Part shown: in pieces, positions 1 to 64,000 of the stretch | Layout: every line of letters starts with the position of its first letter | Numbering within the stretch: the stretch's first letter is position 1 | Source: a virus | Taxonomy: Duplodnaviria > Caudoviricetes | DNA: 64,000 nucleotides | Direction: 5' to 3' (one strand) | Virus record (IMG/VR): IMGVR_UViG_3300013830_000002 | Location: 102,779-166,778 of that record | Notes under the pieces: generated by a model | Database searches by the model: none | Seen by the model: only the letters and a program-made list of their open reading frames with translations | What the model was told of the DNA's origin: nothing | Position numbers and translations under genes: made by a program

Positions 1-1214
1 GACAAATCAGTAAGCTCCTCATAAGGAATTTCTGGTCGGTGGATATTGCCCATCATCAACATATTCTGACATGAAGCAGTAGTTTCTACTGCACTGGCCA
101 CATTATATTGAAGATTAATATCTGCAGCAGAAACATCTACAGTATTCTCAAAACCAGTAATTAGAATATTGCACTGATTTGCATTATTAACAGTAAAATT
201 CTTATCAATTTTGCAATACTGTGTAAATGCCTGAGTGTTCATCCTGCTTTGTCCTTGTGCAGTACTTCTTGAATAGTATACATGAACATAGTTATAGGAG
301 GCATCAATATTGGTCATAAAGAACCTTACCGCCTTGACACTGTTTTCATCCTGCATACCAGTGCTTATTGCGGAAGGAATATCATATCCCTTAAATACAC
401 TTACCAAACCAGATTCTGCCACAAAGTCTGTCTCATTTCCGTCAGCATCTGCAAACTTAAAATAAAAATGATAGTTTCCTATCTTTAAATTTCCTCCTGC
501 CTAAACTCCAGAGAACTCAAGTTTAGGAATCTTTGTAGTACGTTTATATAAAGAAGTGTCTATATCGAACTGCTCCCCTTGGTCATAAATATTAGTATCA
601 TTATCCCCTTTTCTGTCAACAATTTCATAAGTATCCTTTCCAGTAGTGCTAAACCTGGTATTAATAAGTCTTGGGATATTAATTCCATCATTCAAAATGA
701 GGTTCACTGACCCATCATAACTTGGCTGAGGGGTAATTTGTACAGGATGATTTACTGAAAAATTAAGTTCATCGGTAATAAAATCAACCAGCTCTCCTTT
801 TTCATGAAGAATTGGATTTGTAACATCTGAAGGAACTCCTGTAAATTCATATTTTCCTCCATTACTTAATGCTTCATTAAAACTGTTTTTGCTTACTTCA
901 TGATTTTGCTCAAAACAGTAGATAAGTTCATCTTCTATAGAAGAGACTGGTTCATAACCATTTATCTAAGTAGCTGAATAATATCTTGCTCCAGCACTGT
1001 TTTTTACAAATAAGGCTGTCGAAATGAGAATATGGAATTTCTTATATAGGTCATAGACATTATAATAAGAGCCTTGATATTCAAATTCAGGGGAAGACAA
1101 CCTATAATTTCTAAGTGGATTATACTCCCATGCCATCTTTCCTTTAGTAGGAAGAGTCTTCAACATAACCCCAAAATTAATGCTGTTTGAGAGTACAGGT
1201 TTCCATGCTGCCAT
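1..1214 (-). CDS. Tail stabilization/muzzle-type virion protein, 5' part (runs off window); TAG=Gln
   Basis: ORFs 966..1214 and 501..707 are in one frame joined across TAG; continues GGNLKIGNYHFYFKFADADGNETDFVAESGLVSVF; tail-module position. Confidence 0.6.
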
Positions 1215-4200
1215 TATTTACCTGGATTATATAAGTTAAAGAAAGATATGTTAGGAATATCCGTGAAATGTGGATTATCTCCTTCACCATCATAATCTAA
1301 ATTATAAGTTGAATTCCATGTACTGAATTTATTAAATCCACCAAATTCAACTTCTCCGTTTGTGTAGCTTATGACCTTGGCAAGAGTACCAAAACTGTCA
1401 GATTTCATTGCCTGAGTACCTTTTACCATGTAAATCCTATCACCCTTAGTAACGAATTTAGAGGGTAGCATAAGCTGTACGCCAGACCCAAATTCAGAAA
1501 CATCTGTTCCATTCCATGCATATAGTTTTCCTGATTGAATATTATTCTTGAAATTTTCAATGGAAGGATTATCACCTTCAGCATTCAAAACTCCTAATTC
1601 AATTTTATTTGCAGACTCTCCTTTCTAAGAATATTCATACTGAAGAGATTTAATATTGTAAGGAACAGCATATTGGAATTTGATTACCTTTTGTACACCT
1701 AAAAGATTAATCTTTATATTGTTATTATTTGAACCAGTAACTGCAAAATCATATTTATCAATTCCACAGTTATCTTTTATATGAGAAATGTATTTCTCTA
1801 TCGTCTGAGTGTGAATAGTAATAAGACGGTTTATATCTGAAATCTAATAACTTTCCTCTTTAGTTCTATTAATATCAGCATCTATAATAAGGTCCTTATT
1901 CCAATATTCATTATAGCTTTCACAAGTTACATAATTCTTGTAAAGACCTCTGTCTGTAGATGCACTGCTGTCAAGAACATAAAGCTGTGAGAATAGACTG
2001 CCAAACATATCAGCAAGAGTAGTAGTTACTGCACTTCCACCTGCTTTTTCCTGTGAATTATATTTTGATATAAAGTAATCTGAGATAGGTACAACCAAGC
2101 CTTGCTCTACATCCTGTATTGCAATACAGTTAATCATCCACACATTACTATCATTATTTTTCCACTCAGAAGGTACACCACTTGGACAATTGCCTCTTTC
2201 AGGATAAACTACGGAACCATCACCTGAATTTTTTCCAAAAGCCCTTTTGATAGCAGCAAAAGAAGCATTTGAAGTCACTTTTTTTATTTTACCATTAGAA
2301 GAAGTGCTTCTACCAGGTACAAATAATGAGGGTTTAGTAATATAGGCTTTCCAAATTTTCTGATAATTCTCATTATTCCATGAAATGCTTCGTCCATCCC
2401 CTCCTGAATGCCCATAATTGTTAGCTTCATTCTCAGCAGATGTCCAAGCTCCATTATTACTTTCCAGCTTTCCGCAGTAAGCACCATACCTTGTGTCATG
2501 GCCTTTTGACTCTCCCATATATTCAGTCGCAACCTGAGTAAAATAAAGATGATTTGCAATCCCTGAACTGGCATAGGCCAGACCGAGATTACTTAAGCTG
2601 TTAACATGTTTATCTGCACTCCAGTATTGTAGAATAGGCTTCAAAACTTTGGAATTTACGTCTTTTGTCATTTCAGCAGCAAAAATTTTGCTATACTGAA
2701 TTCCAGTAAGAACCAATTTAAAGCCTTTATCCATTGCCTCTGCTAAAGTCTTGGTAGCGCTAACAAAATGTTTTAGTTCCTGTTTATTACCATTTATATC
2801 AGTATAAGTAAAATCCTTAGAGCTTAGGGAACTCCCTACTACATTCAATGAGAATGAATCTATATAGTTTTCATAGGCTTTTTCCGAAGCATATAACTCT
2901 ACAGAAGTAGGATTGCCTGCAAGGGGAGCATCTATACTAGATGAATATGCTTTAAAAGAAGCATTGTCAGATATAAGAAGCTTAAGTAAAGATTCACTTA
3001 TTTTTCTATTGTTAGCACCATAACTATATTGGGCATATCCTGAGTAATCCCATCCATTAGCACTATGACTGTCCAAAGTTTCTGCAGTAATAGGCTGAAT
3101 ACAATCGTCATATTGTGTGGAAATCTCACCATCAGAGTGAATAAGACCTGGAGAGTCATTGTCTCTTGTAATTGATGATTTTCCCATTGTCAGAGTAACA
3201 TTTTCAAGTAAATTGAGTTTACCCTTATTAAGATTAAATGTATTATAGCCAGAAGATAGAGTAGGAGTAACCTGCATTAAAATATTTCCTGCATCCTCAG
3301 AGCCATCCTGATTAACAAAATAAACATTGGTTCCAAGAGACATATATTGTTTATCCTTTGCTTCTGTGTACTGCAGTTCATCAGAGTTGTAATACTGAAC
3401 AATTTTTGGAGTTAATGGTGTTGAAGTTCCTTTTGAGTTAAAGGTAACTCCAAAATCAAGTCCTAATTGAGGTCTTAATACTTTAAAGTCAGGGACACTA
3501 TAATAATTATCATTAAACAATCCATTTGTCCAATACCATCTGTAGAAAGTTTTATAGTCTTTTATGTCATCAGTATTGAACTCTCCTAAAATGTTTTTAG
3601 TACAATACTTGACTGTAATTCTCACAAAATATAATATATTTGGATATAGTGTACCTACATCATTTGTATATCTTGTTGCCCCCTGATTAGTATCTTCTTT
3701 ATATAGCTGAGGCTTATTATTGCTGTCAAGAATAATAGTGCCTTCATCATCTTCCAGACCAGCATGAATATAGTCAGACTTTCCATAGGCATCAACAGCA
3801 CTCATTTTATAGCTTGAATTTTGCTGTCCTAAGATAATCTATTCAGTAAAGGTACCAGCATAAGAAGATTTCCCCGTTACATGCCAACTTGCTGCAAATC
3901 CTTGATTATCGAAAAAATCAAATACTACTTCAGCAATTCCCTTGTTAGGTTCAGAATAAGCATTAAGACCCCAAGTTAAAGTTGATACGTTTCCTGAATT
4001 ATAATATCTCCATTGGGTCAAATCAATATCTCCAGTACCAATTTTACTGAAATCAATACTTCCAGAAACTGCCAGATAATCAAGTACCCCATAAGGCATG
4101 GCAGGAGCTATTTTATAGTCCCAAATCATTTTTGACAAATCATTGGCCACAGATACTTTATTTACAGTAGTTGACTTGGATATATTTACTGTTCCAATTT

Positions 4201-5620
4201 TCTTTGGTATGTCCTTATGGAAATAATTATTTACTATATCATCATTAATATCAACAGATTTAATCTCCACCATTTCACCAGTACTTGCTTTCGTTTTATA
4301 AGCAAGCTCTCCAGTATCAGATTTTTCAACCTCATCAAGGTTAAACAGGTAGCTAGCCTGCTGACTGTTGTTTATAACAGGAGTCTATTTAAAGTTACCA
4401 GAATCCGCAAGTTTTAAAGTTATTCTCGTAATAGGTCGTAAATTAGAGACATCACTTACACCTGCTTTTGTCCAGTTTATAATTTGGGTCTCAAGATTCT
4501 CAATTCTGCAACCAGTGCCTGTACCATTAAAATTCTCATAACTTCCAGGCTCCTCAATTTTATAGGACCTTGAATAAAGTAGGACTTTATCAGCAGCATA
4601 TTTGCCGTCTGAGTACCCAGATTCATAAGGCAATGCAGTTTTTATCTTATCATAATTATACTTGTAACTCTGTTTTTGCTCATCCCACTCTGGAATACCA
4701 ATAGTGCCTTCCCAAGATGATTCAGTAAAAATAAATCCCATTGGATTTACATTAAGATTATCAGTATCCCAAGATGTGTAAAAATAAACCAAATACTATG
4801 TATCACCACCTTCAGAAGGAGTAAAAGTATAAACATCATACGTGCAGCTAAAACCATTGATAGTTTCAAGTTCAGCAAGAATAGCCAGCTTTCCAGAAAC
4901 TTTTGACTAAAAAACTGAATAAGCAGAAGATAGCATTTTTCTGTAAGAATCAATATCAGGTTTTTCAGTTACAGTTTTTGCTAAATTAGCAATGTAGTAA
5001 TTAGGAGTATTATACCATTTTACAGTAGAATCCAAATCGACTATTTTACCTGAATCCTCAATAGACACTATTTTCAGTTTAAGCATTTTTGGCCACTCAT
5101 TATGAGTATGCTTTTTATTGCCATAGTCTGACAGCTAATTTGCATTACCATCTATGCTTTGGTCCGAATATACAATATATTTATCCCCAGGATTCAGATT
5201 TTTATCACCAAACAGTATTTTTTTAATTGATACTGCTGAAACTACACCAGTTTCAGGATTGGCAAACATGTCTGCTGCTAATCCATTTTCGAGTGATGAG
5301 GTTTCCTCACTTGAAATATTCCTTTCTGGAGAAGGAAAACATCCTATTTGAGATTTGTTTTCCAAAGGATTATAGCTGACTATGTAAATAATGTCACCAT
5401 ACTCACATGAACCAACAGGTATATATCCCTCAGGAAGCATTGCAGCTTCAACACGACCATTACCCATATCCTGCTGAAGCTACATTTCATTACCATTGAA
5501 AGTAAGCAAAGTTGCATTCAATGCATCAGTGAGACAGTCGTTTTTTGCTACCATAGGATTAAAGTCCATTATTAATCCTTTAGTAAAAGTATTAGTTGCT
5601 GCCTAACGAGTTTGTGCCAT
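1214..5620 (-). CDS. Large tail protein (~1468 aa), tail stabilization-like N-terminus; TAG=Gln
   Basis: Five track ORFs (5135..5467, 4385..4792, 3839..4273, 1844..3805, 1214..1588) share one frame separated by TAG; N-term NTFTKGLIMDFNP..NGNE..DMGNGRVE. Confidence 0.7.
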
Positions 5621-5638
5621 CTTAATATCAGTTAATTA

Positions 5639-6757
5639 TTAATTATTCATCTTATTCTTGTAGTAAGTTTTCATTCTGGACTTAGCTACAGAAGCTTTTC
5701 TATTATCTTTATATAACTTTCTGACATATTCAGAGCTTCTTAATAAAGTTTGAAAATGCCTGTTATTGTATTGTAAACTATTCAAGCTTGCCTATAAAGT
5801 AATATCCACACACTCTGCTGAATTAGAGATTAACACCTGATAATTAAAAAATCTTGTAGTTTCATCTCCAGCTTTTACTTTTAAAATAGCAGAGTTTGAA
5901 ATATTATTAAGATAGGCTTCATCATAGCATTTGAATAATTGTACTTTTCCAAAATCAATAGTTTTATGTGTTTCTATATCAGTTTTCAGAAGTTTATACT
6001 TATTAATAGGGATTCCAAAATAACAATAGCCGTCCCAAACATATCTAAGCCTTCTGTACATTACATGTATCTTAGTCGTGAGTTTTTTCTTAACATAAGG
6101 AATCATAGCTGTAGGATTTCTGAAGATTATTCCAGTTTGAAATATAAATTGCCTACTTTTGATAAGTACATCACCCTCATAACTAATAATACGGCTTATT
6201 GCCCCAAAACCAAACCTCATAATATAAAAAAGTTCACTTCTTTTAATTAGGGGGTATTTTTCACTAACTATATCTACAAAATCCCTTGTAGATTTTACTT
6301 TGCCGGCTTTTATTTTTCCTAATTTTGTAAGCTCAGCTATTCTTTGAGTCCTATATTTATCAAGATGTATTTCTGTATAAAAAGGTATTGATACTCCAAC
6401 AGTATGCCTGAATATTAACTAATAAGCACTGAAATCAGTTTCAAAAGGGTCAAAATCCTTAAATGCCCCATGTTTTCTAGCTTCTATATACTTATTGCCA
6501 GTAACTCTATCCAAGCACATATCAGAATAATATCTGGCCTTGGAGTCAAAACGAAACTATGTTCCATTTTCAATAATATCATCTACTACAGTCTATACAG
6601 CATATCGAAACACTTTTATAATGAAATCAAACTTCTTTCCATGTGAGTCCATCAGTGTTATATCTTTTACTGATAAGTGTACCTTATCAATAGGAAAAGT
6701 TACGAATAAATCCTGAAGTTTAAATGTATGGAAAGAATAAGCATTGTGCATTGCCAT
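5639..6757 (-). CDS. Basic protein (~372 aa) at the syntenic position of crAss IHF/HU-like genes; TAG=Gln
   Basis: ATG 6757 in frame with ORF 5792..6220, reads to TAA 5639; function from synteny only. Confidence 0.45.
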
Positions 6758-6820
6758 AAAACAAAAAAAGAGAGTTCTTATAACAGGAATAAATCTGAAA
6801 TAAAAACTCTCCTATATTAA

Positions 6821-7525
6821 TTATAATGTAGGTTTGTAACTGAAGTGATACTTCTTTCTGTTCCATGAAGTTTTAGCGTCAAGAATTTTATCCATATCAT
6901 TCTGACTTATATATTCAGGAACTCTGGCAGCATCACAATGAAACAGCCACTTTTTCTCTATCTACTAAGCAAGTGAGAAAAGAAACTAGTCCCTATCTCT
7001 TTTAGCTTGCTTAAATGTCTGACTATATGCCAGATAGTCTGCTATTGCAGTAGCTTCCTTGTTAGTCAAATAAGGAAGCCCATTATCATCAAGTAGTTCA
7101 CCATGATATAAGACTGTAACCATACCTGAAGCTTTGTCAACATGAAGTTTATCTCCTTCACGTCTATATTTTACAAAAGAACCACTCTGATAAAGAGGGT
7201 CAGTAAAATGTTTATTAGCTTCAATATAACCTTCAACGTACCTTGATTGCTGGTTTCCATATTCGTGGTCATCGCTGGAGTTTTCCCAGTCTTCCCTGCA
7301 ATTATAGGTAACTGCTTCTATGTAAAGCACATTGCATGGAAGGTCGATAGTCTGTGTTTGGCAATCAATAGGCTCAGTTACTTTATAAAGTCTGGTTCTA
7401 TGATTTCCAATCAGTCTGTAAGCCTCAAGACCAAGTTCTTCGGCATCCTCAACATCCTTGAAATCAACATCCCATTTTTGCTGGGCAAGTGATATAGCAT
7501 AGTGAAAATCATTTAATCCTTCCAT
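6821..7525 (-). CDS. Tail tubular/ring protein (234 aa); TAG=Gln
   Basis: ORF 6986..7525 extended through TAGs to TAA 6821; ..LDDNGLPYL..AIADY.. motif; synteny. Confidence 0.6.
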
Positions 7526-8226
7526 TAGTTACCAGTTAAATATTGTTGATTATTAGGTAATGCAGGGGGTGCAAGCTGCCTGTAATACTTTATTTTATCT
7601 TGTGTAAGTTTGTCCTTAATAAGCTGGCTTATATATGAGAAGTTATTATCAGGTCCAGTTGTCTGGTATTCAGGAGTTATGCAGCATTGATACTTTTCTA
7701 TCTGTCTTGGGTCCTTAAACACTCCTACTACAGATACTTGTTTTATAAATGGAGCATTAAAGATAAAACAGTCAAGCATTCCATTTTGATTAGGTGCATA
7801 ATCTATCCATACATAAGGTTTATTCTTTCCACGTTTTCTATAACGTTTCATTCTAAGCTAAGATAGTGACCTTATTATGGTAAAATCCTGCATTCTGTCA
7901 ACAGAGCCAATATAGTCAATAGCTTCTGGACCAATGTCATTCATTAACTAAGGAATTTGAAAGTGAGCAGTTGGAGTGCCACAGACATCATTGCTGCATC
8001 TACACCTCTCAAGGTTTTCACAATCTACATTCACACAATTAATAGCTACAAGTAAATCCTTTATAGGAATAGCTCCTTTACCAATTAAATTCTTGATAAT
8101 CAGAAGCCTTGTTTGTACTACTTCGTCTTCAAGTTGTGGAATATTCATTCCTAAATTATGATGATAGCCCTTTAAGCCAGAAAGGACATCGTTTTTTATC
8201 TAACTTGCAATTTTTTCAATATACAT
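7525..8226 (-). CDS. crAss-like ring/neck protein (233 aa); TAG=Gln
   Basis: ATG 8226 joins ORFs 7948..8148 and 7525..7851 in frame; ..VSVVGVFKDP.. motif. Confidence 0.6.
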
Positions 8227-8237
8227 AGCAGAGAGTT

Positions 8238-8693
8238 TTATTTAGTTTCTGAATTATCTGCCTCTGCAAAAGTATTTTTAAGATGCTAATCTATTTTATC
8301 GGGGTCAAGTTTTCTTCTTGGGCACAGTGTATCATAGCATCTTATGCCTTTAAGATAGGCTACTTTTGATTTAAGTATAGCAAGTTCCTCTCTTTTCTTA
8401 CTTACTTTGTCTTCAAAATACTCCTCTTTTTCACGGGCATTTTCCCTGAACTTTCTATAATCATCAGAGAGAGTAGTATAGTCTAAAAGACATTTGTTTA
8501 ACTATTGATACATCGTATCAAAAGCATCCTGCTTATTATCCTGTTTTTTGCGATTAACATCTTCTTCTGCTGATGCAGTCTCAACTACAAGTTTTTGTTT
8601 ACTTATCCTGGCAGTATATAGCTACATTAATCCTGCTCCTAAACCTCCTCCAATAAGTAAGCCAATTATTTGAACAATTAAGTTTGCATCCAT
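8238..8693 (-). CDS. Membrane-anchored coiled-coil protein (151 aa), possibly holin/antiholin-like; absent from ORF track
   Basis: MDANLIVQIIGLLIGGGLGAGLM TM segment, coiled coil, C-terminal RCYDTLCPRR; open only with TAG=Gln. Confidence 0.55.
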
Positions 8694-8725
8694 TATTGTT
8701 AGATTTATAATTAGAAGTTAAACTA

Positions 8726-8756
8726 AAAAGGGAGGGAGCTTATTTGTTCCCTCCCT
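8726..8756 (-). terminator. Intrinsic terminator
   Basis: GGGAGGGAAC-loop-GCTCCCTCCC followed by TTTT on the minus strand after 8788..9798. Confidence 0.7.
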
Positions 8757-8787
8757 AGTATTTTAATTACCTGTCTAGCAAAATGAA

Positions 8788-9798
8788 TCAATGATTCTGG
8801 TCTTCACCACCTGTAGAATCTTTACCACCAGTAGAAGATGTTGCTGCATCAGAGTCTTTTACTTCCTCAAATACAGCAGTTCTGTCATTAGCAACAGGAG
8901 CAGAGCCAACTACTTCTGTGATTACAGTTTCAAAGGCTTTGCTGAAATCCTGACGTACCCAGAAACTGTGAACAGTTTCTGAATCTGTTTTATGGCCTAC
9001 AGCTACAAGTGATGGGTTAGTGCCACTTGGAGCTTTGTAATAGATAAGATACTGGTCATAAAGAGCACCAGGAACTGGGCGTTCCTCAAGTCTGAGTGCA
9101 GTCCAACTTGTATTAACGGCAGTCGGAAGTCTGAGGTCTTTAACAATGTGACTGAATGTACCAAAGCCGTTCTTACCTCTGTGGACAACAGTAATAACTT
9201 TCTGAGTATTGTCAGTTTCACCATCAAAAAGATGAGCAAGCTCTGTTTCTTCCTCACCATTATCAAGCAAGATAACAATGCCCTTGAAACGAGAATACTC
9301 TTCAGTTGCCTTAAGAGTTACAACTGCTTCCTTAGTATCAGCAGTAAATACATTTCTGCCAATGTTTCCGATAGCAAATCTGTTAATGCTCTTTTTAATC
9401 TGAGCAGCAACTTCAGAAGCAGTTACCTGAGCATTGTCAAGCTTAAATCCTACAGAGAAAGGATGGCCTTTCTGCATAAAATCATTGGCAAAGATAGACT
9501 CCTCACTTCCTTCAAGTGCTACATACAAAGAGATTCTACCAATTACAGGATAGATTGCTGTAGCAGGAATAGCTGAAAGCAGAGCTGTACAATCAATTGT
9601 AATCTCACCTTTTACAGGCTCATTGGCTACTTTCTTAAATACTTTTACAATATGCTTTTTCTCAAAAGTAAAATCTCTCTTAATTTTAAGAATAGCATCA
9701 TGTTTTCCCTTCTCTTCAGCAATACTTGAGAAAAGGGCCTTTCCTGACTGAATATCTTTGTCAGAATTGATAATGGTTGTAGTTACGAAATTAAACAT
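8788..9798 (-). CDS. Auxiliary capsid/major structural protein (336 aa)
   Basis: Intact TAG-free ORF downstream of the capsid cluster; synteny. Confidence 0.55.
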   Translation of the reverse strand: MFNFVTTTIINSDKDIQSGKALFSSIAEEKGKHDAILKIKRDFTFEKKHIVKVFKKVANEPVKGEITIDCTALLSAIPATAIYPVIGRISLYVALEGSEESIFANDFMQKGHPFSVGFKLDNAQVTASEVAAQIKKSINRFAIGNIGRNVFTADTKEAVVTLKATEEYSRFKGIVILLDNGEEETELAHLFDGETDNTQKVITVVHRGKNGFGTFSHIVKDLRLPTAVNTSWTALRLEERPVPGALYDQYLIYYKAPSGTNPSLVAVGHKTDSETVHSFWVRQDFSKAFETVITEVVGSAPVANDRTAVFEEVKDSDAATSSTGGKDSTGGEDQNH

Positions 9799-9822
9799 AA
9801 TTTATTAGTTTAAATTACAGGC

Positions 9823-10950
9823 TTATCGGGCTGCCTGTGTTCCCTGTCCTGCAGCCTGCTGAGGTCTTGCAATAGACTGATTTATCTGAATATTATTAGC
9901 TAAGCGTGGGTCAGCAGTCCTTTCCATAATAAGCTTAACTAAATTATTTGTAATTTCCTGACATATATAGTCAGGCCATTCAAGCATTTGAGAAACATCT
10001 TGAGTAAGGTCAAGCTGCTCTTGTGTAAGTCTAATATGCTGTGGTACTTTAATATAGTCAACTCTTACCTGACGTAATTTGAATAAAGTGTCATCCCTAC
10101 CATATCTGATTTCCATTCTTACATTTGACGGATTACCAATACGTGATGCTGCTGTAGGCTCTACAAGAGACATTTTATAACCATTCTTAAAGGTAAATGT
10201 TCTCTTAAAATTACCTCCTTTGGTATTTCCTTTTGCAAGAACGTCACTGTCATACTTAGTAACACCATACTCACCATCAATATCGGAACCAGAGATTTGT
10301 GCTCTGCCTTGACCTGCAGCCTCATTCTCATAAGTGATAGGAGTTACAGGGTCAGTAGGAAGAACATCTGTGAGTGTTCTATTTTGATTGTAAATCTGGA
10401 AATAAGGCTTCTCAGGAGAAGGACGATTGTAAATATCATCCATAATCAAGGGCCAGGAATCAGCAGTAAGACGAGTAGCAGGTTTTGCAATAAATGTTCC
10501 TGCATCATAACAATCATAAGGCTTTGTTACTTCAAAGATACAAACACAATTAAGAACATGAAGATAATCCATTGGAAGCCAACATTCATAGGCAGCACCA
10601 TCAATGCTTGAAAGTTGATTATGTGCTGCAGTAAGGTAGTTTACATCATTAGCATTTCCGTCTTCATCCTTAGTCATTTGACTTGCAAGTGTTGCTTTTT
10701 CATCATCAGTAATCAGGCCTAATGAAGAATTCTTCACCTTTTTAGGTGTCAGTGTTACTGAGCCCTGAAGGACTCTTAGGTCATCGGTAGTCTGCTGATT
10801 TACGTCATAAATATTGTAGACCTGATTTACATATTGGTCTACTGCTTTATTAAAGTAGTAATTAAACTCATAAAGCTTGAGGGCTGGTGCATTAACTTTA
10901 CTTAACTCAATTAAAGTATTTTTGAATATCTATTTCGCCGTCATTGCCAT
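9823..10950 (-). CDS. crAss gene74-like head-tail/ring protein (~375 aa); TAG=Gln
   Basis: N-terminal extension MAMTAKQIF..FNYYFNKAVDQYVN..NQQTTDDLRVL in frame with ORF 9823..10737. Confidence 0.65.
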
Positions 10951-10994
10951 GTGTGTGTATTTTTTGAGTTAATTAAAGATGAGTTTATCTATTA

Positions 10995-11864
10995 TTACTC
11001 ATCACCTACATACATTTCAGGATACGTATCCTGTCTGATAAGCTGTAATGTCTTCTGGTTACGAGAACTTTTCATCCAGTCAATAACAGCTTCATCTGAA
11101 GCACCTAAAGTTACATTACCATCTTCACCATAAATGTAAAGACCATTCTCTTTTCTGATAATTCTCTTTTCCTTTGCTGTAATAAGCAGTAATCTGAGAG
11201 ATAAATCTCCTCCTGTGTAAAGCTCGATGATTTTGTTCGGGTCTTTTTCTGCAAAAGATAGCAAATAGTCCTCGACATCTGCAGCAGGCTGATTGGTCAT
11301 ATTTCTGCCAAGAACCTTTGCAATTAGAAGCTGACCATCATATCCACGTTCATCATTGATAATAAAGCTTTGAGCTCTGTTAACAAGTTTCTTACGAGTA
11401 ACTCGTTTAGCAGCAAATACTCCTGGCTTATCTACATAAAGTTCAGCAATTCCATATCTTGGATGCTTGGATTGTGGGTCAGTTGTGCCATCAATAAGAT
11501 AGTCTCCGTTTTGTCCTTTAGCATCTCTGCTTGGAGCAATCAATGGGCAATGCTTTATTGCCTCCCACTCTGCCCTTTCAGCGGGCTTTTTTAAATCAAA
11601 AGTGGTGCCATCCCTGACAACAAATACGTGGTCTTCAGGAATAAAGACTGTATTTGGGTCATTCATAGCAATTCTGTCATCTGCAGAAAGAATCATGTCA
11701 CCGTGGGAATCCACCCTTCGTACACAAGAAGGCAACATGCCTGTATTCGGGTCACGTTGTGGCTGCATAAGATAGTTTTGGCCAACTTTGCCAAACACAC
11801 TTCTTAGCACAATAATGTCAGCTTTAACGTCTCCGTTTTGAAAGTCATTGACTTTTTTAACCAT
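10995..11864 (-). CDS. crAss gene75-like conserved protein (289 aa)
   Basis: Intact ORF immediately downstream of MCP; synteny. Confidence 0.6.
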   Translation of the reverse strand: MVKKVNDFQNGDVKADIIVLRSVFGKVGQNYLMQPQRDPNTGMLPSCVRRVDSHGDMILSADDRIAMNDPNTVFIPEDHVFVVRDGTTFDLKKPAERAEWEAIKHCPLIAPSRDAKGQNGDYLIDGTTDPQSKHPRYGIAELYVDKPGVFAAKRVTRKKLVNRAQSFIINDERGYDGQLLIAKVLGRNMTNQPAADVEDYLLSFAEKDPNKIIELYTGGDLSLRLLLITAKEKRIIRKENGLYIYGEDGNVTLGASDEAVIDWMKSSRNQKTLQLIRQDTYPEMYVGDE

Positions 11865-11947
11865 AGAACATTAGTATATTAACAAAAATATAGCAAGGGT
11901 ATATTTCAACCCTTGCCTATATCTAAAAAATAAAGTTTATCTTAAAA

Positions 11948-14900
11948 TCAATAAGCGGTTTCTGTACTATAAAGTAAGAACGACTTATAAGGATTAGTTA
12001 CTGCAATAGATGCATAGCCCTGTGCAGTAATTGCACCACCTGCTACTAATGTAGCAACATCCCCGTCTTCAATTCCAACCCCTCGTAAGGTATTGAATAT
12101 AAAGTCTTTACCCTTAAGAGTAAATAGGTTAATGGCAGGATTGCCATTAGTTTTACCTGCTGTTAAGTCGATGCACATAGCAAACGGCATTGGATATTCT
12201 CTTGTAAGAGTTCTATCAGCAGTAAAAACTATAGTATTTCCCAAATTTATGTTAATCTAAGTATTTCTACCTAGTTCAGACTATATCTTTATCTTTAAAT
12301 TTAAAAACAAATCCTTTATGTGAGTGAATAATATTTCTGAGAACCCTATTTATCTAAGATACATTTAATTCAGGATGCTGTTTTTTACAGTCCTGAGCAT
12401 TATCATACTCTCCTATTTTGTTTCCCTTTTTGTCATACATAACAATTTGTTTATAAGGAATTTTTAGAGGGCCACCAATATAAGGCTCAATATCAGAATC
12501 ATTACCAGTGTATCTTCTCCACTAATAGCCAGCTGCTAGACAGTGCTTCATAACTGCCTAATTAATAGTGCATACTTGCATAGCTAAATCAGCTTCTTCT
12601 ATACTATTAAAAGTTCTTAAAAATTTTCCACTTAAAGTATACTGTGCTACAGGAGTAATATTTCTATTTTTATATCCTGGAAATTTATTATTTCTAGACC
12701 AGATATAATCACAAGCGGATGATGTTCTTCCTGCACAATTATTTTTTATAGCCTATTTAACACTTTCATAATTGTCGGCATTAATAGAATGAGCAGCTAT
12801 TCCTATTGAAGGATAGGCAGAAACAAACTTTCCTTCTTTTGTATACTGGTAAACTGTGTGCATATATTCAGGATTAACTCCTCCTTGACCTCCTACACTT
12901 GTATTATAGCACTATTTGCTTCTAAGTACTGTAGGAGTCACAAGCTCTGCTTCTAATTGATAGGCCTGTTTCTTTCCTTCTTCTGTGTGAGGAAATATCC
13001 TAAGTGTAGTACGCTTAAATTTATCATATCCATATTTCCTAACAGCAGAATGAAATGCAAACTTTTTATTGGCATTACTTAATCTATATACCCCGCATCC
13101 TATATAACCATCAAACACATCTGGATTTGTTTCATGTACACCTATGTAGAATTTACCATTACATAAGTTTATTGTTATATAAACAATATATTTCAATTCC
13201 ATAAGATAATTACCATTTCGATTATATTAATAATCTATGCCCATAAAGGGACTTACTAGTCGTTGAACTTCACTCATACTTAAAAGCTAAGAGTTTTAGC
13301 TGCTGATTATCCAATCTCTATTATTTTTCAGCATTATATTTAATTTCCATTAATATTTTAGCTAATAGAGCTCTAAGGAACTTCCAGCAATTAAATAATT
13401 TTTATTAAGCCACAGATTTCTCTGCGTTTCGCCAGAAATAAATTAGTTTAGCGAATTCATAAGCACTAAATGTGCTTCCAACTTTATAATATTTACCGTC
13501 TTGTTTTGAGTAAAGATAAGCACCATCAGTCTTGAAGTCTGCAAGGTACTTAAACAGTACTCTGTTAAAGATTGCCCACATTTGTTCATTTGCCACAAAA
13601 ACAAACTGGTTACCAGTAGGAGTATCAGCCTTCTGGACCATTTGAGAAATAACGGTCTGGAAAGTGTTGATAGTAATCTTACTAGCAACATATTTAGAAG
13701 CAAATCTTTCTATCTATGGAATTAAGCCCTCCGAAATTGTTAATCTTCATATTACTACGAAGTTCAGACTATATTTTTAACTTGTATTGTTTTATCCTCT
13801 ACAAGTTACTTCCTCTTTCCACCAATTTAAATAGTGTACTCTACTCAGTTATAATTATTAGTTTTTCTCTAATAATTTCTTTTCGATAGTCGTTGAACCT
13901 TACTAACATTAGTATTGGCTGCTGATTGTCCTATAGTAGCTAAATAGGAGATTCCAGCAATTAAAGAAGTTTTATATTGGCAAGAGTTTATCCAACCAAT
14001 AGGAATAGGTCTACCAGTCTGTCTATCAGAAAGTGTAGGCTTGCCGTCCCTGCCAATGTTACCTTTAGAAAGGAGCAACATTTGCTCACGAGCTTGCATG
14101 AAGTTATCAATAAGATTTTTCTTCATTGGGTCAAGCTTGTAAATGGTTTCTGTCAGACAACCTTGATTTTGACCTTGACCAATTTTAATGAGAGTATCCT
14201 CCATAAGAGCATACTTTGAACTGTATGTGTCATCACATCTGATGAGGGTCATACAGTTACGCATCTTTTCAACATTCATATTATTGCCTTATAGTTTCCT
14301 ATAAGATTAGACTATATCATTAATTTACTTTATATTTAAAAATAAATCCTTTACACTGTTGTTGTACTCCTTTTAATACCTTCTAAACTCCTCTTGTGTA
14401 CTTATGTATAGTACAAGCCAAAGATGGACATTCTTCTATAAAAGTACCATCAGTTTTATAGACTAAAACTGGACGTTTAAAATACTTTAACTTTATAAGG
14501 ATTCATTTTTTCTAATTTAGTTAATGAAAATTGGTATGATTTATAATTTTTATTTTTTCTGATTGACACTGTTATAGGATTAGTGCTGTTAATATTAAAA
14601 AACTTTTTAATTTCTTTTCCATTATATAAAACAGTTAAAAATTTACCTTGTAAATCGTAAACATATAAAGGTTTATTCTTTATATGAATATGTTCAATAG
14701 GCTTATACTCTTCTACCAATTTGGAAGAAAAATAGTAGTTTTTTATTTTATATCCAGTAGACATAGCATTTCCTACACTCTAAGGAGTAACCCCAATACT
14801 AGTAGCTGCTTCCTTAATAGAATTGTATGAAGCTACAAATTTGAGTGTAATTGCATCGTACTAAAAGCATTTTTGCTCTAGGCACGTAAATTCCTTAGTG

Positions 14901-17703
14901 TTAATACTTGTATCTTTAGACCAATAAAAATTTTTGCAGCGATTTTTATAATTAACTGCATTCCTGATAGCAGTATGTGATACACAATAAAAGTCAGCTG
15001 CTTCCTACATAGTATTCCAGGTTTTAATGTACTTACCACCAGTTGTAAATTGGTTTACAGGCAAGTATTTATAACCTGTCATACCACCTAGCTAAGCATT
15101 ATATGTATCCTTCCGTTTAATAAAATTATAATCTACTAATCTTGATTCTTCTTTTAATGCTTCATCTAATGAGTCACATACTTTTAAAGTAATTCTTTTA
15201 AAATTTTTAACCCCATATTTTTTGACTGCATATTGTAAAGGAGATGAAGGATTCATATAACTACTTGGCATATTTACTTTTATTCCACATCCGAGATACT
15301 AATCAAAAACATCTGGATTTTCTGTCTTATGCTATCCAATATAAATTTTTCCATTAACTAAATTTTTTGTCAAATATATTATATATTTCATTATTTAGTA
15401 AATTAGCTTCCATTTCGATTAATCTTTTAATCTACTCTCTCCCGAGATAGTCGTTGAACTTTTCTTGGTACTCCAGTCATAACTTTCAGTATAATCCAAG
15501 ACTTAGCTGCTGATTACCATTTCACAGGTTTCCAGCAATTAAAAAGCTTGTGCTTGTAGCTTAAGCTACAAGGAGCAATGTTAGTTTACTCTGGTACTTA
15601 ACGAACATTTTGTTAATCACTATATTACTATAGTGTTCAGACTATATCTTAATTTATATAAAATAAATTCACTCTTTTTCAGCTATTACAGCTTACTCCG
15701 TAAAGGATAGTCGTTGAACATTCTAAAATAAAAATTTTAGCTTTGCTGCTGATTGTCCTAATTAGTAGCTGACTTAGGATTTCCAGCAATTTAAAGTGTT
15801 TTTATTATTGACTGAGGCAACGTTAAAAGTACCAATAAAATTTTAATATTTTCACCACAGTCATTAAGCTCCGGCTTGGCATTTCCTACCCATCGGGTAA
15901 GACCGCCAATATGGCAAGCATCCACATCAAGAACTGAGCTATAATCATCGTCAACAAGACGGACCATTACAGACCATCTATTGTCAGCTTTTCTTACAGG
16001 CGGGGCCACGACAAAGCATTGCTGGCCGGATTCCTCAATCTTGAAGATTTCATGAAGTTGGTAATAGTTCTCTGGGAATACCATTTCAATTTCAGAACCA
16101 TCTGCACCATTCTCAACAGGAACTTCTGCAAACGGAATTCTCTTGATTTGATTGGTTTCGATTTCCCCAATTTAATTGTTATCAACATGTTACCATGTTG
16201 TTCAGACTATATCATTTACTATACTTAAACACATAACCATTACATTCAGTAATCTAATTGATTACTTTGTTCATTTGTGTATGTGTTAATCCATACTTAA
16301 CCCGGCACTCTTTAAAAGTATTAAATTCTTCAATCAAAGTGCCATTTTTGTCATAAACTTTTAGTGTGACAGGATTCAATTTTCTACTTGGCAATTCAGT
16401 AATTTGTTTTGTACTAATATAGAAATTCTTAAACCAACCGTCATTGTCATGTATGATTTTGTCCAATTTGGCAAACGAGAATACCTTTAGCTGTTTAAAT
16501 ATTTCTTTTCCTACAAATGTTCCGATAAATTTATATGGAATACTGTACAAAAAGAACTGACAGCTTTTTAATTGTACTCTTGGTTTTGGTTTAAATTCGT
16601 CTGTATTAATGTTTGACACATAATGGTTGCATAGTAGTTGTTGGTTTCTGCAGGCATGACTGACTGCTTGTGGAGTACATCCTAAATATTGAGCACACTC
16701 TTTTCTTGTGCCAAATACAGCAACCTGACTACCATCCTTTGTATAAACAAATGTTTTTTGTTTGCGATGGTTAATGTTAAAAATCTGTGGTTGTCTACTC
16801 CAGTAGAATCCAGCGTAAGTAATACCGTCAGTAGAAGCTCTCTGTAACCTTATTAAGTTCAAACCCAGAGAATCAGCTGCCTCAACCGTACTGTTCCACG
16901 TTTTTATTAAATTACCATCGTAGTCAAATTGATTGATTGGTTTGGAATGCCAAGTTCTGTCTTGCTGGCCTTTAAAATATCCACCAAGACCTCCTACAGC
17001 TACATTATATACATGAGCTTGACGAATAAACTATTCAGTCACAATACTCTCTTCAATGGCTGATGCCTCTTCAATAGTATCCACTATTTGAATAGTGTAT
17101 CGAGTGAAAGCATTTGGCCCATACTTTTTAACTGCCTTTTGAAAAGGAGTTGTAGGCTGCATATATGTAGCAGGTTTTTGTGCATAGACTCCACAACCTA
17201 AATACCCGTCAAAAATTTCTGGGTCTTCGGTTTTATGGTAGCCTATATAAATTTTGTTCAGTCCATTCTTTTTGGACTTGTTGTTTACAGTTAAGTATAT
17301 GATATATTTCATAGTAATCCAATTTTTCACCATAAGGTTTAGAACGCATCTTAGTCGTTGAACATTACTCTGAACCAGAGTCGTGCTGCTGATTGTCTTG
17401 TAGTAGCATCAAGAGTTCCCAGCAATTTAAAGGATTTTTCACAGTAGCTTACACTACTGAGGAGCAGGAATTTTACTCATAGAATTCAGAGTCAATTGAA
17501 GTAAAGCTACCAAGCTTTTTCTTCTCCTGACCCATCCAAACATTACCAAGTAAGTCAGTTAATGCACTCAAAGTGTTTTGCGGATAAAGCTTAGCAAGAA
17601 TACCGAGCTTATATGTTTTAGTACCAAGGAACTTACCAAAATCCTCAACGGTACGTGTACCACCCATATTAGGGTTATTAGTTACAAAATTAGCTACTAA
17701 CAT
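11948..17703 (-). CDS. Major capsid protein, 472 aa after splicing; exons 17703-17475, 16167-15854, 15605-15588, 14276-13995, 13731-13450, 12241-11948
   Basis: Exons sum to 1419 nt and join in frame (EFYE-W-EIETNQ; PELNDCG-FVKYQS-NVEKMRN; PIPIG-EGLIPQIERFASKY; AYEFA-GNTIVF); each upstream exon ends in U and each intron in G; one TAG=Gln at 13714-13716. Confidence 0.9.
12242..13449 (-). mobile_element. Group I intron 5 of MCP (with GIY-YIG ORF)
   Basis: Core motifs; P1 TTCGCT/GGCGAA; P10 TATTTCT/GGAAATA. Confidence 0.9.
12276..13202 (-). CDS. Intron-encoded GIY-YIG endonuclease; TAG=Gln
   Basis: YIVYITIN..GKFYIGVH; extends through TAGs to an in-frame TGA inside the intron S element. Confidence 0.8.
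13732..13994 (-). mobile_element. Group I intron 4 of MCP (263 nt, no ORF)
   Basis: Core motifs; P1 ATTGGT/GCCAAT. Confidence 0.9.
14277..15587 (-). mobile_element. Group I intron 3 of MCP (with GIY-YIG ORF)
   Basis: Core motifs; guide AACATTGCTC pairs GAGT of exon 3 and AATGTT of exon 4. Confidence 0.9.
14477..15391 (-). CDS. Intron-encoded GIY-YIG endonuclease; TAG=Gln
   Basis: MKYIIYLTKNLVNGKIYIG(Q)HKTENPDVFD(Q)YLGCG; in frame with ORF 14477..14764. Confidence 0.8.
15606..15853 (-). mobile_element. Group I intron 2 of MCP (248 nt, no ORF)
   Basis: Same four core motifs; U| and G| boundaries. Confidence 0.9.
16168..17474 (-). mobile_element. Group I intron 1 of MCP (with GIY-YIG ORF)
   Basis: Core motifs AATTGCTGGGAA, AATCAGCAG, GTTCAACGACTA, GATATAGTCTGAAC; P1 GAGT/GCTC; terminal G. 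Confidence 0.9.
16212..17312 (-). CDS. Intron-encoded GIY-YIG endonuclease with NUMOD1-like repeats; TAG=Gln
   Basis: MKYIIYLTVN..KIYIGYH..; ORFs 17031..17333 and 16254..16862 join across TAG; ends at TGA 16212. Confidence 0.85.
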
Positions 17704-17737
17704 TTTGTAATTCTTTTAATAATATTATAATTGGTAA

Positions 17738-18787
17738 TCACTGTACATCCAAAGATGCTGCAGAATTAAATTGCTGATTACCTCCATTGGGCTTGTTATC
17801 TTTACGATTGGCATTTATTTCCAGCTGAGATTGCCCTTTTTTCCCAGCTGCCAAGCCTTTTTCATAAGCCAGTTTTAACTGGCCAGAAATCTCACTTAAA
17901 ATTTTGTCACCATTTAATGCCCAAAAAGCTACCTTAGTAAAGGTCTCTGGGTCATTCATTGCTTTTCCAAATTCTGACTCTCCATTTTCATCCCTTGTAA
18001 GAATGTAATTTGCAAGGTCATTCATATCGTCGGAAGAGAGTTCAATATTTTGTCCGGCAATATTATTAAGTGACTGAATCTACTCCAGGATAGAGGAGCT
18101 AAAATTATCAAAATCTTGTTCTTGTTGTGCAGCAGCTTCCTGCTGTTTCTGAAGTTTAAGGTCGTCCTCCCTTTGTTTATATTGAGCACGTAAGCTCTCA
18201 ATTGCATGTTTATAGAGGTCAGGGTCAGACTTAGCATCATTTAGCAGTTTTTCAAGCTGCTCATCAGTAACATTTTCCTCTCCTAGTTCATCTAGTTTAT
18301 CTAACATATATAGCTCATCATCACTTAGTCCGTCTACCTCATAAGTAGGGGGCTGAGCATTGATAGCATGGTTTTGAACAGCTTCCATATATTCTGATGG
18401 AGACATATTACTATTTCTGATAGCATCAAGTAATTCTTGCTCCTCATCAGTTACATTATTAATTTCTGGAATCTGTTCACTTTGTCCTGAGGACAAAAGA
18501 ATATTTTTTTTCTCTTCACGGGTCAAATCTTTCCAAGCACGCTCAGAAACTTGCCCATCATCTCCGTCAAACTTAATTTTTGATGAATCAGTAATTCCTG
18601 CATCAGCAATAAGCTCATTGATGACACTTTCATCAGAGTTATCAGGATTATTGTTGTCAGGACTATCATTTCCACCAGGATTATCATTTGAAGGAGGATT
18701 GTCATTGTGATTTTCTTCACTGCCTGCAGGGGGATTATCTCCAAAGAAATCATCCATTGCTGCAGCAGCACTTCCTTCTTGTGGCAT
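17738..18787 (-). CDS. Acidic scaffold/cargo-like protein upstream of MCP (349 aa); TAG=Gln
   Basis: ORFs 18080..18787 and 17738..18025 join across TAG; D/E/N-rich; synteny. Confidence 0.65.
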
Positions 18788-18862
18788 TAAACATAAACAT
18801 TAAAAATTAGAACAATTATCTATAATAGAATAGTAAGCAAATAATGATTTACTTGCTATTAT

Positions 18863-18899
18863 CAATAATATCGATTGTTATTAAAAACCCCAAGGTTTT
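18863..18899 (-). promoter_or_regulatory. Putative phage late promoter AAAACCTTGG-N19-TATTATTG (capsid operon)
   Basis: Motif with identical spacing recurs at 26015, 42249, 42232(+), 43571 and 49902(+). Confidence 0.7.
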
Positions 18900-18911
18900 T
18901 TATAACAAAAT

Positions 18912-20903
18912 TTAATCAATTTCCGTCTCATCAAGATTAAGAGTACTAAACACCTTTGTTATCTTCTTTTCAAGTAAAGCAACTCTGTCTGTAAGTTTGA
19001 TAATGTTGTCCTATAAAGCACTGAGTTCTTTCTTTAATTCATCACTGCTATTTCCTGCTAATTTTTTAACCATTTCAATGTCAGGAATTACTTTGGCCAT
19101 ATCATCAGTAATTTCATCAGGAATAGTGAGCTTATCACTATACTTCGGATATTCAGTACCAGTTACTCCGGTGAATGTTCCACCAATAAGTAATGGATTA
19201 ACTCCGACAAAATTATCAGAATATATACCGAAACCAGAATAGGTTTCATTACTCTCACGTACTTTCCTATAATCTTTATAAATACCTGATAAATCACCAA
19301 ATCTTGAATGAATTTTAGATGGGAGGAATTCCATCTAATCAAGTACTTCCTAAAGCGTAATTTTATTTTTATAATATGTAATGACAGTATCAGTAGCTTT
19401 AGTAGGGCTTAGTCTATGAATAGTTGAATATGTCAGATTAGCAAGAATTGACTATGATTTATTATCCTGATTCTTAACTTTGATTATAAACGGGTCAACC
19501 GATTCAACAGTGGCATAGTATCCTAAAGGAAGTGCTACTCCTGGAGAATCAGATGACTCATAATAAACGTCATTATCACCAGAAATAACTTTAACTGATA
19601 TAATTTCAGACAGCTCTTCCTCTGCTGAATTAAAGGCTGCTCCTTCTGCATAATTGGAGCCTGCTTTAATAGTAACTTGTTGAGTATATTCAGAAACAGA
19701 GCCATCCGTACTATTTTCAGTTTGAAATTTTACTTCAATAACAGTATCTTGCTATACATTACTTCTAGTCTGTACTGCTATGGTTTTTCCAAGGTCTTCT
19801 GTAGTTTCCTCGTCTGATGTAATACTTGCTTCACTTACAGTAAATGCATTTCCACCACTTAAAAAGATAAGTACCCAATCACCTACATTGAACTCATTTT
19901 TATATTTTAATGAAAGCTTTATTCTACTGACATCAGTAACTTCATCGGATGCAGTATCATCAGTGTTATTATCAGAAGCCTTTGAATCTTCAGCCCACTA
20001 AGCCTTTGTTACCAAGTTTGTTACAGGAGAGCCTATTTTCAGTGGAAAATACTATGGCGTATAAGAGTCCTATGATGATTGGTTGTGTACTATAAGATTG
20101 TCAACTTCAAGCCATGTTTCATCATTTTCTGTATAAAGCATATAACCAGATTCTCCTTTAACAGCCCCTTCAGATGAAGTTGTCTGAGCTTTATTTAATA
20201 TAACATCGTTGTTTACATATATTTTTCCATTACGAATTGCAAGTATATTTTGTCCGCCAATGTTAAAGGTAAGTTCATCACCATCTACAGACATTTGATT
20301 GCCATCAATTAGTAATCCTCCTATCTGTAGTGGATTTGGAATTTCAGTAGTCTATGAATCATCAGTACTTCCTGAATTTTCGGATGAATCGTTATTTGAA
20401 ACAGCTTCTGTGATAGGAGTGAATTGCCCATTAATTACTTTATACAGAATTCCTGTATCTAAGGTATATACAAGTCCATTCTGTATTCCAAAACTTTGGG
20501 CTGTAGAAAGAGTATCAAAATACAGTCCTATGTTTGTCAATGCCTGAATAAACTATTCAGGTTTAAGTTCCTGAACTGCTGAATATGAGATATATCCATC
20601 AGAACTAGATGTAAGTAGTATTTTAGTACCATCAATATTAAGATATACTTGCTGACTTTCCTCTCCACTATCAGAAGTACTGTCAACTAAATAAATACCT
20701 GTTTTCTTTATTTCCTCTTCAGAGGAAACTTCAAAAATTTCTGAAGTGTCATCAACATTAAGCTTTCCGTTTTTGAATATTGTAATGTACCTGTTTGGGG
20801 TTTTTATCTTGACATCCCCCTTAGTCTATAAGATAAGATTGACAGAAGTACTGCCTACTTTATCATAGACTTTTCCAAAAGCAAGTTCCTTGTCTTCTGT
20901 CAT
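18912..20903 (-). CDS. Putative virion structural protein (~663 aa); TAG=Gln
   Basis: ATG 20903 in frame with ORFs 20352..20540, 20070..20294 and 19011..19334; ends at TAA 18912. Confidence 0.6.
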
Positions 20904-21017
20904 AATTATATCAGTTTTTAGATAATAGATTCCTAAAATGATTACGGAGCTCAATATCTCTCTGTTTTACAAAAGCAAAAAACCTATCAAGCTCTTTTAT
21001 CTATTCATTTATACCAT

Positions 21018-21614
21018 TCATTTTACTACATTTACAACTCTACTTTCTCCTGTTTTTATTAAAGGATTTGAATTATCTATAGTAAATTTTTGTCTCTAGG
21101 TTTTCTTAAAGTTAAAATGAAACAATCTGCTGAAAAATGTTTTGTATTTATATTGTTTTTCAGTATAAACTAAAACTGTCTGATTGTTCTGTATATCAGG
21201 AATTATACTAATAGTGTTGTTGGTTCTTTCTACAGTAATTTTAGTCTGACTGTTTGGTGTAAATACCTTCTTAAAGTCAGCAGTCTATTGAACAGGAACA
21301 TTAATTGTGTCTCGTAAAGTGTCTCGTATTCCAGATGATACATAGAATACTTGCTTTATGCTCTTAGGTTTAATGTCTAAAGCATTACGTAGGGAATCTA
21401 CTCTGCTAAGTATACTGTCCTTTGAATTTCTTAGTTCTTTGACAGTGTTTAGTAGAACTATATTGCTACTGTCCTTGTCTTGATAGTATTCTATATTGTT
21501 CTTCAATCTGGAATTTTCTTCCATTGTAGATTGGTATTTGTGGTAACATGTGATTCCCGAAATCAGGAGACCCAATACAGCCAGAATCAACCCAATCCTT
21601 AAGTAATTCTTCAT
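21018..21614 (-). CDS. Membrane-anchored coiled-coil protein, spanin-like (198 aa); TAG=Gln
   Basis: N-terminal TM helix, coiled coil, DS/DT-rich; extended to TGA 21018. Confidence 0.5.
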
Positions 21615-22635
21615 CAATAACTTCGTTTAATTTTCTAAATGATTTAAACAAGCTAAGCTTGTTACCATAAACATATCTCAATAAGTGCATACAATCTCCA
21701 TGCTTGCCCCAACCCAAATAGCTTGCAGCTTTACGTTGGAATAACTTATTAGAAGCATTATAATATCTTCGTACACGTTTTTTCATCCTGCGCTTTATAG
21801 AATTTCTCAGTAAAATATAATGTGGATAGAACTTATATCCTACAAATTCTATTCCATATTTAATTGGAGCAATCCTATAGTTAGGCTTAATAATTAATTT
21901 AAGTTTATTTGCTACATACTCATTTACTGCCTTATACACTGCCTGTGCTTCTTCTTTTGTCTTCACGAGAAATAACATATCATCCATATATCTGAAATAC
22001 CCTTTAACATGAAGTACTTCCTTAACATAGTGGTCAAGCCCACAAAGATTGAAATTAGCAAAATACTAAGATGGCCATACTCCAATGGCCATTCCAGGAC
22101 CGTAGGCATCAATAATAGCATCAATTAATCTTAAAGTTTTCTTGTCCCGTATAAGCCTTCTAAACTAAGCCTTCAGTACTTCATGATTTATGGACGGATA
22201 AAATTTCCTAATATCTATCTGCAAAAAATACCAGTCAGGATGATTGTGCAAAAACGGTTTTAAATTCCTTATAATACTGCATATTCCCCTGCCTTTTATA
22301 CTGCCATAAGTATCAGCAGTAAACCTTTTCAAAAAGATAGGAACTAAAGGAATTAAAAGACAGCAGTGATATACCCTGTCTATAAAATGTTTTGGATGAT
22401 GAATAATTCTTTCTTTTGGCTCGTGCACAACAAAAGAAGTCATTTCTCCAAATTTATAGGTCTCAGAAATAAGATTATTTCTGACCATTTCTACTGCTTC
22501 GTCGAAATGGTTTACAAACCATTTCATTTCTTTATTATAATGGTCTACAGGTTTTGCCTATAGTGCCTTATGAATAGCAGCAGCAACATTGTCTTTGGAA
22601 GTAATTAAATGCCACAAATACCCAGAGGTTTTCAA
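21385..22635 (-). CDS. DGR reverse transcriptase (~416 aa); TAG=Gln
   Basis: TTG start; HEPKERII, DRVYH, IKGRG, DIRKFYPSINH, GMAIGVWPS(Q)YFAN, YMDD, GIEFVGY, SYLGW motifs; adjacent TR. Confidence 0.93.
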
Positions 22636-22783
22636 GGCGTATTATTTTTAATTACCAAAGTTCGGAATGAAGTCTCCTACTGTCAAGTAACTTAGTTCAA
22701 TATTCTGGCTGCGTTTACAGCAAAGATAATCCACTTTCTAATCTGCAGTAATCTAATTGCAGAAGTTGAAAATAATAATACTT

Positions 22784-22884
22784 AAAACAGGAATGACTGG
22801 ACAAACTGTACACGTTGTTGTCGTTGTTAACGTTAGCATTGCTAGCGTTGTTAGCATTGTTGGCTGAGCTGACTCCAGCTAAAT
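22784..22884 (-). repeat. DGR template repeat (TR)
   Basis: ~100-nt AAC-rich copy of 24658..24758; 18 of 19 mismatches fall at TR adenines. Confidence 0.95.
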
Positions 22885-22987
22885 GCTATTTTTTTTTATT
22901 TTAACTGAACGAATGCAGCTAGGCAATCAACCATAATGGATTAACTTTCTTCCACTATCTGGAAAGTTATAAGTACTGAGATTTCTC

Positions 22988-23254
22988 TCAGTACTTATAG
23001 TTAACAATATCTCCTTGATGTCTCTCAAATTTACCCAAGTCATCATTCCAACCAGTTCTACCAAGAGAAATTGACTGAACAATTTCAGTTTGTGATGCTG
23101 GAGGAAAGAACATTCCAAGTGATATAGACTGTAATATTCCAACTGGATAAACAGGAGGATAAAAAATTCCTAAAGAGAATGATGAAAGCAGGGTTGTGTT
23201 AGTATCCTTTACATCATTGGAAACTCTTTTTACAACACTACTGTCAAATTTCAT
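22988..23254 (-). CDS. Hypothetical protein (88 aa) between DGR target and TR
   Basis: Start overlaps the upstream stop; internal SxSLGxFxPP repeats. Confidence 0.55.
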   Translation of the reverse strand: MKFDSSVVKRVSNDVKDTNTTLLSSFSLGIFYPPVYPVGILQSISLGMFFPPASQTEIVQSISLGRTGWNDDLGKFERHQGDIVNYKY

Positions 23255-25098
23255 ACTCTCTTAGCATAAATTCTAAACTGGCAATATCTAAAATTCAGAG
23301 GAGTTCCAATTGAGCCATATCTACTTTGCCATGATTTATAATTTCCTGACCCGTAAGGGATTCCATCCTCATCGGTTTTAATAGTGCCAAATTGCTTAGC
23401 AACAAAATATTGTCCCCAGAATGAAGCAGGAATCCACTCAAATGTTGGAACTCTTGTATCATCAAACATAACAGCTATTTCGTAGTCTGAACTAGGAGCA
23501 GTGAATGTATCAGTACTATTAGTTGCAATAAAACTTTCTCCTGGTGTAATAGTCCTGTTGGCATAAGTAATAGGCATCGTGCCATTATTGTAATAAGTAG
23601 CACCTTTCTGCAAGCCTTCAGAAGCCTTGATAGTTCGGTATATTACATTACTGCTTCTCACATAGATAGCATCCTCTATATTAACGTCATGCAATAGTGA
23701 CAATGTCCCTGCACCATTATTATCATCAGCAACTGAGTAAGTAGTATCAGCAGAAGTCACATTAATTATAATGCCATTTGTATAATTTACATTCTTATAC
23801 ATTATACTGCCATTCACCTTATATCTTCCAACAGGAAGAGTTTCTCCTGGATTATAAGTACTTTCTATAAACTTCCTTGTGTTGGCAAGTACACCAAAAG
23901 CAGGAAGTTTTGACTCAAACAATCCCCAAATTGCATTTACATAATAACTATTTACATCCAACTTAATGATTTTACTAAGAATCTCTCCTTCAGTAAATGT
24001 AGCATCTTCATTAAGGTAAATTGAGTTATCCTTAATTCCCAAAATACCAGAAATACTATGCTCATCCCAAGTTTGAGGAATACCATCACTGCTTGCAAGA
24101 ATAGGAATATTAATTGAAGGCTGCAAAGCACCATAGTATTGCTGTTTATTATCCTTATCATAATAAAAGGCTTCTGCAGTTAGCTTAAGGGTAAAGTCTC
24201 CATGAGTAGGATTATTGAATGTCTCTTCAGCAGTCTTTGTTCCAAAAACACAACTATTAAATGTGGTTTTTTCACCAGAAGTAATCTGTGCTTGCATAGC
24301 TTGAATAGTGGCAAGCCTTTCTTCTTGAGTTCCTGACATTTCAATTTTTGTACCATCGGATTTATAGAAATTACAATCTGATGTAAAATAACAGTTATTG
24401 AAAGTCATTCTTTCATTAATCCAGAAATCACATTTTGCATAAATATTATAGCTATGACTTGGTCTGCAATTATTCAGACCTCGGTCACTATTATTTATTC
24501 TATCAGCTAATGCTACATTATATACAGTACTATGTTCCATATATCCTCCAAAATAAAGTTTATATGAAGTACTCATATATTTTGGCGTATCGTATATTTC
24601 ATAGTTATTATTATTGTAGCCACCAATGCATCCAATATATACTGGACTGTTTTGGACAAAACAGGAATGACCGGACAAACCGTACACGTTGGCGTCGAAG
24701 TCAACGACAGCATAGTTAGCGCCGTAAGCATTGTCGGCCGAGCCGACCCCAGCCAAATCAGCACGAGTATTTACACTAAAATCACCACTTAAAGGCAGGT
24801 TCTTGATAATCATTTTTGTATGTCTGAATCCATATAGCATATACGTACTTAGCCCATCAAAAACAGCAGCACCATAGTAGTCTCCTTGAATAGTGGCAGC
24901 ATGGTTTCCGTCAGCCATATCTTCGGCAAAATACCCACGGCAAGTTATAGTGCTAGGCTTGCTTGAACTACCTCTCCAAGCACGTCCTAAAGACTGGTAT
25001 GGATTTTGGGCAGTTCCATCACCATTATAATCGTCTCCTATAAAAGAATCTACATACGTTCCACCATTGCTGGTTCTCCAATATAAAGTATTATTCAT
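23251..25098 (-). CDS. DGR target protein (615 aa), probable receptor-binding/tail-tip protein
   Basis: Contains VR at aa ~114-147; N-terminal GDDYNGDGTAQNPYQSL motif; lies in the tail-fibre cluster. Confidence 0.75.
   Translation of the reverse strand: MNNTLYWRTSNGGTYVDSFIGDDYNGDGTAQNPYQSLGRAWRGSSSKPSTITCRGYFAEDMADGNHAATIQGDYYGAAVFDGLSTYMLYGFRHTKMIIKNLPLSGDFSVNTRADLAGVGSADNAYGANYAVVDFDANVYGLSGHSCFVQNSPVYIGCIGGYNNNNYEIYDTPKYMSTSYKLYFGGYMEHSTVYNVALADRINNSDRGLNNCRPSHSYNIYAKCDFWINERMTFNNCYFTSDCNFYKSDGTKIEMSGTQEERLATIQAMQAQITSGEKTTFNSCVFGTKTAEETFNNPTHGDFTLKLTAEAFYYDKDNKQQYYGALQPSINIPILASSDGIPQTWDEHSISGILGIKDNSIYLNEDATFTEGEILSKIIKLDVNSYYVNAIWGLFESKLPAFGVLANTRKFIESTYNPGETLPVGRYKVNGSIMYKNVNYTNGIIINVTSADTTYSVADDNNGAGTLSLLHDVNIEDAIYVRSSNVIYRTIKASEGLQKGATYYNNGTMPITYANRTITPGESFIATNSTDTFTAPSSDYEIAVMFDDTRVPTFEWIPASFWGQYFVAKQFGTIKTDEDGIPYGSGNYKSWQSRYGSIGTPLNFRYCQFRIYAKRV
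24658..24758 (-). repeat. DGR variable region (VR)
   Basis: Colinear with TR; followed by two hairpins at 24631..24664. Confidence 0.95.
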
Positions 25099-25108
25099 AA
25101 ATCATTAT

Positions 25109-25360
25109 TTATTTTTGTGAAATAGTAACAATATCCTTATCCTTAGCCCACGTTTTATTTCTGTAGACTCTTTCAACCATTACTGTAAATGTATCTTCAT
25201 CTATAGTCCATTTTGATGGGCGGCCTAGTGAATCTTTTTCAGGAGTCACTTTGTTCATTTTATCATTGTAGATTTCTGAGTTGTACCAATCTACTGCATC
25301 ATTTGATTGAACAGTAGACTCAGTATCCCAAAAAACATTTTCCTTAACTTCAATTTTCAT
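25109..25360 (-). CDS. Hypothetical protein (83 aa)
   Basis: Intact ORF in operon. Confidence 0.6.
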   Translation of the reverse strand: MKIEVKENVFWDTESTVQSNDAVDWYNSEIYNDKMNKVTPEKDSLGRPSKWTIDEDTFTVMVERVYRNKTWAKDKDIVTISQK

Positions 25361-25366
25361 AGCTCA

Positions 25367-25933
25367 TTATTTTTTATATACAGTGATAGAGGCAAGACCA
25401 TCTGCTGTCTTTTCAACATCCCAAGTGATGAGTTGTCCTGACTGAACAACTAAATTAGGATTAGCTAGGTCAACCTCTTTCTTGGTATTATTTGCATCTG
25501 TAAAGTATAATTTACTGACATTATATGTTGTCAGCTTATTGATTGTATAAGCTTCTCCAAGAGTATTTACTTCCTGTAAAGTGTTTACTCCATCTTGAAA
25601 ATTAAGAGTATAGGCAGGATTTATAGTAATTGTTACTTCATTGTTTGCAATTGGCTGTTCCTGGCCATTAACGGTAACTTTATTGATTTTAACAGCCGCA
25701 ATCTGGTCATCTACATATTTCTTTCCACTAGTAACTTCATCAGTTATAGTTTGGGAGAGCTCAGAATACTTATCAAGTACTTCTTTGAGAGAGCTGAAAT
25801 ACACTCCGTGAGTCCAGATTTTCTAAGTATCATCTATAAAGACAATACTAGTACTTAAGATATTACCTCCTTGCAAGGCAGTATCAAAATTTGCCTACTT
25901 TTTAAAGTTTATAAGCTTCTTTTTAATTGGCAT
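25367..25933 (-). CDS. Tail-fibre-associated protein (188 aa); TAG=Gln
   Basis: ATG 25933 in frame; SIVFIDDT(Q)KIWTHG motif resembling Bacteroidota phage fibre N-termini. Confidence 0.55.
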
Positions 25934-26014
25934 AAAACATTAAGTTTAATAAAAAGAGTATGAATCTAAAATAAAACTGCATAAGAACGAAAGTTTGCTA
26001 CTATCGTTCTTATG

Positions 26015-26051
26015 CAATAATATCGTTATTTGGAAAATAATCCAAGGTTTT
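26015..26051 (-). promoter_or_regulatory. Putative late promoter (fibre/DGR operon)
   Basis: AAAACCTTGG-N19-TATTATTG; perfect hairpin 25978..26016 just downstream. Confidence 0.7.
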
Positions 26052-26076
26052 TTCAGAAAAATATCTAATTTTTTAA

Positions 26077-29000
26077 TCAGGCATCAGGTTCTGCCCAATC
26101 AAGTTCATCAAGTTTTTCTGCTAAAGCCTGAATTCCAGCAAGTTTTAAACCATTTCCAGTTATAGATAAATAATCTTCTGAATCTGGGTCAAATACTAAT
26201 ACTATTTTTTTGGTATTTGTACCGTCAGCATCCTGTACTGAAACAGCATTACTTCCTGTATATTTGGTAAGAGCTGAATTATCCACTGAAAGACCATTAT
26301 TATCAAGGTTAATTCCACCTCCTGCCTTAACATTCACTTTAGCACTTACTTCTGAAGGATTATCAGTATTTGGAGTGAGTACAAGTGACTTATCCTCTGT
26401 TTTAATAGTCATTGCCTTAGGAATCTTAATAGTTGCTCCAGTAGCAGTACCATTTTTAGTAAGATTGTAAACACTCTTATATTGTTGGTCAGTGCTTTGT
26501 GATTCAGTTAGTGTATAATCAGCAGCTGCCTGTCTTTCCAGCTTAGCTTCTGCTTCCTTAGCACGAGCTATCTCATCAGTAATACTCTTGTCAAGTGCAT
26601 TATCTTTTTCAGTAGCACGAGTAACTTCCGCATCTATTTTTGACTCCAATGCAGAATCTTTCGATTTTCGGTCAGAAGTTTCAGTAACTAAATCTTTACT
26701 CACTGAATCAATAGCAGCTTGTAAGGCATCAACAATTCCTGCCAATGATATATTCTTTGACTAAGTGCCTCCATTTTCAAGATTGAACACAAACTCAAGT
26801 TCCTTTGCATCAGGGTTATATATTGCAGACTTAACAACATCACTTACACCGATGTTAAATTGCTTCACAGTTTTGCCATCTACAATGAAGGACATTAGTC
26901 CTTTCTCATACGTAACATCAAGACTGATTAATGGAATATCAATAGCACTTCCAACAGCAGCTCCATTTTTGGTCAGGATAAATGTAGCTATACATCCATC
27001 ATTAGGAGTAGTCTGTTTTGAGATAGAATACTCAGGATGAACAACATTTTGGATTTTTTGCTCAAGCTCCGTATCTTTTCCAGTAGCTCTTGTAATTTCA
27101 GCATCAACCTTAGCAGTCAGTGTTTGCAGGGTTTTTGCATTTGTTTCTTCAGCAAGTTTTGCCCTATCAATTTCACCTGAAATCTTAGACTCCAATGCAT
27201 TCTCAGCATTGGTAGCTCTACTTTCCTCAGCACTTATAGCTTTTTGTGCTGCTGAAATATCAGCAACTGCAATAGCAAGCTGTTTTGTATTCGCTGTAAT
27301 TAGTGCTTCAAGGTCAGTATCTTTTTGAGAAGCCCTTTGAATTTCAGTATCAAGTTTTTCTCCTTGAGTTTGAATGAGCTTTGCATTTGCCTCTTCAGCT
27401 GCTTTAGCTCTTGAAATCTCACTTGAAATAGCATCAGCGTTCTTTCCTTCTGCAACTTCAGCACGTTTTGTCTCATCACTAATAGCAGTATTCAAAGCAG
27501 TATCAGCATCTTTTCTATCAGATATTTCCTGAGATATTTTATTTGTAAGATTAGTTAGTAAATCACTGTTTGCATTGGATAGTTCTGTATACTTAGTCTG
27601 CAAATCAGCACTAAGCTCATTCAGATACGTCTCAAGTACTTCCCCTGCATGATATAAATTATCTGTTGTACCTTTTACATAAAGAGTATTACCATCTTTT
27701 TCAAGAATATTATGAGCTCTCGTAGAAAGTCTTACATCTGCAGACAAGCTATCTGTTCCAGGTGTTGACTAAACTCGTGTAAGTTCAATTGGAGAAGTAT
27801 CTTTATTAACAGGTTCCCATTCTCTGATTAAAGCACCTACAGGAATAAGAACTGTCTGAGTATCTCCACTATCAAGCTTAAAAATGAACTTCAGTTGCTC
27901 ATTATCCTTATCATAGGAAGCATCCTGAACTATTGAATTAGCACCGATTGAATATTGACGAAGTATCTTACCATTAATCTTAAAAGTAAGGGTTCCCTTA
28001 TCATATTCAAGGTCAGGATTAATATACAATCCATCGTTTTTTCTTTCCAGGCTATTTCCAGCTTCTGAAGAAAGATTCATTACAGCGTCAATAATCTGAC
28101 TGTTTTTTCCTTGAGTAAGCTTAAGCTTGACAATTGGGTCAGACTGTTGAACTTCCAGAGTATTCTGACTTATAAAGTCATGCAACTTTGTATCAAGAAT
28201 ACGAAGTGCATTCATTATAGAAGTTGCATCCTTTAGATAATTAGTACTTGCATCAGCACTGAATGTACCATCAACTGAAAGCCCAACACCTTCTTCTGCA
28301 TTATTTATTTCTTCTAGCAATTGTGCCTGTTTTGCAGCATTTTCAGTCTTGTACTTAATGAGCCAGTCTTCAATTCCCCTTAGTGTTCTGAATTGCTCAG
28401 AAGGAAGAGTGCCTCCTTCAACTTTATTCCAGAGTTTGTCAAGCAATGCCTGAAGAGTATCTGAAGTAGTATAACCCTTTGTAAATTCAACCAGCTTGTA
28501 CAATGTATCAATTATATTAGTAGCTGACCCAGTGTTGTTGATTATCCTGTCAAGCTCTGCTGAAATTGTTTTGACCGTTCCGTAAGGAAGACTCTTAATG
28601 AAGGTAATCACATCGTCATCTGCTGTACCGGCAATAGTCTTGATTTGATTTTTCAAAGAGTCTGTATTAGTCAGTGTTTTTCCTTCTAAATCAGTTAGCT
28701 TTTTCTGAGTTGTTTTCAACTGGGTTATAAGATTCAAAATACTGTTATAATTTACATCAAGAGTATCGGGAGTATCTGTGCCCCAAATCTTTGTATCGGC
28801 TGCTTTTCTGTCAGCTATTTCCTATTCAAGCTTAGCAATAGTGTCCTAAATCTTGGTTTTTATTTCAGTAATATCACTTCCAGAAATAAGTTTAGTAAAT
28901 TCGAGAGAGTTATCACTATTTGCAATTACCCAATATAAAGCCTGGTTCCCATCAGTGTCCTTCTCTACTATTTTAAGAAGTCCTTTATGTAAAGTAGCAG

Positions 29001-29121
29001 CAGGAACTCCTTCAGAGAAAAACTGTTTCAGGGCTTCTTCTGTAGGGAAGATATAGTTAGCTTCAAGTGGGAAGTTTCCCTCTCTCTCGAAACTAGTAAT
29101 AAGTTGTGCATATTTACTCAT
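26077..29121 (-). CDS. Long coiled-coil tail fibre-like protein (1014 aa); TAG=Gln
   Basis: Four track ORFs in one frame; EIxRAxxAE repeats. Confidence 0.7.
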
Positions 29122-30950
29122 TAGGGTTCCTCCGTTTTAGTTTGTTCAAATTCTATATCTATAGTCTGCTGAAGATTTACCAAAGGTTGATTGAATACAT
29201 AAATCTTATAAAGTACTCCAACTTCAGCCTGGTTAGGATACATCGGCTGTACCCATTTTGCAAAGGCTTCTGCTGTAACTTCCTGAGCAGGAGTTTTAAG
29301 TGATTTAAGGTCAGGATAATCATTAGGAACTGCAATAACAATACTTCTCTGTTTGGTGTCTGTAAATTGTATCGATTTACTCACACTACTGATTTCAGGA
29401 CCTTTGTCAGTAATAATATAGTTAGCTTCAGGCTCTTCTTCGGCAAGTTTTCGTAAGCTTTCCATTGTAATATCCTCCTGAGCATTCCACCAGTAAGGAA
29501 CTGCCCCAACAAATATAGGATAAGCAAGTTTTGTCATAGCTGTTTCTGTAATGTCTTGACTTTCAGCATAATGGAATATAACTTTCCATTCAGTATCTTC
29601 AGTAAATTCTCCTGTATCACAATACTCATAATATCCACCATTACCACCTAAGGCATCCTTTGTAAAGTCATCAGGAGTAAGAGAGCCTAGCATGACTCCG
29701 TTTTTGTATATATCAATACCTGTCAGCACTTGTAAGCCATGAGCATAAATTTTAATGCAGACTTTTTCCCCATATTCAGCATATTCAGGGGCAGTAACTC
29801 CTGTTTGTTTTTCATAGAAAATTGCATCCATGATTTGCTGTACTGTAAGACGTTTGGGAAGGGTAGTTCCTTCTTCAACAAATCCCACAGTGGTCTCGAC
29901 TGGTCCGGTTGGAATCCAGTCTGTTTGGTCTGTATTTTCCTTTATAGAAGTTTCTGTCTCTTCCTTTAATTGCTCAATTGCCTGATTAAGCTGCTCAAGA
30001 ATTACAAACTAACTGTTCTGAGTAGCCCTTACTCCAGATTGTGCAGCTGTGAATGGAACGGAGCCATCACTTGGAACATAGTTCTTACGTATCCAATTTT
30101 CAAGGTCATTTACACTTCCATCTTCAGCCACATGCTGAGCAATAGCCTGTTTAATAATATCATTCATCTGGCTCTTGATAATATCAAGAAGCTATGAACG
30201 TGAATATGTCTGTGCTTTTGTATATGTTTCAGACTTTGTATAATAATTAGACAAAAACCTTCTTAGTGTCTTGATAAAATCATGAGGGTCTGCTTCACTT
30301 TTATGATTCTGCATAACAAGTAAAACATACCTCATAGTAGCAAGATGACTTGGCAATGACGGGTCAACTCCTAATTGAGGATTGGTGAATCCCGTGCTAC
30401 CATCACGTTTTACAAATTTTTCAAGAAGCTTGTCAACTTCTTTTTTACTATATAGATTCTGTGAGGTATAGGTTTCAGACAACTTCACATAATCTGTCAG
30501 CAATACCTTCACTGCATCAAGTGCCTTGTGAGGGTCATTTGCATTAAGGTGCTTGGTAAGTAAGTTGTCCACATAAGCCTTGTTTGCTAAATGAGAAGGG
30601 TCAGTAGGAAGTGCTGCTTGAGTTTGTGGATTAGTAAATGGCACTGAACCATCACTTTTCACATATCCAGCATCTGCTATTTGCTGACTAAGCTCTGCTA
30701 TTGCTCTGGGCAACTCATCAGAAGTTACATAATTTTGCAAAGCAGCATGAATCTTCTCATTCATCATTAACTAAGCTTCATCCTGAGTGTAAACGGCACT
30801 TTGGGCATATACACCAAGATTGGCTCTGGCAACCGACTTTTCGTCTTCAGTTTCAAACTCACTTAAATAATTTTCCTTAACAAGATAATTTTTTGTATCT
30901 GCTTGCTCCTGTGCAGGAACAGCAGACGGGGTTAATACTGTTTCTCCCAT
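29121..30950 (-). CDS. Structural protein (609 aa); TAG=Gln
   Basis: Joins 30192..30767 and 29121..29888; repeated DGSxxFT..P..HLA..YV..H...DPH units. Confidence 0.65.
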
Positions 30951-31192
30951 AAGTTATTTAAGTAATATTGTAAAGCATACAAGCTAAATTTTTCATCAAT
31001 TTGATTTTGACTTAGCATGTCGATTAACTATATCTCTGATTGTATAAATTGTGTGTCTGGCCTATATCCTCTCTCAAGTTGGTGAATAAGGGTCTCAGTC
31101 TCACACAGAACTTTTTCCTTGAGCATATCAGAAAGCTCATCTGTACTATGAGAAATAACTTCCTGCAGCTTTAATTGATTAGAACAATTCAT
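30932..31192 (-). CDS. Hypothetical protein (86 aa); TAG=Gln
   Basis: ATG overlaps the upstream TAA; open with one TAG. Confidence 0.5.
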
Positions 31193-31950
31193 TAGCAATT
31201 ACATCCGTGATGGCAACCACATCCACCAGTTTTATTATAGAGAATCTAATCTGGAGTCATATTTTCAAGGCCTTTTATATCCTGAAAATAATTTGTCTTT
31301 TCTATAACACGTTCTGCCTCTGCAAGTTGTGCATGTCTGACATTATGCTTAATAAGATTCACAATAGCCAGTAATCTGTTAGCTGCACAAGCATCTGTAT
31401 GGCAACCACTGTTATAGATTCTGTTCTTGAAAAGCTCTATCCAAGCTTTATTCAAAGTATCTGTTAAATTTCCAATATAAACATAATCACTATCCTATCT
31501 GGAAATAGTAGTATTTTCCAACTATTCAGCAAGAAGCTCATTAATATCTGAGTTAAGTATTCTTCCATTTACTACCTTATAAATCTTATCTCCGTCAGTA
31601 CAATAAACCACTCTATATACATTAATAATAGAACCTTGCTTTGACAGCTCTTTATGAGCCCATGATAATGTTGGAATTACTATATGAATGGCAGTAAACC
31701 ATCCATCTCTTGTAAGCCTAACTTCTACAGGAAGGATACTTTTATCTCTCATAGTAATAACACTTGAGGTATAAGTATCTTTTTCTACAGAATTAAGTTT
31801 AAATATATCTATGGAAGCAGTATCTGAAACAGCAAATCTGTTTTTTGCAGTAAGAGCAGAACCTTCTGCCAGATACTGATTTCCATCAGTTATTTCTGTC
31901 ACAATAATATTGTGAAGAGTATCCTCAGTTAAACAAATATCCAGTTTCAT
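31192..31950 (-). CDS. Putative structural protein with Cys-rich C-terminus; TAG=Gln
   Basis: Joins 31522..31965 and 31246..31455; ends GGCGCHHGCNC; resembles the neighbouring gene (DGW..I..IP, GCG tail). Confidence 0.55.
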
Positions 31951-32600
31951 TTTCCACATCCACAATCATAAGTTTTCATGAATATCTCGTTATGGCAAAT
32001 GCCATTACATCCAGAAATTCTTTCAAGGAATTTTTGTGCATCCTCAAATCTTCCAAAATGCACATAATATTGTAGTGCATTTAAGAAAATCCAAATAAGA
32101 TTTCTGTTTCTTGAAAGCTCATTATCACAACTTTCAGGACATTTACTATCTTTTGTGCACTCTCCTTCAAGAAGTTTCTTGCAATAATTAAGATAGCATT
32201 GCCACATGTTATATATGACAAATACGTCTTTTGTAGAATGAAAAGACACATTATCAATATCAGCAATTAAATCTTCTATAGAAATTTCTTTATCAGTGCT
32301 ATTGAAAATACCAGAATTAAAGTAGTAATTACCAGTATTTTTTACAGGAAGTATGATATTGTAAATTCTGTACCAACCATCATCAGTAACTGTAAAGGTA
32401 TTAACAACACCAAAACCAGTACTATGATTATTCAAGAAAGCTTTCTCAATTGTAACTGCAGATACTGTGTGTTTTTCAAAGACAGTAATAGTCACAGACT
32501 CATTCCATTTCACAGTGTGTTCACCATACCAATTCTGTGACCATGCAAGCTCTGTAACTCTTAAATCCCCATTAAGCAATTCATTTACTTGTATTTCCAT
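31947..32600 (-). CDS. Putative structural protein ending DCGCGK
   Basis: Intact ORF directly after portal. Confidence 0.6.
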   Translation of the reverse strand: MEIQVNELLNGDLRVTELAWSQNWYGEHTVKWNESVTITVFEKHTVSAVTIEKAFLNNHSTGFGVVNTFTVTDDGWYRIYNIILPVKNTGNYYFNSGIFNSTDKEISIEDLIADIDNVSFHSTKDVFVIYNMWQCYLNYCKKLLEGECTKDSKCPESCDNELSRNRNLIWIFLNALQYYVHFGRFEDAQKFLERISGCNGICHNEIFMKTYDCGCGK

Positions 32601-34807
32601 CATTCACTCATTGGACTAGTTAAACCTGTGCCTCGGACTGGGTCATCATAAGGATTACCATCACGAAGCTGTAGAATCTGTACTTCTGTTCTTTTTCTTG
32701 CAAGGTCAATCTGGTCTTGTTTATATTTCTGGTCAGCTTGTGCTTTAAACCAGTCTACTTTGTATTGGAGCTGCATCTTTTCTTGCTCAAGCCGCATTTT
32801 TTGTTCATCAAGTTTTTTAAGCTGTGAACTTACTTCTTTAAGCTGCTGCTATAGTTGCTGATTTTGTTGACCTGCCTATTCAAGCTGTTCCTGCAATTTC
32901 TTGACAACATCATTTTTCTCCTCCTGCTTGCGTAAGGCTTTTTGAACTTTATACTTCATTTCGGAAAGGCTCTTTGCAGTAATAATCTCAAATAGGATTT
33001 CAGGTTGTAATTGTCCTGACTTGATGAACTCAGGAATAACTTGCCATATCTGTTGCATATCCTGAAGAATCTGTGTGGTACTTGTAACGTGAATATCGTA
33101 ATCAGTAAATGTAAAGTCTTCTGGAAGTGCAGTAAAAATTTTCTACTGATTTTCTCCAAGAATGAGAATACCAGTAATTCCATTTTTCCAAGTTCTTTTA
33201 GCCTGATTAAGACAATCAGTAAGAATTTCACAAGTCAGCAAGTCCATTTGCTGATAATATTGCTTGGTAATGATAAATGAATTTGTTACTCCTTGTTTTA
33301 TATTTGTAACAGCATCCCTTTGCTCAATTCCGTTAAGCCTTTCCCTGAAGACTCCTGTAATTGATGAAAGTGTCTGTTCGACAGCATCAATAGCCATTTG
33401 AATGGCAGCAACAGCCTATTGTTTGACTGTATTATCAAAACCATTAAAGATAGTATTAAGTGGAGCTTGTCCTGTTTCATTTCTTCCTTCCATAGTAGTA
33501 TCAATAAGACCTACTCCTGCTTTCTTGTAAGCAATCCACTTTTGAATTCTTTCTGGAAAATTAACTCCAAGAGTAGAAGGAATTAGTGACAAGTCAATCC
33601 AGTCACCGACATTGCCAGAACTTGCAATAAGATTATCCCTGTAATAGTTAAGTAAATCATATTTATCCTGTAGCCCCATACAAGCCAGCATCAATGAGAA
33701 TGGTTCATTACTTCTGTTCAAGAAGAATACTCCGTTTACTGATAAGCAAGTATAATTAGGATTGTCCTTAGTTCTGTAAGAATGCTCATCCTTTCCTCTG
33801 AGTATATACATATCAGCACCTATCCTGACTGTAGAATATCTCCACATTTTAAAGTTTCTGTCAACTTCAATCCACTCTGTTTCAAAAACAGGAATTAACT
33901 TTGTTTTCAATGAGTTATAGAAATTGTCAGGATGCCCAGGAAGTCTGTCATCAATTGCCTGATTTAAGTCTTCATTAGCAGGAAAAGTATTTCCCATAGT
34001 GGATACATACTAACCTATATCATAGGGACGAGTCCATTCATCGTTTAATTTTTGCCTGTCCTCTGCTGATAATTCAGGGCCAAACAGACTAAGTACCTGA
34101 CTTTTAGTCATCCACTTCCTTACAACAGCCCTATAAGAATCCTTTACATAGATACTTTCAGGGTTTCTGTCTACAAAAGTATTAAGTGGGTCAAGCACTT
34201 CAATTTGAATATTTGTTTTGCTTGGAGATTCCTTTACCCTGAAATAAGGAGTTCCTGTAATCAGTAAGTCAAGAAGAAGCTGTTTTTCCTTGGTTATCAT
34301 ATCAGTTTGTCTTGACTGCATAACATACTGGATAACATTCTGTGCAGCCACTTCATATTTTGAAATAAAGGACTGGTTAACATTATCTATGATTTTATCA
34401 AGCTGTTCCTTAATAGATTTATCAGTAATGTCCTTGCCATTAATAAAACTTAACAAAGAGTTAGACAGATGGCTTTTCAAAAACTTTACCATTTCATTGT
34501 CAATGGTAAGTTGCTTTTCACGGGTAATATTACTAATTGTTTCAGTATCTTTACAGCTGACTTTTGGAATAATTGGTGTACCAAGGAACTCACCAATCAG
34601 TGCATCAATATGCTTTTTAACCAATGGAGTAAATGATACTGAAGTAGGGTTTCCTATGCCAAAGTTTTTCTCAAGATATTCAAATTGCTTTTTATCTCTT
34701 TTTCCAGCATAATAATTGTATGCTTTTTGCAGCTTATATTTGTTATGGACAAGCTCAGCAATACACTCATCTGTCTTATCCATCATTTCTTCTTTTGTCA
34801 TGGCCAA
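32600..34807 (-). CDS. Portal protein (~735 aa); TAG=Gln
   Basis: Five track ORFs in one frame; AYNYYAG..PLVKKHIDALIGE; TGVFRERL..IEQRDAV; follows terL. Confidence 0.85.
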
Positions 34808-35088
34808 TAAAGCTTGTTTTTAGGATGGTCAAGAACAGTATTTCTGGAAGCTTGTCCATAATAGGCTTTCAGAAATTTTGCATTCTTGAGTTCTTTTCTA
34901 ATAAATTCTATAAATTTATCATCAGGAAGCTCAGCAGAGTACCAATCAGGCTCATATTGATGAGTCTCAAAACCAACTTGATAGCCTTGACCTGGAAGGT
35001 CTTTTACATAGATTGGTTTAGTGTACTCTTTATGAGTAATATCCTTGATAATATCTCGTATCTGAAGTATCAACTCTGTATGGGTCAT
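34798..35088 (-). CDS. Hypothetical protein between terL and portal
   Basis: ORF in operon; start uncertain. Confidence 0.5.
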   Translation of the reverse strand: MTHTELILQIRDIIKDITHKEYTKPIYVKDLPGQGYQVGFETHQYEPDWYSAELPDDKFIEFIRKELKNAKFLKAYYGQASRNTVLDHPKNKLYWP

Positions 35089-37667
35089 ATACTTGTCCTC
35101 CACCGAATTTTACATTTTGCTACTGTTTCTTTGGAATAATTCCAAATTGTCTGTAGCCATTTTCATCTATATAATATCCAAAATCCTGAAATTGATTATC
35201 AGTGTCTGCTTCAATGGTAACAGGAACCCTGCCAGTTAGTTCCTAATTGGCAAGCATTGTCATTCCAAGGGCAGCAACAATATCAAATTTAGTCTTATTC
35301 ACTACACTGTAGCTAATAAGTTGTTCAAGCATTTCCTCGAACCAAATTGTATGTGCATAATCTTCTATGAAATCAGCAATCAACTCGTTCTGTGCTTGAA
35401 TAATTGGGGTAGTTGCTGGTGTTCCGTAGGCCCTTGAGTTTCCCTTTCCACTTTGAACCGTTGCAGAAGGACGTCTCATAAACCATTGAATCTGATTACT
35501 GTATTTAGCCCAATTTATAAATCCGACACGTGTTGCCTCAACATTTACTTTACAGTGATAATATCTGATTAAACACATAGCAGTTTTATATGCAGTCCTA
35601 ACCTCATTTGGCCTGTCTTTGTAAATGCAGACAACCTATGGGGGATTTATCCCAAAAGCCCTTCTCATAATAATAAGACAAAACTATGACGGGTCTTTTG
35701 TTTCGGAAGAAGTCTGGTTCATTCCTATGTCAATACCATCAACTCCTGCTACATACAAATTGGACATTTCCTGATATACAGGAGGTTTGTCAAATTTCTC
35801 TCCTTTAGTCAGTGCCTCATATTCCTTTTTCTTAATATCCTACTTGTAGCATTCAGACCAAACCGGATGCTCAAGAATAAGTATTTTTCCATCGGAATGT
35901 GGCTGCCATTTGAAACCAGTAATATTCTCAACTTTATGTTGTCCATTTTTGTAGACATAATCAATAAATCCTGGCTAAGGTCTGGGTCCAGTGTGATGAA
36001 GCTTAATTTGAGCAAGTTGCTCAGAAAGAAGAACTTTGTTGAAGTTATTGTCCCCTTCCATAGCAAACGCCTCTTCTGCATTCCAGCAATACTCAGCACA
36101 GTAATGAATCATTGAGTCAGGAGTTTCAAGATAAGCATCTCTTTTTTTCTAGAGATATGCTTTATTTTTTTCAATATCACAATACCCTCTTTCATCAGTC
36201 ATTCCTGGTACCATTGACTATGTAAAAGCAGGAATAAAATAGCCTGATAAAATAGTACTTCCATCACTTGTATAATTGTGCCTATAAGGAAGTATACCAA
36301 ATGGTTCAGGATGGTAATACATTTCTTTCAATCCAGCAAGTGCAGGACCTTTGTCTCCCAAATTGTTATCATTAAGTTTTTTACCTTAATTTCTTATACT
36401 TATAATTCGTACAAGTTCGGCGTACATTTTCATCCGTTCAGGATGTCGAACACTCTTGGCAATATTATATTTATTCAATTGCTACGCTCTACGGTGATTC
36501 AGAACCTTTCGTAATTTCTGAATTTACCTCGGTATTAGCATTCCAGCTTTCACCGATTTTGCTCGATTGTGCTCTTGAAGATTCCTCTTCAAGACGGCAG
36601 AATTCTTTTTCTGTTTTCATGCTACATGAAAATTACTAAAGTAAAGAATTTTATCTACCTGTACCTCCCGCTACTATGATACCGAAGGCAACACCTTGTA
36701 CTTCCACAAGAGCCTAAGCCTGTACAAAAGCTTTTGTTAAATTTGGCCATGAGCCGGCCTCATCGAGAACTAATACATCAACACGGTCACCTCTGATTTT
36801 CTAAGGGTCATCAGCAACAACTCCTTCAATCGAAGATTGCCATCCAGCAGGAATCTTATTGCCTTTAGACATATTATAGTGCCCAGATTTCTTACAATAA
36901 GCAGTATCCTGAAGCTATCTTAGCTTGAACATTCCCCCATCAGTATGTGTATCAAGAAATTGAAGTCCATTCCATACTTTAGATAGTGTTCTGTCAAGTT
37001 TTCCCTTATCATAGCAGGCAATCATAGTTATACTTTCCTTTACAGTAGTATATTGATTATCAGCCATTGAAGCATTGATTTCTGAAAAACCGATTGAACG
37101 GGCTTTCATAAGTACAACATGCTTATGAAGTTTTTTAGCCAAATCTACATAGTGGAAAAACTAATATTGACTTACCATAAAATTAGGAAATCCCTGTTTA
37201 CGGCCACTGCCTGCCTTTCCTTTACTGTCAACTAATGGAAGCTGATAAAAATTCAAGAAAAAGTAATGCTCACCAGTAACAGTATATCCGTTTACAGTAT
37301 ATCCCTGTTTGCAACGTCTGTACTGTTCATGCCAGAAATCCCTGTAACCTTTACTTCCTGGAAGGTATGATGTATAATGTCCTGTCTTAAGAAATTCGTC
37401 CCTTGCCTCAGTAAACCACTCGGGTCTGAAATCAAGTCCTTCTGTCTGATTAATAGGCCTGTATCCAGAAAGCTCATAAGATAAATTAGCATCAAAGTAT
37501 GATATATCAGCCTCAATAGGAAAATCCCATTGAAATGGCTTTTGGCTTGCAGTCTTTTTATGCTTAACAGCTTTTACAGGTATTGGAGCTTGTGATTTCT
37601 TTTTTAGTTCTGTAACAGCAGAATTTACTACTGATGCAGCCTGTTTTATAACATTATTACTCATCAT
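35030..37667 (-). CDS. terL: Terminase large subunit; exons 37667-36657 and 36358-35030; TAG=Gln
   Basis: VTGEHYFFLNF, MKARSIGFS, VLVLDEAG, GGTG|GD coupling motif, YVAGVDGID and KFDIVAA nuclease motifs. Confidence 0.92.
36359..36656 (-). mobile_element. Group I intron in terL (298 nt, no ORF)
   Basis: U|..G| boundaries restore GGTG-GDKG; core AAATCGGTGAA, AATACCGAG, CCGTAGAGCGTA, ATGTACGCCGAAC differs from the MCP introns. Confidence 0.85.
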
Positions 37668-38223
37668 CAAAATCCATATAACCTTCTACTGCGCCTGCTC
37701 TTATCTAAGATTGTTCAGACATTTCCTTCTTTACCCTGGCTTCCAAATCCATCAATTCCTGATGTACCTTATTAATCATAGTCATTTCCTTCATAACTTT
37801 TTCAGCAGTGAAAATAGGTTTTCCATTGGCATCCCTCTCATTAAGGTCAACAATATTTTCAAAGTAATCCACAAACTAATCAGCTGCAGACCGAGCTGCA
37901 TTCAACATTTTAATAGACTCACTTGAGTTTTGCAGCTCCTGAAACTTCCTGCAAGCAGCCCTAAAATCAGGATTATTGAATTCTTTTTCAGTAAGACCAG
38001 AATCATTGAGCGCCTCATTATGCCTTTCTGTCTCAGAGTATTGTGAATAAGGACTATCCCAAGCAATAGCTAATACTATGTAAGTCAGCTATTTGAATAA
38101 CAGGTTTTTATCTTTTGATTTGTCTTCTGTATACAATTTTTTGAATTCCTTTATTAGAAGAATCTCAGGAGTGTTAATTTCAACACTATGGGTTTCTTGA
38201 TTATAAATAAAAAATTTTTGCAT
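37657..38223 (-). CDS. Protein upstream of terL (188 aa), candidate terminase small subunit; absent from ORF track
   Basis: MQKFFIYNQE..WDSPYSQY..; open with TAG=Gln; stop overlaps the terL start. Confidence 0.55.
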
Positions 38224-38269
38224 TAGTCATAAACATTAATATACAGAAAAATTTTGGAAGTACCCTTAA

Positions 38270-38752
38270 TCAAAGGGTACCGCCAAAATAGCATTTCTTT
38301 AGTTTCTTTCCACACTTGTCAAAGTAGGCTTTCTTCTTAATGGTCTTACCTCCACAAGCATCCTTTGGAGCCTTACTTCCACAAGCTGCTTTCTTAACTA
38401 CTTTTTTCGTTACCTTTCCACCGCAGCGTTCATAGATAACTTCTTCATCAGCATTTACCCCAGTTCTAAGCAAATGAATATAGTTAAGTTTGGCACCTAT
38501 TTTAGCACTACGAGCCTGACCCTTAATTGCCTGCATTACTTGCTGAATCATTTGAGCCAACTGCAATGCCTGTTGGTCACCCTGTTTTGCAGCATCAATA
38601 ATGGATTGTACCTGTTGCTGTGCTTTTTGGTCACCACTCATTGCTGCCTGTACAAGTGCTACCACTTGCTTCTGGACATCCTGTCCACCATTTTGTGCTT
38701 CTTGCTGAGGAGCAGGAGCTGCTCCACCCTGTTGAAATATCGGAAATTTCAT
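38270..38752 (-). CDS. Gln-rich/basic protein (160 aa), probable virion cargo
   Basis: FQQGG, AKIGAKL and CGGK repeats; its many Gln codons are CAA/CAG, none TAG. Confidence 0.6.
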   Translation of the reverse strand: MKFPIFQQGGAAPAPQQEAQNGGQDVQKQVVALVQAAMSGDQKAQQQVQSIIDAAKQGDQQALQLAQMIQQVMQAIKGQARSAKIGAKLNYIHLLRTGVNADEEVIYERCGGKVTKKVVKKAACGSKAPKDACGGKTIKKKAYFDKCGKKLKKCYFGGTL

Positions 38753-38770
38753 ATTTAAAAATATTAATTA

Positions 38771-39010
38771 TTAATCCTCACTTGAGTGCTCTACCAACTG
38801 AAGGTCCTTTGTTGAGAAAGTAGCTTCCTGAATTTTGCCATCAGTGGTAAACCATCTGCATCTGATTCCCTTCAACTAAATTCCTGAAGGCTGGTCCTTA
38901 AAAACATTCATTTCCTTTCTGACTACTATCATCTTAGGCTTACTTGGAATATCCTGCTTAAGAGTAACAGTGTCTCCAGGTTGAAAGAAAACTTTTTCCT
39001 TTTCAATCAT
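38771..39010 (-). CDS. YodC/DUF2158-like small protein (79 aa); TAG=Gln
   Basis: FQPGDTVTLK..PKMIV..CRWF..FSTKDL. Confidence 0.6.
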
Positions 39011-39016
39011 ATCACA

Positions 39017-39619
39017 TCAATCTTTATTCTTACTAACAATATCTTTCTTTCTGTCAGAGAGATTCTGACCCACAACAGCCAGAAGCCTCTGCTCTGCAAC
39101 TACAACAAATCCGAATTTATAGAAAGGAACCTGCACCTCAGAAGGTTTGTTATACATTACTATATCACCAGGTTGAACAAAATGGCAATCTGTTCCTGTT
39201 TCAACTACAGTTCCAACATGAACAAATTGCTCTTCCTCTTCAACATTTCCAGTTTCCTGACTTTTGAAAGTAGGAGTAAGTCCACCAAGGTCAGTAATGA
39301 TAGCACCCTCACGTTTAATCTTCTGAAAAGGATTGGTCTTAAATGGAGAAACAAGCACATAACTGTTTACAGGCATAATTTCAATATGCTCAATATCCTC
39401 AGACATTTTCTGTCCTACAGCATTAAGCATTTCCTTATAGTTACTAAATTTCTCTTCAAGGTCAGCTACACTTTGATTAAATTTAGCTGCCTTTTCATCC
39501 TTAAGAAGCTCATCAGCTGACTTACCATTCATTACAAAATGTGTCACTTCCTTTTCGGGGCCAGCAAGTGCTCTGGCAAGTTTTTCTTTTGAATTCAGTT
39601 CGTTACGAAATTTTTCCAT
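39017..39619 (-). CDS. GroES-like co-chaperonin domain protein
   Basis: IMPVNSYVLV..GTVVETG..VQPGDIVMY..EQRLLAVV. Confidence 0.7.
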   Translation of the reverse strand: MEKFRNELNSKEKLARALAGPEKEVTHFVMNGKSADELLKDEKAAKFNQSVADLEEKFSNYKEMLNAVGQKMSEDIEHIEIMPVNSYVLVSPFKTNPFQKIKREGAIITDLGGLTPTFKSQETGNVEEEEQFVHVGTVVETGTDCHFVQPGDIVMYNKPSEVQVPFYKFGFVVVAEQRLLAVVGQNLSDRKKDIVSKNKD

Positions 39620-39658
39620 AATACATTAATCAAATTACAATAGTCATAAAACATCTTA

Positions 39659-40072
39659 TTAAATATTCCTGTACTCAAATTTAGCATCAAATGACGGGCA
39701 GGCTTTTAACTTGGTAAAATCCCTGTGCCCATAAATTCTTGCTTCAGGAAATCTCAGCTTAAGAGTGCTGAGCAACTAAATCAGAGATTTTTTCTATGCA
39801 TCAGTTCTGGTATCCTTCGGAGTTTTTTCATCAGAAGCACATCCACCTATATAGCAAATACCAATAGAGTTTGCATTATGCTTCTGACAATGGGCACCTG
39901 TTTGCTCAACTGGTCTTCCATTATGTATAGAGCCATCCCTGTAAATTACATAATGATACCCTATACATTTAAACCCTCTTGCCCTGTGCCATCTGTCTAT
40001 ATCCTGAACTGTGTAGTCCTTACCTTCAGGAGTAGCACTGCAATGCACAATAATCTCTGTAATTTTTCTCAT
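39659..40072 (-). CDS. N-acetylmuramoyl-L-alanine amidase (T7 lysozyme-like endolysin, 137 aa); TAG=Gln
   Basis: IIVHCSAT, IGYHY, GAH, SIGICYIGG, TDA(Q), GHRDF..KACPSF; the last two Zn ligands lie beyond TAG. Confidence 0.92.
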
Positions 40073-40076
40073 AAGA

Positions 40077-40277
40077 TTACCATTTGTTTAGGTCACAATG
40101 TTCATCTTTTACTCTAAGTTTGCTTTTAAGAGGACAACCGCATATATTACAGTATTCACCAATAAAGTGATTTTCTTTTTTAGATTTGCAGTTCCTACAA
40201 AAAGCATACCTAATATTATATAAGTCTTTTTTTCTTCCAAACAGTCTGTTAATATTGCCAATAATAATCTTAGACAC
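40077..40277 (-). CDS. Small Cys-rich protein
   Basis: CxxC..CxxCGC..K.R..CxLxKW. Confidence 0.6.
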   Translation of the reverse strand: MSKIIIGNINRLFGRKKDLYNIRYAFCRNCKSKKENHFIGEYCNICGCPLKSKLRVKDEHCDLNKW

Positions 40278-40312
40278 CTACTTGGAAAAAATATGTTCAA
40301 TCCATTTCAATA

Positions 40313-40573
40313 TCACCATTTTCCTAAATGACAATGAGAAGAGGCATTCCTTGCCTTTCTTGAAATCAAGCATCCACACCCACGTTTATATCCCTTTAAT
40401 TGCATTCGTGCAGTCTTTCCTGTCTCTATATTAAGATATAAGTCAGGATTGCACACCTGAATATCTTTAATAAACAAAGGGCATTCATTACATATAGCTA
40501 GTCTGTCCTTGTAATTAAAGCCTGTCTTACTTTTAACAGGTTTTTTATCTGTCATTAAAACACTTCCATCCAT
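40313..40573 (-). CDS. Small Cys-rich protein, paralog of 40077..40277
   Basis: RLAICNEC..GCGC..KAR..CHLGKW. Confidence 0.6.
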   Translation of the reverse strand: MDGSVLMTDKKPVKSKTGFNYKDRLAICNECPLFIKDIQVCNPDLYLNIETGKTARMQLKGYKRGCGCLISRKARNASSHCHLGKW

Positions 40574-40575
40574 AA

Positions 40576-42195
40576 TCAGTACTGAATTGGTTTTCTTGCT
40601 GCACGATGCTGCTCAAGAATTGATTCCTTCTTCCAGAACCTGAGCATACGTTCAACTTCATCTTTTAAATATTTCATGTGATAAACAGTCATTTTATCAC
40701 TATGGTCAAAATGCACTAATACCAAATCATTGCATTTCCATTCAGGATGCATTTGCTGTATCATCCAAGCATAGGTGCTGAGCTGCATGTTATAAACGCT
40801 GTAATTACAATCATCAAGATTGTTAAGTGGATACTTAAGCTTTTGACTGGTTTTTGTCTTACTGTCAAAATATGACTTGGTCTTGATTTGCTTGTTAGTA
40901 TTATGAGTTACTATGAAATACTTTGTACACAAGAATGTATGGGTAGGACTATCAACTTCAATACATTGAGTCGGGACCATATCAACAGGCTCAACACTTT
41001 TGATTTCAAGTTCATAATGCCACACTTCTTCTTCATCAACCTGATGTACAGGAAATGTAAAAGTATTGTCATCACTGACATATACTCCCAAAGTTCTAAT
41101 TAGCTCTACAATACTGTCTGAAAAGTCACAATTCCTGACTTGATAATAAACATCATTTCCATGTTTACAGGTTTTTATGTAATCAGGAGCCAGTAAGTCA
41201 AGCATTTGCATTCTTTCTTGAACTGATGCACGAAGAACTGCCTCTACAGTCTCTTCATTTACGGTCTTTGATACAATATGCTTATTGGGACAATCAAGTT
41301 TCTTTCCCATTGGTATCTCGATAATTTTATCAGGATGAAGTTTCATGTAGTCAGCTATTTGCTCAGTGGTCATTACCTCACACCCCTCATCAATATTTAT
41401 ACCAACAAGCCATCGATGCTCATGGTCTGCCACAAGCTGTATACCATTAGTATATGTAATTCTGTAGCATGGATTATGATGAATTTCTGATTTATGGATT
41501 ACTGCACAAGGATTACCATTCATATCAAAAACCTTATCCCCTATTTTCAGTGATTCCATAGTTTTCCATCCTGTATAGGTAGGAATAGGGGTATCAAGTG
41601 GAAGTCCTTTCCAGTCAATAATAGTAAATGAATTTCCTTCCTTTGCAAGTACATCAATCTGTCCTGCAATATGAAGTTTGTTGTCAGGGGAATCATACCA
41701 AATCAGATATTCAGGATATACACCGTTTTCAAGGTCAAGTGCAGTCCTTCCCTCATCACATACAAACTTTCCTCCAACTCCATATTTCTTCAATGATATA
41801 TCAGTCTTCTGCTTATAAAAAGAATGCTCCAGATTTGAGTGTATAGCAGTACCTCTTGTGGTAGATGCAAGATTTTCCTTTTGCCATCCATCAAGAATAT
41901 TCTGTTGTACAGAATTAAAATCATCCTCTACTACTTCATATAACCTAAGCATTTTTGGAGTAATCTTTTTTGATTGAAGCAAGTCTTTCTTTGCCATTGG
42001 CCAAAGGTCAGGCTGAACCAATTGTTCCATAGCCTTATAAGCGCTCCAGAAATCCTTATCAAAAGGCTGTTCAAATTTGTTGAGCAAAGTAGTAACCGAT
42101 ATATACTTTTTCTTAGGGTCAGTCAAGTCGAAATAAACATGCTTTCCTTCATTAAAACAGATATTGCCATTCTGTTTGTCTATTTGCATACTCAT
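40576..42195 (-). CDS. PD-(D/E)XK nuclease with intein
   Basis: SVTT, RGTAIH, AGQID, IIDWK|TNK, QLSTY motifs. Confidence 0.85.
   Translation of the reverse strand: MSMQIDKQNGNICFNEGKHVYFDLTDPKKKYISVTTLLNKFEQPFDKDFWSAYKAMEQLVQPDLWPMAKKDLLQSKKITPKMLRLYEVVEDDFNSVQQNILDGWQKENLASTTRGTAIHSNLEHSFYKQKTDISLKKYGVGGKFVCDEGRTALDLENGVYPEYLIWYDSPDNKLHIAGQIDVLAKEGNSFTIIDWKGLPLDTPIPTYTGWKTMESLKIGDKVFDMNGNPCAVIHKSEIHHNPCYRITYTNGIQLVADHEHRWLVGINIDEGCEVMTTEQIADYMKLHPDKIIEIPMGKKLDCPNKHIVSKTVNEETVEAVLRASVQERMQMLDLLAPDYIKTCKHGNDVYYQVRNCDFSDSIVELIRTLGVYVSDDNTFTFPVHQVDEEEVWHYELEIKSVEPVDMVPTQCIEVDSPTHTFLCTKYFIVTHNTNKQIKTKSYFDSKTKTSQKLKYPLNNLDDCNYSVYNMQLSTYAWMIQQMHPEWKCNDLVLVHFDHSDKMTVYHMKYLKDEVERMLRFWKKESILEQHRAARKPIQY
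40900..41607 (-). mobile_element. Intein (236 aa), class-3 type, no intact endonuclease
   Basis: GLPLDTPI..DHEHRW..TQCIEV..VTHN|T; excision restores DWKTNK. Confidence 0.85.
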
Positions 42196-42231
42196 AGTAC
42201 ATAAACATTAAAAACATAAATTTTTCATCTA

Positions 42232-42285
42232 AAAAGCTTGGTCTAAATCAATAATATCGATATTATTGAATTATCCCAAGGTTTT
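42232..42285. promoter_or_regulatory. Overlapping divergent copies of the promoter motif
   Basis: Minus copy 42249..42285; plus copy AAAAGCTTGG-N19-TATTATTG 42232..42268; central palindrome TCAATAATATCGATATTATTGA. Confidence 0.7.
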
Positions 42286-42303
42286 AATTTAAAAATTTTT
42301 GTT

Positions 42304-42519
42304 ATGTCAAACTTACTTAATTTAATTGGCTTTAAGCTTGCCAGTGGTGGAAGAATTCACATCAAAAAATCAAATGAGGGCAAGTTTACTGCATCAGCAA
42401 AAAGAGCAGGAATGTCAGTACAGGAATATGCTTCCCATGTACTTAACAATCCAAATGCTACTGCCCTTCAAAAGAAGAGGGCTAATTTTGCAAGAAACGC
42501 AGCAAAGTGGAAACACTGA
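42304..42519 (+). CDS. Small basic protein (71 aa)
   Basis: GGRIHIKKSNEGKFT..KKRANFARNAAKWKH; has its own promoter motif and terminator. Confidence 0.7.
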   Translation: MSNLLNLIGFKLASGGRIHIKKSNEGKFTASAKRAGMSVQEYASHVLNNPNATALQKKRANFARNAAKWKH

Positions 42520-42525
42520 AAACGA

Positions 42526-42572
42526 AAAACCCCTGCCTGGCAATAACGTCAGACAGGGGTTTGTGTTTTTTT
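42526..42572 (+). terminator. Intrinsic terminator (possibly bidirectional)
   Basis: AAACCCCTGCCTGGC..GTCAGACAGGGGTTT then T run. Confidence 0.7.
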
Positions 42573-42661
42573 GTTTAGTGATTTTAATTGATTTATGCTA
42601 ATAGTTTAAGGTTCAATTACACATCTAATTACATTAAATATCTAATTGAAGTGTTTGGTAA

Positions 42662-42961
42662 TTAGTTTACCAGTTTGTATTCATTGCCATGTCTAAAATG
42701 TTTTAACTATGCAGGGTTATTACTGACAGACCAAATATCCAGATTTCTTTTTTCATTCCTGAAATGATATTTAAGTCTGTCTTCACTTGCTGCATCAGGA
42801 GTCTTGTAATGATAAATTCTGTCCCAATAATCTACTTTCTCAGAGAGTCTTGATTTATCACACTCTTCTATAATATTCATCTTAGATGCTAGATACTTGG
42901 AAATATCTACAGCCTTTACTTCTCCTGTCCCAATAATTTCTACAATGGCAAATTTGTTCAT
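42662..42961 (-). CDS. Hypothetical protein
   Basis: ORF 42707..42961 extended through TAG to TAA. Confidence 0.5.
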
Positions 42962-43017
42962 GTGTTATGTTGTTTTTGTGATTATTCTTCGATTCTGTGA
43001 TAGATAAGATTATAGCC

Positions 43018-43518
43018 TTAATCCTTATCCAGATAGCTTGCATATTGCTTCATTTGACTCTCAAGAAATGCTAATTTTTTCCGTGCAAGTTCCTTTGCCC
43101 TATGCTTAACTTGTGTTACTGCCTGCTCAAGTTTAATACTGTCTGCATCGTTTTCCATAATAGCATCATTAAGCTCCTTCAGCTCAGTGCCTTGAAAACT
43201 TCCAATAAGTTCAGTAATGAATTGGTCATCAAAGTTATCCAGCCAATTTTGGAATGCTTTTCTTTGTTCTATGCAAGTTCTGGCGGTTTGCTCTTGTGCA
43301 GCTTTTAACTTTTTGTCAACACCATGACAGGTTTCTTGCTGAATTCTACCATCAAAAATCTCATGAAGCAACTTCATAATCCCATCGGAATTCTGACTCA
43401 AGGTATCCTTGTTGGATTTCATTGTAACAACTATACTTCCATCAGGAAGTCTTTTAACAGTTGAATTTGTCTTGTCAAAACCAAGAAGCTCGCATACGTC
43501 TTTCATTAAATCATTCAT
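43018..43518 (-). CDS. Hypothetical helical protein (166 aa)
   Basis: Intact ORF preceded by the promoter motif. Confidence 0.6.
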   Translation of the reverse strand: MNDLMKDVCELLGFDKTNSTVKRLPDGSIVVTMKSNKDTLSQNSDGIMKLLHEIFDGRIQQETCHGVDKKLKAAQEQTARTCIEQRKAFQNWLDNFDDQFITELIGSFQGTELKELNDAIMENDADSIKLEQAVTQVKHRAKELARKKLAFLESQMKQYASYLDKD

Positions 43519-43570
43519 AATACATAGTTCATTTTAAATTCATAGTTCATCTACATTGCATGTTCATAAT

Positions 43571-43607
43571 CAATAATATCTAATTTGAATTTAAACCCCA
43601 AGGTTTT
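43571..43607 (-). promoter_or_regulatory. Putative late promoter
   Basis: AAAACCTTGG-N19-TATTATTG. Confidence 0.7.
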
Positions 43608-44353
43608 CAAACAGAAAATTTACAGTCTTTTTCAAGAAGCTGCTTTTTTAACTATTCTACCTATATCCTGAGCTTACTGTTTTGCTTAAGTGACAACTGT
43701 GCATCCTTATATATCCTGTCAATCATTTCATTGTTCTCAGTAGCCAGTCTTTTGTTTTCATAAAGCAACCATATAATAGCTTGTTTTAGTCTAGCCAGAT
43801 TAAATACCTTTTCATACCTTGGAAGCCCTGTATCAAAATCTTTCAGCTTTGTCTTAATTTTATCCAAATATCCTTTCTCAAGAAGTTCCCTGTCACATTT
43901 ACGAATTTCCCAAGCAGACATATTTATTAGTTCTGATAACTCCGAATTTGTAAAACTTACCTTTCCAAAGTGCTTCAAATCCTTGAACATAAACTGTTGA
44001 ATTACCAGTATATAAGCCTTAGCTAAATTAGTTATATCTTTTTTCTCCAGAAATCCATAACTGAAAGGCTCAAATCCTGCATACTTCCTATTAAAGGAGT
44101 ATACGTTTTTCTTACCTTTCTTATATACTGTAAACCACCTCCCATTCAACTTTCTTATACTTTCAATTATTTTTTCTCTTTTACATCCTATATTTTTTGC
44201 AATAACAGTAATCGATGGCCATGCCTCTAAAGTATCTTTGTTCATATACTTCTTTATGTTGGCATACACAAGTACATCGAAAGGCTCTAAATCATGTGTA
44301 ACACACATATTATTAGGCACTTGCACATGCTACAAGCTTTTCATTACTCCCAT
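43607..44353 (-). CDS. Tandem winged-HTH protein, replication-initiator-like; TAG=Gln
   Basis: AWPSITVIAKNIGCKREKIIESIRKL..KKNVY and a second HTH; next to iteron-like repeats. Confidence 0.6.
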
Positions 44354-44454
44354 AAATATTCCATTTTAACATAAATTAAGAATAACATTTTTTAACAGTG
44401 TTAAATTATCTTAATTCATCTTTGTAACTACCTGTAAATCAATTAGTTCCAAAA

Positions 44455-44531
44455 AGGTTCGTACTATAGGGAACTATAGGTTCGTACTATAGGGAACTCT
44501 AACTATACTTACATACATAGAACTATACTTA
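44455..44531. repeat. Iteron-like direct repeats
   Basis: AGGTTCGTACTATAGGGAACT x2 (23-nt period) and AACTATACTTA x2. Confidence 0.75.
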
Positions 44532-44765
44532 ATCGGGCAAATCCTGGCTGCCTGAAAACAAAGCTGCAATCTGTTTTAATTTCTGATTTTGCCTGACCAG
44601 CATATCATGGTCATCAATAACCTGTTTGGTCAGTGCTATCAGCATAATCATTTCTTCATTAGAAGTACTTTCCATAATTATGAATTTTAATGTTATACTA
44701 ATCATCTATACACAATAATACCGATTTTTACTGTCGAGCCCAACTCAAATCAGGTTAAATCTCAA

Positions 44766-44831
44766 CCTAAAAATCCCCCCCCCCCCCTAAATTCCCTAAA
44801 TTATCCCCCCCTGCCATCTTTAGTGCCTAAA
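44766..44831. repeat. Poly-C tracts with CCTAAA repeats at the strand switch
   Basis: C13, C3 and C7 runs; four CCTAAA. Confidence 0.7.
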
Positions 44832-44945
44832 ATAAAATTTTGAGAGTCATGGGTGTGAGGGTAGACAACCCCATCATTCCCCTCCCCATATTTGAATTGA
44901 AAAACAAAACAAATAACATTATTAACAAATTAAAATTTTATCATT

Positions 44946-45518
44946 ATGGCAAAGTCATTAAATGAAATGAGTGAGATGGTTCGTAACTTCGTGAACAACA
45001 ACCACACTGAAGAGCAGAAGGCTCGTCTTCTGACCAAGACCGTTGGTAACAACGGTTACACTATCGGTCAGACTTTCGAGGCTGACCACGTCGATGTTGT
45101 TGAACGTGAAATCAACGGCAACAAGGTAACTTATCCTGCTGTCATCTGCAAGGACGGCACAGCACTCTCACTTCAGCAGATGATGAACATCTCCTCAATG
45201 AACGGTTACAAGACCGAGGGAGAGTTCATCAACCAGACGATTGACAACCCTGAGGGTGTGAAGGTAACGGCAAAGGTTGCTGACGACTTCGATTTCAGTG
45301 ACGCAACTCAGCCTGCAACCCGTAACTTCCTTGAATACTTCGACATGGCAGTGACCACGAAGTATTTCGAGGGCAAGACCATCACGTATCTCGGACAGGT
45401 TGTCCGTCCGTCAGTGGCAGTCAAGGATGCTCCGGAGTCCATCAAGGGCAATAAGCAACTTGCATGGAAAAAGGGCATGAAACGTGCTCAGGCTGTTAAG
45501 CTGTGGAACATTGCTTAA
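44946..45518 (+). CDS. Early hypothetical protein (190 aa)
   Basis: First plus-strand gene; higher GC, many C-ending codons; followed by a terminator. Confidence 0.75.
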   Translation: MAKSLNEMSEMVRNFVNNNHTEEQKARLLTKTVGNNGYTIGQTFEADHVDVVEREINGNKVTYPAVICKDGTALSLQQMMNISSMNGYKTEGEFINQTIDNPEGVKVTAKVADDFDFSDATQPATRNFLEYFDMAVTTKYFEGKTITYLGQVVRPSVAVKDAPESIKGNKQLAWKKGMKRAQAVKLWNIA

Positions 45519-45524
45519 AAGATT

Positions 45525-45567
45525 ACACTCTTGCACCGAAAGGTGTGAGAGTGTTCTCTTTTTTTTA
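45525..45567 (+). terminator. Intrinsic terminator
   Basis: ACACTCTTGCACC-GAAA-GGTGTGAGAGTGT followed by T run. Confidence 0.75.
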
Positions 45568-46188
45568 CGTATTATTTTTTGTAAATTTGCAAACGTGGAA
45601 AAAAGTTCAATCAACACTCAAAAAATCTTTTGTATAAAAGGATTCATGTTTGAAGATAGAATTACTGAAGAAAAAACTGGAAATGAATTTAAGGTTCATG
45701 GCTGGTTTTTGGGAAAGCCTGTTAATGGATATTTCAATTTATCTGAAAATTCAGACGGAACGTATACTCTCCATAAGTATCTTCAGATTCCACCTTTGCA
45801 AACGTGAAGAAGTAAAGAAAATGCCATTTAAAAGGACAGCCAGAAGTCCTTGTAAAAATAAAACATGCACTGATGAGGCTGGCCAAAACTTTCTGTAGTT
45901 TTCCATAACCACAGAAAGTCTGCATAAATATCTTGCAGGAAACTGCAGGATTTTGTTCAGGAGAATAGCTTAATTCCTGAAACTATTGCGGATTAATTGT
46001 CATCAATATGTATAGACCTCATTATGCAGTCATTGAACTCTTCTCTGAAGAGCTCATTGGCTGCTATCGTAGCAAAAAAGAAGCTATGCAGGCAATCGAA
46101 GAAGCTGGTTCGTTGGAAGATTACCAGCTTTTTGAGTTAGTAAAGTGATAAATATCTTCCAAAAAACTCTCAAAAGATTAACAGAAAA

Positions 46189-46689
46189 ATGACAACGTTT
46201 ATAGTTGTAATCCTGACTCTTGCAACGATAGTTGTGATTGTCACAGTTGTTGCAGTTACTAAAAATCTGCAGAAGTCCAGAGAACTTCGTCATTCCTATG
46301 ACAAAATCTCACAGAAGCTTGCTTTCCTGAAAGACTGTCAGGGAGAGCTTGAAGCCATTCGTTACAAAGTAAACTTCGATGCTCTTATCAGCATTCACAA
46401 GGGCATGTTCTTCCATCACTGCCTGCCAGCAAAATGTGCTGCAGACCCATATGGAATGTATAGGGTAAAATCAATTGCTGACATAAGTAAGGACAACATC
46501 TACCTTGGTGGTATCTTTGGCTTGTTCACTCATACGATTTCCGAGTGGCAGTCAATCTGCAAGGAAGGCTCAGTGGAGCTGCATGAAGTATACAACCAGT
46601 ATTGGTGGCAGCTTCTCAGTAATGTTCGTGCTGATATTCATCGTCTTGAGATTGCTAAGTCAAACCTTGCCCATCGTTTAGGAAAGTAA
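46189..46689 (+). CDS. Membrane-anchored hypothetical protein (166 aa)
   Basis: N-terminal TM helix. Confidence 0.7.
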   Translation: MTTFIVVILTLATIVVIVTVVAVTKNLQKSRELRHSYDKISQKLAFLKDCQGELEAIRYKVNFDALISIHKGMFFHHCLPAKCAADPYGMYRVKSIADISKDNIYLGGIFGLFTHTISEWQSICKEGSVELHEVYNQYWWQLLSNVRADIHRLEIAKSNLAHRLGK

Positions 46690-46692
46690 GTC

Positions 46693-46878
46693 ATGAAAAA
46701 GTTCTTTAAACTTCTGGTGCTGTTTGCAATCATTGTATTCATCATCATCCAGCAAGTCTGCTGGGCATTCTCAGGAAACTACAACTTCGGATGTTTTGCA
46801 TGGCTTGCAGTGAACGTTATGTTTATTGTATTCCTTGTACAATATTTCAACGGAAATTTTGACAATGAGAAAGCATAA
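46693..46878 (+). CDS. Small two-TM membrane protein
   Basis: Two hydrophobic segments. Confidence 0.6.
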   Translation: MKKFFKLLVLFAIIVFIIIQQVCWAFSGNYNFGCFAWLAVNVMFIVFLVQYFNGNFDNEKA

Positions 46879-47024
46879 ATATATCATCAAATTCTGGCGT
46901 ATCTCTGATAATTCAGAGTACGTCAGGGTTTGTACCAGAACCTTCAAGTCTGTGCTTTGGTTCTGTGTGAAAGAATGTGTCAGAAAGCACAGCATAGTAG
47001 TATCATTCAAAAAATAAACAAAAA

Positions 47025-47303
47025 ATGCTGATTAGTAAGAAATTACACCACTATGTCAGAGTAGAGTACCTGAATGGTGACGGTGAGATGATTGGCTTCA
47101 ATGCATGTATTCTCAAGGCTGATAACAACAACGAGCTTAAACAGCTTATTGAGTTTTCTGTCAAGCAAGCCAAGAAAATTCCTGACTGTGAGGATGTTCG
47201 TGTCGTTTTTGTTGGGTCTGAAATACCTGACATTGACATTAACGAGATGAAAGAGATTTGCTTTGTGACATCTCTTTTAATCTCCAGCAGTCTCATGGAC
47301 TAA
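47025..47303 (+). CDS. Hypothetical protein (92 aa)
   Basis: Intact ORF with A-rich leader. Confidence 0.6.
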   Translation: MLISKKLHHYVRVEYLNGDGEMIGFNACILKADNNNELKQLIEFSVKQAKKIPDCEDVRVVFVGSEIPDIDINEMKEICFVTSLLISSSLMD

Positions 47304-47310
47304 AAATAAG

Positions 47311-47393
47311 CACTCTGCATAGTCAGTAGTACAGTTACTTCTGAATTGCTAATTTATATAAAATAAACTGTAGTACAACTTACTTGCAGAGTG
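47311..47393 (+). ncRNA. Scaffold ncRNA copy 1 (Y-RNA-like candidate)
   Basis: Outer stem CACTCTGCA/TGCAGAGTG; TAGTCAG..ACAGT-TACTTC..ACTGT. Confidence 0.6.
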
Positions 47394-47410
47394 TTTTCTA
47401 ATAGTAGTTT

Positions 47411-47523
47411 TTGACAATAAACGTGTGTACTCAAATTGTCAGTTACTTCAATAATGTTAGACAAAGTGAAATTCATACGATTAAATAAACTGGCTATTGG
47501 TTTAGTCACATGTTTATTGTCAA
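47411..47523 (+). ncRNA. Scaffold ncRNA copy 2
   Basis: 17-bp outer stem; CAGTTACTTC..AACTG. Confidence 0.55.
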
Positions 47524-47528
47524 TACCA

Positions 47529-47600
47529 GAGCAGGATTCCTGACGGTGAAGGTGCCAGTCTGCAAAACTGGATTTGTGAGTTCGACTCTCACCCTGTTCT
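47529..47600 (+). tRNA. tRNA-Cys(GCA)
   Basis: CCAGT-CTGCAAA-ACTGG; T arm GTGAG-TTCGACT-CTCAC. Confidence 0.8.
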
Positions 47601-47673
47601 CGAATGATTGATTTGAGAATAGTGAGCAAAGGTTTTCATGCTGTCTTTTCTATGTATTGCCAATAAAGACAGC

Positions 47674-47745
47674 CTCAGCTTGGAATAACGATAGTTCATG
47701 CACCTTTACAAGTGCAAGGTTATGGTTTGACTCCATAGGCTGAGT
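47674..47745 (+). tRNA. tRNA-like gene with 8-nt anticodon loop CUUUACAA
   Basis: Acceptor CTCAGCT/GGCTGAG; D stem GAAT/GTTC; anticodon stem TGCAC/GTGCA; T stem TATGG/CCATA. Confidence 0.65.
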
Positions 47746-47773
47746 TTTTTTGAAGATTTTTTTACCATAAGAT

Positions 47774-48307
47774 ATGGCATATAATACAAAAGTAAGTCTG
47801 AAGGTTGCTCTTCCAGGAAGAGTTCCGTTCAGCAAGCAGGAGTGCTTCGAAAACTCCATCATTGATTTCACAGGCAAGGAGCCTGCAGTTGTAGACCACA
47901 AGCCACTTGGTGAGCCCTTTGGCAGAGAGTACTTCGACAAGAAGGGAAACCTTCGTAAAGGTCTTGCTATCAGGGAAACTCCGATTCCTGGCATGACTGA
48001 CAAGCATTCAGTCCTCAAGGAGTACTTTGACAAGAAACTCCAGAAGAAAGTAACCAAAAAGGTAGTGTTTTTTACCCGCAAGTACCAGCCTGCATATCAG
48101 GTCATCCGCATCAGTCAGGAAGCATACGATGCCTTCATTGACAACGATGCCTGCCCTGTCTGGTACAGACCTGAAGGCCTGACTGTCAAGCAGACCACTG
48201 CCAGTTGGAAGCTGCTTTCTGACACTGAAAAGCTGGAAATTAATCTTCAGCGTCTTGCAGAAGGGCTTGGAGGTACTCTTGACAGCTACGAGATTCTGCC
48301 TGATTAA
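47774..48307 (+). CDS. Hypothetical protein (177 aa)
   Basis: Intact TAG-free ORF. Confidence 0.7.
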   Translation: MAYNTKVSLKVALPGRVPFSKQECFENSIIDFTGKEPAVVDHKPLGEPFGREYFDKKGNLRKGLAIRETPIPGMTDKHSVLKEYFDKKLQKKVTKKVVFFTRKYQPAYQVIRISQEAYDAFIDNDACPVWYRPEGLTVKQTTASWKLLSDTEKLEINLQRLAEGLGGTLDSYEILPD

Positions 48308-48476
48308 TTCTATCGTCCTAAGGACTTCATTATCTTGGATTGCAAGTAAGGTAATTTGATTGTTTTTAGGATGACTTTCAAAGGTCATTCTGATTGGATT
48401 AACATCCTTCAGGATGACCTTATTTTTTCCATGAACAAACAACTCGTTTAATTAAACAGATTAATACTCAGAAAAG

Positions 48477-48863
48477 ATGACTACAATTTTTCATTTTGAT
48501 GATTCTACAGCACCACTTCATCATGGTGCAGTGGTTACAGGAAGGCCAGACCTTTTCTATGTAACGAAAGAGCTTGGAAGGACACTCCCTGATGACATGC
48601 TTAGGGCAGCATTTGCCAGTGAGAAAATCAATGGCATGTGTGTGGTGAACAGAAACCAGACGATACATTATCTCCTACAGAAAGGGCATATTTTCACTAA
48701 ATCATCACAGGCCAAGTTCTCCGGCAATGTGTTTGAACTCACTGTAGAGAGTATTTCTGTTGAGCAGATAAAATATCTGATAGCATTAGGTCTGAAGGAC
48801 TTTAAAATCCTGCCAGACAATGACCACAGGATAAAGATAATAATAAATCTTGTAAACCTATAG
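48477..48863 (+). CDS. Hypothetical protein (128 aa if TAG is stop)
   Basis: ORF ending at TAG; true end uncertain. Confidence 0.55.
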   Translation: MTTIFHFDDSTAPLHHGAVVTGRPDLFYVTKELGRTLPDDMLRAAFASEKINGMCVVNRNQTIHYLLQKGHIFTKSSQAKFSGNVFELTVESISVEQIKYLIALGLKDFKILPDNDHRIKIIINLVNL

Positions 48864-49111
48864 GTGCTTATGGTGAACAATAGCAGCCATTTCTATAAAA
48901 AATATCAATGGAGAGTCATCGAAAGGTAGAAAGCACTATTAATAATACATAATTAAAAGTAACATAAAAGATGAAAAAGTTATCAGAAGTAAAGCTTCCT
49001 CAGGAAGTTATGGATGAGATTGCTAACAAGGTAAATTATACATCAGGCAATATCCTTCCTCCTGAATGCTACTACTACTAGAAAGTAAAAACTCCTAAAA
49101 GCAATAAAGCA

Positions 49112-49669
49112 ATGAACGAACAGGAATTAAGTAATTACATTATGGGCAATCATGTCAGAATTGATGAAAAGATTGCCCATATTGCACAGAAAAATTCAGG
49201 CAGGAAAGGAATGACTCCATTCACTCTTGCCTGTTATGTATGGCAGGCACTTCAGAACTTCAAGACAATGAGTGCTGAAAGTGTAATACTTACTGCAGTG
49301 AACAACTGGGATTCCCTGACCTGGAAAAATACAAATATTCCAATAGGTCTGTGGAATAGATTATTCAATGACTATCCTCTCAGTCCCGACAACTGGAGAC
49401 AGATAGCCTGCCCTCTGATGTTTGTTGAAGATATTGTGACATCAGTTACTGTTCCGAATAGAACAAAGCTCTGTCACTTTGCCTATATATCAACATCTTC
49501 TACACAGAAATATCCGCTTATCTGCACAGATACTGCCTACAGGAAAATAATATCAGGCAATGCATCAAAGCTCACTACATATATATATGGTGAAGCAGCA
49601 GGTAAACAGGATGCTCCTTATGAGCTTCTGAGACATGAAGCCATACGAATAGTTATGCCAATCCGATAA
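49112..49669 (+). CDS. Hypothetical protein (185 aa)
   Basis: Intact TAG-free ORF. Confidence 0.65.
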   Translation: MNEQELSNYIMGNHVRIDEKIAHIAQKNSGRKGMTPFTLACYVWQALQNFKTMSAESVILTAVNNWDSLTWKNTNIPIGLWNRLFNDYPLSPDNWRQIACPLMFVEDIVTSVTVPNRTKLCHFAYISTSSTQKYPLICTDTAYRKIISGNASKLTTYIYGEAAGKQDAPYELLRHEAIRIVMPIR

Positions 49670-49901
49670 AGAAATAAATAAATGGATAGTCAGATGAAAT
49701 ACAGATTGTGCGACACTACTGGTCATACAGTCAGATGCTTCCACACTTGGGTTGAAGCAAACAACTTCAGGATTCTGATGGGAAGATTTGACTGGACTAT
49801 ACAGTCAAGGATTGCCAATTTTGGACCAAGATATTGATTCTATAACGGTTTTAAACTGTTTAAGCAAAAAAATCATACCAATTTTTAAACTTTTTCACTC
49901 G

Positions 49902-49938
49902 AAAACCTTGGGTTTTTCTGTAGAATAAGTTATTATTG
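49902..49938 (+). promoter_or_regulatory. Promoter motif at the head of the tRNA array
   Basis: AAAACCTTGG-N19-TATTATTG about 60 nt before tRNA-Thr. Confidence 0.7.
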
Positions 49939-49999
49939 ACTATGTATTTGATGCAAAGATACTGCAGTTACAGTTATCAATAATGTTTCTGTAGTATTT

Positions 50000-50077
50000 G
50001 CCTCCTTAGCTCAGTTGGTTAGAGTACGTGATTTGTAATCTCGGGGGTTGTCAGTTCGAGTCTGATAGGAGGCTCCA
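50000..50077 (+). tRNA. tRNA-Thr(TGT)
   Basis: Cloverleaf with encoded CCA. Confidence 0.85.
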
Positions 50078-50082
50078 TGACA

Positions 50083-50184
50083 ATCAGGAAGTCAGTGTTT
50101 CAGTTACTTCACATTATAATGAAAATAATCCGCAGAAAATGATTCTGCAACCAGCATCAATACTGAACACAATTTTCTTCTGAT
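50083..50184 (+). ncRNA. Scaffold ncRNA copy 3
   Basis: ATCAGGAAG/CTTCTGAT stem; AGTCAG..TCAGT-TACTTC..ACTGA. Confidence 0.6.
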
Positions 50185-50257
50185 TTTACTGACTGTAGTA
50201 GCCTCTCCCAGTTAATCGATGCTGGTGATGCTCTGCAGTATTTTGACAATTTTAACA

Positions 50258-50395
50258 GGAAGAAAGTAGTCAGGCAAGTACAGTTACTTCGATTTTTTAG
50301 CTCATTGGATAGAATGTTAGTTTTGGGTACTAAAGGTAGCAAGTTCAAGTCTTGCAAGAATCAACATTACACTGTCAGCCGTTTTCTCTTTCTTT
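50258..50395 (+). ncRNA. Scaffold ncRNA copy 4 enclosing tRNA-Pro(TGG)-like cloverleaf (50291..50363)
   Basis: Scaffold motifs flank GATTTTT..TTAGT-TTTGGGT-ACTAA..GCAAG-TTCAAGT-CTTGC-AAGAATC. Confidence 0.7.
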
Positions 50396-50401
50396 TTGCT
50401 T

Positions 50402-50485
50402 GGGGATGTAAACCGTAATTGGTAGCGGGCGAAACTGTAAATTTCGTTTCTTCGGAATCTGTAGGTTCAAGTCCTACCAGCCCCA
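50402..50485 (+). tRNA. tRNA-Tyr(GTA)
   Basis: CGAAA-CTGTAAA-TTTCG; long variable arm. Confidence 0.85.
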
Positions 50486-50503
50486 CAAAAAACTTAAATG
50501 TTT

Positions 50504-50586
50504 CCAGTAGTCAGATATATCAGTTACTTCAAAATTTTATACATTGAAAATTATCTGAATCCAATACTGATTATCTTTTTCTCTGG
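50504..50586 (+). ncRNA. Scaffold ncRNA copy 5
   Basis: CCAG-TAGTCAG..ATCAGT-TACTTC..ACTGAT..TTTCT-CTGG. Confidence 0.65.
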
Positions 50587-50596
50587 TTTTTATTTT

Positions 50597-50671
50597 GGGC
50601 CAGTAGCTCAGCAGGCTAGAGCACCTGCCTTGCAAGCAGAAGGTTGTGGGTTCGAGACCCACCTGTGTCCA
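50597..50671 (+). tRNA. tRNA-Ala(TGC)
   Basis: Cloverleaf; loop CTTGCAA. Confidence 0.8.
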
Positions 50672-50727
50672 CTGTGGACAAAGGCGTATTATTTAAGTAT
50701 GTGGTCTGTGAAGATAGCATACTTTTT

Positions 50728-50801
50728 ATTCCCTTAGCTCAGTTGGTTAGAGCATTTGGCTTACATCCAAAAGATTGGCAGTTCAAATCTGTCAGGGAAT
50801 A
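50728..50801 (+). tRNA. tRNA-Val(TAC)
   Basis: TTTGG-CTTACAT-CCAAA. Confidence 0.85.
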
Positions 50802-50821
50802 CATACTTTTATTGAAAATAT

Positions 50822-50892
50822 GGTAGGCAGAGTGTGATGGTAGCATGTCATCCTGTCACGATGAAGGAGGGGTTCGATTCCCATGCTTACTG
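50822..50892 (+). tRNA. tRNA-Asp(GTC)
   Basis: TCATC-CTGTCAC-GATGA. Confidence 0.75.
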
Positions 50893-50902
50893 CAAAATAA
50901 AT

Positions 50903-50976
50903 CGTGGGTTAGACTGGAGGTGGTTCCAGCATGGTTTCATAAGCCATTGACACAGGTTCGACTCCTGTACCCGCAA
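50903..50976 (+). tRNA. tRNA-Met(CAT), C1:A72 initiator-like
   Basis: ATGGT-TTCATAA-GCCAT. Confidence 0.8.
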
Positions 50977-50982
50977 CAAATA

Positions 50983-51123
50983 AAATATTTGAGTAGTCAG
51001 ACTTATCAGTTACTTCGTAGCTTAAAGGTTAAGCAATTAACTTATAATTAATGTATTGTTGGTTCGATTCCAACCGACCACTCTTGTGGATTTTACTGAT
51101 TGTCAATTTCTCTCAAATATTTT
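50983..51123 (+). ncRNA. Scaffold ncRNA copy 6 enclosing tRNA-like D/anticodon(TAT)/T arms
   Basis: Outer stem AATATTTGAG/CTCAAATATT; cargo GCTT/AAGC, ATTAA-CTTATAA-TTAAT, GTTGG-TTCGATT-CCAAC; acceptor stem truncated. Confidence 0.7.
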
Positions 51124-51124
51124 T

Positions 51125-51195
51125 GGGTTCGTAGCTGGAAGGTCAAGCAATAGACTGTTAATCTATGGATGTAGGTTCGATTCCTACCGTTCCCG
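51125..51195 (+). tRNA. tRNA-Asn(GTT)
   Basis: ATAGA-CTGTTAA-TCTAT. Confidence 0.8.
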
Positions 51196-51250
51196 CTTAA
51201 TTCCCATCAGTCCCTGAAGTAATTCAAACTGGTGGGTATTGTATTAAAAT

Positions 51251-51388
51251 AATAAAGTGTAGTCAAGAAAACAGTTACTTCGATTCTGTTGTACAATAGG
51301 TTAGTACGATTTACTATGGGTAAATAAGTTACTGGTTCGAACCCAGTCAAAATCTTTTGATACTGTTTGCTAACTTTCTCACTTTATT
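51251..51388 (+). ncRNA. Scaffold ncRNA copy 7 enclosing tRNA-like cloverleaf with ATG anticodon (51282..51355)
   Basis: Outer stem AATAAAGTG/CACTTTATT; cargo ATTTA-CTATGGG-TAAAT, ACTGG-TTCGAAC-CCAGT. Confidence 0.7.
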
Positions 51389-51389
51389 T

Positions 51390-51460
51390 GGCCGTGTAGT
51401 TTAAAAGTAGAACATCAGATTTTCAGCCTGAGGACCTTGGAGCGTTACCAAGCTCGGCTA
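51390..51460 (+). tRNA. tRNA-Glu(TTC), atypical T loop
   Basis: TCAGA-TTTTCAG-CCTGA; T arm CTTGG-AGCGTTA-CCAAG. Confidence 0.65.
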
Positions 51461-51487
51461 CCTTTTAAAAGAAAAAAAAATAATAAA

Positions 51488-52201
51488 ATGAATGAGTTAA
51501 AAAATTATTACTAGAATTTAGTTAATACTTCTTAGTCTTTTTCTGAAATTTTAAGAAAACAGCATAAAGCAGTTTCAGGAGCATCTATCAAGCTATTAAA
51601 AATCACTTTAGATTCTTTAAATATTAACTATAGTCATATAAAATATAGACAGCCTGTAAGAAATAGGCGCCCATTATCCTAGATTTTAGTTGAAAATAGT
51701 GTATATAGTTCCAGAGACCTTAAAACACGCCTAATAGAGGCAGGTTTAAAAGTAAATAGATGTGAAATATGTGGCCAATCTCCAATATGAAATAATAAAA
51801 AGTTAACTTTACAACTTGACCATATTAATGGGAATCATTTTGATAATAGACTTCATAATTTAAGGATTGTTTGTCCGAATTGTCACAGCTAGTTAGAAAC
51901 TTAGGGAACTCATAGATTTAAAGTAATTAAAAGATGTCCAGATTGTGGAAAAATTATTACTAGTAAATCCACGTACTGCAGACAGTGTGCAGCTACACAT
52001 AGAAGAGGCAAAAAGTGGAGAAGCATTGTATCAAAATAGGAACTTCTTTAGTTAGTACTTACTTTGCCCTTTACAAAGATAGCTAAAAAATTCAATATTA
52101 CTGATAATGCAGTAAGAAAATATTGTAGAAAATTAGGAATTCCTTCTACTAAAACTGAATTATTCAAATATCGAAATAAGATGCAGTAGATAGCCACTTA
52201 A
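51488..52201 (+). pseudogene. Free-standing HNH endonuclease; TAG=Gln; in-frame TGA at 51788
   Basis: CEICG..*NNKKLTLQLDHINGNHFDNRLHNLRIVCPNCHS(Q); C-terminal Zn finger and HTH. Confidence 0.75.
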
Positions 52202-52239
52202 TAATAGATAAAAGTTTTTTGTTTTAAATTTGTATTTTT

Positions 52240-52581
52240 ATGAATGCAAAGAAGTTGTTTATAGGCTTTGTAACCCTGATTGTGGTTATTGTTCTGTGTG
52301 GTGCAATATTCGGCTGGGGCAAGCCTATGACTGAGGCATCAAGTAAGGATGTGGCTGCTGTGACAGCAGTTCTGCAGGACAGTGATTCACTGACTATTGA
52401 CAGTGTGAGGTTCTCACCACTGGAAGTAATTAATGATTCTGCTGGCAATTACTTTGATGTACAGACAGTCAAGTACAACACCATTTCCGATTCAGATACA
52501 ACTGCACATGTTGCTACTGTATATGTTGCAAGAAAATGGTGGAAATACCAACCTACTGGGAAAGTAAAGATTCTCAAGTAA
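52240..52581 (+). CDS. Membrane-anchored hypothetical protein (113 aa)
   Basis: N-terminal TM helix. Confidence 0.65.
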   Translation: MNAKKLFIGFVTLIVVIVLCGAIFGWGKPMTEASSKDVAAVTAVLQDSDSLTIDSVRFSPLEVINDSAGNYFDVQTVKYNTISDSDTTAHVATVYVARKWWKYQPTGKVKILK

Positions 52582-52633
52582 CGAATAACAACTTCTGAAG
52601 GAAAAGCATCAGTTCTTTCAGAAGTTTTTTAAT

Positions 52634-53344
52634 GCCCTTTTAGCTCTAGTAGAAATATTATTAGTATTATGATAAGTAAATGGGAAAAAGAAAAGAAAGC
52701 TTTAGAGTATAAAATTTTCACAGAAAAACTTTCTTATGAAGAAATAGGAAAATAGTATGGATGCTCTGGAAGTAATATAAAAAAGTAGCTAAAAAATTAG
52801 GAATTTAGTTAAAACCCAGGAGAAAAATTAGTAAATAGGAAATTAAAAAAATTTAGTTAAGAGCCGCTTCTTCACATATTGAACATATAAAATATAGTAA
52901 TTGTTTAAATTGTGGCAAAAAATTTGAGGTAATGCATTCTTGCCGAGGAAAGTTTTGCTGTAATAAATGTGCTTAGGAGTATAAATATAAACACAGCATA
53001 TTATTATGGAAATAGGGAAAGAAATCTGGAACTAATGGCTTTAACTGTGCTACTTATGTAAGAAGATACCTGTTTGAAAAATATCACAATAAATGCTAGA
53101 TATGTGGTTGGGGAAAAATTAATAAATATACTGGAAAAATTCCTCTTCAAGTGCATCATATAGACGGAAATTGTTTAAATAATAAAGAGAATAATCTTAT
53201 GTTATTATGTCCCAACTGTCACTCTCTTACAGAAAATTTTGGAAGTAGAAATAAAAATGGTTTGCACCTGAGAAGTATTTACTATGGAAGAGCTAAAGTA
53301 AAGCAGTAAACTCTAGGTCACAGGTTCGAGTCCTGTAAGGGGTA
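52634..53344 (+). tRNA. Interrupted/degenerate tRNA gene (identity unknown) with HNH ORF inside
   Basis: 5' GCCCTTT-TA-GCTC pairs with distal AAGGGGT-A after an intact T arm at ~53320. Confidence 0.6.
52669..53309 (+). CDS. HNH endonuclease; TAG=Gln; needs a -1 shift at A-AAA-AAG (~52779)
   Basis: HTH start, CLNCG..FCCNKC, C(Q)ICGW..LQVHHIDGNCLNNKENNLMLLCPNCHSLT. Confidence 0.7.
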
Positions 53345-53353
53345 CAATTTTTT

Positions 53354-53444
53354 GGAGGAATAACCCTAATCGTGTAAGGGAACAGTCCTGAAAACTGTCA
53401 GTAGCCAGTAAAATGGTGTGTGGGTTCGAATCCCACTTCCTCCA
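53354..53444 (+). tRNA. tRNA-Ser(TGA)
   Basis: ACAGT-CCTGAAA-ACTGT; long variable arm. Confidence 0.8.
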
Positions 53445-53583
53445 CTGCAAACAAATAACATTATTAATAAAAAATAATTAAATTTACGGACACAAAAGAT
53501 GCTGCATCTTATCTTGCCCACCTTCTGAAAGATGCTCAGAAACTGTCTGAGAAGTTGCAATAAATTAGATAAACTTTTAATGT

Positions 53584-53657
53584 TGGAGTGTAGCGCAGCG
53601 GTCTAACGCAATAGACTTTGACTCTATGAATCGCAGGTTCGAATCCTGTCACTCCGA
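53584..53657 (+). tRNA. tRNA-Gln(TTG)
   Basis: ATAGA-CTTTGAC-TCTAT. Confidence 0.85.
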
Positions 53658-53729
53658 CAAATTAAAAAATATGGTTTACCCTACCATAGTAAAGAAGTCA
53701 AAAAGTTACTTGGTATACAATAACTAAAT

Positions 53730-53810
53730 TGGTCGGTATGCAAGTGGTCAAAGCAGGCAGTCTCCAAAACTGCTCCGAAAGGTTCACAGGTTCGAATCCT
53801 GTCCGGTCTG
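53730..53810 (+). tRNA. tRNA-Trp(CCA) with long variable arm
   Basis: GCAGT-CTCCAAA-ACTGC; variable arm TCCGAAAGGTTC. Confidence 0.75.
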
Positions 53811-53870
53811 CAAAAATGTATAATGAAATATGCTTAGATTTGTTTAATTTAATTAATACTCATTTGCTCT

Positions 53871-55496
53871 ATGAAAATGAAAGAAAGAAATCAGCAGCTA
53901 AAGGCTGCTATCGGAAGAATTCCTGACAAGAAAGTCACAAAGGAAGTAATGCACATGCCTAAGTATGATGCAAAGAACCTGCAAGGCTTTGATGCCTATG
54001 CAGTGCCTGAAAAGTTACATCTGCTTGCAATGCTCAACACACTTAAGCTTGAGCCTCAGTTCTATCGTTCTGTGAGTGAAACAATGAAGGAGATCAAGGC
54101 ACTGATTGACAAGATTGCCGAGAAGGATGCTTACTTTGTTGCACAGGCAATTGTCTGGTCAAGATGCTGTGGTGAGGGTATGCGTTCAATTAACTATCTT
54201 GCTGCTGCTTTTCTTGCACCTTGGTGTGCTGGTGAAGAGTGGGCAAAAAGATTCTATGGCCCGTTCAACAAGAAGACAAAGAATTCTGGTGGTGTCATTT
54301 ACAGACTTGATGATATGTCAGAAATCAAGGATGTTTTTGATGCTCTTAACAACTCTGTATTGACAAATGCAATGAAAAAAGGCTTCAGGAATGTCATTGA
54401 ACATGCTTCAGCCTATGAGCTTTGCAAGTACAGAAAGACTGCAATTGACATCACTAATCTGGTTCATCCAAACACTGCTGTTTGTGCAAAACTCAAGGAT
54501 GGCACGAATGTAATCGATACCCTGATGAAGGGCAAGATTATTTCTGCTGATACTTGGGAGAATGCAAACTCTGATGCTGGTCAGGTAGTTGCTGATGCTG
54601 TCAAGAAAGGAAAACTTTCCGAGGAGAAAGCAAAGGAAGTTCTGAAGGAAGCAAAGAATGACAACTGGAAGTCCTTACTTAAGGAAGGAAAGCTTGGAAT
54701 TCTTGCTGCTGTGAGAAACTTGAGAAACATTCTCTTAGGTGATGACACTGAAACAGTTAAACTTGTTTCAAACCTTGTTAGTGACGGAAAGAGAATCAAG
54801 CAAGGAAAGATTATGCCATATCAACTTGAGTTTGCTCATACTGCTGTCACAGAGCTGACAGAAGTATCACAGAGCCTTAAAGCTCCTGTGATGAAAGCAC
54901 TCGAAAAAGGTATGATTGAAGCCCTTCCTAATCTTGCTGAACAGTTGCCAGGAAGAAACCTTGTTGCATTTGATATTTCTGGCTCAATGAGCTGGGGTGA
55001 ATGTTACCAAGGAAAGAGCAGAATTTCTGCCAATCCTATTGACAAGGCAGCTATCCTTGCAGCTATGCTTGCAAAAGGTACAAATGCTGATATTATCAGA
55101 TTCAATAGTAGGTCTGAATTCTTCTCATACAGTGCCAATGAAGACTTGTTCAGCCTTGCAACAAGACTGAAGCAGAATATTGGTGGTGGAACATCCATTT
55201 CTTCTGTGTTTGATTTGATTACAAGTAAGCATAAGAAGTATGACAGAATCTTCATTATTTCAGACGATGAAGCTAATCAGGGCTGTACAAGATATGCTTA
55301 CAGTAATTACATACAAAATGTTTACTCTCCTTATATTTATGCAGTTGACCTTGCTGCCTATGGCACAATGCCTGTAAGAAATGATGGAAAAGTGAACTAC
55401 TATTTCGGATATGGATATTCAATGCTTGATGATGTTGCAAGCAAGGAATTCAATCCGAATGCTGTAATAGATAAGGTGAAGGCTATCAAGATTTAA
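53871..55496 (+). CDS. rsr: Ro60/TROVE-domain RNA-binding protein with C-terminal vWA domain (541 aa)
   Basis: N..G..AY, GMRSI, LCKYR, VHP, TWE, LAAVRNLRNIL, MPYQ, MIDAS DISGSMS, GGGT, IISD, DLAAYG pattern. Confidence 0.88.
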   Translation: MKMKERNQQLKAAIGRIPDKKVTKEVMHMPKYDAKNLQGFDAYAVPEKLHLLAMLNTLKLEPQFYRSVSETMKEIKALIDKIAEKDAYFVAQAIVWSRCCGEGMRSINYLAAAFLAPWCAGEEWAKRFYGPFNKKTKNSGGVIYRLDDMSEIKDVFDALNNSVLTNAMKKGFRNVIEHASAYELCKYRKTAIDITNLVHPNTAVCAKLKDGTNVIDTLMKGKIISADTWENANSDAGQVVADAVKKGKLSEEKAKEVLKEAKNDNWKSLLKEGKLGILAAVRNLRNILLGDDTETVKLVSNLVSDGKRIKQGKIMPYQLEFAHTAVTELTEVSQSLKAPVMKALEKGMIEALPNLAEQLPGRNLVAFDISGSMSWGECYQGKSRISANPIDKAAILAAMLAKGTNADIIRFNSRSEFFSYSANEDLFSLATRLKQNIGGGTSISSVFDLITSKHKKYDRIFIISDDEANQGCTRYAYSNYIQNVYSPYIYAVDLAAYGTMPVRNDGKVNYYFGYGYSMLDDVASKEFNPNAVIDKVKAIKI

Positions 55497-55561
55497 TCTT
55501 TGAAAGATTCACTATGGTACTCAAGATGTAATCTATGAACTAGATTGTTCAAAAGTACCAT

Positions 55562-55636
55562 TGGGGCGTAGCAGAATGGTACATGCTGGAGTCTCTAAAA
55601 CTCTGTAATATGTGGGTTCGAGTCCCATGGCCCCAT
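55562..55636 (+). tRNA. Amber suppressor tRNA (CTA), probably Gln
   Basis: GGAGT-CTCTAAA-ACTCT; U1:A72 acceptor as in tRNA-Gln. Confidence 0.88.
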
Positions 55637-55650
55637 CTAACTTAAATTTA

Positions 55651-56667
55651 ATGAATATGACAAAAGACGAAATATATAATGCTCCTAAATATGCTGGCAT
55701 TTATTGTTTCAGAAATAAAATGAATGGTAAATGTTATATAGGCCAGTCTATTAAGCTAAGAAAAAGATTGCTGCATCATATTAATAATTTGGAAAATAAT
55801 AGATATGATGCTCCTATATATAGGGCTTTTAAAAAATATGGATTAGAGAATTTTGAATTAATAATTCTTAAAACATATAGAGATGCTTTATCAAAAGAAG
55901 TTAAGGATAAACTCGATGAAGATGAAAAATTCTATATAAAAGAATATAACTCCTATGCTCCAAATGGCTACAACCAAACACTTGGAGGAGATGGAGGAGT
56001 ACTTGGGTACAAATTTACTCCTGAGCAAATAGCTAAACAGAAAATAATTACACATGCTTTAAGTGGGCAAAATAAAGCAAGCTGGATATATGCTTATGAT
56101 ATAGAAACTAAAACTACTTATATGGCAATTACTGCTGTTTATTTAAGTCAAAGATTAAATATACCAGTATCTGTTTTACATTCTGCTTGTAGAAGCTCAT
56201 ATATAGTATGCTATAATAAGTATGTTATAGGACATAGTGAGGAAGAAATTAAGAAAAAATTAAAACTGCTTGAATAGAGAAAGTCCAAACTAAATACTGA
56301 TTATACAGGAGACCATAATAATCTAAAAGGAGTTTCTAATCTTATTTTTTATAAAAACTATTATGAATTTCTCTGTTCTTTACCAAAGGGGACTACTCTA
56401 AAGCAAATTGCAAAACTTTGTGGAGTATCTAAGCCTACAGTAGATAAAAGAAACCAGAAACTTAGGAAATTAGGATATTAGCTTCCATGTATAGCTTCTC
56501 ATAAGCCTATACAGAATATAAAAGTAACTAATATTGAAACTCAAGAAGTTATTATTATGGGTATTTCGCAATTTGCTAAAAACTTCAATTTAAAAATAAG
56601 TTCTGCAAGAAAGCAAGTGCAACATACTAATTTATATAAAAAGAAATACAAAATAGAAAGAATATAA
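55651..56667 (+). CDS. Free-standing GIY-YIG endonuclease (Seg-like); TAG=Gln
   Basis: GIY..CYIGQS..KYGLENF..GYNQTLGG; reads through TAG to an HTH and TAA 56667. Confidence 0.85.
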
Positions 56668-56787
56668 ATTTAAATGTATTACATAAAAAACTTAATAACA
56701 TGTTTCATAATATTTGTATTATGTTCATGCAATAATATAAGTATACATATTTTTAATTACTAATAACAACTCAAATTACAATAACTT

Positions 56788-57024
56788 ATGCACAGACAGA
56801 GATTTAAGCAATCAAGAATTGCTTCATCTGACCACTATGAGTGGTCTTTGAGATACCATAGAAAGTATCTCAGACGTGAACATGAAAAGAATTCATTAAT
56901 CATTCAAACTCTTGAAGTTCATGTAAGGAAGATGCCCTATGTAGGAGTTTTTGGTAAGTTAATACCACTGACTCTCAACCAAGCTAAGAAACTCTCAGAA
57001 ACTATAGAAATAATCTGGCAATAG
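56788..57024 (+). CDS. Hypothetical protein (78 aa)
   Basis: Ends at TAG followed by a hairpin. Confidence 0.5.
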   Translation: MHRQRFKQSRIASSDHYEWSLRYHRKYLRREHEKNSLIIQTLEVHVRKMPYVGVFGKLIPLTLNQAKKLSETIEIIWQ

Positions 57025-57065
57025 AATTATATTAAAAATAAGCCAGTTTAAATGACTGGCTTTAT

Positions 57066-57138
57066 GCTCCCTTAGCTCAATGGATAGAGTAACAGATTTC
57101 TAATCTGTAAGTTGTAGGTTCGAATCCTACAGGGAGTA
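57066..57138 (+). tRNA. tRNA-Arg(TCT)
   Basis: ACAGA-TTTCTAA-TCTGT. Confidence 0.9.
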
Positions 57139-57145
57139 CAAATTT

Positions 57146-57274
57146 GGGGCAGAAGTTTAACGGAAATTATACTCTGATGAGAGTCCTTTGTATTATGCAA
57201 TAGTCATCATATAGAGTTACTTCAAACATTTATCTATCACATAAAAGAAAGTTGGTTAGACTCTAGCCTGCCCC
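57146..57274 (+). ncRNA. Scaffold ncRNA copy 8 (divergent)
   Basis: GGGGCAG/CTGCCCC; TAGTCA..TAGAGT-TACTTC..ACTCTA. Confidence 0.5.
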
Positions 57275-57276
57275 GT

Positions 57277-57368
57277 AAAAAGCAATAGTCAGCTACAGAC
57301 TTACTTCTATATTGTGCCATAAATTACGATAATAAAATATAAAGTCTGTGCAATATACTTTGCTTTTA
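57277..57368 (+). ncRNA. Scaffold ncRNA copy 9
   Basis: AAAAGCAA/TTGCTTTT; TAGTCAG..ACAGACT-TACTTC..AGTCTGT. Confidence 0.6.
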
Positions 57369-57402
57369 TTTTGTAAGGGGTTTAATAACTGTTAAATAAA
57401 AT

Positions 57403-57474
57403 CGTGGAGTGATGCAGTGGTAGCAATTGAGGCCCATAACCTCAAAGTCGTCGGTTCGAATCCGACCTCCACAA
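57403..57474 (+). tRNA. tRNA-Met(CAT), C1:A72 initiator-like
   Basis: TGAGG-CCCATAA-CCTCA. Confidence 0.85.
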
Positions 57475-57617
57475 CAAGACAGCTGCTGACGAGCAGAACG
57501 TAACTCCTTGGCTTTGTATCAGATAGTTATTTACTCTGACTACATGTAAGTCTAGCCCAAGCCTGCATCGTAGGGTAGGTGGTTTGGAAGTGGCCAGAGG
57601 TAACACTTCCGTTTTTT

Positions 57618-57690
57618 GATTCTGTAGCTTAGTTGGTAAAGCTTCTGATTCTTAATCAAATGAGCATGGGTTCGAGTCCCATCAGAATCA
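57618..57690 (+). tRNA. tRNA-Lys(CTT)
   Basis: Loop TTCTTAA; cloverleaf. Confidence 0.85.
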
Positions 57691-57785
57691 CGGCTTTAAT
57701 TTATAATTTTAGCAACTTTTGTTATTAGTAAAGTGAAGACTTTATTTGGCTGTTATTGTTTGTGAAAATGATAACAGTTTTTGAT

Positions 57786-57871
57786 GGCTTCATGTTGGAA
57801 CTGGTAGACAAGTCAGACTTAAAATCTGATGGGCAGCAATGCCCGTGTGAGTTCAATTCTCACTGGAGCTA
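57786..57871 (+). tRNA. tRNA-Leu(TAA)
   Basis: TCAGA-CTTAAAA-TCTGA; long variable arm. Confidence 0.85.
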
Positions 57872-57881
57872 CTTTTTGAAT

Positions 57882-57966
57882 GCTTCCATGTTGGAACTGG
57901 TATACAAGTCTGTTTCAAAAACAGATGCTCTTAATTGGGCTGCAGGTTCGAGTCCTGCTGGAAGTA
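57882..57966 (+). tRNA. tRNA-Leu(CAA)
   Basis: TCTGT-TTCAAAA-ACAGA; long variable arm. Confidence 0.85.
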
Positions 57967-58126
57967 CTTTTTTCATACGATTACAATTTTAATTAATCCA
58001 AACAAAACAAACAATTCAATTAAATTATTTCCATTTCATTGCTGTTTTCCAGCATTAGAAATTGACTTAATTTTGTTATTTGTTTATCATAGCACTGTTT
58101 GTGAAAATAGTGCTATGTTTTTAACT

Positions 58127-58218
58127 GCTCCTATAGCTCAGCTGGTTAAGTACTAGTGATAGTCAAGAGCAACGGATTTTTAATCCGTGTGTCCTGGGTT
58201 CGAGTCCCAGTGGGGGCA
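58127..58218 (+). tRNA. tRNA-Lys(TTT) with expanded D loop
   Basis: ACGGA-TTTTTAA-TCCGT; ~18 extra nt between GCTC and GAGC. Confidence 0.75.
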
Positions 58219-58246
58219 CAAATTAAGAAAAAACACATATTTTTCA

Positions 58247-58320
58247 GGGCTTCTATCTCAACTGGTCAGAGAAACAGACTCATAATCTGGAGGTTACAGG
58301 TTCAAGCCCTGTGGGGCCCA
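58247..58320 (+). tRNA. tRNA(CAT), Ile2 or elongator Met
   Basis: Loop CTCATAA; GGGC acceptor, A73. Confidence 0.8.
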
Positions 58321-58322
58321 CT

Positions 58323-58397
58323 GTGTAGGTAGCTTAGTTGGTCTAAAGCATCGGGTTGTGGTTCCGATTATCATGGGTTCGAATCCCATCCTACACC
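58323..58397 (+). tRNA. tRNA-His(GTG)
   Basis: TCGGG-TTGTGGT-TCCGA; C73. Confidence 0.85.
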
Positions 58398-58420
58398 CTA
58401 ATTAAATTTAAATAAAAAGT

Positions 58421-58678
58421 ATGTACATATATTCGGTAATTTTAAGTTTTATCTTAGGCATAGTCATAGGAATTTTGCTTGTGCCTTTGGTGATATATTT
58501 TCGAGCAAGGAAAGGTGCTTGGGATGACAGCAATTTCTTTAATGTTTTACACGTTATATGTCATTTAGCACTTCATCCATCAGATTTTACTAAAATGAGA
58601 TATTCTGATGGAAAAAATCCATTCTGGTATTTGACTAAAGATGAGTATTCTGAAGTTCTGAAAACCAGACCAAATTAA
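58421..58678 (+). CDS. Small membrane protein (85 aa)
   Basis: N-terminal TM helix. Confidence 0.6.
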   Translation: MYIYSVILSFILGIVIGILLVPLVIYFRARKGAWDDSNFFNVLHVICHLALHPSDFTKMRYSDGKNPFWYLTKDEYSEVLKTRPN

Positions 58679-58795
58679 ATGCCTTACTGTGAAACATGAT
58701 GAAGGTAGCAGTATTAAAGGTATCCTCTTTTTCGTCACTTCATCCATATGAGAAAAATGATACTAGTCTGCAGACATAAGGTACTGCAGGCACTT

Positions 58796-58867
58796 GCAGG
58801 TATAGCACAATGGTTAGTGTTCCAGTCTTCCAAACTGGAGATGCCAGTTCGATTCTGGTTACCTGCT
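58796..58867 (+). tRNA. tRNA-Gly(TCC)
   Basis: CCAGT-CTTCCAA-ACTGG. Confidence 0.9.
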
Positions 58868-58954
58868 CACATCCTTACATTCTTAGGGAAATTCTAGCTT
58901 CAAGTGCCTATACTAAATTAAACTTGAGTAGTGCTGAAAGGTACAGAATTAAAT

Positions 58955-59027
58955 GGGTCAGTAGCAAAGGTGGTCAATGCAGGGGACTGAAAATCCTCCC
59001 ATACCTGTTCGATTCAGGTCTGGCCCA
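58955..59027 (+). tRNA. tRNA-Phe(GAA)
   Basis: GGGGA-CTGAAAA-TCCTC. Confidence 0.85.
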
Positions 59028-59128
59028 CAAAAGATTTTTAGTTATTAAGTTTAAGATTGATTAATCACAGCAATCATTTATTGCTGGGGCAATTACTGTT
59101 TGTGAAAATTGTAATTGCTTTTTAAATG

Positions 59129-59161
59129 GAGAATAATCCTCGATGGTGACAGGGCTTGCCT
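59129..59161 (+). pseudogene. 5' half of a Ser-like tRNA, broken at the anticodon loop
   Basis: GGAGAAT-AA-TCCT..AGGG-CTTGC-CT then AT-rich leader of a nuclease ORF; no matching 3' half seen. Confidence 0.45.
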
Positions 59162-59195
59162 ATTAGATAATATTAGTAACAAAAAAATAAATATT

Positions 59196-59624
59196 ATGAA
59201 TAGCAAAAGGTTAGGTAATATAGGTGAGGCAAAAGCGCTTGCTAAATTTGTGGAAATGTAGATTCCTGTATATATTCCCTTTGGAGATGATGAATCTGCT
59301 GATTTAGTTGCAGAATTTAATGGTAAATTAAATAAAATACAATGTAAAACTACTTCATAGATGAAAAATGGTATTATATGCTGGAATTTAAGGTCTACTA
59401 TAGTTACAAATGGAATAAAATTCAAAACACATAAATATACGAATAAAGAAGTGGATTATTTTGTTTTATATCATAGTATTCGAGATATATTACTTATTGT
59501 TCCGTATGCGGATGTGCAAAATAAGGTTTCTATATCTTTTACGTACCCATTTAAGATAGTAAAAAGTACTAGAGGATAGAAAGATTTTAAAGATTATCTT
59601 TTTGAAAACATTGTCAATAACTAA
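59196..59624 (+). CDS. PD-(D/E)XK homing endonuclease (I-Ssp6803I-like); TAG=Gln
   Basis: GNIGE..VYIPFGD..ADLV..KIQCKT..YTNKEVDYF. Confidence 0.8.
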
Positions 59625-59711
59625 TTTTTTATGTTTGTGTTATTAATATAAAAGAAATGTGTTCATTGTTTTTGATTATTGTTACCTTTGGCAGTGTGGT
59701 ATAACTGCTAT

Positions 59712-59795
59712 GGGAATCTGGTGTAACTGGTAGCCACGTCAGCCTTAGGAGCTGGTGTTGAAATATACGTGAGGGTTCGAGTCCCTCGGTTCCCA
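59712..59795 (+). tRNA. tRNA-Leu(TAG)
   Basis: TCAGC-CTTAGGA-GCTGG; long variable arm. Confidence 0.85.
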
Positions 59796-59886
59796 CACCT
59801 TGTGATGTTAATGAATATTTTTTGTTCATTTCTGACAGTGGTCAGGGTGTTCAGCATTGTTGTGAAATAATGCTGAATATTTAGAT

Positions 59887-59957
59887 GGTGCATTCGTTTA
59901 TTGGTAGGACTCCAGTTTCTCAAGCTGAGAAGAAAGGTTCGACTCCTTTATGCACTA
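59887..59957 (+). tRNA. tRNA-Glu(CTC)
   Basis: Loop TTCTCAA; cloverleaf. Confidence 0.75.
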
Positions 59958-60023
59958 CTACTGATTGTTCAAGATGCCAACTATGAGTTGGTTTAGATTC
60001 ATTAATTAATTTATAAAGTTTCT

Positions 60024-61097
60024 ATGAAGAAATTTTTGACAATTCTCTTTGCCCTTATGCTGGGCATTGTTGGTGTTCAGGCACAGACAGCTTATGAGGC
60101 ACCGAAGTTCTTTGACAACACCTATGTAGGTGTTCAGGTAGGAGCAAACACTCCTCTCTCATTTAACCAGGTTTTCCCACTTAACACTACAGCAAGTGTA
60201 CGTGTAGGAAAGGATTTCACTCCTGTGCTTGGATTGAATGTCGAAGGTGGTGTGTGGTTTGGCTCTCATTCAAACGGCCATACGGCTGGCTATGTAAATC
60301 ACTTTTCCTACAAGGGGTTTGTGAATGCAGTAACTGTCGGTCTGAATGGAACAGTGAACTGGTCAAACCTGATTAGTGGATACAAAGGACAGCCTCGTTT
60401 GTTTGAAGTAAGTACAATCACCGGTCTTGGATGGCTTCATGAATACAGCTCTGTAACACCTGACGATGATGACGAGCTTTACGCAAAGACTGGTTTTGAC
60501 CTAGCATTCAATTTAGGCAGTCAAAAAGCATGGCAGCTTTATATTGAGCCAGCAGTTATCTGGAACCTGACAAATGGCAAGGAGGGAGAAACCCTTGGAA
60601 GTCAGATTGATGCAGTACATTTCAACAAGAGCCATGCCTATCTGCAACTTGCCATTGGAGTGAATTACAAGTTCAGGACCTCCAATGACACACACAACTT
60701 CAAAGTATGGGACATTGCTGCTCTTAACAATGAAATCAATAATCTCAGAGCTAAGCTTGCAGAGAAGCCTGCAGAGGTTGTAAAGACTGTTGAGACTGTA
60801 AAAACAGTTCCTGTTGCATCAGGAAATTATGTTGTTTATTTCACTAAAGGCTCTTCAGAACTTTCTGATATTTCAAAGAGTGTCTTGAATGAAATTCCTA
60901 CTGGTTCTTCAGTAAAGATTACTGGTGCTGCAGATGAAGTTGGCTCTGCCAGTTTCAACCAGGCACTTTCACTCAGACGTGCAGAAGCTGTTGCAAAATA
61001 TCTTTCTGACAGAAACGTAACTGTTGATGGAATTGAAGGCATTGGTGAGACAGGAAACCCTGTTGCACGTGTAGCAATAGTCACTGTAAACAAGTAA
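60024..61097 (+). CDS. OmpA-family outer membrane protein (357 aa)
   Basis: Signal peptide, beta-barrel ending GVNYKF, coiled linker, VYFTKGSS..GAAD..NQALSLRRAEAV peptidoglycan-binding domain. Confidence 0.9.
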   Translation: MKKFLTILFALMLGIVGVQAQTAYEAPKFFDNTYVGVQVGANTPLSFNQVFPLNTTASVRVGKDFTPVLGLNVEGGVWFGSHSNGHTAGYVNHFSYKGFVNAVTVGLNGTVNWSNLISGYKGQPRLFEVSTITGLGWLHEYSSVTPDDDDELYAKTGFDLAFNLGSQKAWQLYIEPAVIWNLTNGKEGETLGSQIDAVHFNKSHAYLQLAIGVNYKFRTSNDTHNFKVWDIAALNNEINNLRAKLAEKPAEVVKTVETVKTVPVASGNYVVYFTKGSSELSDISKSVLNEIPTGSSVKITGAADEVGSASFNQALSLRRAEAVAKYLSDRNVTVDGIEGIGETGNPVARVAIVTVNK

Positions 61098-61129
61098 CAT
61101 TATCGTTTAATAATTAAACAAGCTTTATT

Positions 61130-61348
61130 ATGGCAAATCTAAAGAAAACTATTCGGCAAAGGTCGGCACTTGCACGGCTGGAGAAGCAGTTTGTTGAGTT
61201 TAAGGCTGCTCATAAAGATAAGAAACCCTGGGATTCTACCAGAAATGGAAGAACAATTCACCATGCTGGCAGAAAATATGCAGCAGAATGTGAGAGAATT
61301 CAACAGGAGATTGCTAATCTTAAGGCAAATATGAAGAAAACAGCCTGA
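61130..61348 (+). CDS. Small basic hypothetical protein
   Basis: Intact ORF. Confidence 0.6.
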   Translation: MANLKKTIRQRSALARLEKQFVEFKAAHKDKKPWDSTRNGRTIHHAGRKYAAECERIQQEIANLKANMKKTA

Positions 61349-61406
61349 AAAGGCTTGTCATAAATACCCTAAATACCTGCAGGCTGTGAAGTTAGCAGGT
61401 ATTGTC

Positions 61407-61477
61407 AGGAGTATAGTGTAATGGTAACACAGGACACTCTGAATGTTCTATTTCAGGTTCGAATCCTGATACTCCTA
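61407..61477 (+). tRNA. tRNA-Gln(CTG)
   Basis: GGACA-CTCTGAA-TGTTC. Confidence 0.85.
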
Positions 61478-61528
61478 CTGATTTATCTAAAATAAAAGCA
61501 AAGATGAAGAAAATAATATTAAACAAAG

Positions 61529-61807
61529 ATGACTATGATAATCAACAAAATCATCAGATACCTTGATTAGTTGATAACAAATAATACTGGAAGAAGTTCC
61601 AAGAACTTTTATCTGGTAGGAACAACAATCCTTGCCTCAATGTTGTTGTTAGTTCCATTTATTGCTATCCTGGTTGAGGTATTTGCAACTCATACGGTAT
61701 CTTCTGACCTGACTGGTTGGGGCGCATATATCGGCTCCGTTGCAGGATTACTTGCATCAGCTGGTATCACCAAAGCTTGGTCAGAGAAAAATGAAAGGAA
61801 ACAATAA
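61529..61807 (+). CDS. Two-TM holin-like protein; TAG=Gln
   Basis: ATG 61529 in frame across TAG; two TM segments, charged tail. Confidence 0.5.
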
Positions 61808-62133
61808 TGGAAAATTTTGTAATTGAATATAAGGGAAATATGTATAGGGTGTAGTCAACGTACAGCAACATCAATATTCAGAACTCCTGTCGAATAAAGA
61901 CAATACACGATATGAAGAAAGTTCTTGATGCTATCAGAGATAAAAATTTGAGCAGAATTGTGTACATCAGAAGCAATTTCAGCATGATTAATGAATGGAG
62001 AGTTCATAATCTTCTGTATGATTTACACTATAAACGTGAAAGGACTACAGATGTTGACCTTGACTACCCACAGAAATGGTATATGAAATTAGCTTATACA
62101 CTTTTATCCCCTTTGTATTTACATTTCATTTAA
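61807..62133 (+). CDS. Hypothetical protein; TAG=Gln
   Basis: ATG overlaps the upstream TAA; in frame with 61912..62133. Confidence 0.55.
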
Positions 62134-62358
62134 TAAAAAGTATAGATAAACATTTTCTAACTTAAATTCTGTAATTATGAAAGCTATTAAAAGAATGCTT
62201 AAATGGTATTTCATCCAGACAGCAAAAATATATGGAGAAGTACCAATGATGATTTGAGAGACAATTCCGTCTCTCTTTACAGGATATTAAGAAGGATTTT
62301 GTTTAACTATATAGTGTTAATTAACTTTATTGTTTAACAGTTTAAACTGATTTAAAAA

Positions 62359-62793
62359 ATGTTCAGAATTATTGACGAAGAAAGAAGTATTGACATGACT
62401 GCTAAGTATCAGCTTGGGCAGGAAGTAGTAATCACTGGTTATCAGGGCTATCACAAAGGCAAGGTAGTTGGCCTTGCTGGAATGTCCAATGACAAGGGCA
62501 CTGTCTTCATGTACACCATTGAGCTTTATGCTGGCAGAAAGTCAGCTCCAAAGGTCAAGAAGTGCCCTGAAAATCATGTTTATCCCAATGTGCATGATGC
62601 TCTGATTGCACTTGCAGACATTGAGAAGAAACGTGATGAGGAAGAGGCAGAAAATGCCAAGACCCTGAAGAAGGTACATACTTCAAAAAAGACAGCAAAG
62701 CCTGTAGAGAAATCTGCACCTGTAGAGGAGGCTCCTGCACAGAAAACAGAGCCTGCTCAGGAAAATGTTGAACCTGCAGAAGGAAAGGAGTGA
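62359..62793 (+). CDS. Hypothetical protein (144 aa) with low-complexity tail
   Basis: Intact ORF. Confidence 0.65.
   Translation: MFRIIDEERSIDMTAKYQLGQEVVITGYQGYHKGKVVGLAGMSNDKGTVFMYTIELYAGRKSAPKVKKCPENHVYPNVHDALIALADIEKKRDEEEAENAKTLKKVHTSKKTAKPVEKSAPVEEAPAQKTEPAQENVEPAEGKE

Positions 62794-64000: not shown

Follow-up and report, generated by a model that had tools for sequence, protein, structure and literature searches.

Nine intergenic elements in a 64,000-nt stretch (the window) of a 166.8-kb phage genome are best explained as phage-encoded Y RNAs, the paired ends of which form a predicted handle for the Ro60/TROVE ring protein of the same phage; a probability of about 0.75 was assigned to this reading. 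An expanded, modular Y-RNA-like repertoire serving TROVE had been proposed in the initial annotation, and was supported here by comparative evidence, namely conserved linkage to the TROVE strand and variable cargo. The elements and the TROVE gene are listed in Table 1.

Table 1. Scaffold copies and the TROVE gene in the window (R2 and R1, covariance models)
Feature	Position	Strand	R2 score (bits)	Content	Other support
Copy 1	47314–47390	+	48.2, full length	25-nt A/U-rich short cargo	Folds
Copy 2	47422–47512	+	26.5 (E=0.011)	39-nt cargo	RNAfold z = -4.3
Copy 3	50083–50184	+	42.6	51-nt non-tRNA cargo with small hairpin	
Copy 4	50261–50393	+	37.1	Complete standard-order cloverleaf, anticodon UGG, 50291–50363	
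Copy 5	50502–50588	+	43.4	35-nt cargo	RNAfold
Copy 6	50988–51117	+	41.1	tRNA-like module with D, anticodon and T arms, 51015–51077	
Copy 7	51254–51385	+	47.0	Standard-order cloverleaf, anticodon AUG, 51282–51355	
Copy 8	57146–57274	+	18.5, partial (57212–57265, model positions 17–64)	Aberrant/degenerate	
Copy 9	57280–57365	+	51.1	35-nt cargo	R1 33.8 bits; RNAfold z = -3.6
TROVE gene	53871–55496	+		541-aa TROVE + Ro60-type vWA protein (Ro60/Rsr homologue)	Pfam, PHROG, profile, Foldseek

The fold of the window copies ran from an outer stem through a bulged U, a 2-bp AG:CU helix and an internal loop to an inner stem of approximately 9 bp, followed by UACUUC, which was invariant and lay directly before the cargo. 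The internal loop was asymmetric, UCA on the 5′ side facing about 6 nt on the 3′ strand (5–6 nt before CU), and RNAfold gave paired flanks in every one of the nine elements. Two details refine the anatomy first described: the U preceding AGUCA is a single-nucleotide bulge, and the AG of AGUCA pairs with the CU that closes the ‘pyrimidine tract’. A double compensatory change was found in copy 2, where ACUCA replaces AGUCA and AC:GU replaces AG:CU. The sequence CAGTTACTTC occurred exactly seven times, always on the + strand, between 47332 and 51281; with one mismatch allowed there were 16 matches, compared with 5.0 ± 2.6 expected, a number reached in none of 100 shuffles. The pattern AGTCA-N(4–16)-TTACTTC was found eight times forward and never in reverse across the whole genome, all eight within the window.

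The R2 covariance model was built from 45 sequences, nearly all from other phages and just one from the window, and was searched with filters off. It matched eight of the nine elements at full length (37–51 bits for seven and 26.5 bits for one), with the next-best match within the window at 16.7 bits and no further copy in the rest of the genome. Eight copies are therefore solid, the ninth element (57146) being matched only in part; the claim that all nine share one architecture was thus confirmed with one aberrant member. The latter, copy 8, retains an outer stem (GGGGCAG/CUGCCCC), AGUCA, the UAGAGU/ACUCUA stem and UACUUC, has an insertion of about 47 nt, with a hairpin of its own, that separates the outer stem from AGUCA, and lacks both the 3′ internal loop and CU. 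The outer stem can be extended to about 47311–47393 in copy 1 and is long in copy 2 (reaching 47411–47524) and short in copy 5 (CCAG/CUGG plus AG:CU), and the inner stem of copy 9, the best window match of the family model, is ACAGACU/AGUCUGU.

Strong covariation was found across the family. In alignments A6 and A8, which were fitted to the model and so favour pairing, 94.9 % of cells were paired, compared with 66.7 % (A6) and 64.9 % (A8) after shuffling. Compensatory changes were present at 17 of 17 pairs (A6) and 16 of 17 (A8), and the covariation score was 0.73–0.77, as against 0.20 for shuffled alignments and 0.08–0.17 for slid partners. In 21 of 140 sequences GG:CC took the place of the AG:CU helix, and no sequence had it unpaired. 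The outer stems had been said to differ in sequence and still pair; in the alignments the stems differed completely in sequence with pairing kept. AGUCA itself held for the window copies other than copy 2 but not as a family-wide consensus: it is a lineage-specific form of U-(A/G)G-(U/C)(A/G/C)A, and only UACUUC was near-invariant throughout the family.

The 541-aa protein is a genuine Ro60 homologue. It exceeded the Pfam cut-offs for TROVE (31.3 bits, cut-off 23) and vWA_Ro60 (28.0 bits, cut-off 27.7) and matched PHROG 850 at 6e-38; the profile of its clade matched the Ro60 structures 9KOP, 1YVP, 2NVO and 9NEN (E 1e-12 to 2e-9), and all 12 of the top PDB matches in Foldseek were Ro60/Rsr. This protein is the presumed partner bound by the nine RNAs.

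Cargo was variable across the family, comprising short hairpins, standard-order tRNA cloverleaves or permuted YrlA-type tRNA-like domains; 56 of 149 distinct copies had no tRNA-like cargo, and an early-T-arm (permuted-like) order was seen in 36 of the 83 T-arm-bearing cargos, in AT-rich phages. Window cargos were of two kinds, tRNA-shaped domains and short A-rich segments that include a small hairpin. The cloverleaf of copy 4, immediately preceded by UACUUC, was identified as tRNA-Pro by ARAGORN (Rfam tRNA 52 bits, model positions 1–71), and that of copy 7 was also called (50.2 bits). The module of copy 6 scored 50.3 bits over model positions 5–66 only and received no ARAGORN call; here UACUUCG occupies the position of the acceptor 5′ strand, and an acceptor stem of only about 3 bp is possible. 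These three cargos score like ordinary tRNAs and could simply be tRNA precursors whose flanks are unusually structured. A free, normal tRNA-His(GUG) lies at 58323–58398, apart from the AUG cloverleaf of copy 7.

The window copies sit within a tRNA array, interleaved with its genes at a spacing of 5–25 nt (a tRNA-Thr, for example, ends 6 nt before copy 3). This raises the alternative that the scaffolds are structured leader–trailer duplexes of tRNA precursors, tied to phage tRNA arrays and not to TROVE, which act as processing or protection signals (for RNase III or RNase E, for example) or cage the tRNA and so delay its maturation by RNase P/Z, with the short-cargo copies representing decayed tRNA genes. 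The three cloverleaves, at 50–52 bits, start right after UACUUC, the point at which RNase P would cut; the cargos of some relatives have an encoded CCA, and some are annotated as tRNA genes in GenBank; and the short cargos often start with GUA and form a hairpin with a UUGG loop, recalling U8-A9 and the D arm. This alternative was nevertheless considered unlikely. Most tRNAs are free of the scaffold (about 27 of 30 in the window and at least 24 of 26 in L138 and L176), many cargos are permuted YrlA-type domains unable to yield a tRNA, and some scaffolded ‘tRNAs’ duplicate free tRNAs or are of the wrong class, as exemplified by a 72-nt ‘Leu(UAA)’ in L138 that lacks the long variable arm and lies beside a normal 88-nt one.

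The scaffold also occurs beside TROVE where tRNAs are not near. In Neolewinella aurantiaca, Lewinella sp. W8, the LR745206 megaphage and others it immediately precedes TROVE, and no tRNA is present within 5–10 kb; copies upstream of TROVE in Saprospiraceae bacteria had no tRNAs nearby. Among TROVE-bearing phage loci, 59 of 69 had at least one R2 match and all 211 matches were on the TROVE strand, as were all 87 matches of R1. The scaffold was often arrayed in tandem directly upstream or downstream of TROVE, and was conserved beside genes whose proteins share merely 29–56 % identity with the window protein. Of the 78 matches in 20 whole phage records (4.6 Mb), 74 lay no more than about 13 kb from TROVE, and all 14 phage records that were at least 90 % complete contained matches. 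A control set of 100 viral loci (876 kb) gave three matches, all on one contig that itself bears TROVE, and none in the unrelated viral DNA without TROVE (about 870 kb). The initial annotation would have taken an equal frequency of the motif in TROVE-less relatives to indicate a processing signal; near-complete TROVE-less records with chance matches to the sequence pattern gave no covariance-model match.

A second alternative, regarded as quite improbable, is that the TROVE-bound, caged tRNA look-alikes act as sensors of, or decoys for, host defence nucleases that target tRNAs, with a different anticodon arm displayed by each copy and locked ends that bar it from translation. The anticodon loops among the cargos are diverse (including UCA, UUA, UGG, UUU, UUG and GCA), several cargos duplicate the anticodons of free tRNAs of the same array, and the cargo ends are sealed within the Y stem in the predicted fold; moreover, links to damaged tRNAs and to systems of RNA repair have been described for Ro60/TROVE with a tRNA-like partner (PMC7824862, PMC7790460). 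Against this purely inferential proposal, the anticodon arm is wholly absent in more than one third of copies, and no nuclease-inhibitor or repair gene is linked to the array in this genome. The genome contains no RtcB and no clear RNA ligase, so a repair role is without local support.

The idea that the elements act as attenuators or intrinsic terminators, or are a mobile DNA element present in repeats, without any RNA–protein role, is already disfavoured and most improbable. In its favour, every element lies in AT-rich DNA and has U-rich sequence after its stem, and the copies are tandemly repeated. It leaves the conserved internal loops and tRNA-like cargo unexplained, however; the stems differ wholly in sequence with pairing retained, conservation of the loops and of UACUUC extends over TROVE proteins with only about 30 % identity, and the strand bias is 211:0.

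If the elements are Y RNAs of the phage, the handle would consist of the outer stem, the bulged U, AG:CU, the asymmetric loop, the one-turn inner stem and the UUAC(UUC) junction, with the apical cargo as a putative exchangeable effector module. Because they are so closely interleaved with tRNA genes, the copies are probably excised from polycistronic tRNA-array transcripts. By analogy with characterized Ro60–Y RNA particles, the handle may dock the RNA onto the outer face of the ring, and the cargo may tether or gate the ring toward factors that recognize tRNA shape or single-stranded RNA, candidates being PNPase, other exonucleases, tRNA-processing enzymes and host tRNA-targeting nucleases. 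We infer TROVE binding, processing from array transcripts and an effector role of the cargo for the window RNAs.

We read the scaffold family as a divergent, multi-copy, modular and previously unrecognized branch of the YrlA/Y RNA superfamily, novel in its arrays, its different consensus and its standard-order tRNA cloverleaves caged in a Y stem. The consensus had been described as one that does not match known Y RNA stems. This stood in so far as the Rfam YrlA and Y_RNA models did not match the window elements even at E ≤ 10, but the family grades into YrlA-type RNAs. Tandem copies upstream of TROVE were found by R2 in Xanthomonas phage Tenjo and Caulobacter phage CcrColossus, the latter already reported to encode YrlA (PMC4201824, PMC12135203). 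They carry GUGGCGUAG/GUGGUGAAG as the 5′ motif, and in each phage the cargo of one copy or more follows the YrlA order of T arm, closed stem–loop and D arm; as the matches are weak (17.5–26.5 bits), this bridge is one of architecture more than of score. Like YrlA (Rfam RF02553), the scaffold RNAs lie next to a Ro60/TROVE gene and share its strand, commonly as more than one copy (Chen et al. 2014, PMC4201824; Wang et al. 2018, bioRxiv 10.1101/312249), pair their 5′ and 3′ ends as stem, asymmetric internal loop and stem, conserve a motif of the 5′ strand at the stem/loop boundary and carry a tRNA-like apical domain with T- and D-arm signatures, permuted into the YrlA order in relatives (CcrColossus, Tenjo and the early-T-arm cargos). 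The UUAC after the inner stem also fits the YUAY of the conserved YUAY/UA kink of YrlA (PMC4201824; bioRxiv 10.1101/312249). They differ in that the YrlA 5′ motif, GNCGAAN0–1G, is literally absent from the window copies, which have U-AG-UCA, a motif written U-(A/G)G-(U/C)AA for the whole family; in that the phage scaffold also conserves its 3′ strand (AAYWUU-CU) and UACUUC; in copy number (8–9 in the window versus one or two); and in cargo, which in the window is non-tRNA-like or a standard-order cloverleaf with an anticodon loop, joined via the acceptor end, whereas in YrlA itself the acceptor loop is closed and an anticodon loop is missing.

Yrn1 and Yrn2 of Deinococcus radiodurans, the Y RNAs first found in bacteria, are part of one polycistronic precursor in the order Yrn2, tRNA-Asp, Yrn1 (PMC4201824), a co-transcription that parallels the interleaving with tRNAs in the window. 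As described, their Ro-binding stem lies at the acceptor end of a partial tRNA-like domain with an anticodon-like arm (PMC4201824), which is the topology of copies 4, 6 and 7; in contrast to the full cloverleaves of the phage cargos, Yrn1 lacks a full D arm and its ‘anticodon’ loop is 6 nt long. In the PDB, the clade profile gave its best match to the Ro60 of Thermus phage phiLo (PDB 9KOP, 9L5Y), for which binding and a ternary complex with PNPase have been shown experimentally and which likewise has Y-like RNAs, Yrl1 and Yrl2, directly upstream of its gene (PMC12135203). A CGAA motif located within a large internal bulge served to pick out these two RNAs, and tRNA-like or modular cargo is not reported for them (PMC12135203).

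The metazoan Y RNA model (Rfam RF00019) did not match the window elements. The 5′ strand of vertebrate Y RNAs, GGUC[C]GA, consists of a helix, a bulged pyrimidine and two purine-led pairs followed by an internal loop. The corresponding strand of the phage scaffold, GAG[U]AG-UCA, resembles it in this anatomy, and the two are also alike in that the 3′ loop strand is rich in pyrimidines and the apical loop modular.

The nine copies of the Y-like scaffold are found in the window, which is the terminal 64 kb of an uncultivated virus record (complete, 166.8 kb), and all of them lie within 6.6 kb of the ORF for the presumed partner, a 541-aa protein of the Ro60/Rsr (TROVE) type. This protein scored over the Pfam cut-off for both TROVE and the Ro60-type vWA, giving the HEAT-repeat ring and C-terminal vWA/MIDAS domain of the TROVE proteins. 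When a profile of its clade was compared with the PDB, only Ro60/Rsr structures were matched (phage phiLo 9KOP/9L5Y, Xenopus 1YVP, Deinococcus 2NVO and human 9NEN; E values of 1e-12 to 2e-9), and the best 12 Foldseek matches of its AlphaFold (AF2) model, a moderate model with a pLDDT of 68, were likewise Ro60/Rsr, at TM-scores of only 0.3–0.46. Though divergent, this protein is a genuine homologue of Ro60. RtcB and T4-type Rnl1 were absent from the genome and the sole ligase-like match was sub-threshold, leaving no clear RNA ligase and no support for an RNA-repair context.

The initial annotation had proposed that the nine elements share one architecture of outer stem, AGUCA motif, inner helix, UACUUC, variable cargo and pyrimidine tract. 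The flanks were indeed paired in the predicted fold of every element and UACUUC was invariant at the junction of inner stem and cargo, but the parts between these required refinement. In the revised order, the outer stem (P1) is followed by one bulged U, a 2-bp helix, an internal loop, the inner stem (P2), UACUUC and the cargo. The 2-bp helix is formed by AG pairing with CU at the end of the ‘pyrimidine tract’, and the internal loop is asymmetric, with 5' UCA opposite 5–6 nt of consensus AAYWUU; P2 occupies 10–12 nt on the 5' side, with 15–16 nt from its 3' strand to the CU. The 5' motif of the window copies reads (U)AGUCA(G) or ACUCA, the latter in copy 2, where a double compensatory change has turned the 2-bp helix into AC:GU. 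The string CAGTTACTTC had seven exact matches in the window, on the forward strand only (47332–51281), and when one mismatch was allowed there were 16 matches compared with 5.0 expected, a number equalled in none of 100 shuffles. Across the whole genome, AGTCA-N(4-16)-TTACTTC was found eight times in the forward and never in the reverse orientation, always within the window.

Coordinates of the scaffold copies and of other features in the window
Feature	Position	Strand	Remarks
Scaffold copies 1–9 (starts)	47314, 47422, 50083, 50261, 50502, 50988, 51254, 57146, 57280	+	
Insertion in copy 8	57153–57200		
Partial R2 match in copy 8	57212–57265		18.5 bits, model positions 17–64
541-aa TROVE ORF	53871–55496	+	
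Amber-suppressor-type tRNA	55562–55637		anticodon CUA; directly 3' of the TROVE ORF
GIY-YIG nuclease ORF	55612–56277		start overlapped by the preceding tRNA
tRNA with four-base anticodon	47674–47745		UUAC, 8-nt loop; ARAGORN; just downstream of copies 1 and 2
tRNA	51390–51460		Rfam 43.2 bits, no ARAGORN call; 5 nt past copy 7
357-aa ORF, OmpA-family domain	60024–61097		inside tRNA array
Group I intron	13745–14083	-	66 bits, above Rfam gathering score; one of three clustered within ~2 kb
Group I intron	15371–15597	-	58 bits, above Rfam gathering score; same cluster
Group I intron	15618–15837	-	71 bits, above Rfam gathering score; same cluster

A covariance model (R2) was obtained by seeding with one element from the L139 locus of another phage and a hand-written structure, searching TROVE-bearing loci and rebuilding from 45 matches, only one of which came from the window. 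The seed structure was written by hand because MAFFT left the 3' halves unalignable across the variable cargo. Two other approaches had been abandoned in favour of the model: duplex energy alone did not distinguish true copies from chance motif matches, and a loose helix descriptor was passed by 10 % of random positions. With filters off, R2 matched eight of the nine elements over their full length (51.1, 48.2, 47.0, 43.4, 42.6, 41.1, 37.1 and 26.5 bits), which bears out the single shared architecture; the ninth, copy 8, was matched in part, the next best match in the window scored 16.7 bits and the rest of the 166.8-kb genome gave no further R2 match. Copy 8 is an aberrant element, in which AGUCA, P2 and UACUUC are present, about 47 extra nt follow the outer stem, and the 3' loop and CU are missing. 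Its insertion forms a hairpin of its own (ACUCUGAUGAGAGU) and includes a CUGAUGA string reminiscent of the hammerhead core. A hammerhead or other ribozyme reading of AGUCA/CUGAUGA was rejected for want of support in Rfam, where no ribozyme family was matched.

The proposed pairing of stems that differ in sequence was borne out by covariation. In an alignment of 87 sequences, 94.9 % of cells were paired compared with 66.7 % after shuffling, all 17 pairs had changed on both sides, and the covariation score was 0.729 compared with 0.200 for shuffled alignments and 0.08–0.16 when partners were slid by 1–3 columns. An alignment of 150 sequences again gave 94.9 % paired cells (64.9 % shuffled), with both-side changes in 16 of 17 pairs and a score of 0.768 (0.205 shuffled); the first pair of the 2-bp helix was A:U in 119 of these sequences, G:C in 21 and unpaired in none. 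Both alignments were fitted to the model and are thus biased towards pairing, but the structure is secure because the slid controls fail and the stem sequences are unrelated.

The TROVE protein of the window has thousands of relatives. A search of IMG/VR with this single protein found no close relatives and a homologue profile was needed; built from 14 TROVE relatives, it led to 79 phage loci, whose TROVE proteins were 29–56 % identical to that of the window. The window motif TAGTCA-N-AGTTACTTC, too short and too lineage-specific as an IMG/VR query, gave essentially chance matches, one of which (L042) was a coding repeat. When 69 TROVE loci (1.15 Mb) were searched on both strands with R2, 211 matches reached E ≤ 0.01. 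All of them were on the same strand as TROVE, and one or more were present in 59 of the loci; the 87 matches of the first-round model (R1) had all been on the TROVE strand as well. Many of the R2 matches formed tandem arrays whose start was no more than a few hundred bases away from TROVE. The 100 viral loci used as controls, 876 kb in total, gave three matches, all in one TROVE-carrying contig (same record as L189).

Whole records gave the same picture. Twenty TROVE-phage records (4.6 Mb) contained 78 matches, spread over 19 records including all 14 that were at least 90 % complete, and by coordinate comparison 74 of the 78 lay within about 13 kb of TROVE, most of them within 3 kb. A pattern scan of the whole collection yielded 117 stretches, and of 50 records tested 21 had TROVE. 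Rescanning with R2 gave zero matches in six larger TROVE-less records (G026, 100 % complete; G033, 88 %; G045, 76 %; G064, 66 %; G046, 55 %; G048, 43 %), so the pattern matches there are attributable to chance. The three TROVE-less records that did have R2 matches were 15–26 % fragments, with the matches toward the contig end in two of them, and in the complete records with matches, G022 and G053, TROVE was immediately adjoining. On the sample examined, the motif was therefore not equally common in TROVE-less relatives.

The scaffold family is not a by-product of tRNA arrays. The window carries about 30 tRNA genes between 47.3 and 61.5 kb, on the forward strand throughout, but most tRNAs in such arrays have no scaffold, and the scaffold is present beside TROVE at tRNA-free loci. 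In bacterial assemblies, R2 matches lay directly upstream of TROVE in, among others, Chitinophagales and Saprospiraceae MAGs and isolates of Lewinella sp. W8 and of Neolewinella aurantiaca, the last with three copies in tandem; the 635-kb phage LR745206 gave R2 matches too. A tRNA search of 5–10 kb at the Neolewinella aurantiaca, Lewinella sp. W8, uncultured Lewinella MAG and LR745206 loci found none in any of the four.

In the broad sense the window copies have the make-up of Y RNAs, namely 5' and 3' ends that pair into a terminal stem, a conserved helix with a bulge and an apical module that varies. The layout recalls the vertebrate Y RNA site GGUC[C]GA, in which a helix, a bulged pyrimidine, two purine pairs and a loop follow one another. 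The initial annotation had stated that the consensus does not match known Y RNA stems. The Rfam YrlA (RF02553) and Y_RNA models did not match the window elements even at E ≤ 10, no window copy reached the YrlA gathering threshold of 69 bits, and the only YrlA match in the window (26.4 bits, 50618–50788) ran across two ordinary tRNAs. Two of the features that define YrlA were absent from the window copies, the 5' motif GNCGAAN0-1G (PMC4201824) and the permuted tRNA-like domain (V loop, T arm, closed acceptor-like stem-loop and D arm, with no anticodon loop), and two were present, the adjacency to a Ro60/Rsr (TROVE) gene and a YUAY after the inner stem. The latter is conserved in YrlA (Chen et al., PMC4201824), where its UA makes a kink (Wang et al., bioRxiv 10.1101/312249). 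In the Rfam YrlA consensus, an asymmetric internal loop separates a 6-bp stem from a 7-bp stem, which is followed by CUA, and it is at the position of this YUAY/CUA that the new family has UUAC (as U-UACUUC), in each of the nine copies and in almost every one of the 150 aligned relatives.

A closer approach to YrlA was seen in Xanthomonas phage Tenjo and Caulobacter phage CcrColossus, the latter a reported YrlA-encoding phage (PMC4201824, PMC12135203). Both have tandem, intergenic R2 matches upstream of TROVE on the forward strand, at weak to moderate scores of 17.5–26.5 bits, with an additional CcrColossus copy at 14.6 bits. Their 5' motif is GUGGCGUAG or GUGGUGAAG (RNA GGCGUAG or GGUGAAG), one mismatch from GNCGAAN0-1G, and UACUUC is kept; the literal motif is absent, but the one-mismatch form suggests homology of these copies with YrlA. 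By our reading, YrlA-order cargo is present in at least one copy per phage (Tenjo 3727–3862, CcrColossus 5508–5631). CcrColossus also gave three sub-threshold Rfam YrlA matches (42.3, 30.5 and 29.9 bits) interleaved with the R2 copies, so this array mixes both flavours. Positions 4438–5631 of the CcrColossus locus (JX100810.1) hold about eight tandem elements upstream of TROVE, among them five weak R2 matches, the three YrlA matches and an annotated tRNA-Gln. We conclude that the scaffold family belongs to the YrlA/Y RNA superfamily as a divergent branch, set apart by a consensus of its own, a large copy number and freely exchanged cargo. Adjacent tRNA-mimicking Y RNAs in Ro60-encoding phages were already known (PMC4201824, PMC12135203, PMC7824862). 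In the searchable literature we found no description of the present consensus, of arrays of up to nine copies or of whole standard-order tRNAs caged via the acceptor end in a Y stem; some members may have been listed earlier, for example in the 2014 supplementary lists.

That one handle carries variable cargo held across 149 distinct copies, whose lengths were bimodal. Short cargo was present in 56 copies and typically consisted of a small hairpin, whose loop was often UUGG, and then an A-rich linker. Long cargo, in the other 93, contained a T-arm-like hairpin in 85 cases and was called a tRNA by ARAGORN in 37, with diverse anticodons, UCA and UUA among them. Standard order, with a late T arm, was seen in 43 of 83 T-arm cargos, either as a full cloverleaf right after UACUUC or with UACUUCN serving as a 5' acceptor strand partly paired with 3' GAAG; in 36 of the 83 the T arm came early, followed by a closed stem-loop and the D arm, a permuted-like arrangement corresponding to the defining order of YrlA. 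Among the window elements, the cargo of copies 4 and 7 is a complete cloverleaf in standard order (D arm, anticodon arm, T arm), with anticodons UGG and AUG and 7-bp acceptor stems (one mismatch in copy 7); that of copy 6 is in standard order as well and has almost no acceptor stem. The cargo of copies 4, 6 and 7 scored 52, 50.3 and 50.2 bits with the Rfam tRNA model (threshold 29), encodes no CCA and has both its 5' and 3' ends embedded in the scaffold. Copies 1, 2, 3, 5, 8 and 9 have non-tRNA cargo and no T arm.

Several annotated phage tRNAs fall inside such scaffolds, immediately upstream of a Ro60-like gene, namely the GenBank tRNA-Tyr and tRNA-Lys of csAssE-Sib (OR575929.1; 7618–7690 and 7763–7836) and the tRNA-Gln of crAss-like cr111_1 (MT774387.1; 6956–7031). 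These may be mimics and not decoding tRNAs. At another phage locus (L138) a scaffolded 72-nt ‘tRNA-Leu(UAA)’ at 11908–11979 has no long variable arm, whereas the free 88-nt tRNA-Leu(UAA) of this array, at 13878–13965, has one; for want of this arm the scaffolded version cannot be an ordinary class II tRNA-Leu. Some annotated phage ‘tRNA genes’ are caged in Y-type stems, which matters for genome annotation, as such mimics would inflate phage tRNA counts.

Ro60, a major autoantigen, and its Y RNAs are conserved all the way from bacteria to humans, but their bacterial and viral roles are poorly understood. To our knowledge, few Y RNA types have been defined so far. A calibrated model is now available for a large Y RNA branch unrecognised by Rfam, with more than 200 copies in phages of gut, rumen, soil and aquatic origin, including crAss-like phages, and also in Saprospiraceae bacteria, and with a single conserved handle that is reused, in arrays with as many as nine members, to bear cargo that can be interchanged. 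Docking on TROVE would be the role of the handle, whereas the cargo may recruit or gate tRNA- or ssRNA-binding factors. The caged tRNAs may be set free, may act as decoys or may be shape mimics only. A more speculative and, in our estimate, improbable extension (roughly one chance in five) is that the Ro60/TROVE protein of large phages is a tRNA-centred machine, in which the Y handle would be a portable cage placed on whole tRNAs via the acceptor end, with chosen anticodons (in relatives including suppressor-like ones), and the ring would either gate their release by RNase P/Z or offer them, still locked, as decoys to anticodon nucleases of the host. If true, Ro60 would be linked directly in function to tRNA supply, and there would be a new way to regulate or protect a viral pool of tRNAs. 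The Tenjo-group Xanthomonas phages and CcrColossus offer cultured carriers for testing the function of viral Ro60 particles.

Co-transcription with a tRNA is known for the D. radiodurans Y RNAs, where Yrn2, tRNA-Asp and Yrn1 are transcribed together (PMC4201824), and the spacing in the window array suggests it for this phage as well, which is a further link of the family to YrlA. Long ORFs were scarce under table 11 and an in-frame TAG was present in the ligase-like match elsewhere in the genome; together with the CUA-anticodon tRNA, these observations suggest TAG recoding in this phage.

What the first reader, a model, noticed from the sequence alone, without database searches (positions are those of the whole stretch)
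50258..51388. Three scaffolds wrap whole or near-whole tRNA cloverleaves with odd anticodons
Seen: directly after UACUUC, copy 4 holds a Pro(UGG)-like cloverleaf, copy 6 holds D, anticodon (UAU) and T arms with a truncated acceptor, and copy 7 holds a cloverleaf with anticodon AUG. UAU and AUG anticodons are rare in bacteria, both tRNA ends are locked inside the scaffold helix, and an ordinary His(GUG) tRNA exists elsewhere in the array. Inference: these are non-translating tRNA mimics, such as decoys for host anticodon nucleases or baits presented on Ro60, or protected tRNA precursors released on demand.
Basis: partly seen in the sequence, partly recalled or inferred. Interest (0 to 1): 0.82.

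Follow-up and report, generated by a model that had tools for sequence, protein, structure and literature searches.

The report
Phage Y RNAs carrying whole tRNA shapes
Three small RNA genes in this phage put a tRNA-shaped module on a conserved "handle" that travels with the RNA-binding ring protein Ro60 in many phages and bacteria, so they are most likely Ro60 partner RNAs (Y RNAs) that imitate tRNA, not working tRNAs.

Summary
ARAGORN and Rfam find a Pro(UGG) cloverleaf (50291-50363), an acceptor-less D/anticodon(UAU)/T module (51015-51077) and a cloverleaf with anticodon AUG (51282-51355). Each starts right after an invariant UACUUC and sits inside a two-helix scaffold.

The scaffold is one of nine copies around an intact Ro60 (TROVE+vWA) gene at 53871-55496. 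The same scaffold occurs about 214 times on the Ro60 strand, against 8 on the other strand, in 1.58 Mb around Ro60 genes. These come from about 70 phage contigs and from bacterial chromosomes, including Prevotella. The outer helix covaries fully.

So these are Y RNAs of a subfamily that Rfam's YrlA model does not reach. tRNA-like Y RNAs are already known (YrlA, Yrn1). What is new is the native-order module with a full anticodon arm, and the complete cloverleaves.

Evidence against ordinary decoding:
- Copy 4 has G1:C72, while all free-standing tRNA-Pro inspected have C1:G72, A1:U72 or U1:A72.
- Copy 7 has U73 and no G-1, while 15/15 free-standing tRNA-His(GUG) have C73.
- Homologous cargo bodies in other phages carry many different anticodons.
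- The 21 best matches to that body all lie in scaffolds.

Release as real tRNA is not excluded. The nuclease-decoy idea is untested. This scan has found the same handle-plus-Ro60 pairing in other genomes before.

The parts
50259..50395 (+). Copy 4, whole element: P1 50259-50266 / 50388-50395; 5' loop UAGUCAG 50267-50273; P2 about 50273-50284 / 50371-50380 (the predicted fold pairs G50273, the last base of the loop motif, into P2); 3' loop GUUUUCU 50381-50387
   Evidence: Duplex analysis -21.0 kcal/mol; the minimum-energy fold keeps P1 and P2; model R1 27 bits, E 0.008
50285..50290 (+). Invariant UACUUC linker of copy 4
   Evidence: invariant in alignments A2 and A3
50291..50363 (+). Copy 4 cargo: complete cloverleaf, anticodon UGG (50324-50326), G37, G1:C72, A73, no encoded CCA
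   Evidence: ARAGORN; Rfam tRNA 52.0 bits; acceptor end compared with free-standing tRNA-Pro
50985..51120 (+). Copy 6, whole element: P1 50985-50993 / 51112-51120; UAGUCAG 50994-51000; P2 51001-51010 / 51095-51104; UACUUC 51011-51016; 3' loop AAUUUCU 51105-51111
   Evidence: Duplex -19.9 kcal/mol; fold z-score -3.1; ortholog in L035 3187-3328
51017..51089 (+). Copy 6 cargo: D arm, anticodon arm (loop CUUAUAA, UAU at 51043-51045), T arm 51058-51074, then small hairpin CCAC-UCUU-GUGG 51078-51089. No acceptor stem of its own; UCG of UACUUC-G can pair with CGA 51075-51077
   Evidence: Rfam tRNA 50.3 bits, model 5-66 only; same build as the Prevotella chromosomal L040 11677-11811
51253..51386 (+). 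Copy 7, whole element: P1 51253-51259 / 51380-51386; UAGUCAA 51260-51266; P2 51267-51275 / 51362-51370; UACUUC 51276-51281; 3' loop UAACUUUCU 51371-51379
   Evidence: Duplex -14.8 kcal/mol; the fold keeps P1 and P2; ortholog L035 3454-3593
51282..51355 (+). Copy 7 cargo: complete cloverleaf, anticodon AUG (51316-51318), G36 G37, U73, base -1 = C, one C:A mismatch in the acceptor stem
   Evidence: ARAGORN and Rfam 50.2 bits; 74/74 identical in L035/L036; acceptor end compared with free tRNA-His
53871..55496 (+). Ro60/Rsr ortholog, 541 aa, intact reading frame
   Evidence: Pfam TROVE 31.3 bits and vWA_Ro60 28 bits, both above cut-off; profile matches solved Ro60 structures 9KOP/9L5Y, 1YVP, 2NVO, 9NEN
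47313..47391 (+). Copy 1, short non-tRNA cargo
   Evidence: R1 61.2 bits (in the seed alignment)
47421..47513 (+). Copy 2, non-tRNA cargo
   Evidence: R1 31 bits, E 0.0013
50082..50185 (+). Copy 3, non-tRNA cargo
   Evidence: R1 37.2 bits, E 8e-5
50501..50589 (+). Copy 5, non-tRNA cargo (lies between copies 4 and 6)
   Evidence: R1 30.2 bits, E 0.0018
57146..57270 (+). Copy 8, with an extended 5' part (AUAGUCA...GAGU UACUUC; outer helix GGGGCAG/CUGCCCC). The least certain copy.
   Evidence: Read by eye; the motif scan finds it; R1 only 11 bits
57279..57366 (+). Copy 9, non-tRNA cargo; the top of P2 covaries (GACU:AGUC instead of CAGU:ACUG)
   Evidence: R1 43.7 bits, E 4e-6
58323..58398 (+). 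Ordinary free-standing tRNA-His(GUG) with C73, for comparison
63079..63963 (+). Second tRNA-Pro(UGG), interrupted by a long insert; starts with C1 and has A73, for comparison with copy 4

Best explanation
Copies 4, 6 and 7 are phage-encoded Y RNAs, the noncoding partners of the phage's own Ro60 protein. Each has a handle: outer helix P1, an asymmetric internal loop (5' UAGUCA(G/A), 3' U-rich ending in CU), inner helix P2, and an invariant UACUUC. The handle is inferred to be the Ro60-binding module. It has the same layout as published bacterial and phage Y RNAs: a 5'/3' stem, an internal loop with a conserved 5'-strand motif, a second stem, then YUAY. On top of the handle sits an exchangeable module. 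In these three copies the module is tRNA-shaped, in native 5'-to-3' order and with a full anticodon arm. I infer that this module is displayed on Ro60 as a tRNA mimic that engages tRNA-binding host or phage factors, such as modification or processing enzymes or an exonuclease. I infer that it is not used on the ribosome. On this reading the odd anticodons follow from the triplet not being under decoding selection. Copy 6 is the ancestral form, without an acceptor stem of its own, and is shared with host chromosomes. Copies 4 and 7 have 7-bp acceptor stems, so RNase P probably nicks them after UACUUC, as happens to M. smegmatis YrlA, with the pieces held together by P1 and P2. Shown here: the scaffold, its covariation, its linkage to Ro60, the tRNA shape, and the missing identity marks. 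Inferred: Ro60 binding, lack of aminoacylation, and the RNase P nick.
For: 1. Ro60 itself: Pfam TROVE and vWA_Ro60 both above cut-off; profile matches to solved Ro60 structures at E 4e-14 to 7e-9.
2. Linkage: nine scaffolds lie within 6.6 kb of the gene on the same strand. One pipeline finds 214 scaffolds on the Ro60 strand and 8 on the other strand in 1.58 Mb around Ro60 relatives. With the strict core pattern the counts are 55 and 12.
3. Hosts: in Prevotella chromosomes the scaffolds directly flank rsr. One of them carries D, anticodon and T arms without an acceptor, like copy 6 (L040 9848-9955 and 11677-11811; L121). The scaffold also sits beside rsr in genome-bin contigs labelled Bacteroides, Saprospiraceae/Lewinella and Ruminococcus.
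4. Structure: P1 is 95.9% paired, and all 7 pairs show changes on both sides; 0 of 500 shuffles reach the covariation score. In the anchored analysis of 163 distinct scaffolds, P1 positions 0-4 are paired in 92-96% against 38-74% for shuffled partners, and the top of P2 in 81-96%.
5. Layout matches published Y RNAs: GNCGAA-type 5' motif, then YUAY before the tRNA-like domain (Chen 2014); 'stem, bulge with CGAA, stem' (phiLo paper). Eight scaffolds read UAGCGA, and all carry (U/C)UAC.
6. Same-scaffold relatives carry permuted T-acceptor-D modules, and Rfam YrlA touches one of them weakly (27.2 bits).
7. Not ordinary decoders: copy 4 has G1:C72, whereas all 16 free-standing tRNA-Pro(UGG) listed have C1:G72, A1:U72 or U1:A72. 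Copy 7 has U73 and C at -1, whereas all 15 free tRNA-His(GUG) have C73. Copy 6 has no acceptor stem.
8. Homologous cargo bodies carry UGG, AGG, UAG, CAG, GUG, UUG, UCA, GCU, AUU and 8-nt loops. The copy 6 ortholog in a 90%-identity relative reads CAU instead of UAU.
9. The 21 best nhmmer matches to the complete-cargo body all lie behind UACUUC.
10. Precedent: YrlA with a 7-bp acceptor is cut by RNase P and receives CCA while it stays on Rsr.
Against: Rfam YrlA does not match the three elements, and the canonical GNCGAA motif is absent from the window's copies. Copies 4 and 7 keep everything a processing enzyme needs: a 7-bp acceptor, the conserved U8, A14, G18G19, G53-U54-U55-C56, A58 and C61, U33, a purine at 37, and single-stranded linkers on both sides. 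Copy 7's tRNA is 74/74 identical in a relative whose surrounding region is 95% identical, and acceptor stems of the complete class covary. That is selection on the full tRNA shape, which would also fit a working tRNA. U34 is enriched (62%) and A34 is not clearly so (4/39 against 27/820), so the loops are not simply drifting. The rules used for Pro and His identity are E. coli-type rules recalled from memory, and the host's synthetases were not examined.
Confidence: 0.6

Rival explanations
1. Handle-tagged tRNA precursors. Copies 4 and 7 (less likely 6) are real tRNA genes whose leader and trailer pair into a Ro60-binding handle. Ro60 holds or quality-checks the precursor. RNase P and a 3' endonuclease then release a normal tRNA, which receives CCA from the host enzyme and is charged. 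The leftover two-piece handle may itself remain a Y-RNA-like duplex.
For: Complete cloverleaves score 50-52 bits, within the range of the phage's free-standing tRNAs (34-73 bits). Both have 7-bp acceptor stems and 6-7-nt single-stranded linkers on each side. Most neighbouring tRNAs also lack an encoded CCA. Copy 7's tRNA is perfectly conserved in L035/L036. L038 carries a strong tRNA-Thr(CGU) (71 bits) and a tRNA-Lys(UUU) in scaffolds. UGG is the commonest anticodon in the complete class (7 of 21). The UAU-to-CAU difference in copy 6 orthologs keeps an AUA-reading type of anticodon if C34 is modified. [quoted passage not shown]
Against: The acceptor-end identity marks of Pro and His are missing, while every free-standing counterpart inspected keeps them. 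The same body carries anticodons for Leu and Ser without a long variable arm, plus 8-nt loops. Copy 6 and its host homologs have no acceptor stem at all, yet share the scaffold. The phage already has tRNA-His(GUG) and a second tRNA-Pro(UGG). The phage encodes no CCA-adding enzyme.
Confidence: 0.22
2. Anticodon-specific decoys. The tRNA-shaped modules soak up host anticodon nucleases or other anticodon-reading defence enzymes, and each triplet is chosen to match one threat.
For: The anticodon triplet is among the most variable positions of an otherwise conserved module, while U33 and the purine at 37 are kept. There are several paralogs per phage. They sit inside phage tRNA arrays, which are thought to offset tRNA-targeting defences.
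Against: The host chromosome carries the same kind of module next to its own rsr, so the module predates any phage use. Triplet entropy is no higher than that of other unconstrained loop positions. Typical nuclease targets (UUU, UUC, UUG) are not enriched. A decoy would not need Ro60. Nothing here tests nuclease binding.
Confidence: 0.1
3. Recombination by-products. Scaffolds and neighbouring tRNA genes share D and T arm sequence and recombine within the fluid array, leaving chimeras with no function of their own.
For: The array is mosaic: the closest relative has a tmRNA and other DNA where the window has 50003-50936, the stretch that includes copy 4. L038's scaffold-borne Thr and Lys are not homologous to the common cargo body.
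Against: The complete-cargo body is conserved, always scaffolded, across phages whose Ro60 is only about 50% identical to the window's. Its acceptor stem covaries. Copy 7 is 100% conserved. No free-standing donor tRNA was found.
Confidence: 0.06

Closest known systems
YrlA Y RNAs of bacteria and mycobacteriophages (Rfam RF02553; Chen et al. 2014, PMC4201824)
   Same: Encoded next to Ro60/Rsr. The 5' and 3' ends pair into a stem with a conserved 5'-strand motif in an internal loop, followed by a second stem and YUAY. They carry a module with tRNA D and T arms. There are several Y RNAs per locus. M. smegmatis YrlA, which has a 7-bp acceptor, is cut by RNase P and gets CCA while bound to Rsr.
   Different: In YrlA the tRNA-like domain is circularly permuted (V-T-acceptor-D), has a closed acceptor hairpin and has no anticodon arm. 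Here the order is native, with a full anticodon stem-loop, and in copies 4 and 7 an open 7-bp acceptor. The handle reads UAGUCA...UACUUC instead of GNCGAA. The Rfam model gives no match on these copies and 27 bits (gathering score 69) on a permuted relative. The phage has nine copies spread through a tRNA array.
Deinococcus radiodurans Yrn1 (with Rsr and PNPase)
   Same: Native order, with a stem-loop in the place of the anticodon arm between D-like and T-like elements. The Ro60-binding stem is formed by the RNA ends (Chen 2014).
   Different: Yrn1 has only partial D features, a 6-nt 'anticodon' loop and no variable arm, and no dihydrouridine was detected. The modules here pass the Rfam tRNA threshold at 50-52 bits and keep the conserved nucleotides that form tRNA tertiary contacts.
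Thermus phage phiLo Ro60 with Yrl1/Yrl2 (PMC12135203)
   Same: A phage-encoded Ro60 with phage-encoded Y-like RNAs upstream of the gene. They have a stem-bulge-stem build, and binding to Ro60 and to host PNPase was shown in vitro.
   Different: Yrl1/2 were picked by a CGAA motif. The passages I read describe no tRNA-shaped module for them. The phiLo protein is only distantly related (E 4e-14 to the profile).
tmRNA and viral tRNA-like structures (tymovirus TLS, mascRNA)
   Same: Non-tRNA transcripts that present a tRNA shape to tRNA enzymes (RNase P, CCA-adding enzyme, synthetases).
   Different: Those use the acceptor/T half and are charged or cleaved as part of their function, and none is tied to Ro60. 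Weak Rfam touches here (Tymo_tRNA-like, mascRNA) are ordinary tRNA cross-hits.

Membership tests
Y RNA (Ro60 partner RNA, YrlA-like) | Encoded beside a Ro60/Rsr gene, on the same strand | tested here: met
   Ro60 at 53871-55496. The nine scaffolds lie 1.7-6.6 kb away. Across relatives, 214 scaffolds are on the Ro60 strand and 8 on the other. They directly flank rsr in Prevotella chromosomes.
Y RNA (Ro60 partner RNA, YrlA-like) | 5' and 3' ends pair into a stem / internal loop / stem platform supported by covariation | tested here: met
   P1 95.9% paired, with 7 of 7 pairs showing changes on both sides. The anchored P1 and P2 statistics exceed shuffled partners. Caveat: the scaffolds were selected by duplex energy.
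Y RNA (Ro60 partner RNA, YrlA-like) | Conserved 5'-strand Ro60-binding motif GNCGAA(N)G (vertebrate GGUCCGA) | tested here: not met
   The window copies read (G/A)UAGUCA(G/A) or UACUCAA. Across the family the counts are UAGUAA 61, UAGCAA 39, UAGUCA 27, UAGUGA 10, and UAGCGA only 8 of 165. The position is the same but the letters differ.
Y RNA (Ro60 partner RNA, YrlA-like) | Reaches the Rfam RF02553 gathering score (69 bits) | tested here: not met
   No match on the scaffolds. The only window hit is a spurious 26.4 bits across two free tRNAs. A permuted relative in L042 scores 27.2 bits.
Y RNA (Ro60 partner RNA, YrlA-like) | tRNA-like domain with D and T arms | tested here: met
   Rfam tRNA 52.0, 50.3 and 50.2 bits. 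U8, A14, G18G19, G53-U54-U55-C56, A58 and C61 are present in all three, read.
Y RNA (Ro60 partner RNA, YrlA-like) | Physically bound by Ro60 | not testable with these tools
   Needs pull-down or gel-shift experiments.
YrlA in the strict sense | Permuted order V-T-acceptor hairpin-D, no anticodon arm | tested here: not met
   Copies 4, 6 and 7 run D, anticodon arm, T in native order. Permuted forms do exist on the same scaffold in relatives, for example L042 9831-9972.
Functional elongator tRNA (Rfam RF00005) | Cloverleaf above the Rfam gathering score with a 7-bp acceptor stem | tested here: met
   Met for copies 4 and 7 (model positions 1-71). Not met for copy 6 (model positions 5-66 only).
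Functional elongator tRNA (Rfam RF00005) | Acceptor-end identity marks of the amino acid named by the anticodon | tested here: not met
   Copy 4 has G1:C72, against C1:G72, A1:U72 or U1:A72 in 16 of 16 free-standing tRNA-Pro(UGG). Copy 7 has U73 and C at -1, against C73 in 15 of 15 free tRNA-His(GUG). The rules themselves are recalled from E. coli work.
Functional elongator tRNA (Rfam RF00005) | Anticodon kept among orthologs | tested here: not met
   The same body carries at least 10 different triplets and 8-nt loops. The copy 6 ortholog reads CAU instead of UAU. The copy 7 ortholog keeps AUG.
Functional elongator tRNA (Rfam RF00005) | Processed to free ends, CCA-tailed and aminoacylated | not testable with these tools

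The most novel reading that the evidence does not exclude
The handle is a universal Ro60 adaptor and the anticodon arm is a programmable address. Each Y RNA's triplet, kept in a proper U33...R37 loop (and in the complete class next to a conserved G36-G37, the TrmD determinant), directs the phage Ro60 particle to one tRNA-reading enzyme, or to one complementary tRNA anticodon. Under this reading a phage with nine such RNAs would run a small library of tRNA-specific Ro60 particles that inspect, protect or destroy particular tRNAs during infection.
Probability: 0.12. Interest if true: 0.85.

Novelty: new variant of a known kind. Interest (0 to 1): 0.6.

Why it matters
What the tRNA-like domain of bacterial Y RNAs does has been open since 2014. 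This family offers a natural series on one handle: no module, a permuted module, a native module without acceptor, and a full cloverleaf. There are about 165 distinct examples from phages and from bacterial genome contigs labelled Bacteroidota and Firmicutes, with up to nine per phage, inside tRNA arrays.

That makes the question testable by comparison and by swapping modules. It links Ro60 to tRNA biology during phage infection of gut and rumen bacteria. It also warns annotators: tRNA finders call these elements tRNA-Pro, tRNA-His and even suppressor tRNAs, which can distort inferences about phage tRNA sets and alternative genetic codes. Finally, Rfam's YrlA model misses the whole subfamily, so a new model is warranted.

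Tried and rejected
- Exact-pattern scan of viral contigs for TAGTCAG-N3-9-CAGTTACTTC: 27 loci, all chance matches inside coding DNA.
- The search for related loci with the single Ro60 protein found nothing. It worked only with alignment A1.
- My first Python scanner was far too permissive, with equal hits on both strands. I replaced it with a motif plus duplex-energy scanner.
- blastn of the region against deposited phages returned only generic tRNA matches.
- Rfam at E up to 5 over 47-62 kb gave no family other than tRNA for the scaffolds.
- Covariance model R1, built from short-cargo scaffolds, finds copies 1, 2, 3, 5 and 9, and copy 4 weakly. It cannot span the 77-80-nt inserts of copies 6 and 7.
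- MAFFT misregisters the 3' strand of P2, so P2 looks only 56.5% paired in A3. The anchored count is the better measure.
- The idea that A34 anticodons occur at random frequency in cargos is not supported: 4/39 against 27/820, with U34 at 62%.
- The idea that the phage pairs Tyr(GUA) with Tyr(AUA) is dropped. ARAGORN's 'Tyr(ata)' at 58127 is a tRNA-Lys(UUU) with a D-loop insert.
- The phage encodes no RtcB and no CCA-adding enzyme, and only a weak ligase-family match.
- Another scan note likens the handle to amoebal Class I RNAs. I did not test this; one search showed no such Rfam match in this window.
Full report
**What is there.** The window is the last 64 kb of a 166.8-kb virus record that CheckV rates as complete. 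It is AT-rich (about 35% G+C). It carries a + strand tRNA array from 47.5 to 61.5 kb with 28 ARAGORN calls, including a CUA suppressor.

Inside the finding's coordinates the three cargos are exactly as described:
- Copy 4: tRNA-Pro(UGG) at 50291-50363, Rfam tRNA 52.0 bits.
- Copy 6: a tRNA match at 51015-51077, 50.3 bits, covering only model positions 5-66. It has D, anticodon (UAU) and T arms but no acceptor stem.
- Copy 7: a cloverleaf with anticodon AUG at 51282-51355, 50.2 bits.

Each follows the hexamer UACUUC directly. All three keep the conserved nucleotides that form tRNA tertiary contacts (U8, A14, G18G19, G53-U54-U55-C56, A58, C61), read. An ordinary tRNA-His(GUG) lies at 58323-58398. 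A second, interrupted tRNA-Pro(UGG) lies at 63079-63963.

**The scaffold.** CAGTTACTTC occurs seven times exactly, all on the + strand and all in the array. None of 100 shuffles reached the observed 16 matches at up to one mismatch, and there are no further exact copies in the genome.

The build, from 5' to 3', is:
- outer helix P1
- 5' loop (G/A)UAGUCA(G/A)
- inner helix P2
- UACUUC
- cargo
- 3' strand of P2
- U-rich loop ending in CU
- 3' strand of P1, usually followed by a run of U

In copies 4 and 7 the tRNA is joined to P2 by the 6-nt UACUUC and a 6-7-nt 3' linker. The ends are therefore tethered but not buried.

**It travels with Ro60.** The 541-aa frame at 53871-55496 has TROVE and Ro60-vWA domains above Pfam cut-offs. 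Its family profile matches the solved Ro60 structures of phage phiLo, Xenopus, Deinococcus and human. More than 2,000 relatives exist, many on contigs of 130-320 kb.

I fetched 133 further loci around these relatives: L035-L040 by exact protein look-up, and 80 viral and 47 genome contigs.
- A strict motif search gives 55 hits on the Ro60 strand and 12 on the other.
- The full motif plus duplex-energy pipeline gives 214 against 8 in 1.58 Mb.
- About 165 scaffolds are distinct.
- In a Prevotella chromosome one scaffold ends about 45 nt before the rsr start and another begins about 36 nt after its stop.
- The scaffold also sits just upstream of rsr in genome-bin contigs labelled Bacteroides, Saprospiraceae/Lewinella, Chitinophagales, Ruminococcus and Anaeroplasmataceae.

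**Structure is supported.** In a 25-sequence alignment, P1 is 95.9% paired and every pair shows compensatory changes; 0 of 500 shuffles reach the covariation score. In an anchored count over 163 distinct scaffolds, P1 positions 0-4 pair in 92-96% against 38-74% for shuffled partners. The top five pairs of P2 pair in 81-96%. The caveat is that the scaffolds were picked by duplex energy, so pairing is partly built in. The strand bias and the Ro60 linkage are independent of that choice.

**Relation to known Y RNAs.** Chen et al. 2014 describe YrlA as a 5'/3' stem with a 5' GNCGAA(N)G motif, then a conserved YUAY that opens a tRNA-like domain arranged V-T-acceptor-D, which is permuted relative to tRNA. 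They describe Yrn1 as having the native order with an anticodon-like arm. The phiLo paper describes a stem, a bulge with CGAA, and a stem.

The scaffold here has the same layout. The loop motif sits in the same place but reads UAGYNA; eight of 165 read UAGCGA. The (U/C)UAC of UACUUC corresponds to YUAY. On the same scaffold, relatives carry four kinds of cargo:
- no T arm: 65
- a T arm in another order, including clear T-acceptor-D modules: 59
- native D-anticodon-T without its own acceptor: 24
- complete cloverleaves: 23

Rfam's YrlA model does not reach its threshold on any of them. It scores 27.2 bits on a permuted one and gives no match on the window's copies. I therefore treat the family as a distant YrlA-like subfamily and the three elements as a new variant of it.

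**Are the cargos working tRNAs?** Several lines argue against it.
- Copy 6 and its host homologs have no acceptor stem. Only 3-5 bp form between CUUC+N of the invariant hexamer and the bases just after the T stem, followed by a small hairpin.
- Copy 4 has G1:C72. All 16 free-standing tRNA-Pro(UGG) listed from these loci have C1:G72, A1:U72 or U1:A72 with A73, and the window's own second tRNA-Pro starts with C1.
- Copy 7 has U73 and C at -1. All 15 free-standing tRNA-His(GUG) have C73 and many have G at -1.
- The complete-cargo body is conserved across phages whose Ro60 is about 50% identical to the window's. Yet it carries UGG, AGG, UAG, CAG, GUG, UUG, UCA, GCU, AUU and 8-nt loops. Anticodons for Leu and Ser occur without a long variable arm.
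- The copy 6 ortholog in a relative with 90% identical Ro60 reads CAU instead of UAU.
- The 21 best nhmmer matches to the complete-cargo body are all preceded by UACUUC. No free-standing copy of any window cargo was found.

**What keeps the rival alive.**
- Copies 4 and 7 have 7-bp acceptor stems. [quoted passage not shown]
- Copy 7's tRNA is 74/74 identical in L035/L036, where the surrounding 464 nt are 95% identical.
- The acceptor stems of the complete class covary.
- U33 and a purine at 37 are kept, and U34 is enriched.
- Thirteen of 19 complete cargos keep G36-G37 while positions 34-35 vary. G36-G37 is the TrmD determinant, which I recall from memory. Its meaning here is unknown.

No expression or end data could be obtained. 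The phage has no RtcB and no CCA-adding enzyme.

**Verdict.**
- Most likely (about 0.6): Ro60 partner RNAs whose tRNA-shaped module is a mimic displayed on the particle, with copies 4 and 7 probably nicked by RNase P.
- About 0.22: handle-tagged precursors that release real tRNAs.
- About 0.1: anticodon-specific decoys.
- About 0.06: functionless chimeras.

The papers I could search describe permuted YrlA, the partial Yrn1 module and phiLo Yrl1/2. None describes a native-order module with a full anticodon arm, or complete cloverleaves, on a Y-RNA handle. Earlier notes of this scan report the same handle-plus-Ro60 pairing in other phage genomes.

Noticed in passing
window 58127-58218: ARAGORN calls this Tyr(ata), but it is a tRNA-Lys(UUU) with a long D-loop insert. 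The insert reads ...UAGUGAUAGUCAA..., which is two copies of the scaffold's 5' loop motif inside a free-standing tRNA. It could be a Ro60 contact grafted onto a real tRNA.
   Followed up: partly
L035 2468-2819 (relative with 90% identical Ro60), against window 50003-50936: The close relative carries a phage tmRNA (Rfam 80.7 bits) and other DNA where the window has Thr, copy 3, copy 4, Tyr, copy 5, Ala, Val, Asp and Met. The array is mosaic, and copy 4 is absent at that place in the relative's 9.6-kb contig. A weak HDV-like ribozyme match (30.4 bits, below threshold) follows at L035 2817-2900.
   Followed up: partly
L040 9848-9955 and 11677-11811; L121 2337-2457, 4166-4310, 4318-4444: Prevotella chromosomal rsr genes are flanked by two or three scaffold RNAs, one of them an acceptor-less tRNA-like module (anticodon AGA or CGU). 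In L040 the locus abuts two integrase genes, so it may sit at the edge of an integrated element.
   Followed up: partly
window 57146-57270 (copy 8): This copy has about 50 extra nt between the outer helix and the AUAGUCA motif, including ACUCUGAUGAGAGUCC. That contains the hammerhead-like CUGAUGAG box. No ribozyme family matched.
   Followed up: no
window 13745-15837 (- strand): Three group I introns (Rfam 58-71 bits) lie within 2.1 kb.
   Followed up: no
window 51700-52180: An HNH-endonuclease-like frame is broken by in-frame TAG and TGA codons, just after the scaffold cluster. The phage carries a CUA suppressor tRNA at 55562-55637, so TAG may be read through.
   Followed up: no
window 47674-47745: A tRNA with an 8-nt anticodon loop (ARAGORN anticodon 'ttac'). 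8-nt loops also occur in two scaffold-borne cargos of relatives (L041 7570-7644, L048 5835-5908).
   Followed up: no
L042 9719-9791, L045 4036-4107, L056 7191-7263, L052 1630-1705 and others: ARAGORN names several scaffold-borne modules as suppressor or SeC tRNAs (anticodons UUA, UCA). Automatic annotation of these phages could mistake Y-RNA modules for stop-codon suppressors.
   Followed up: partly
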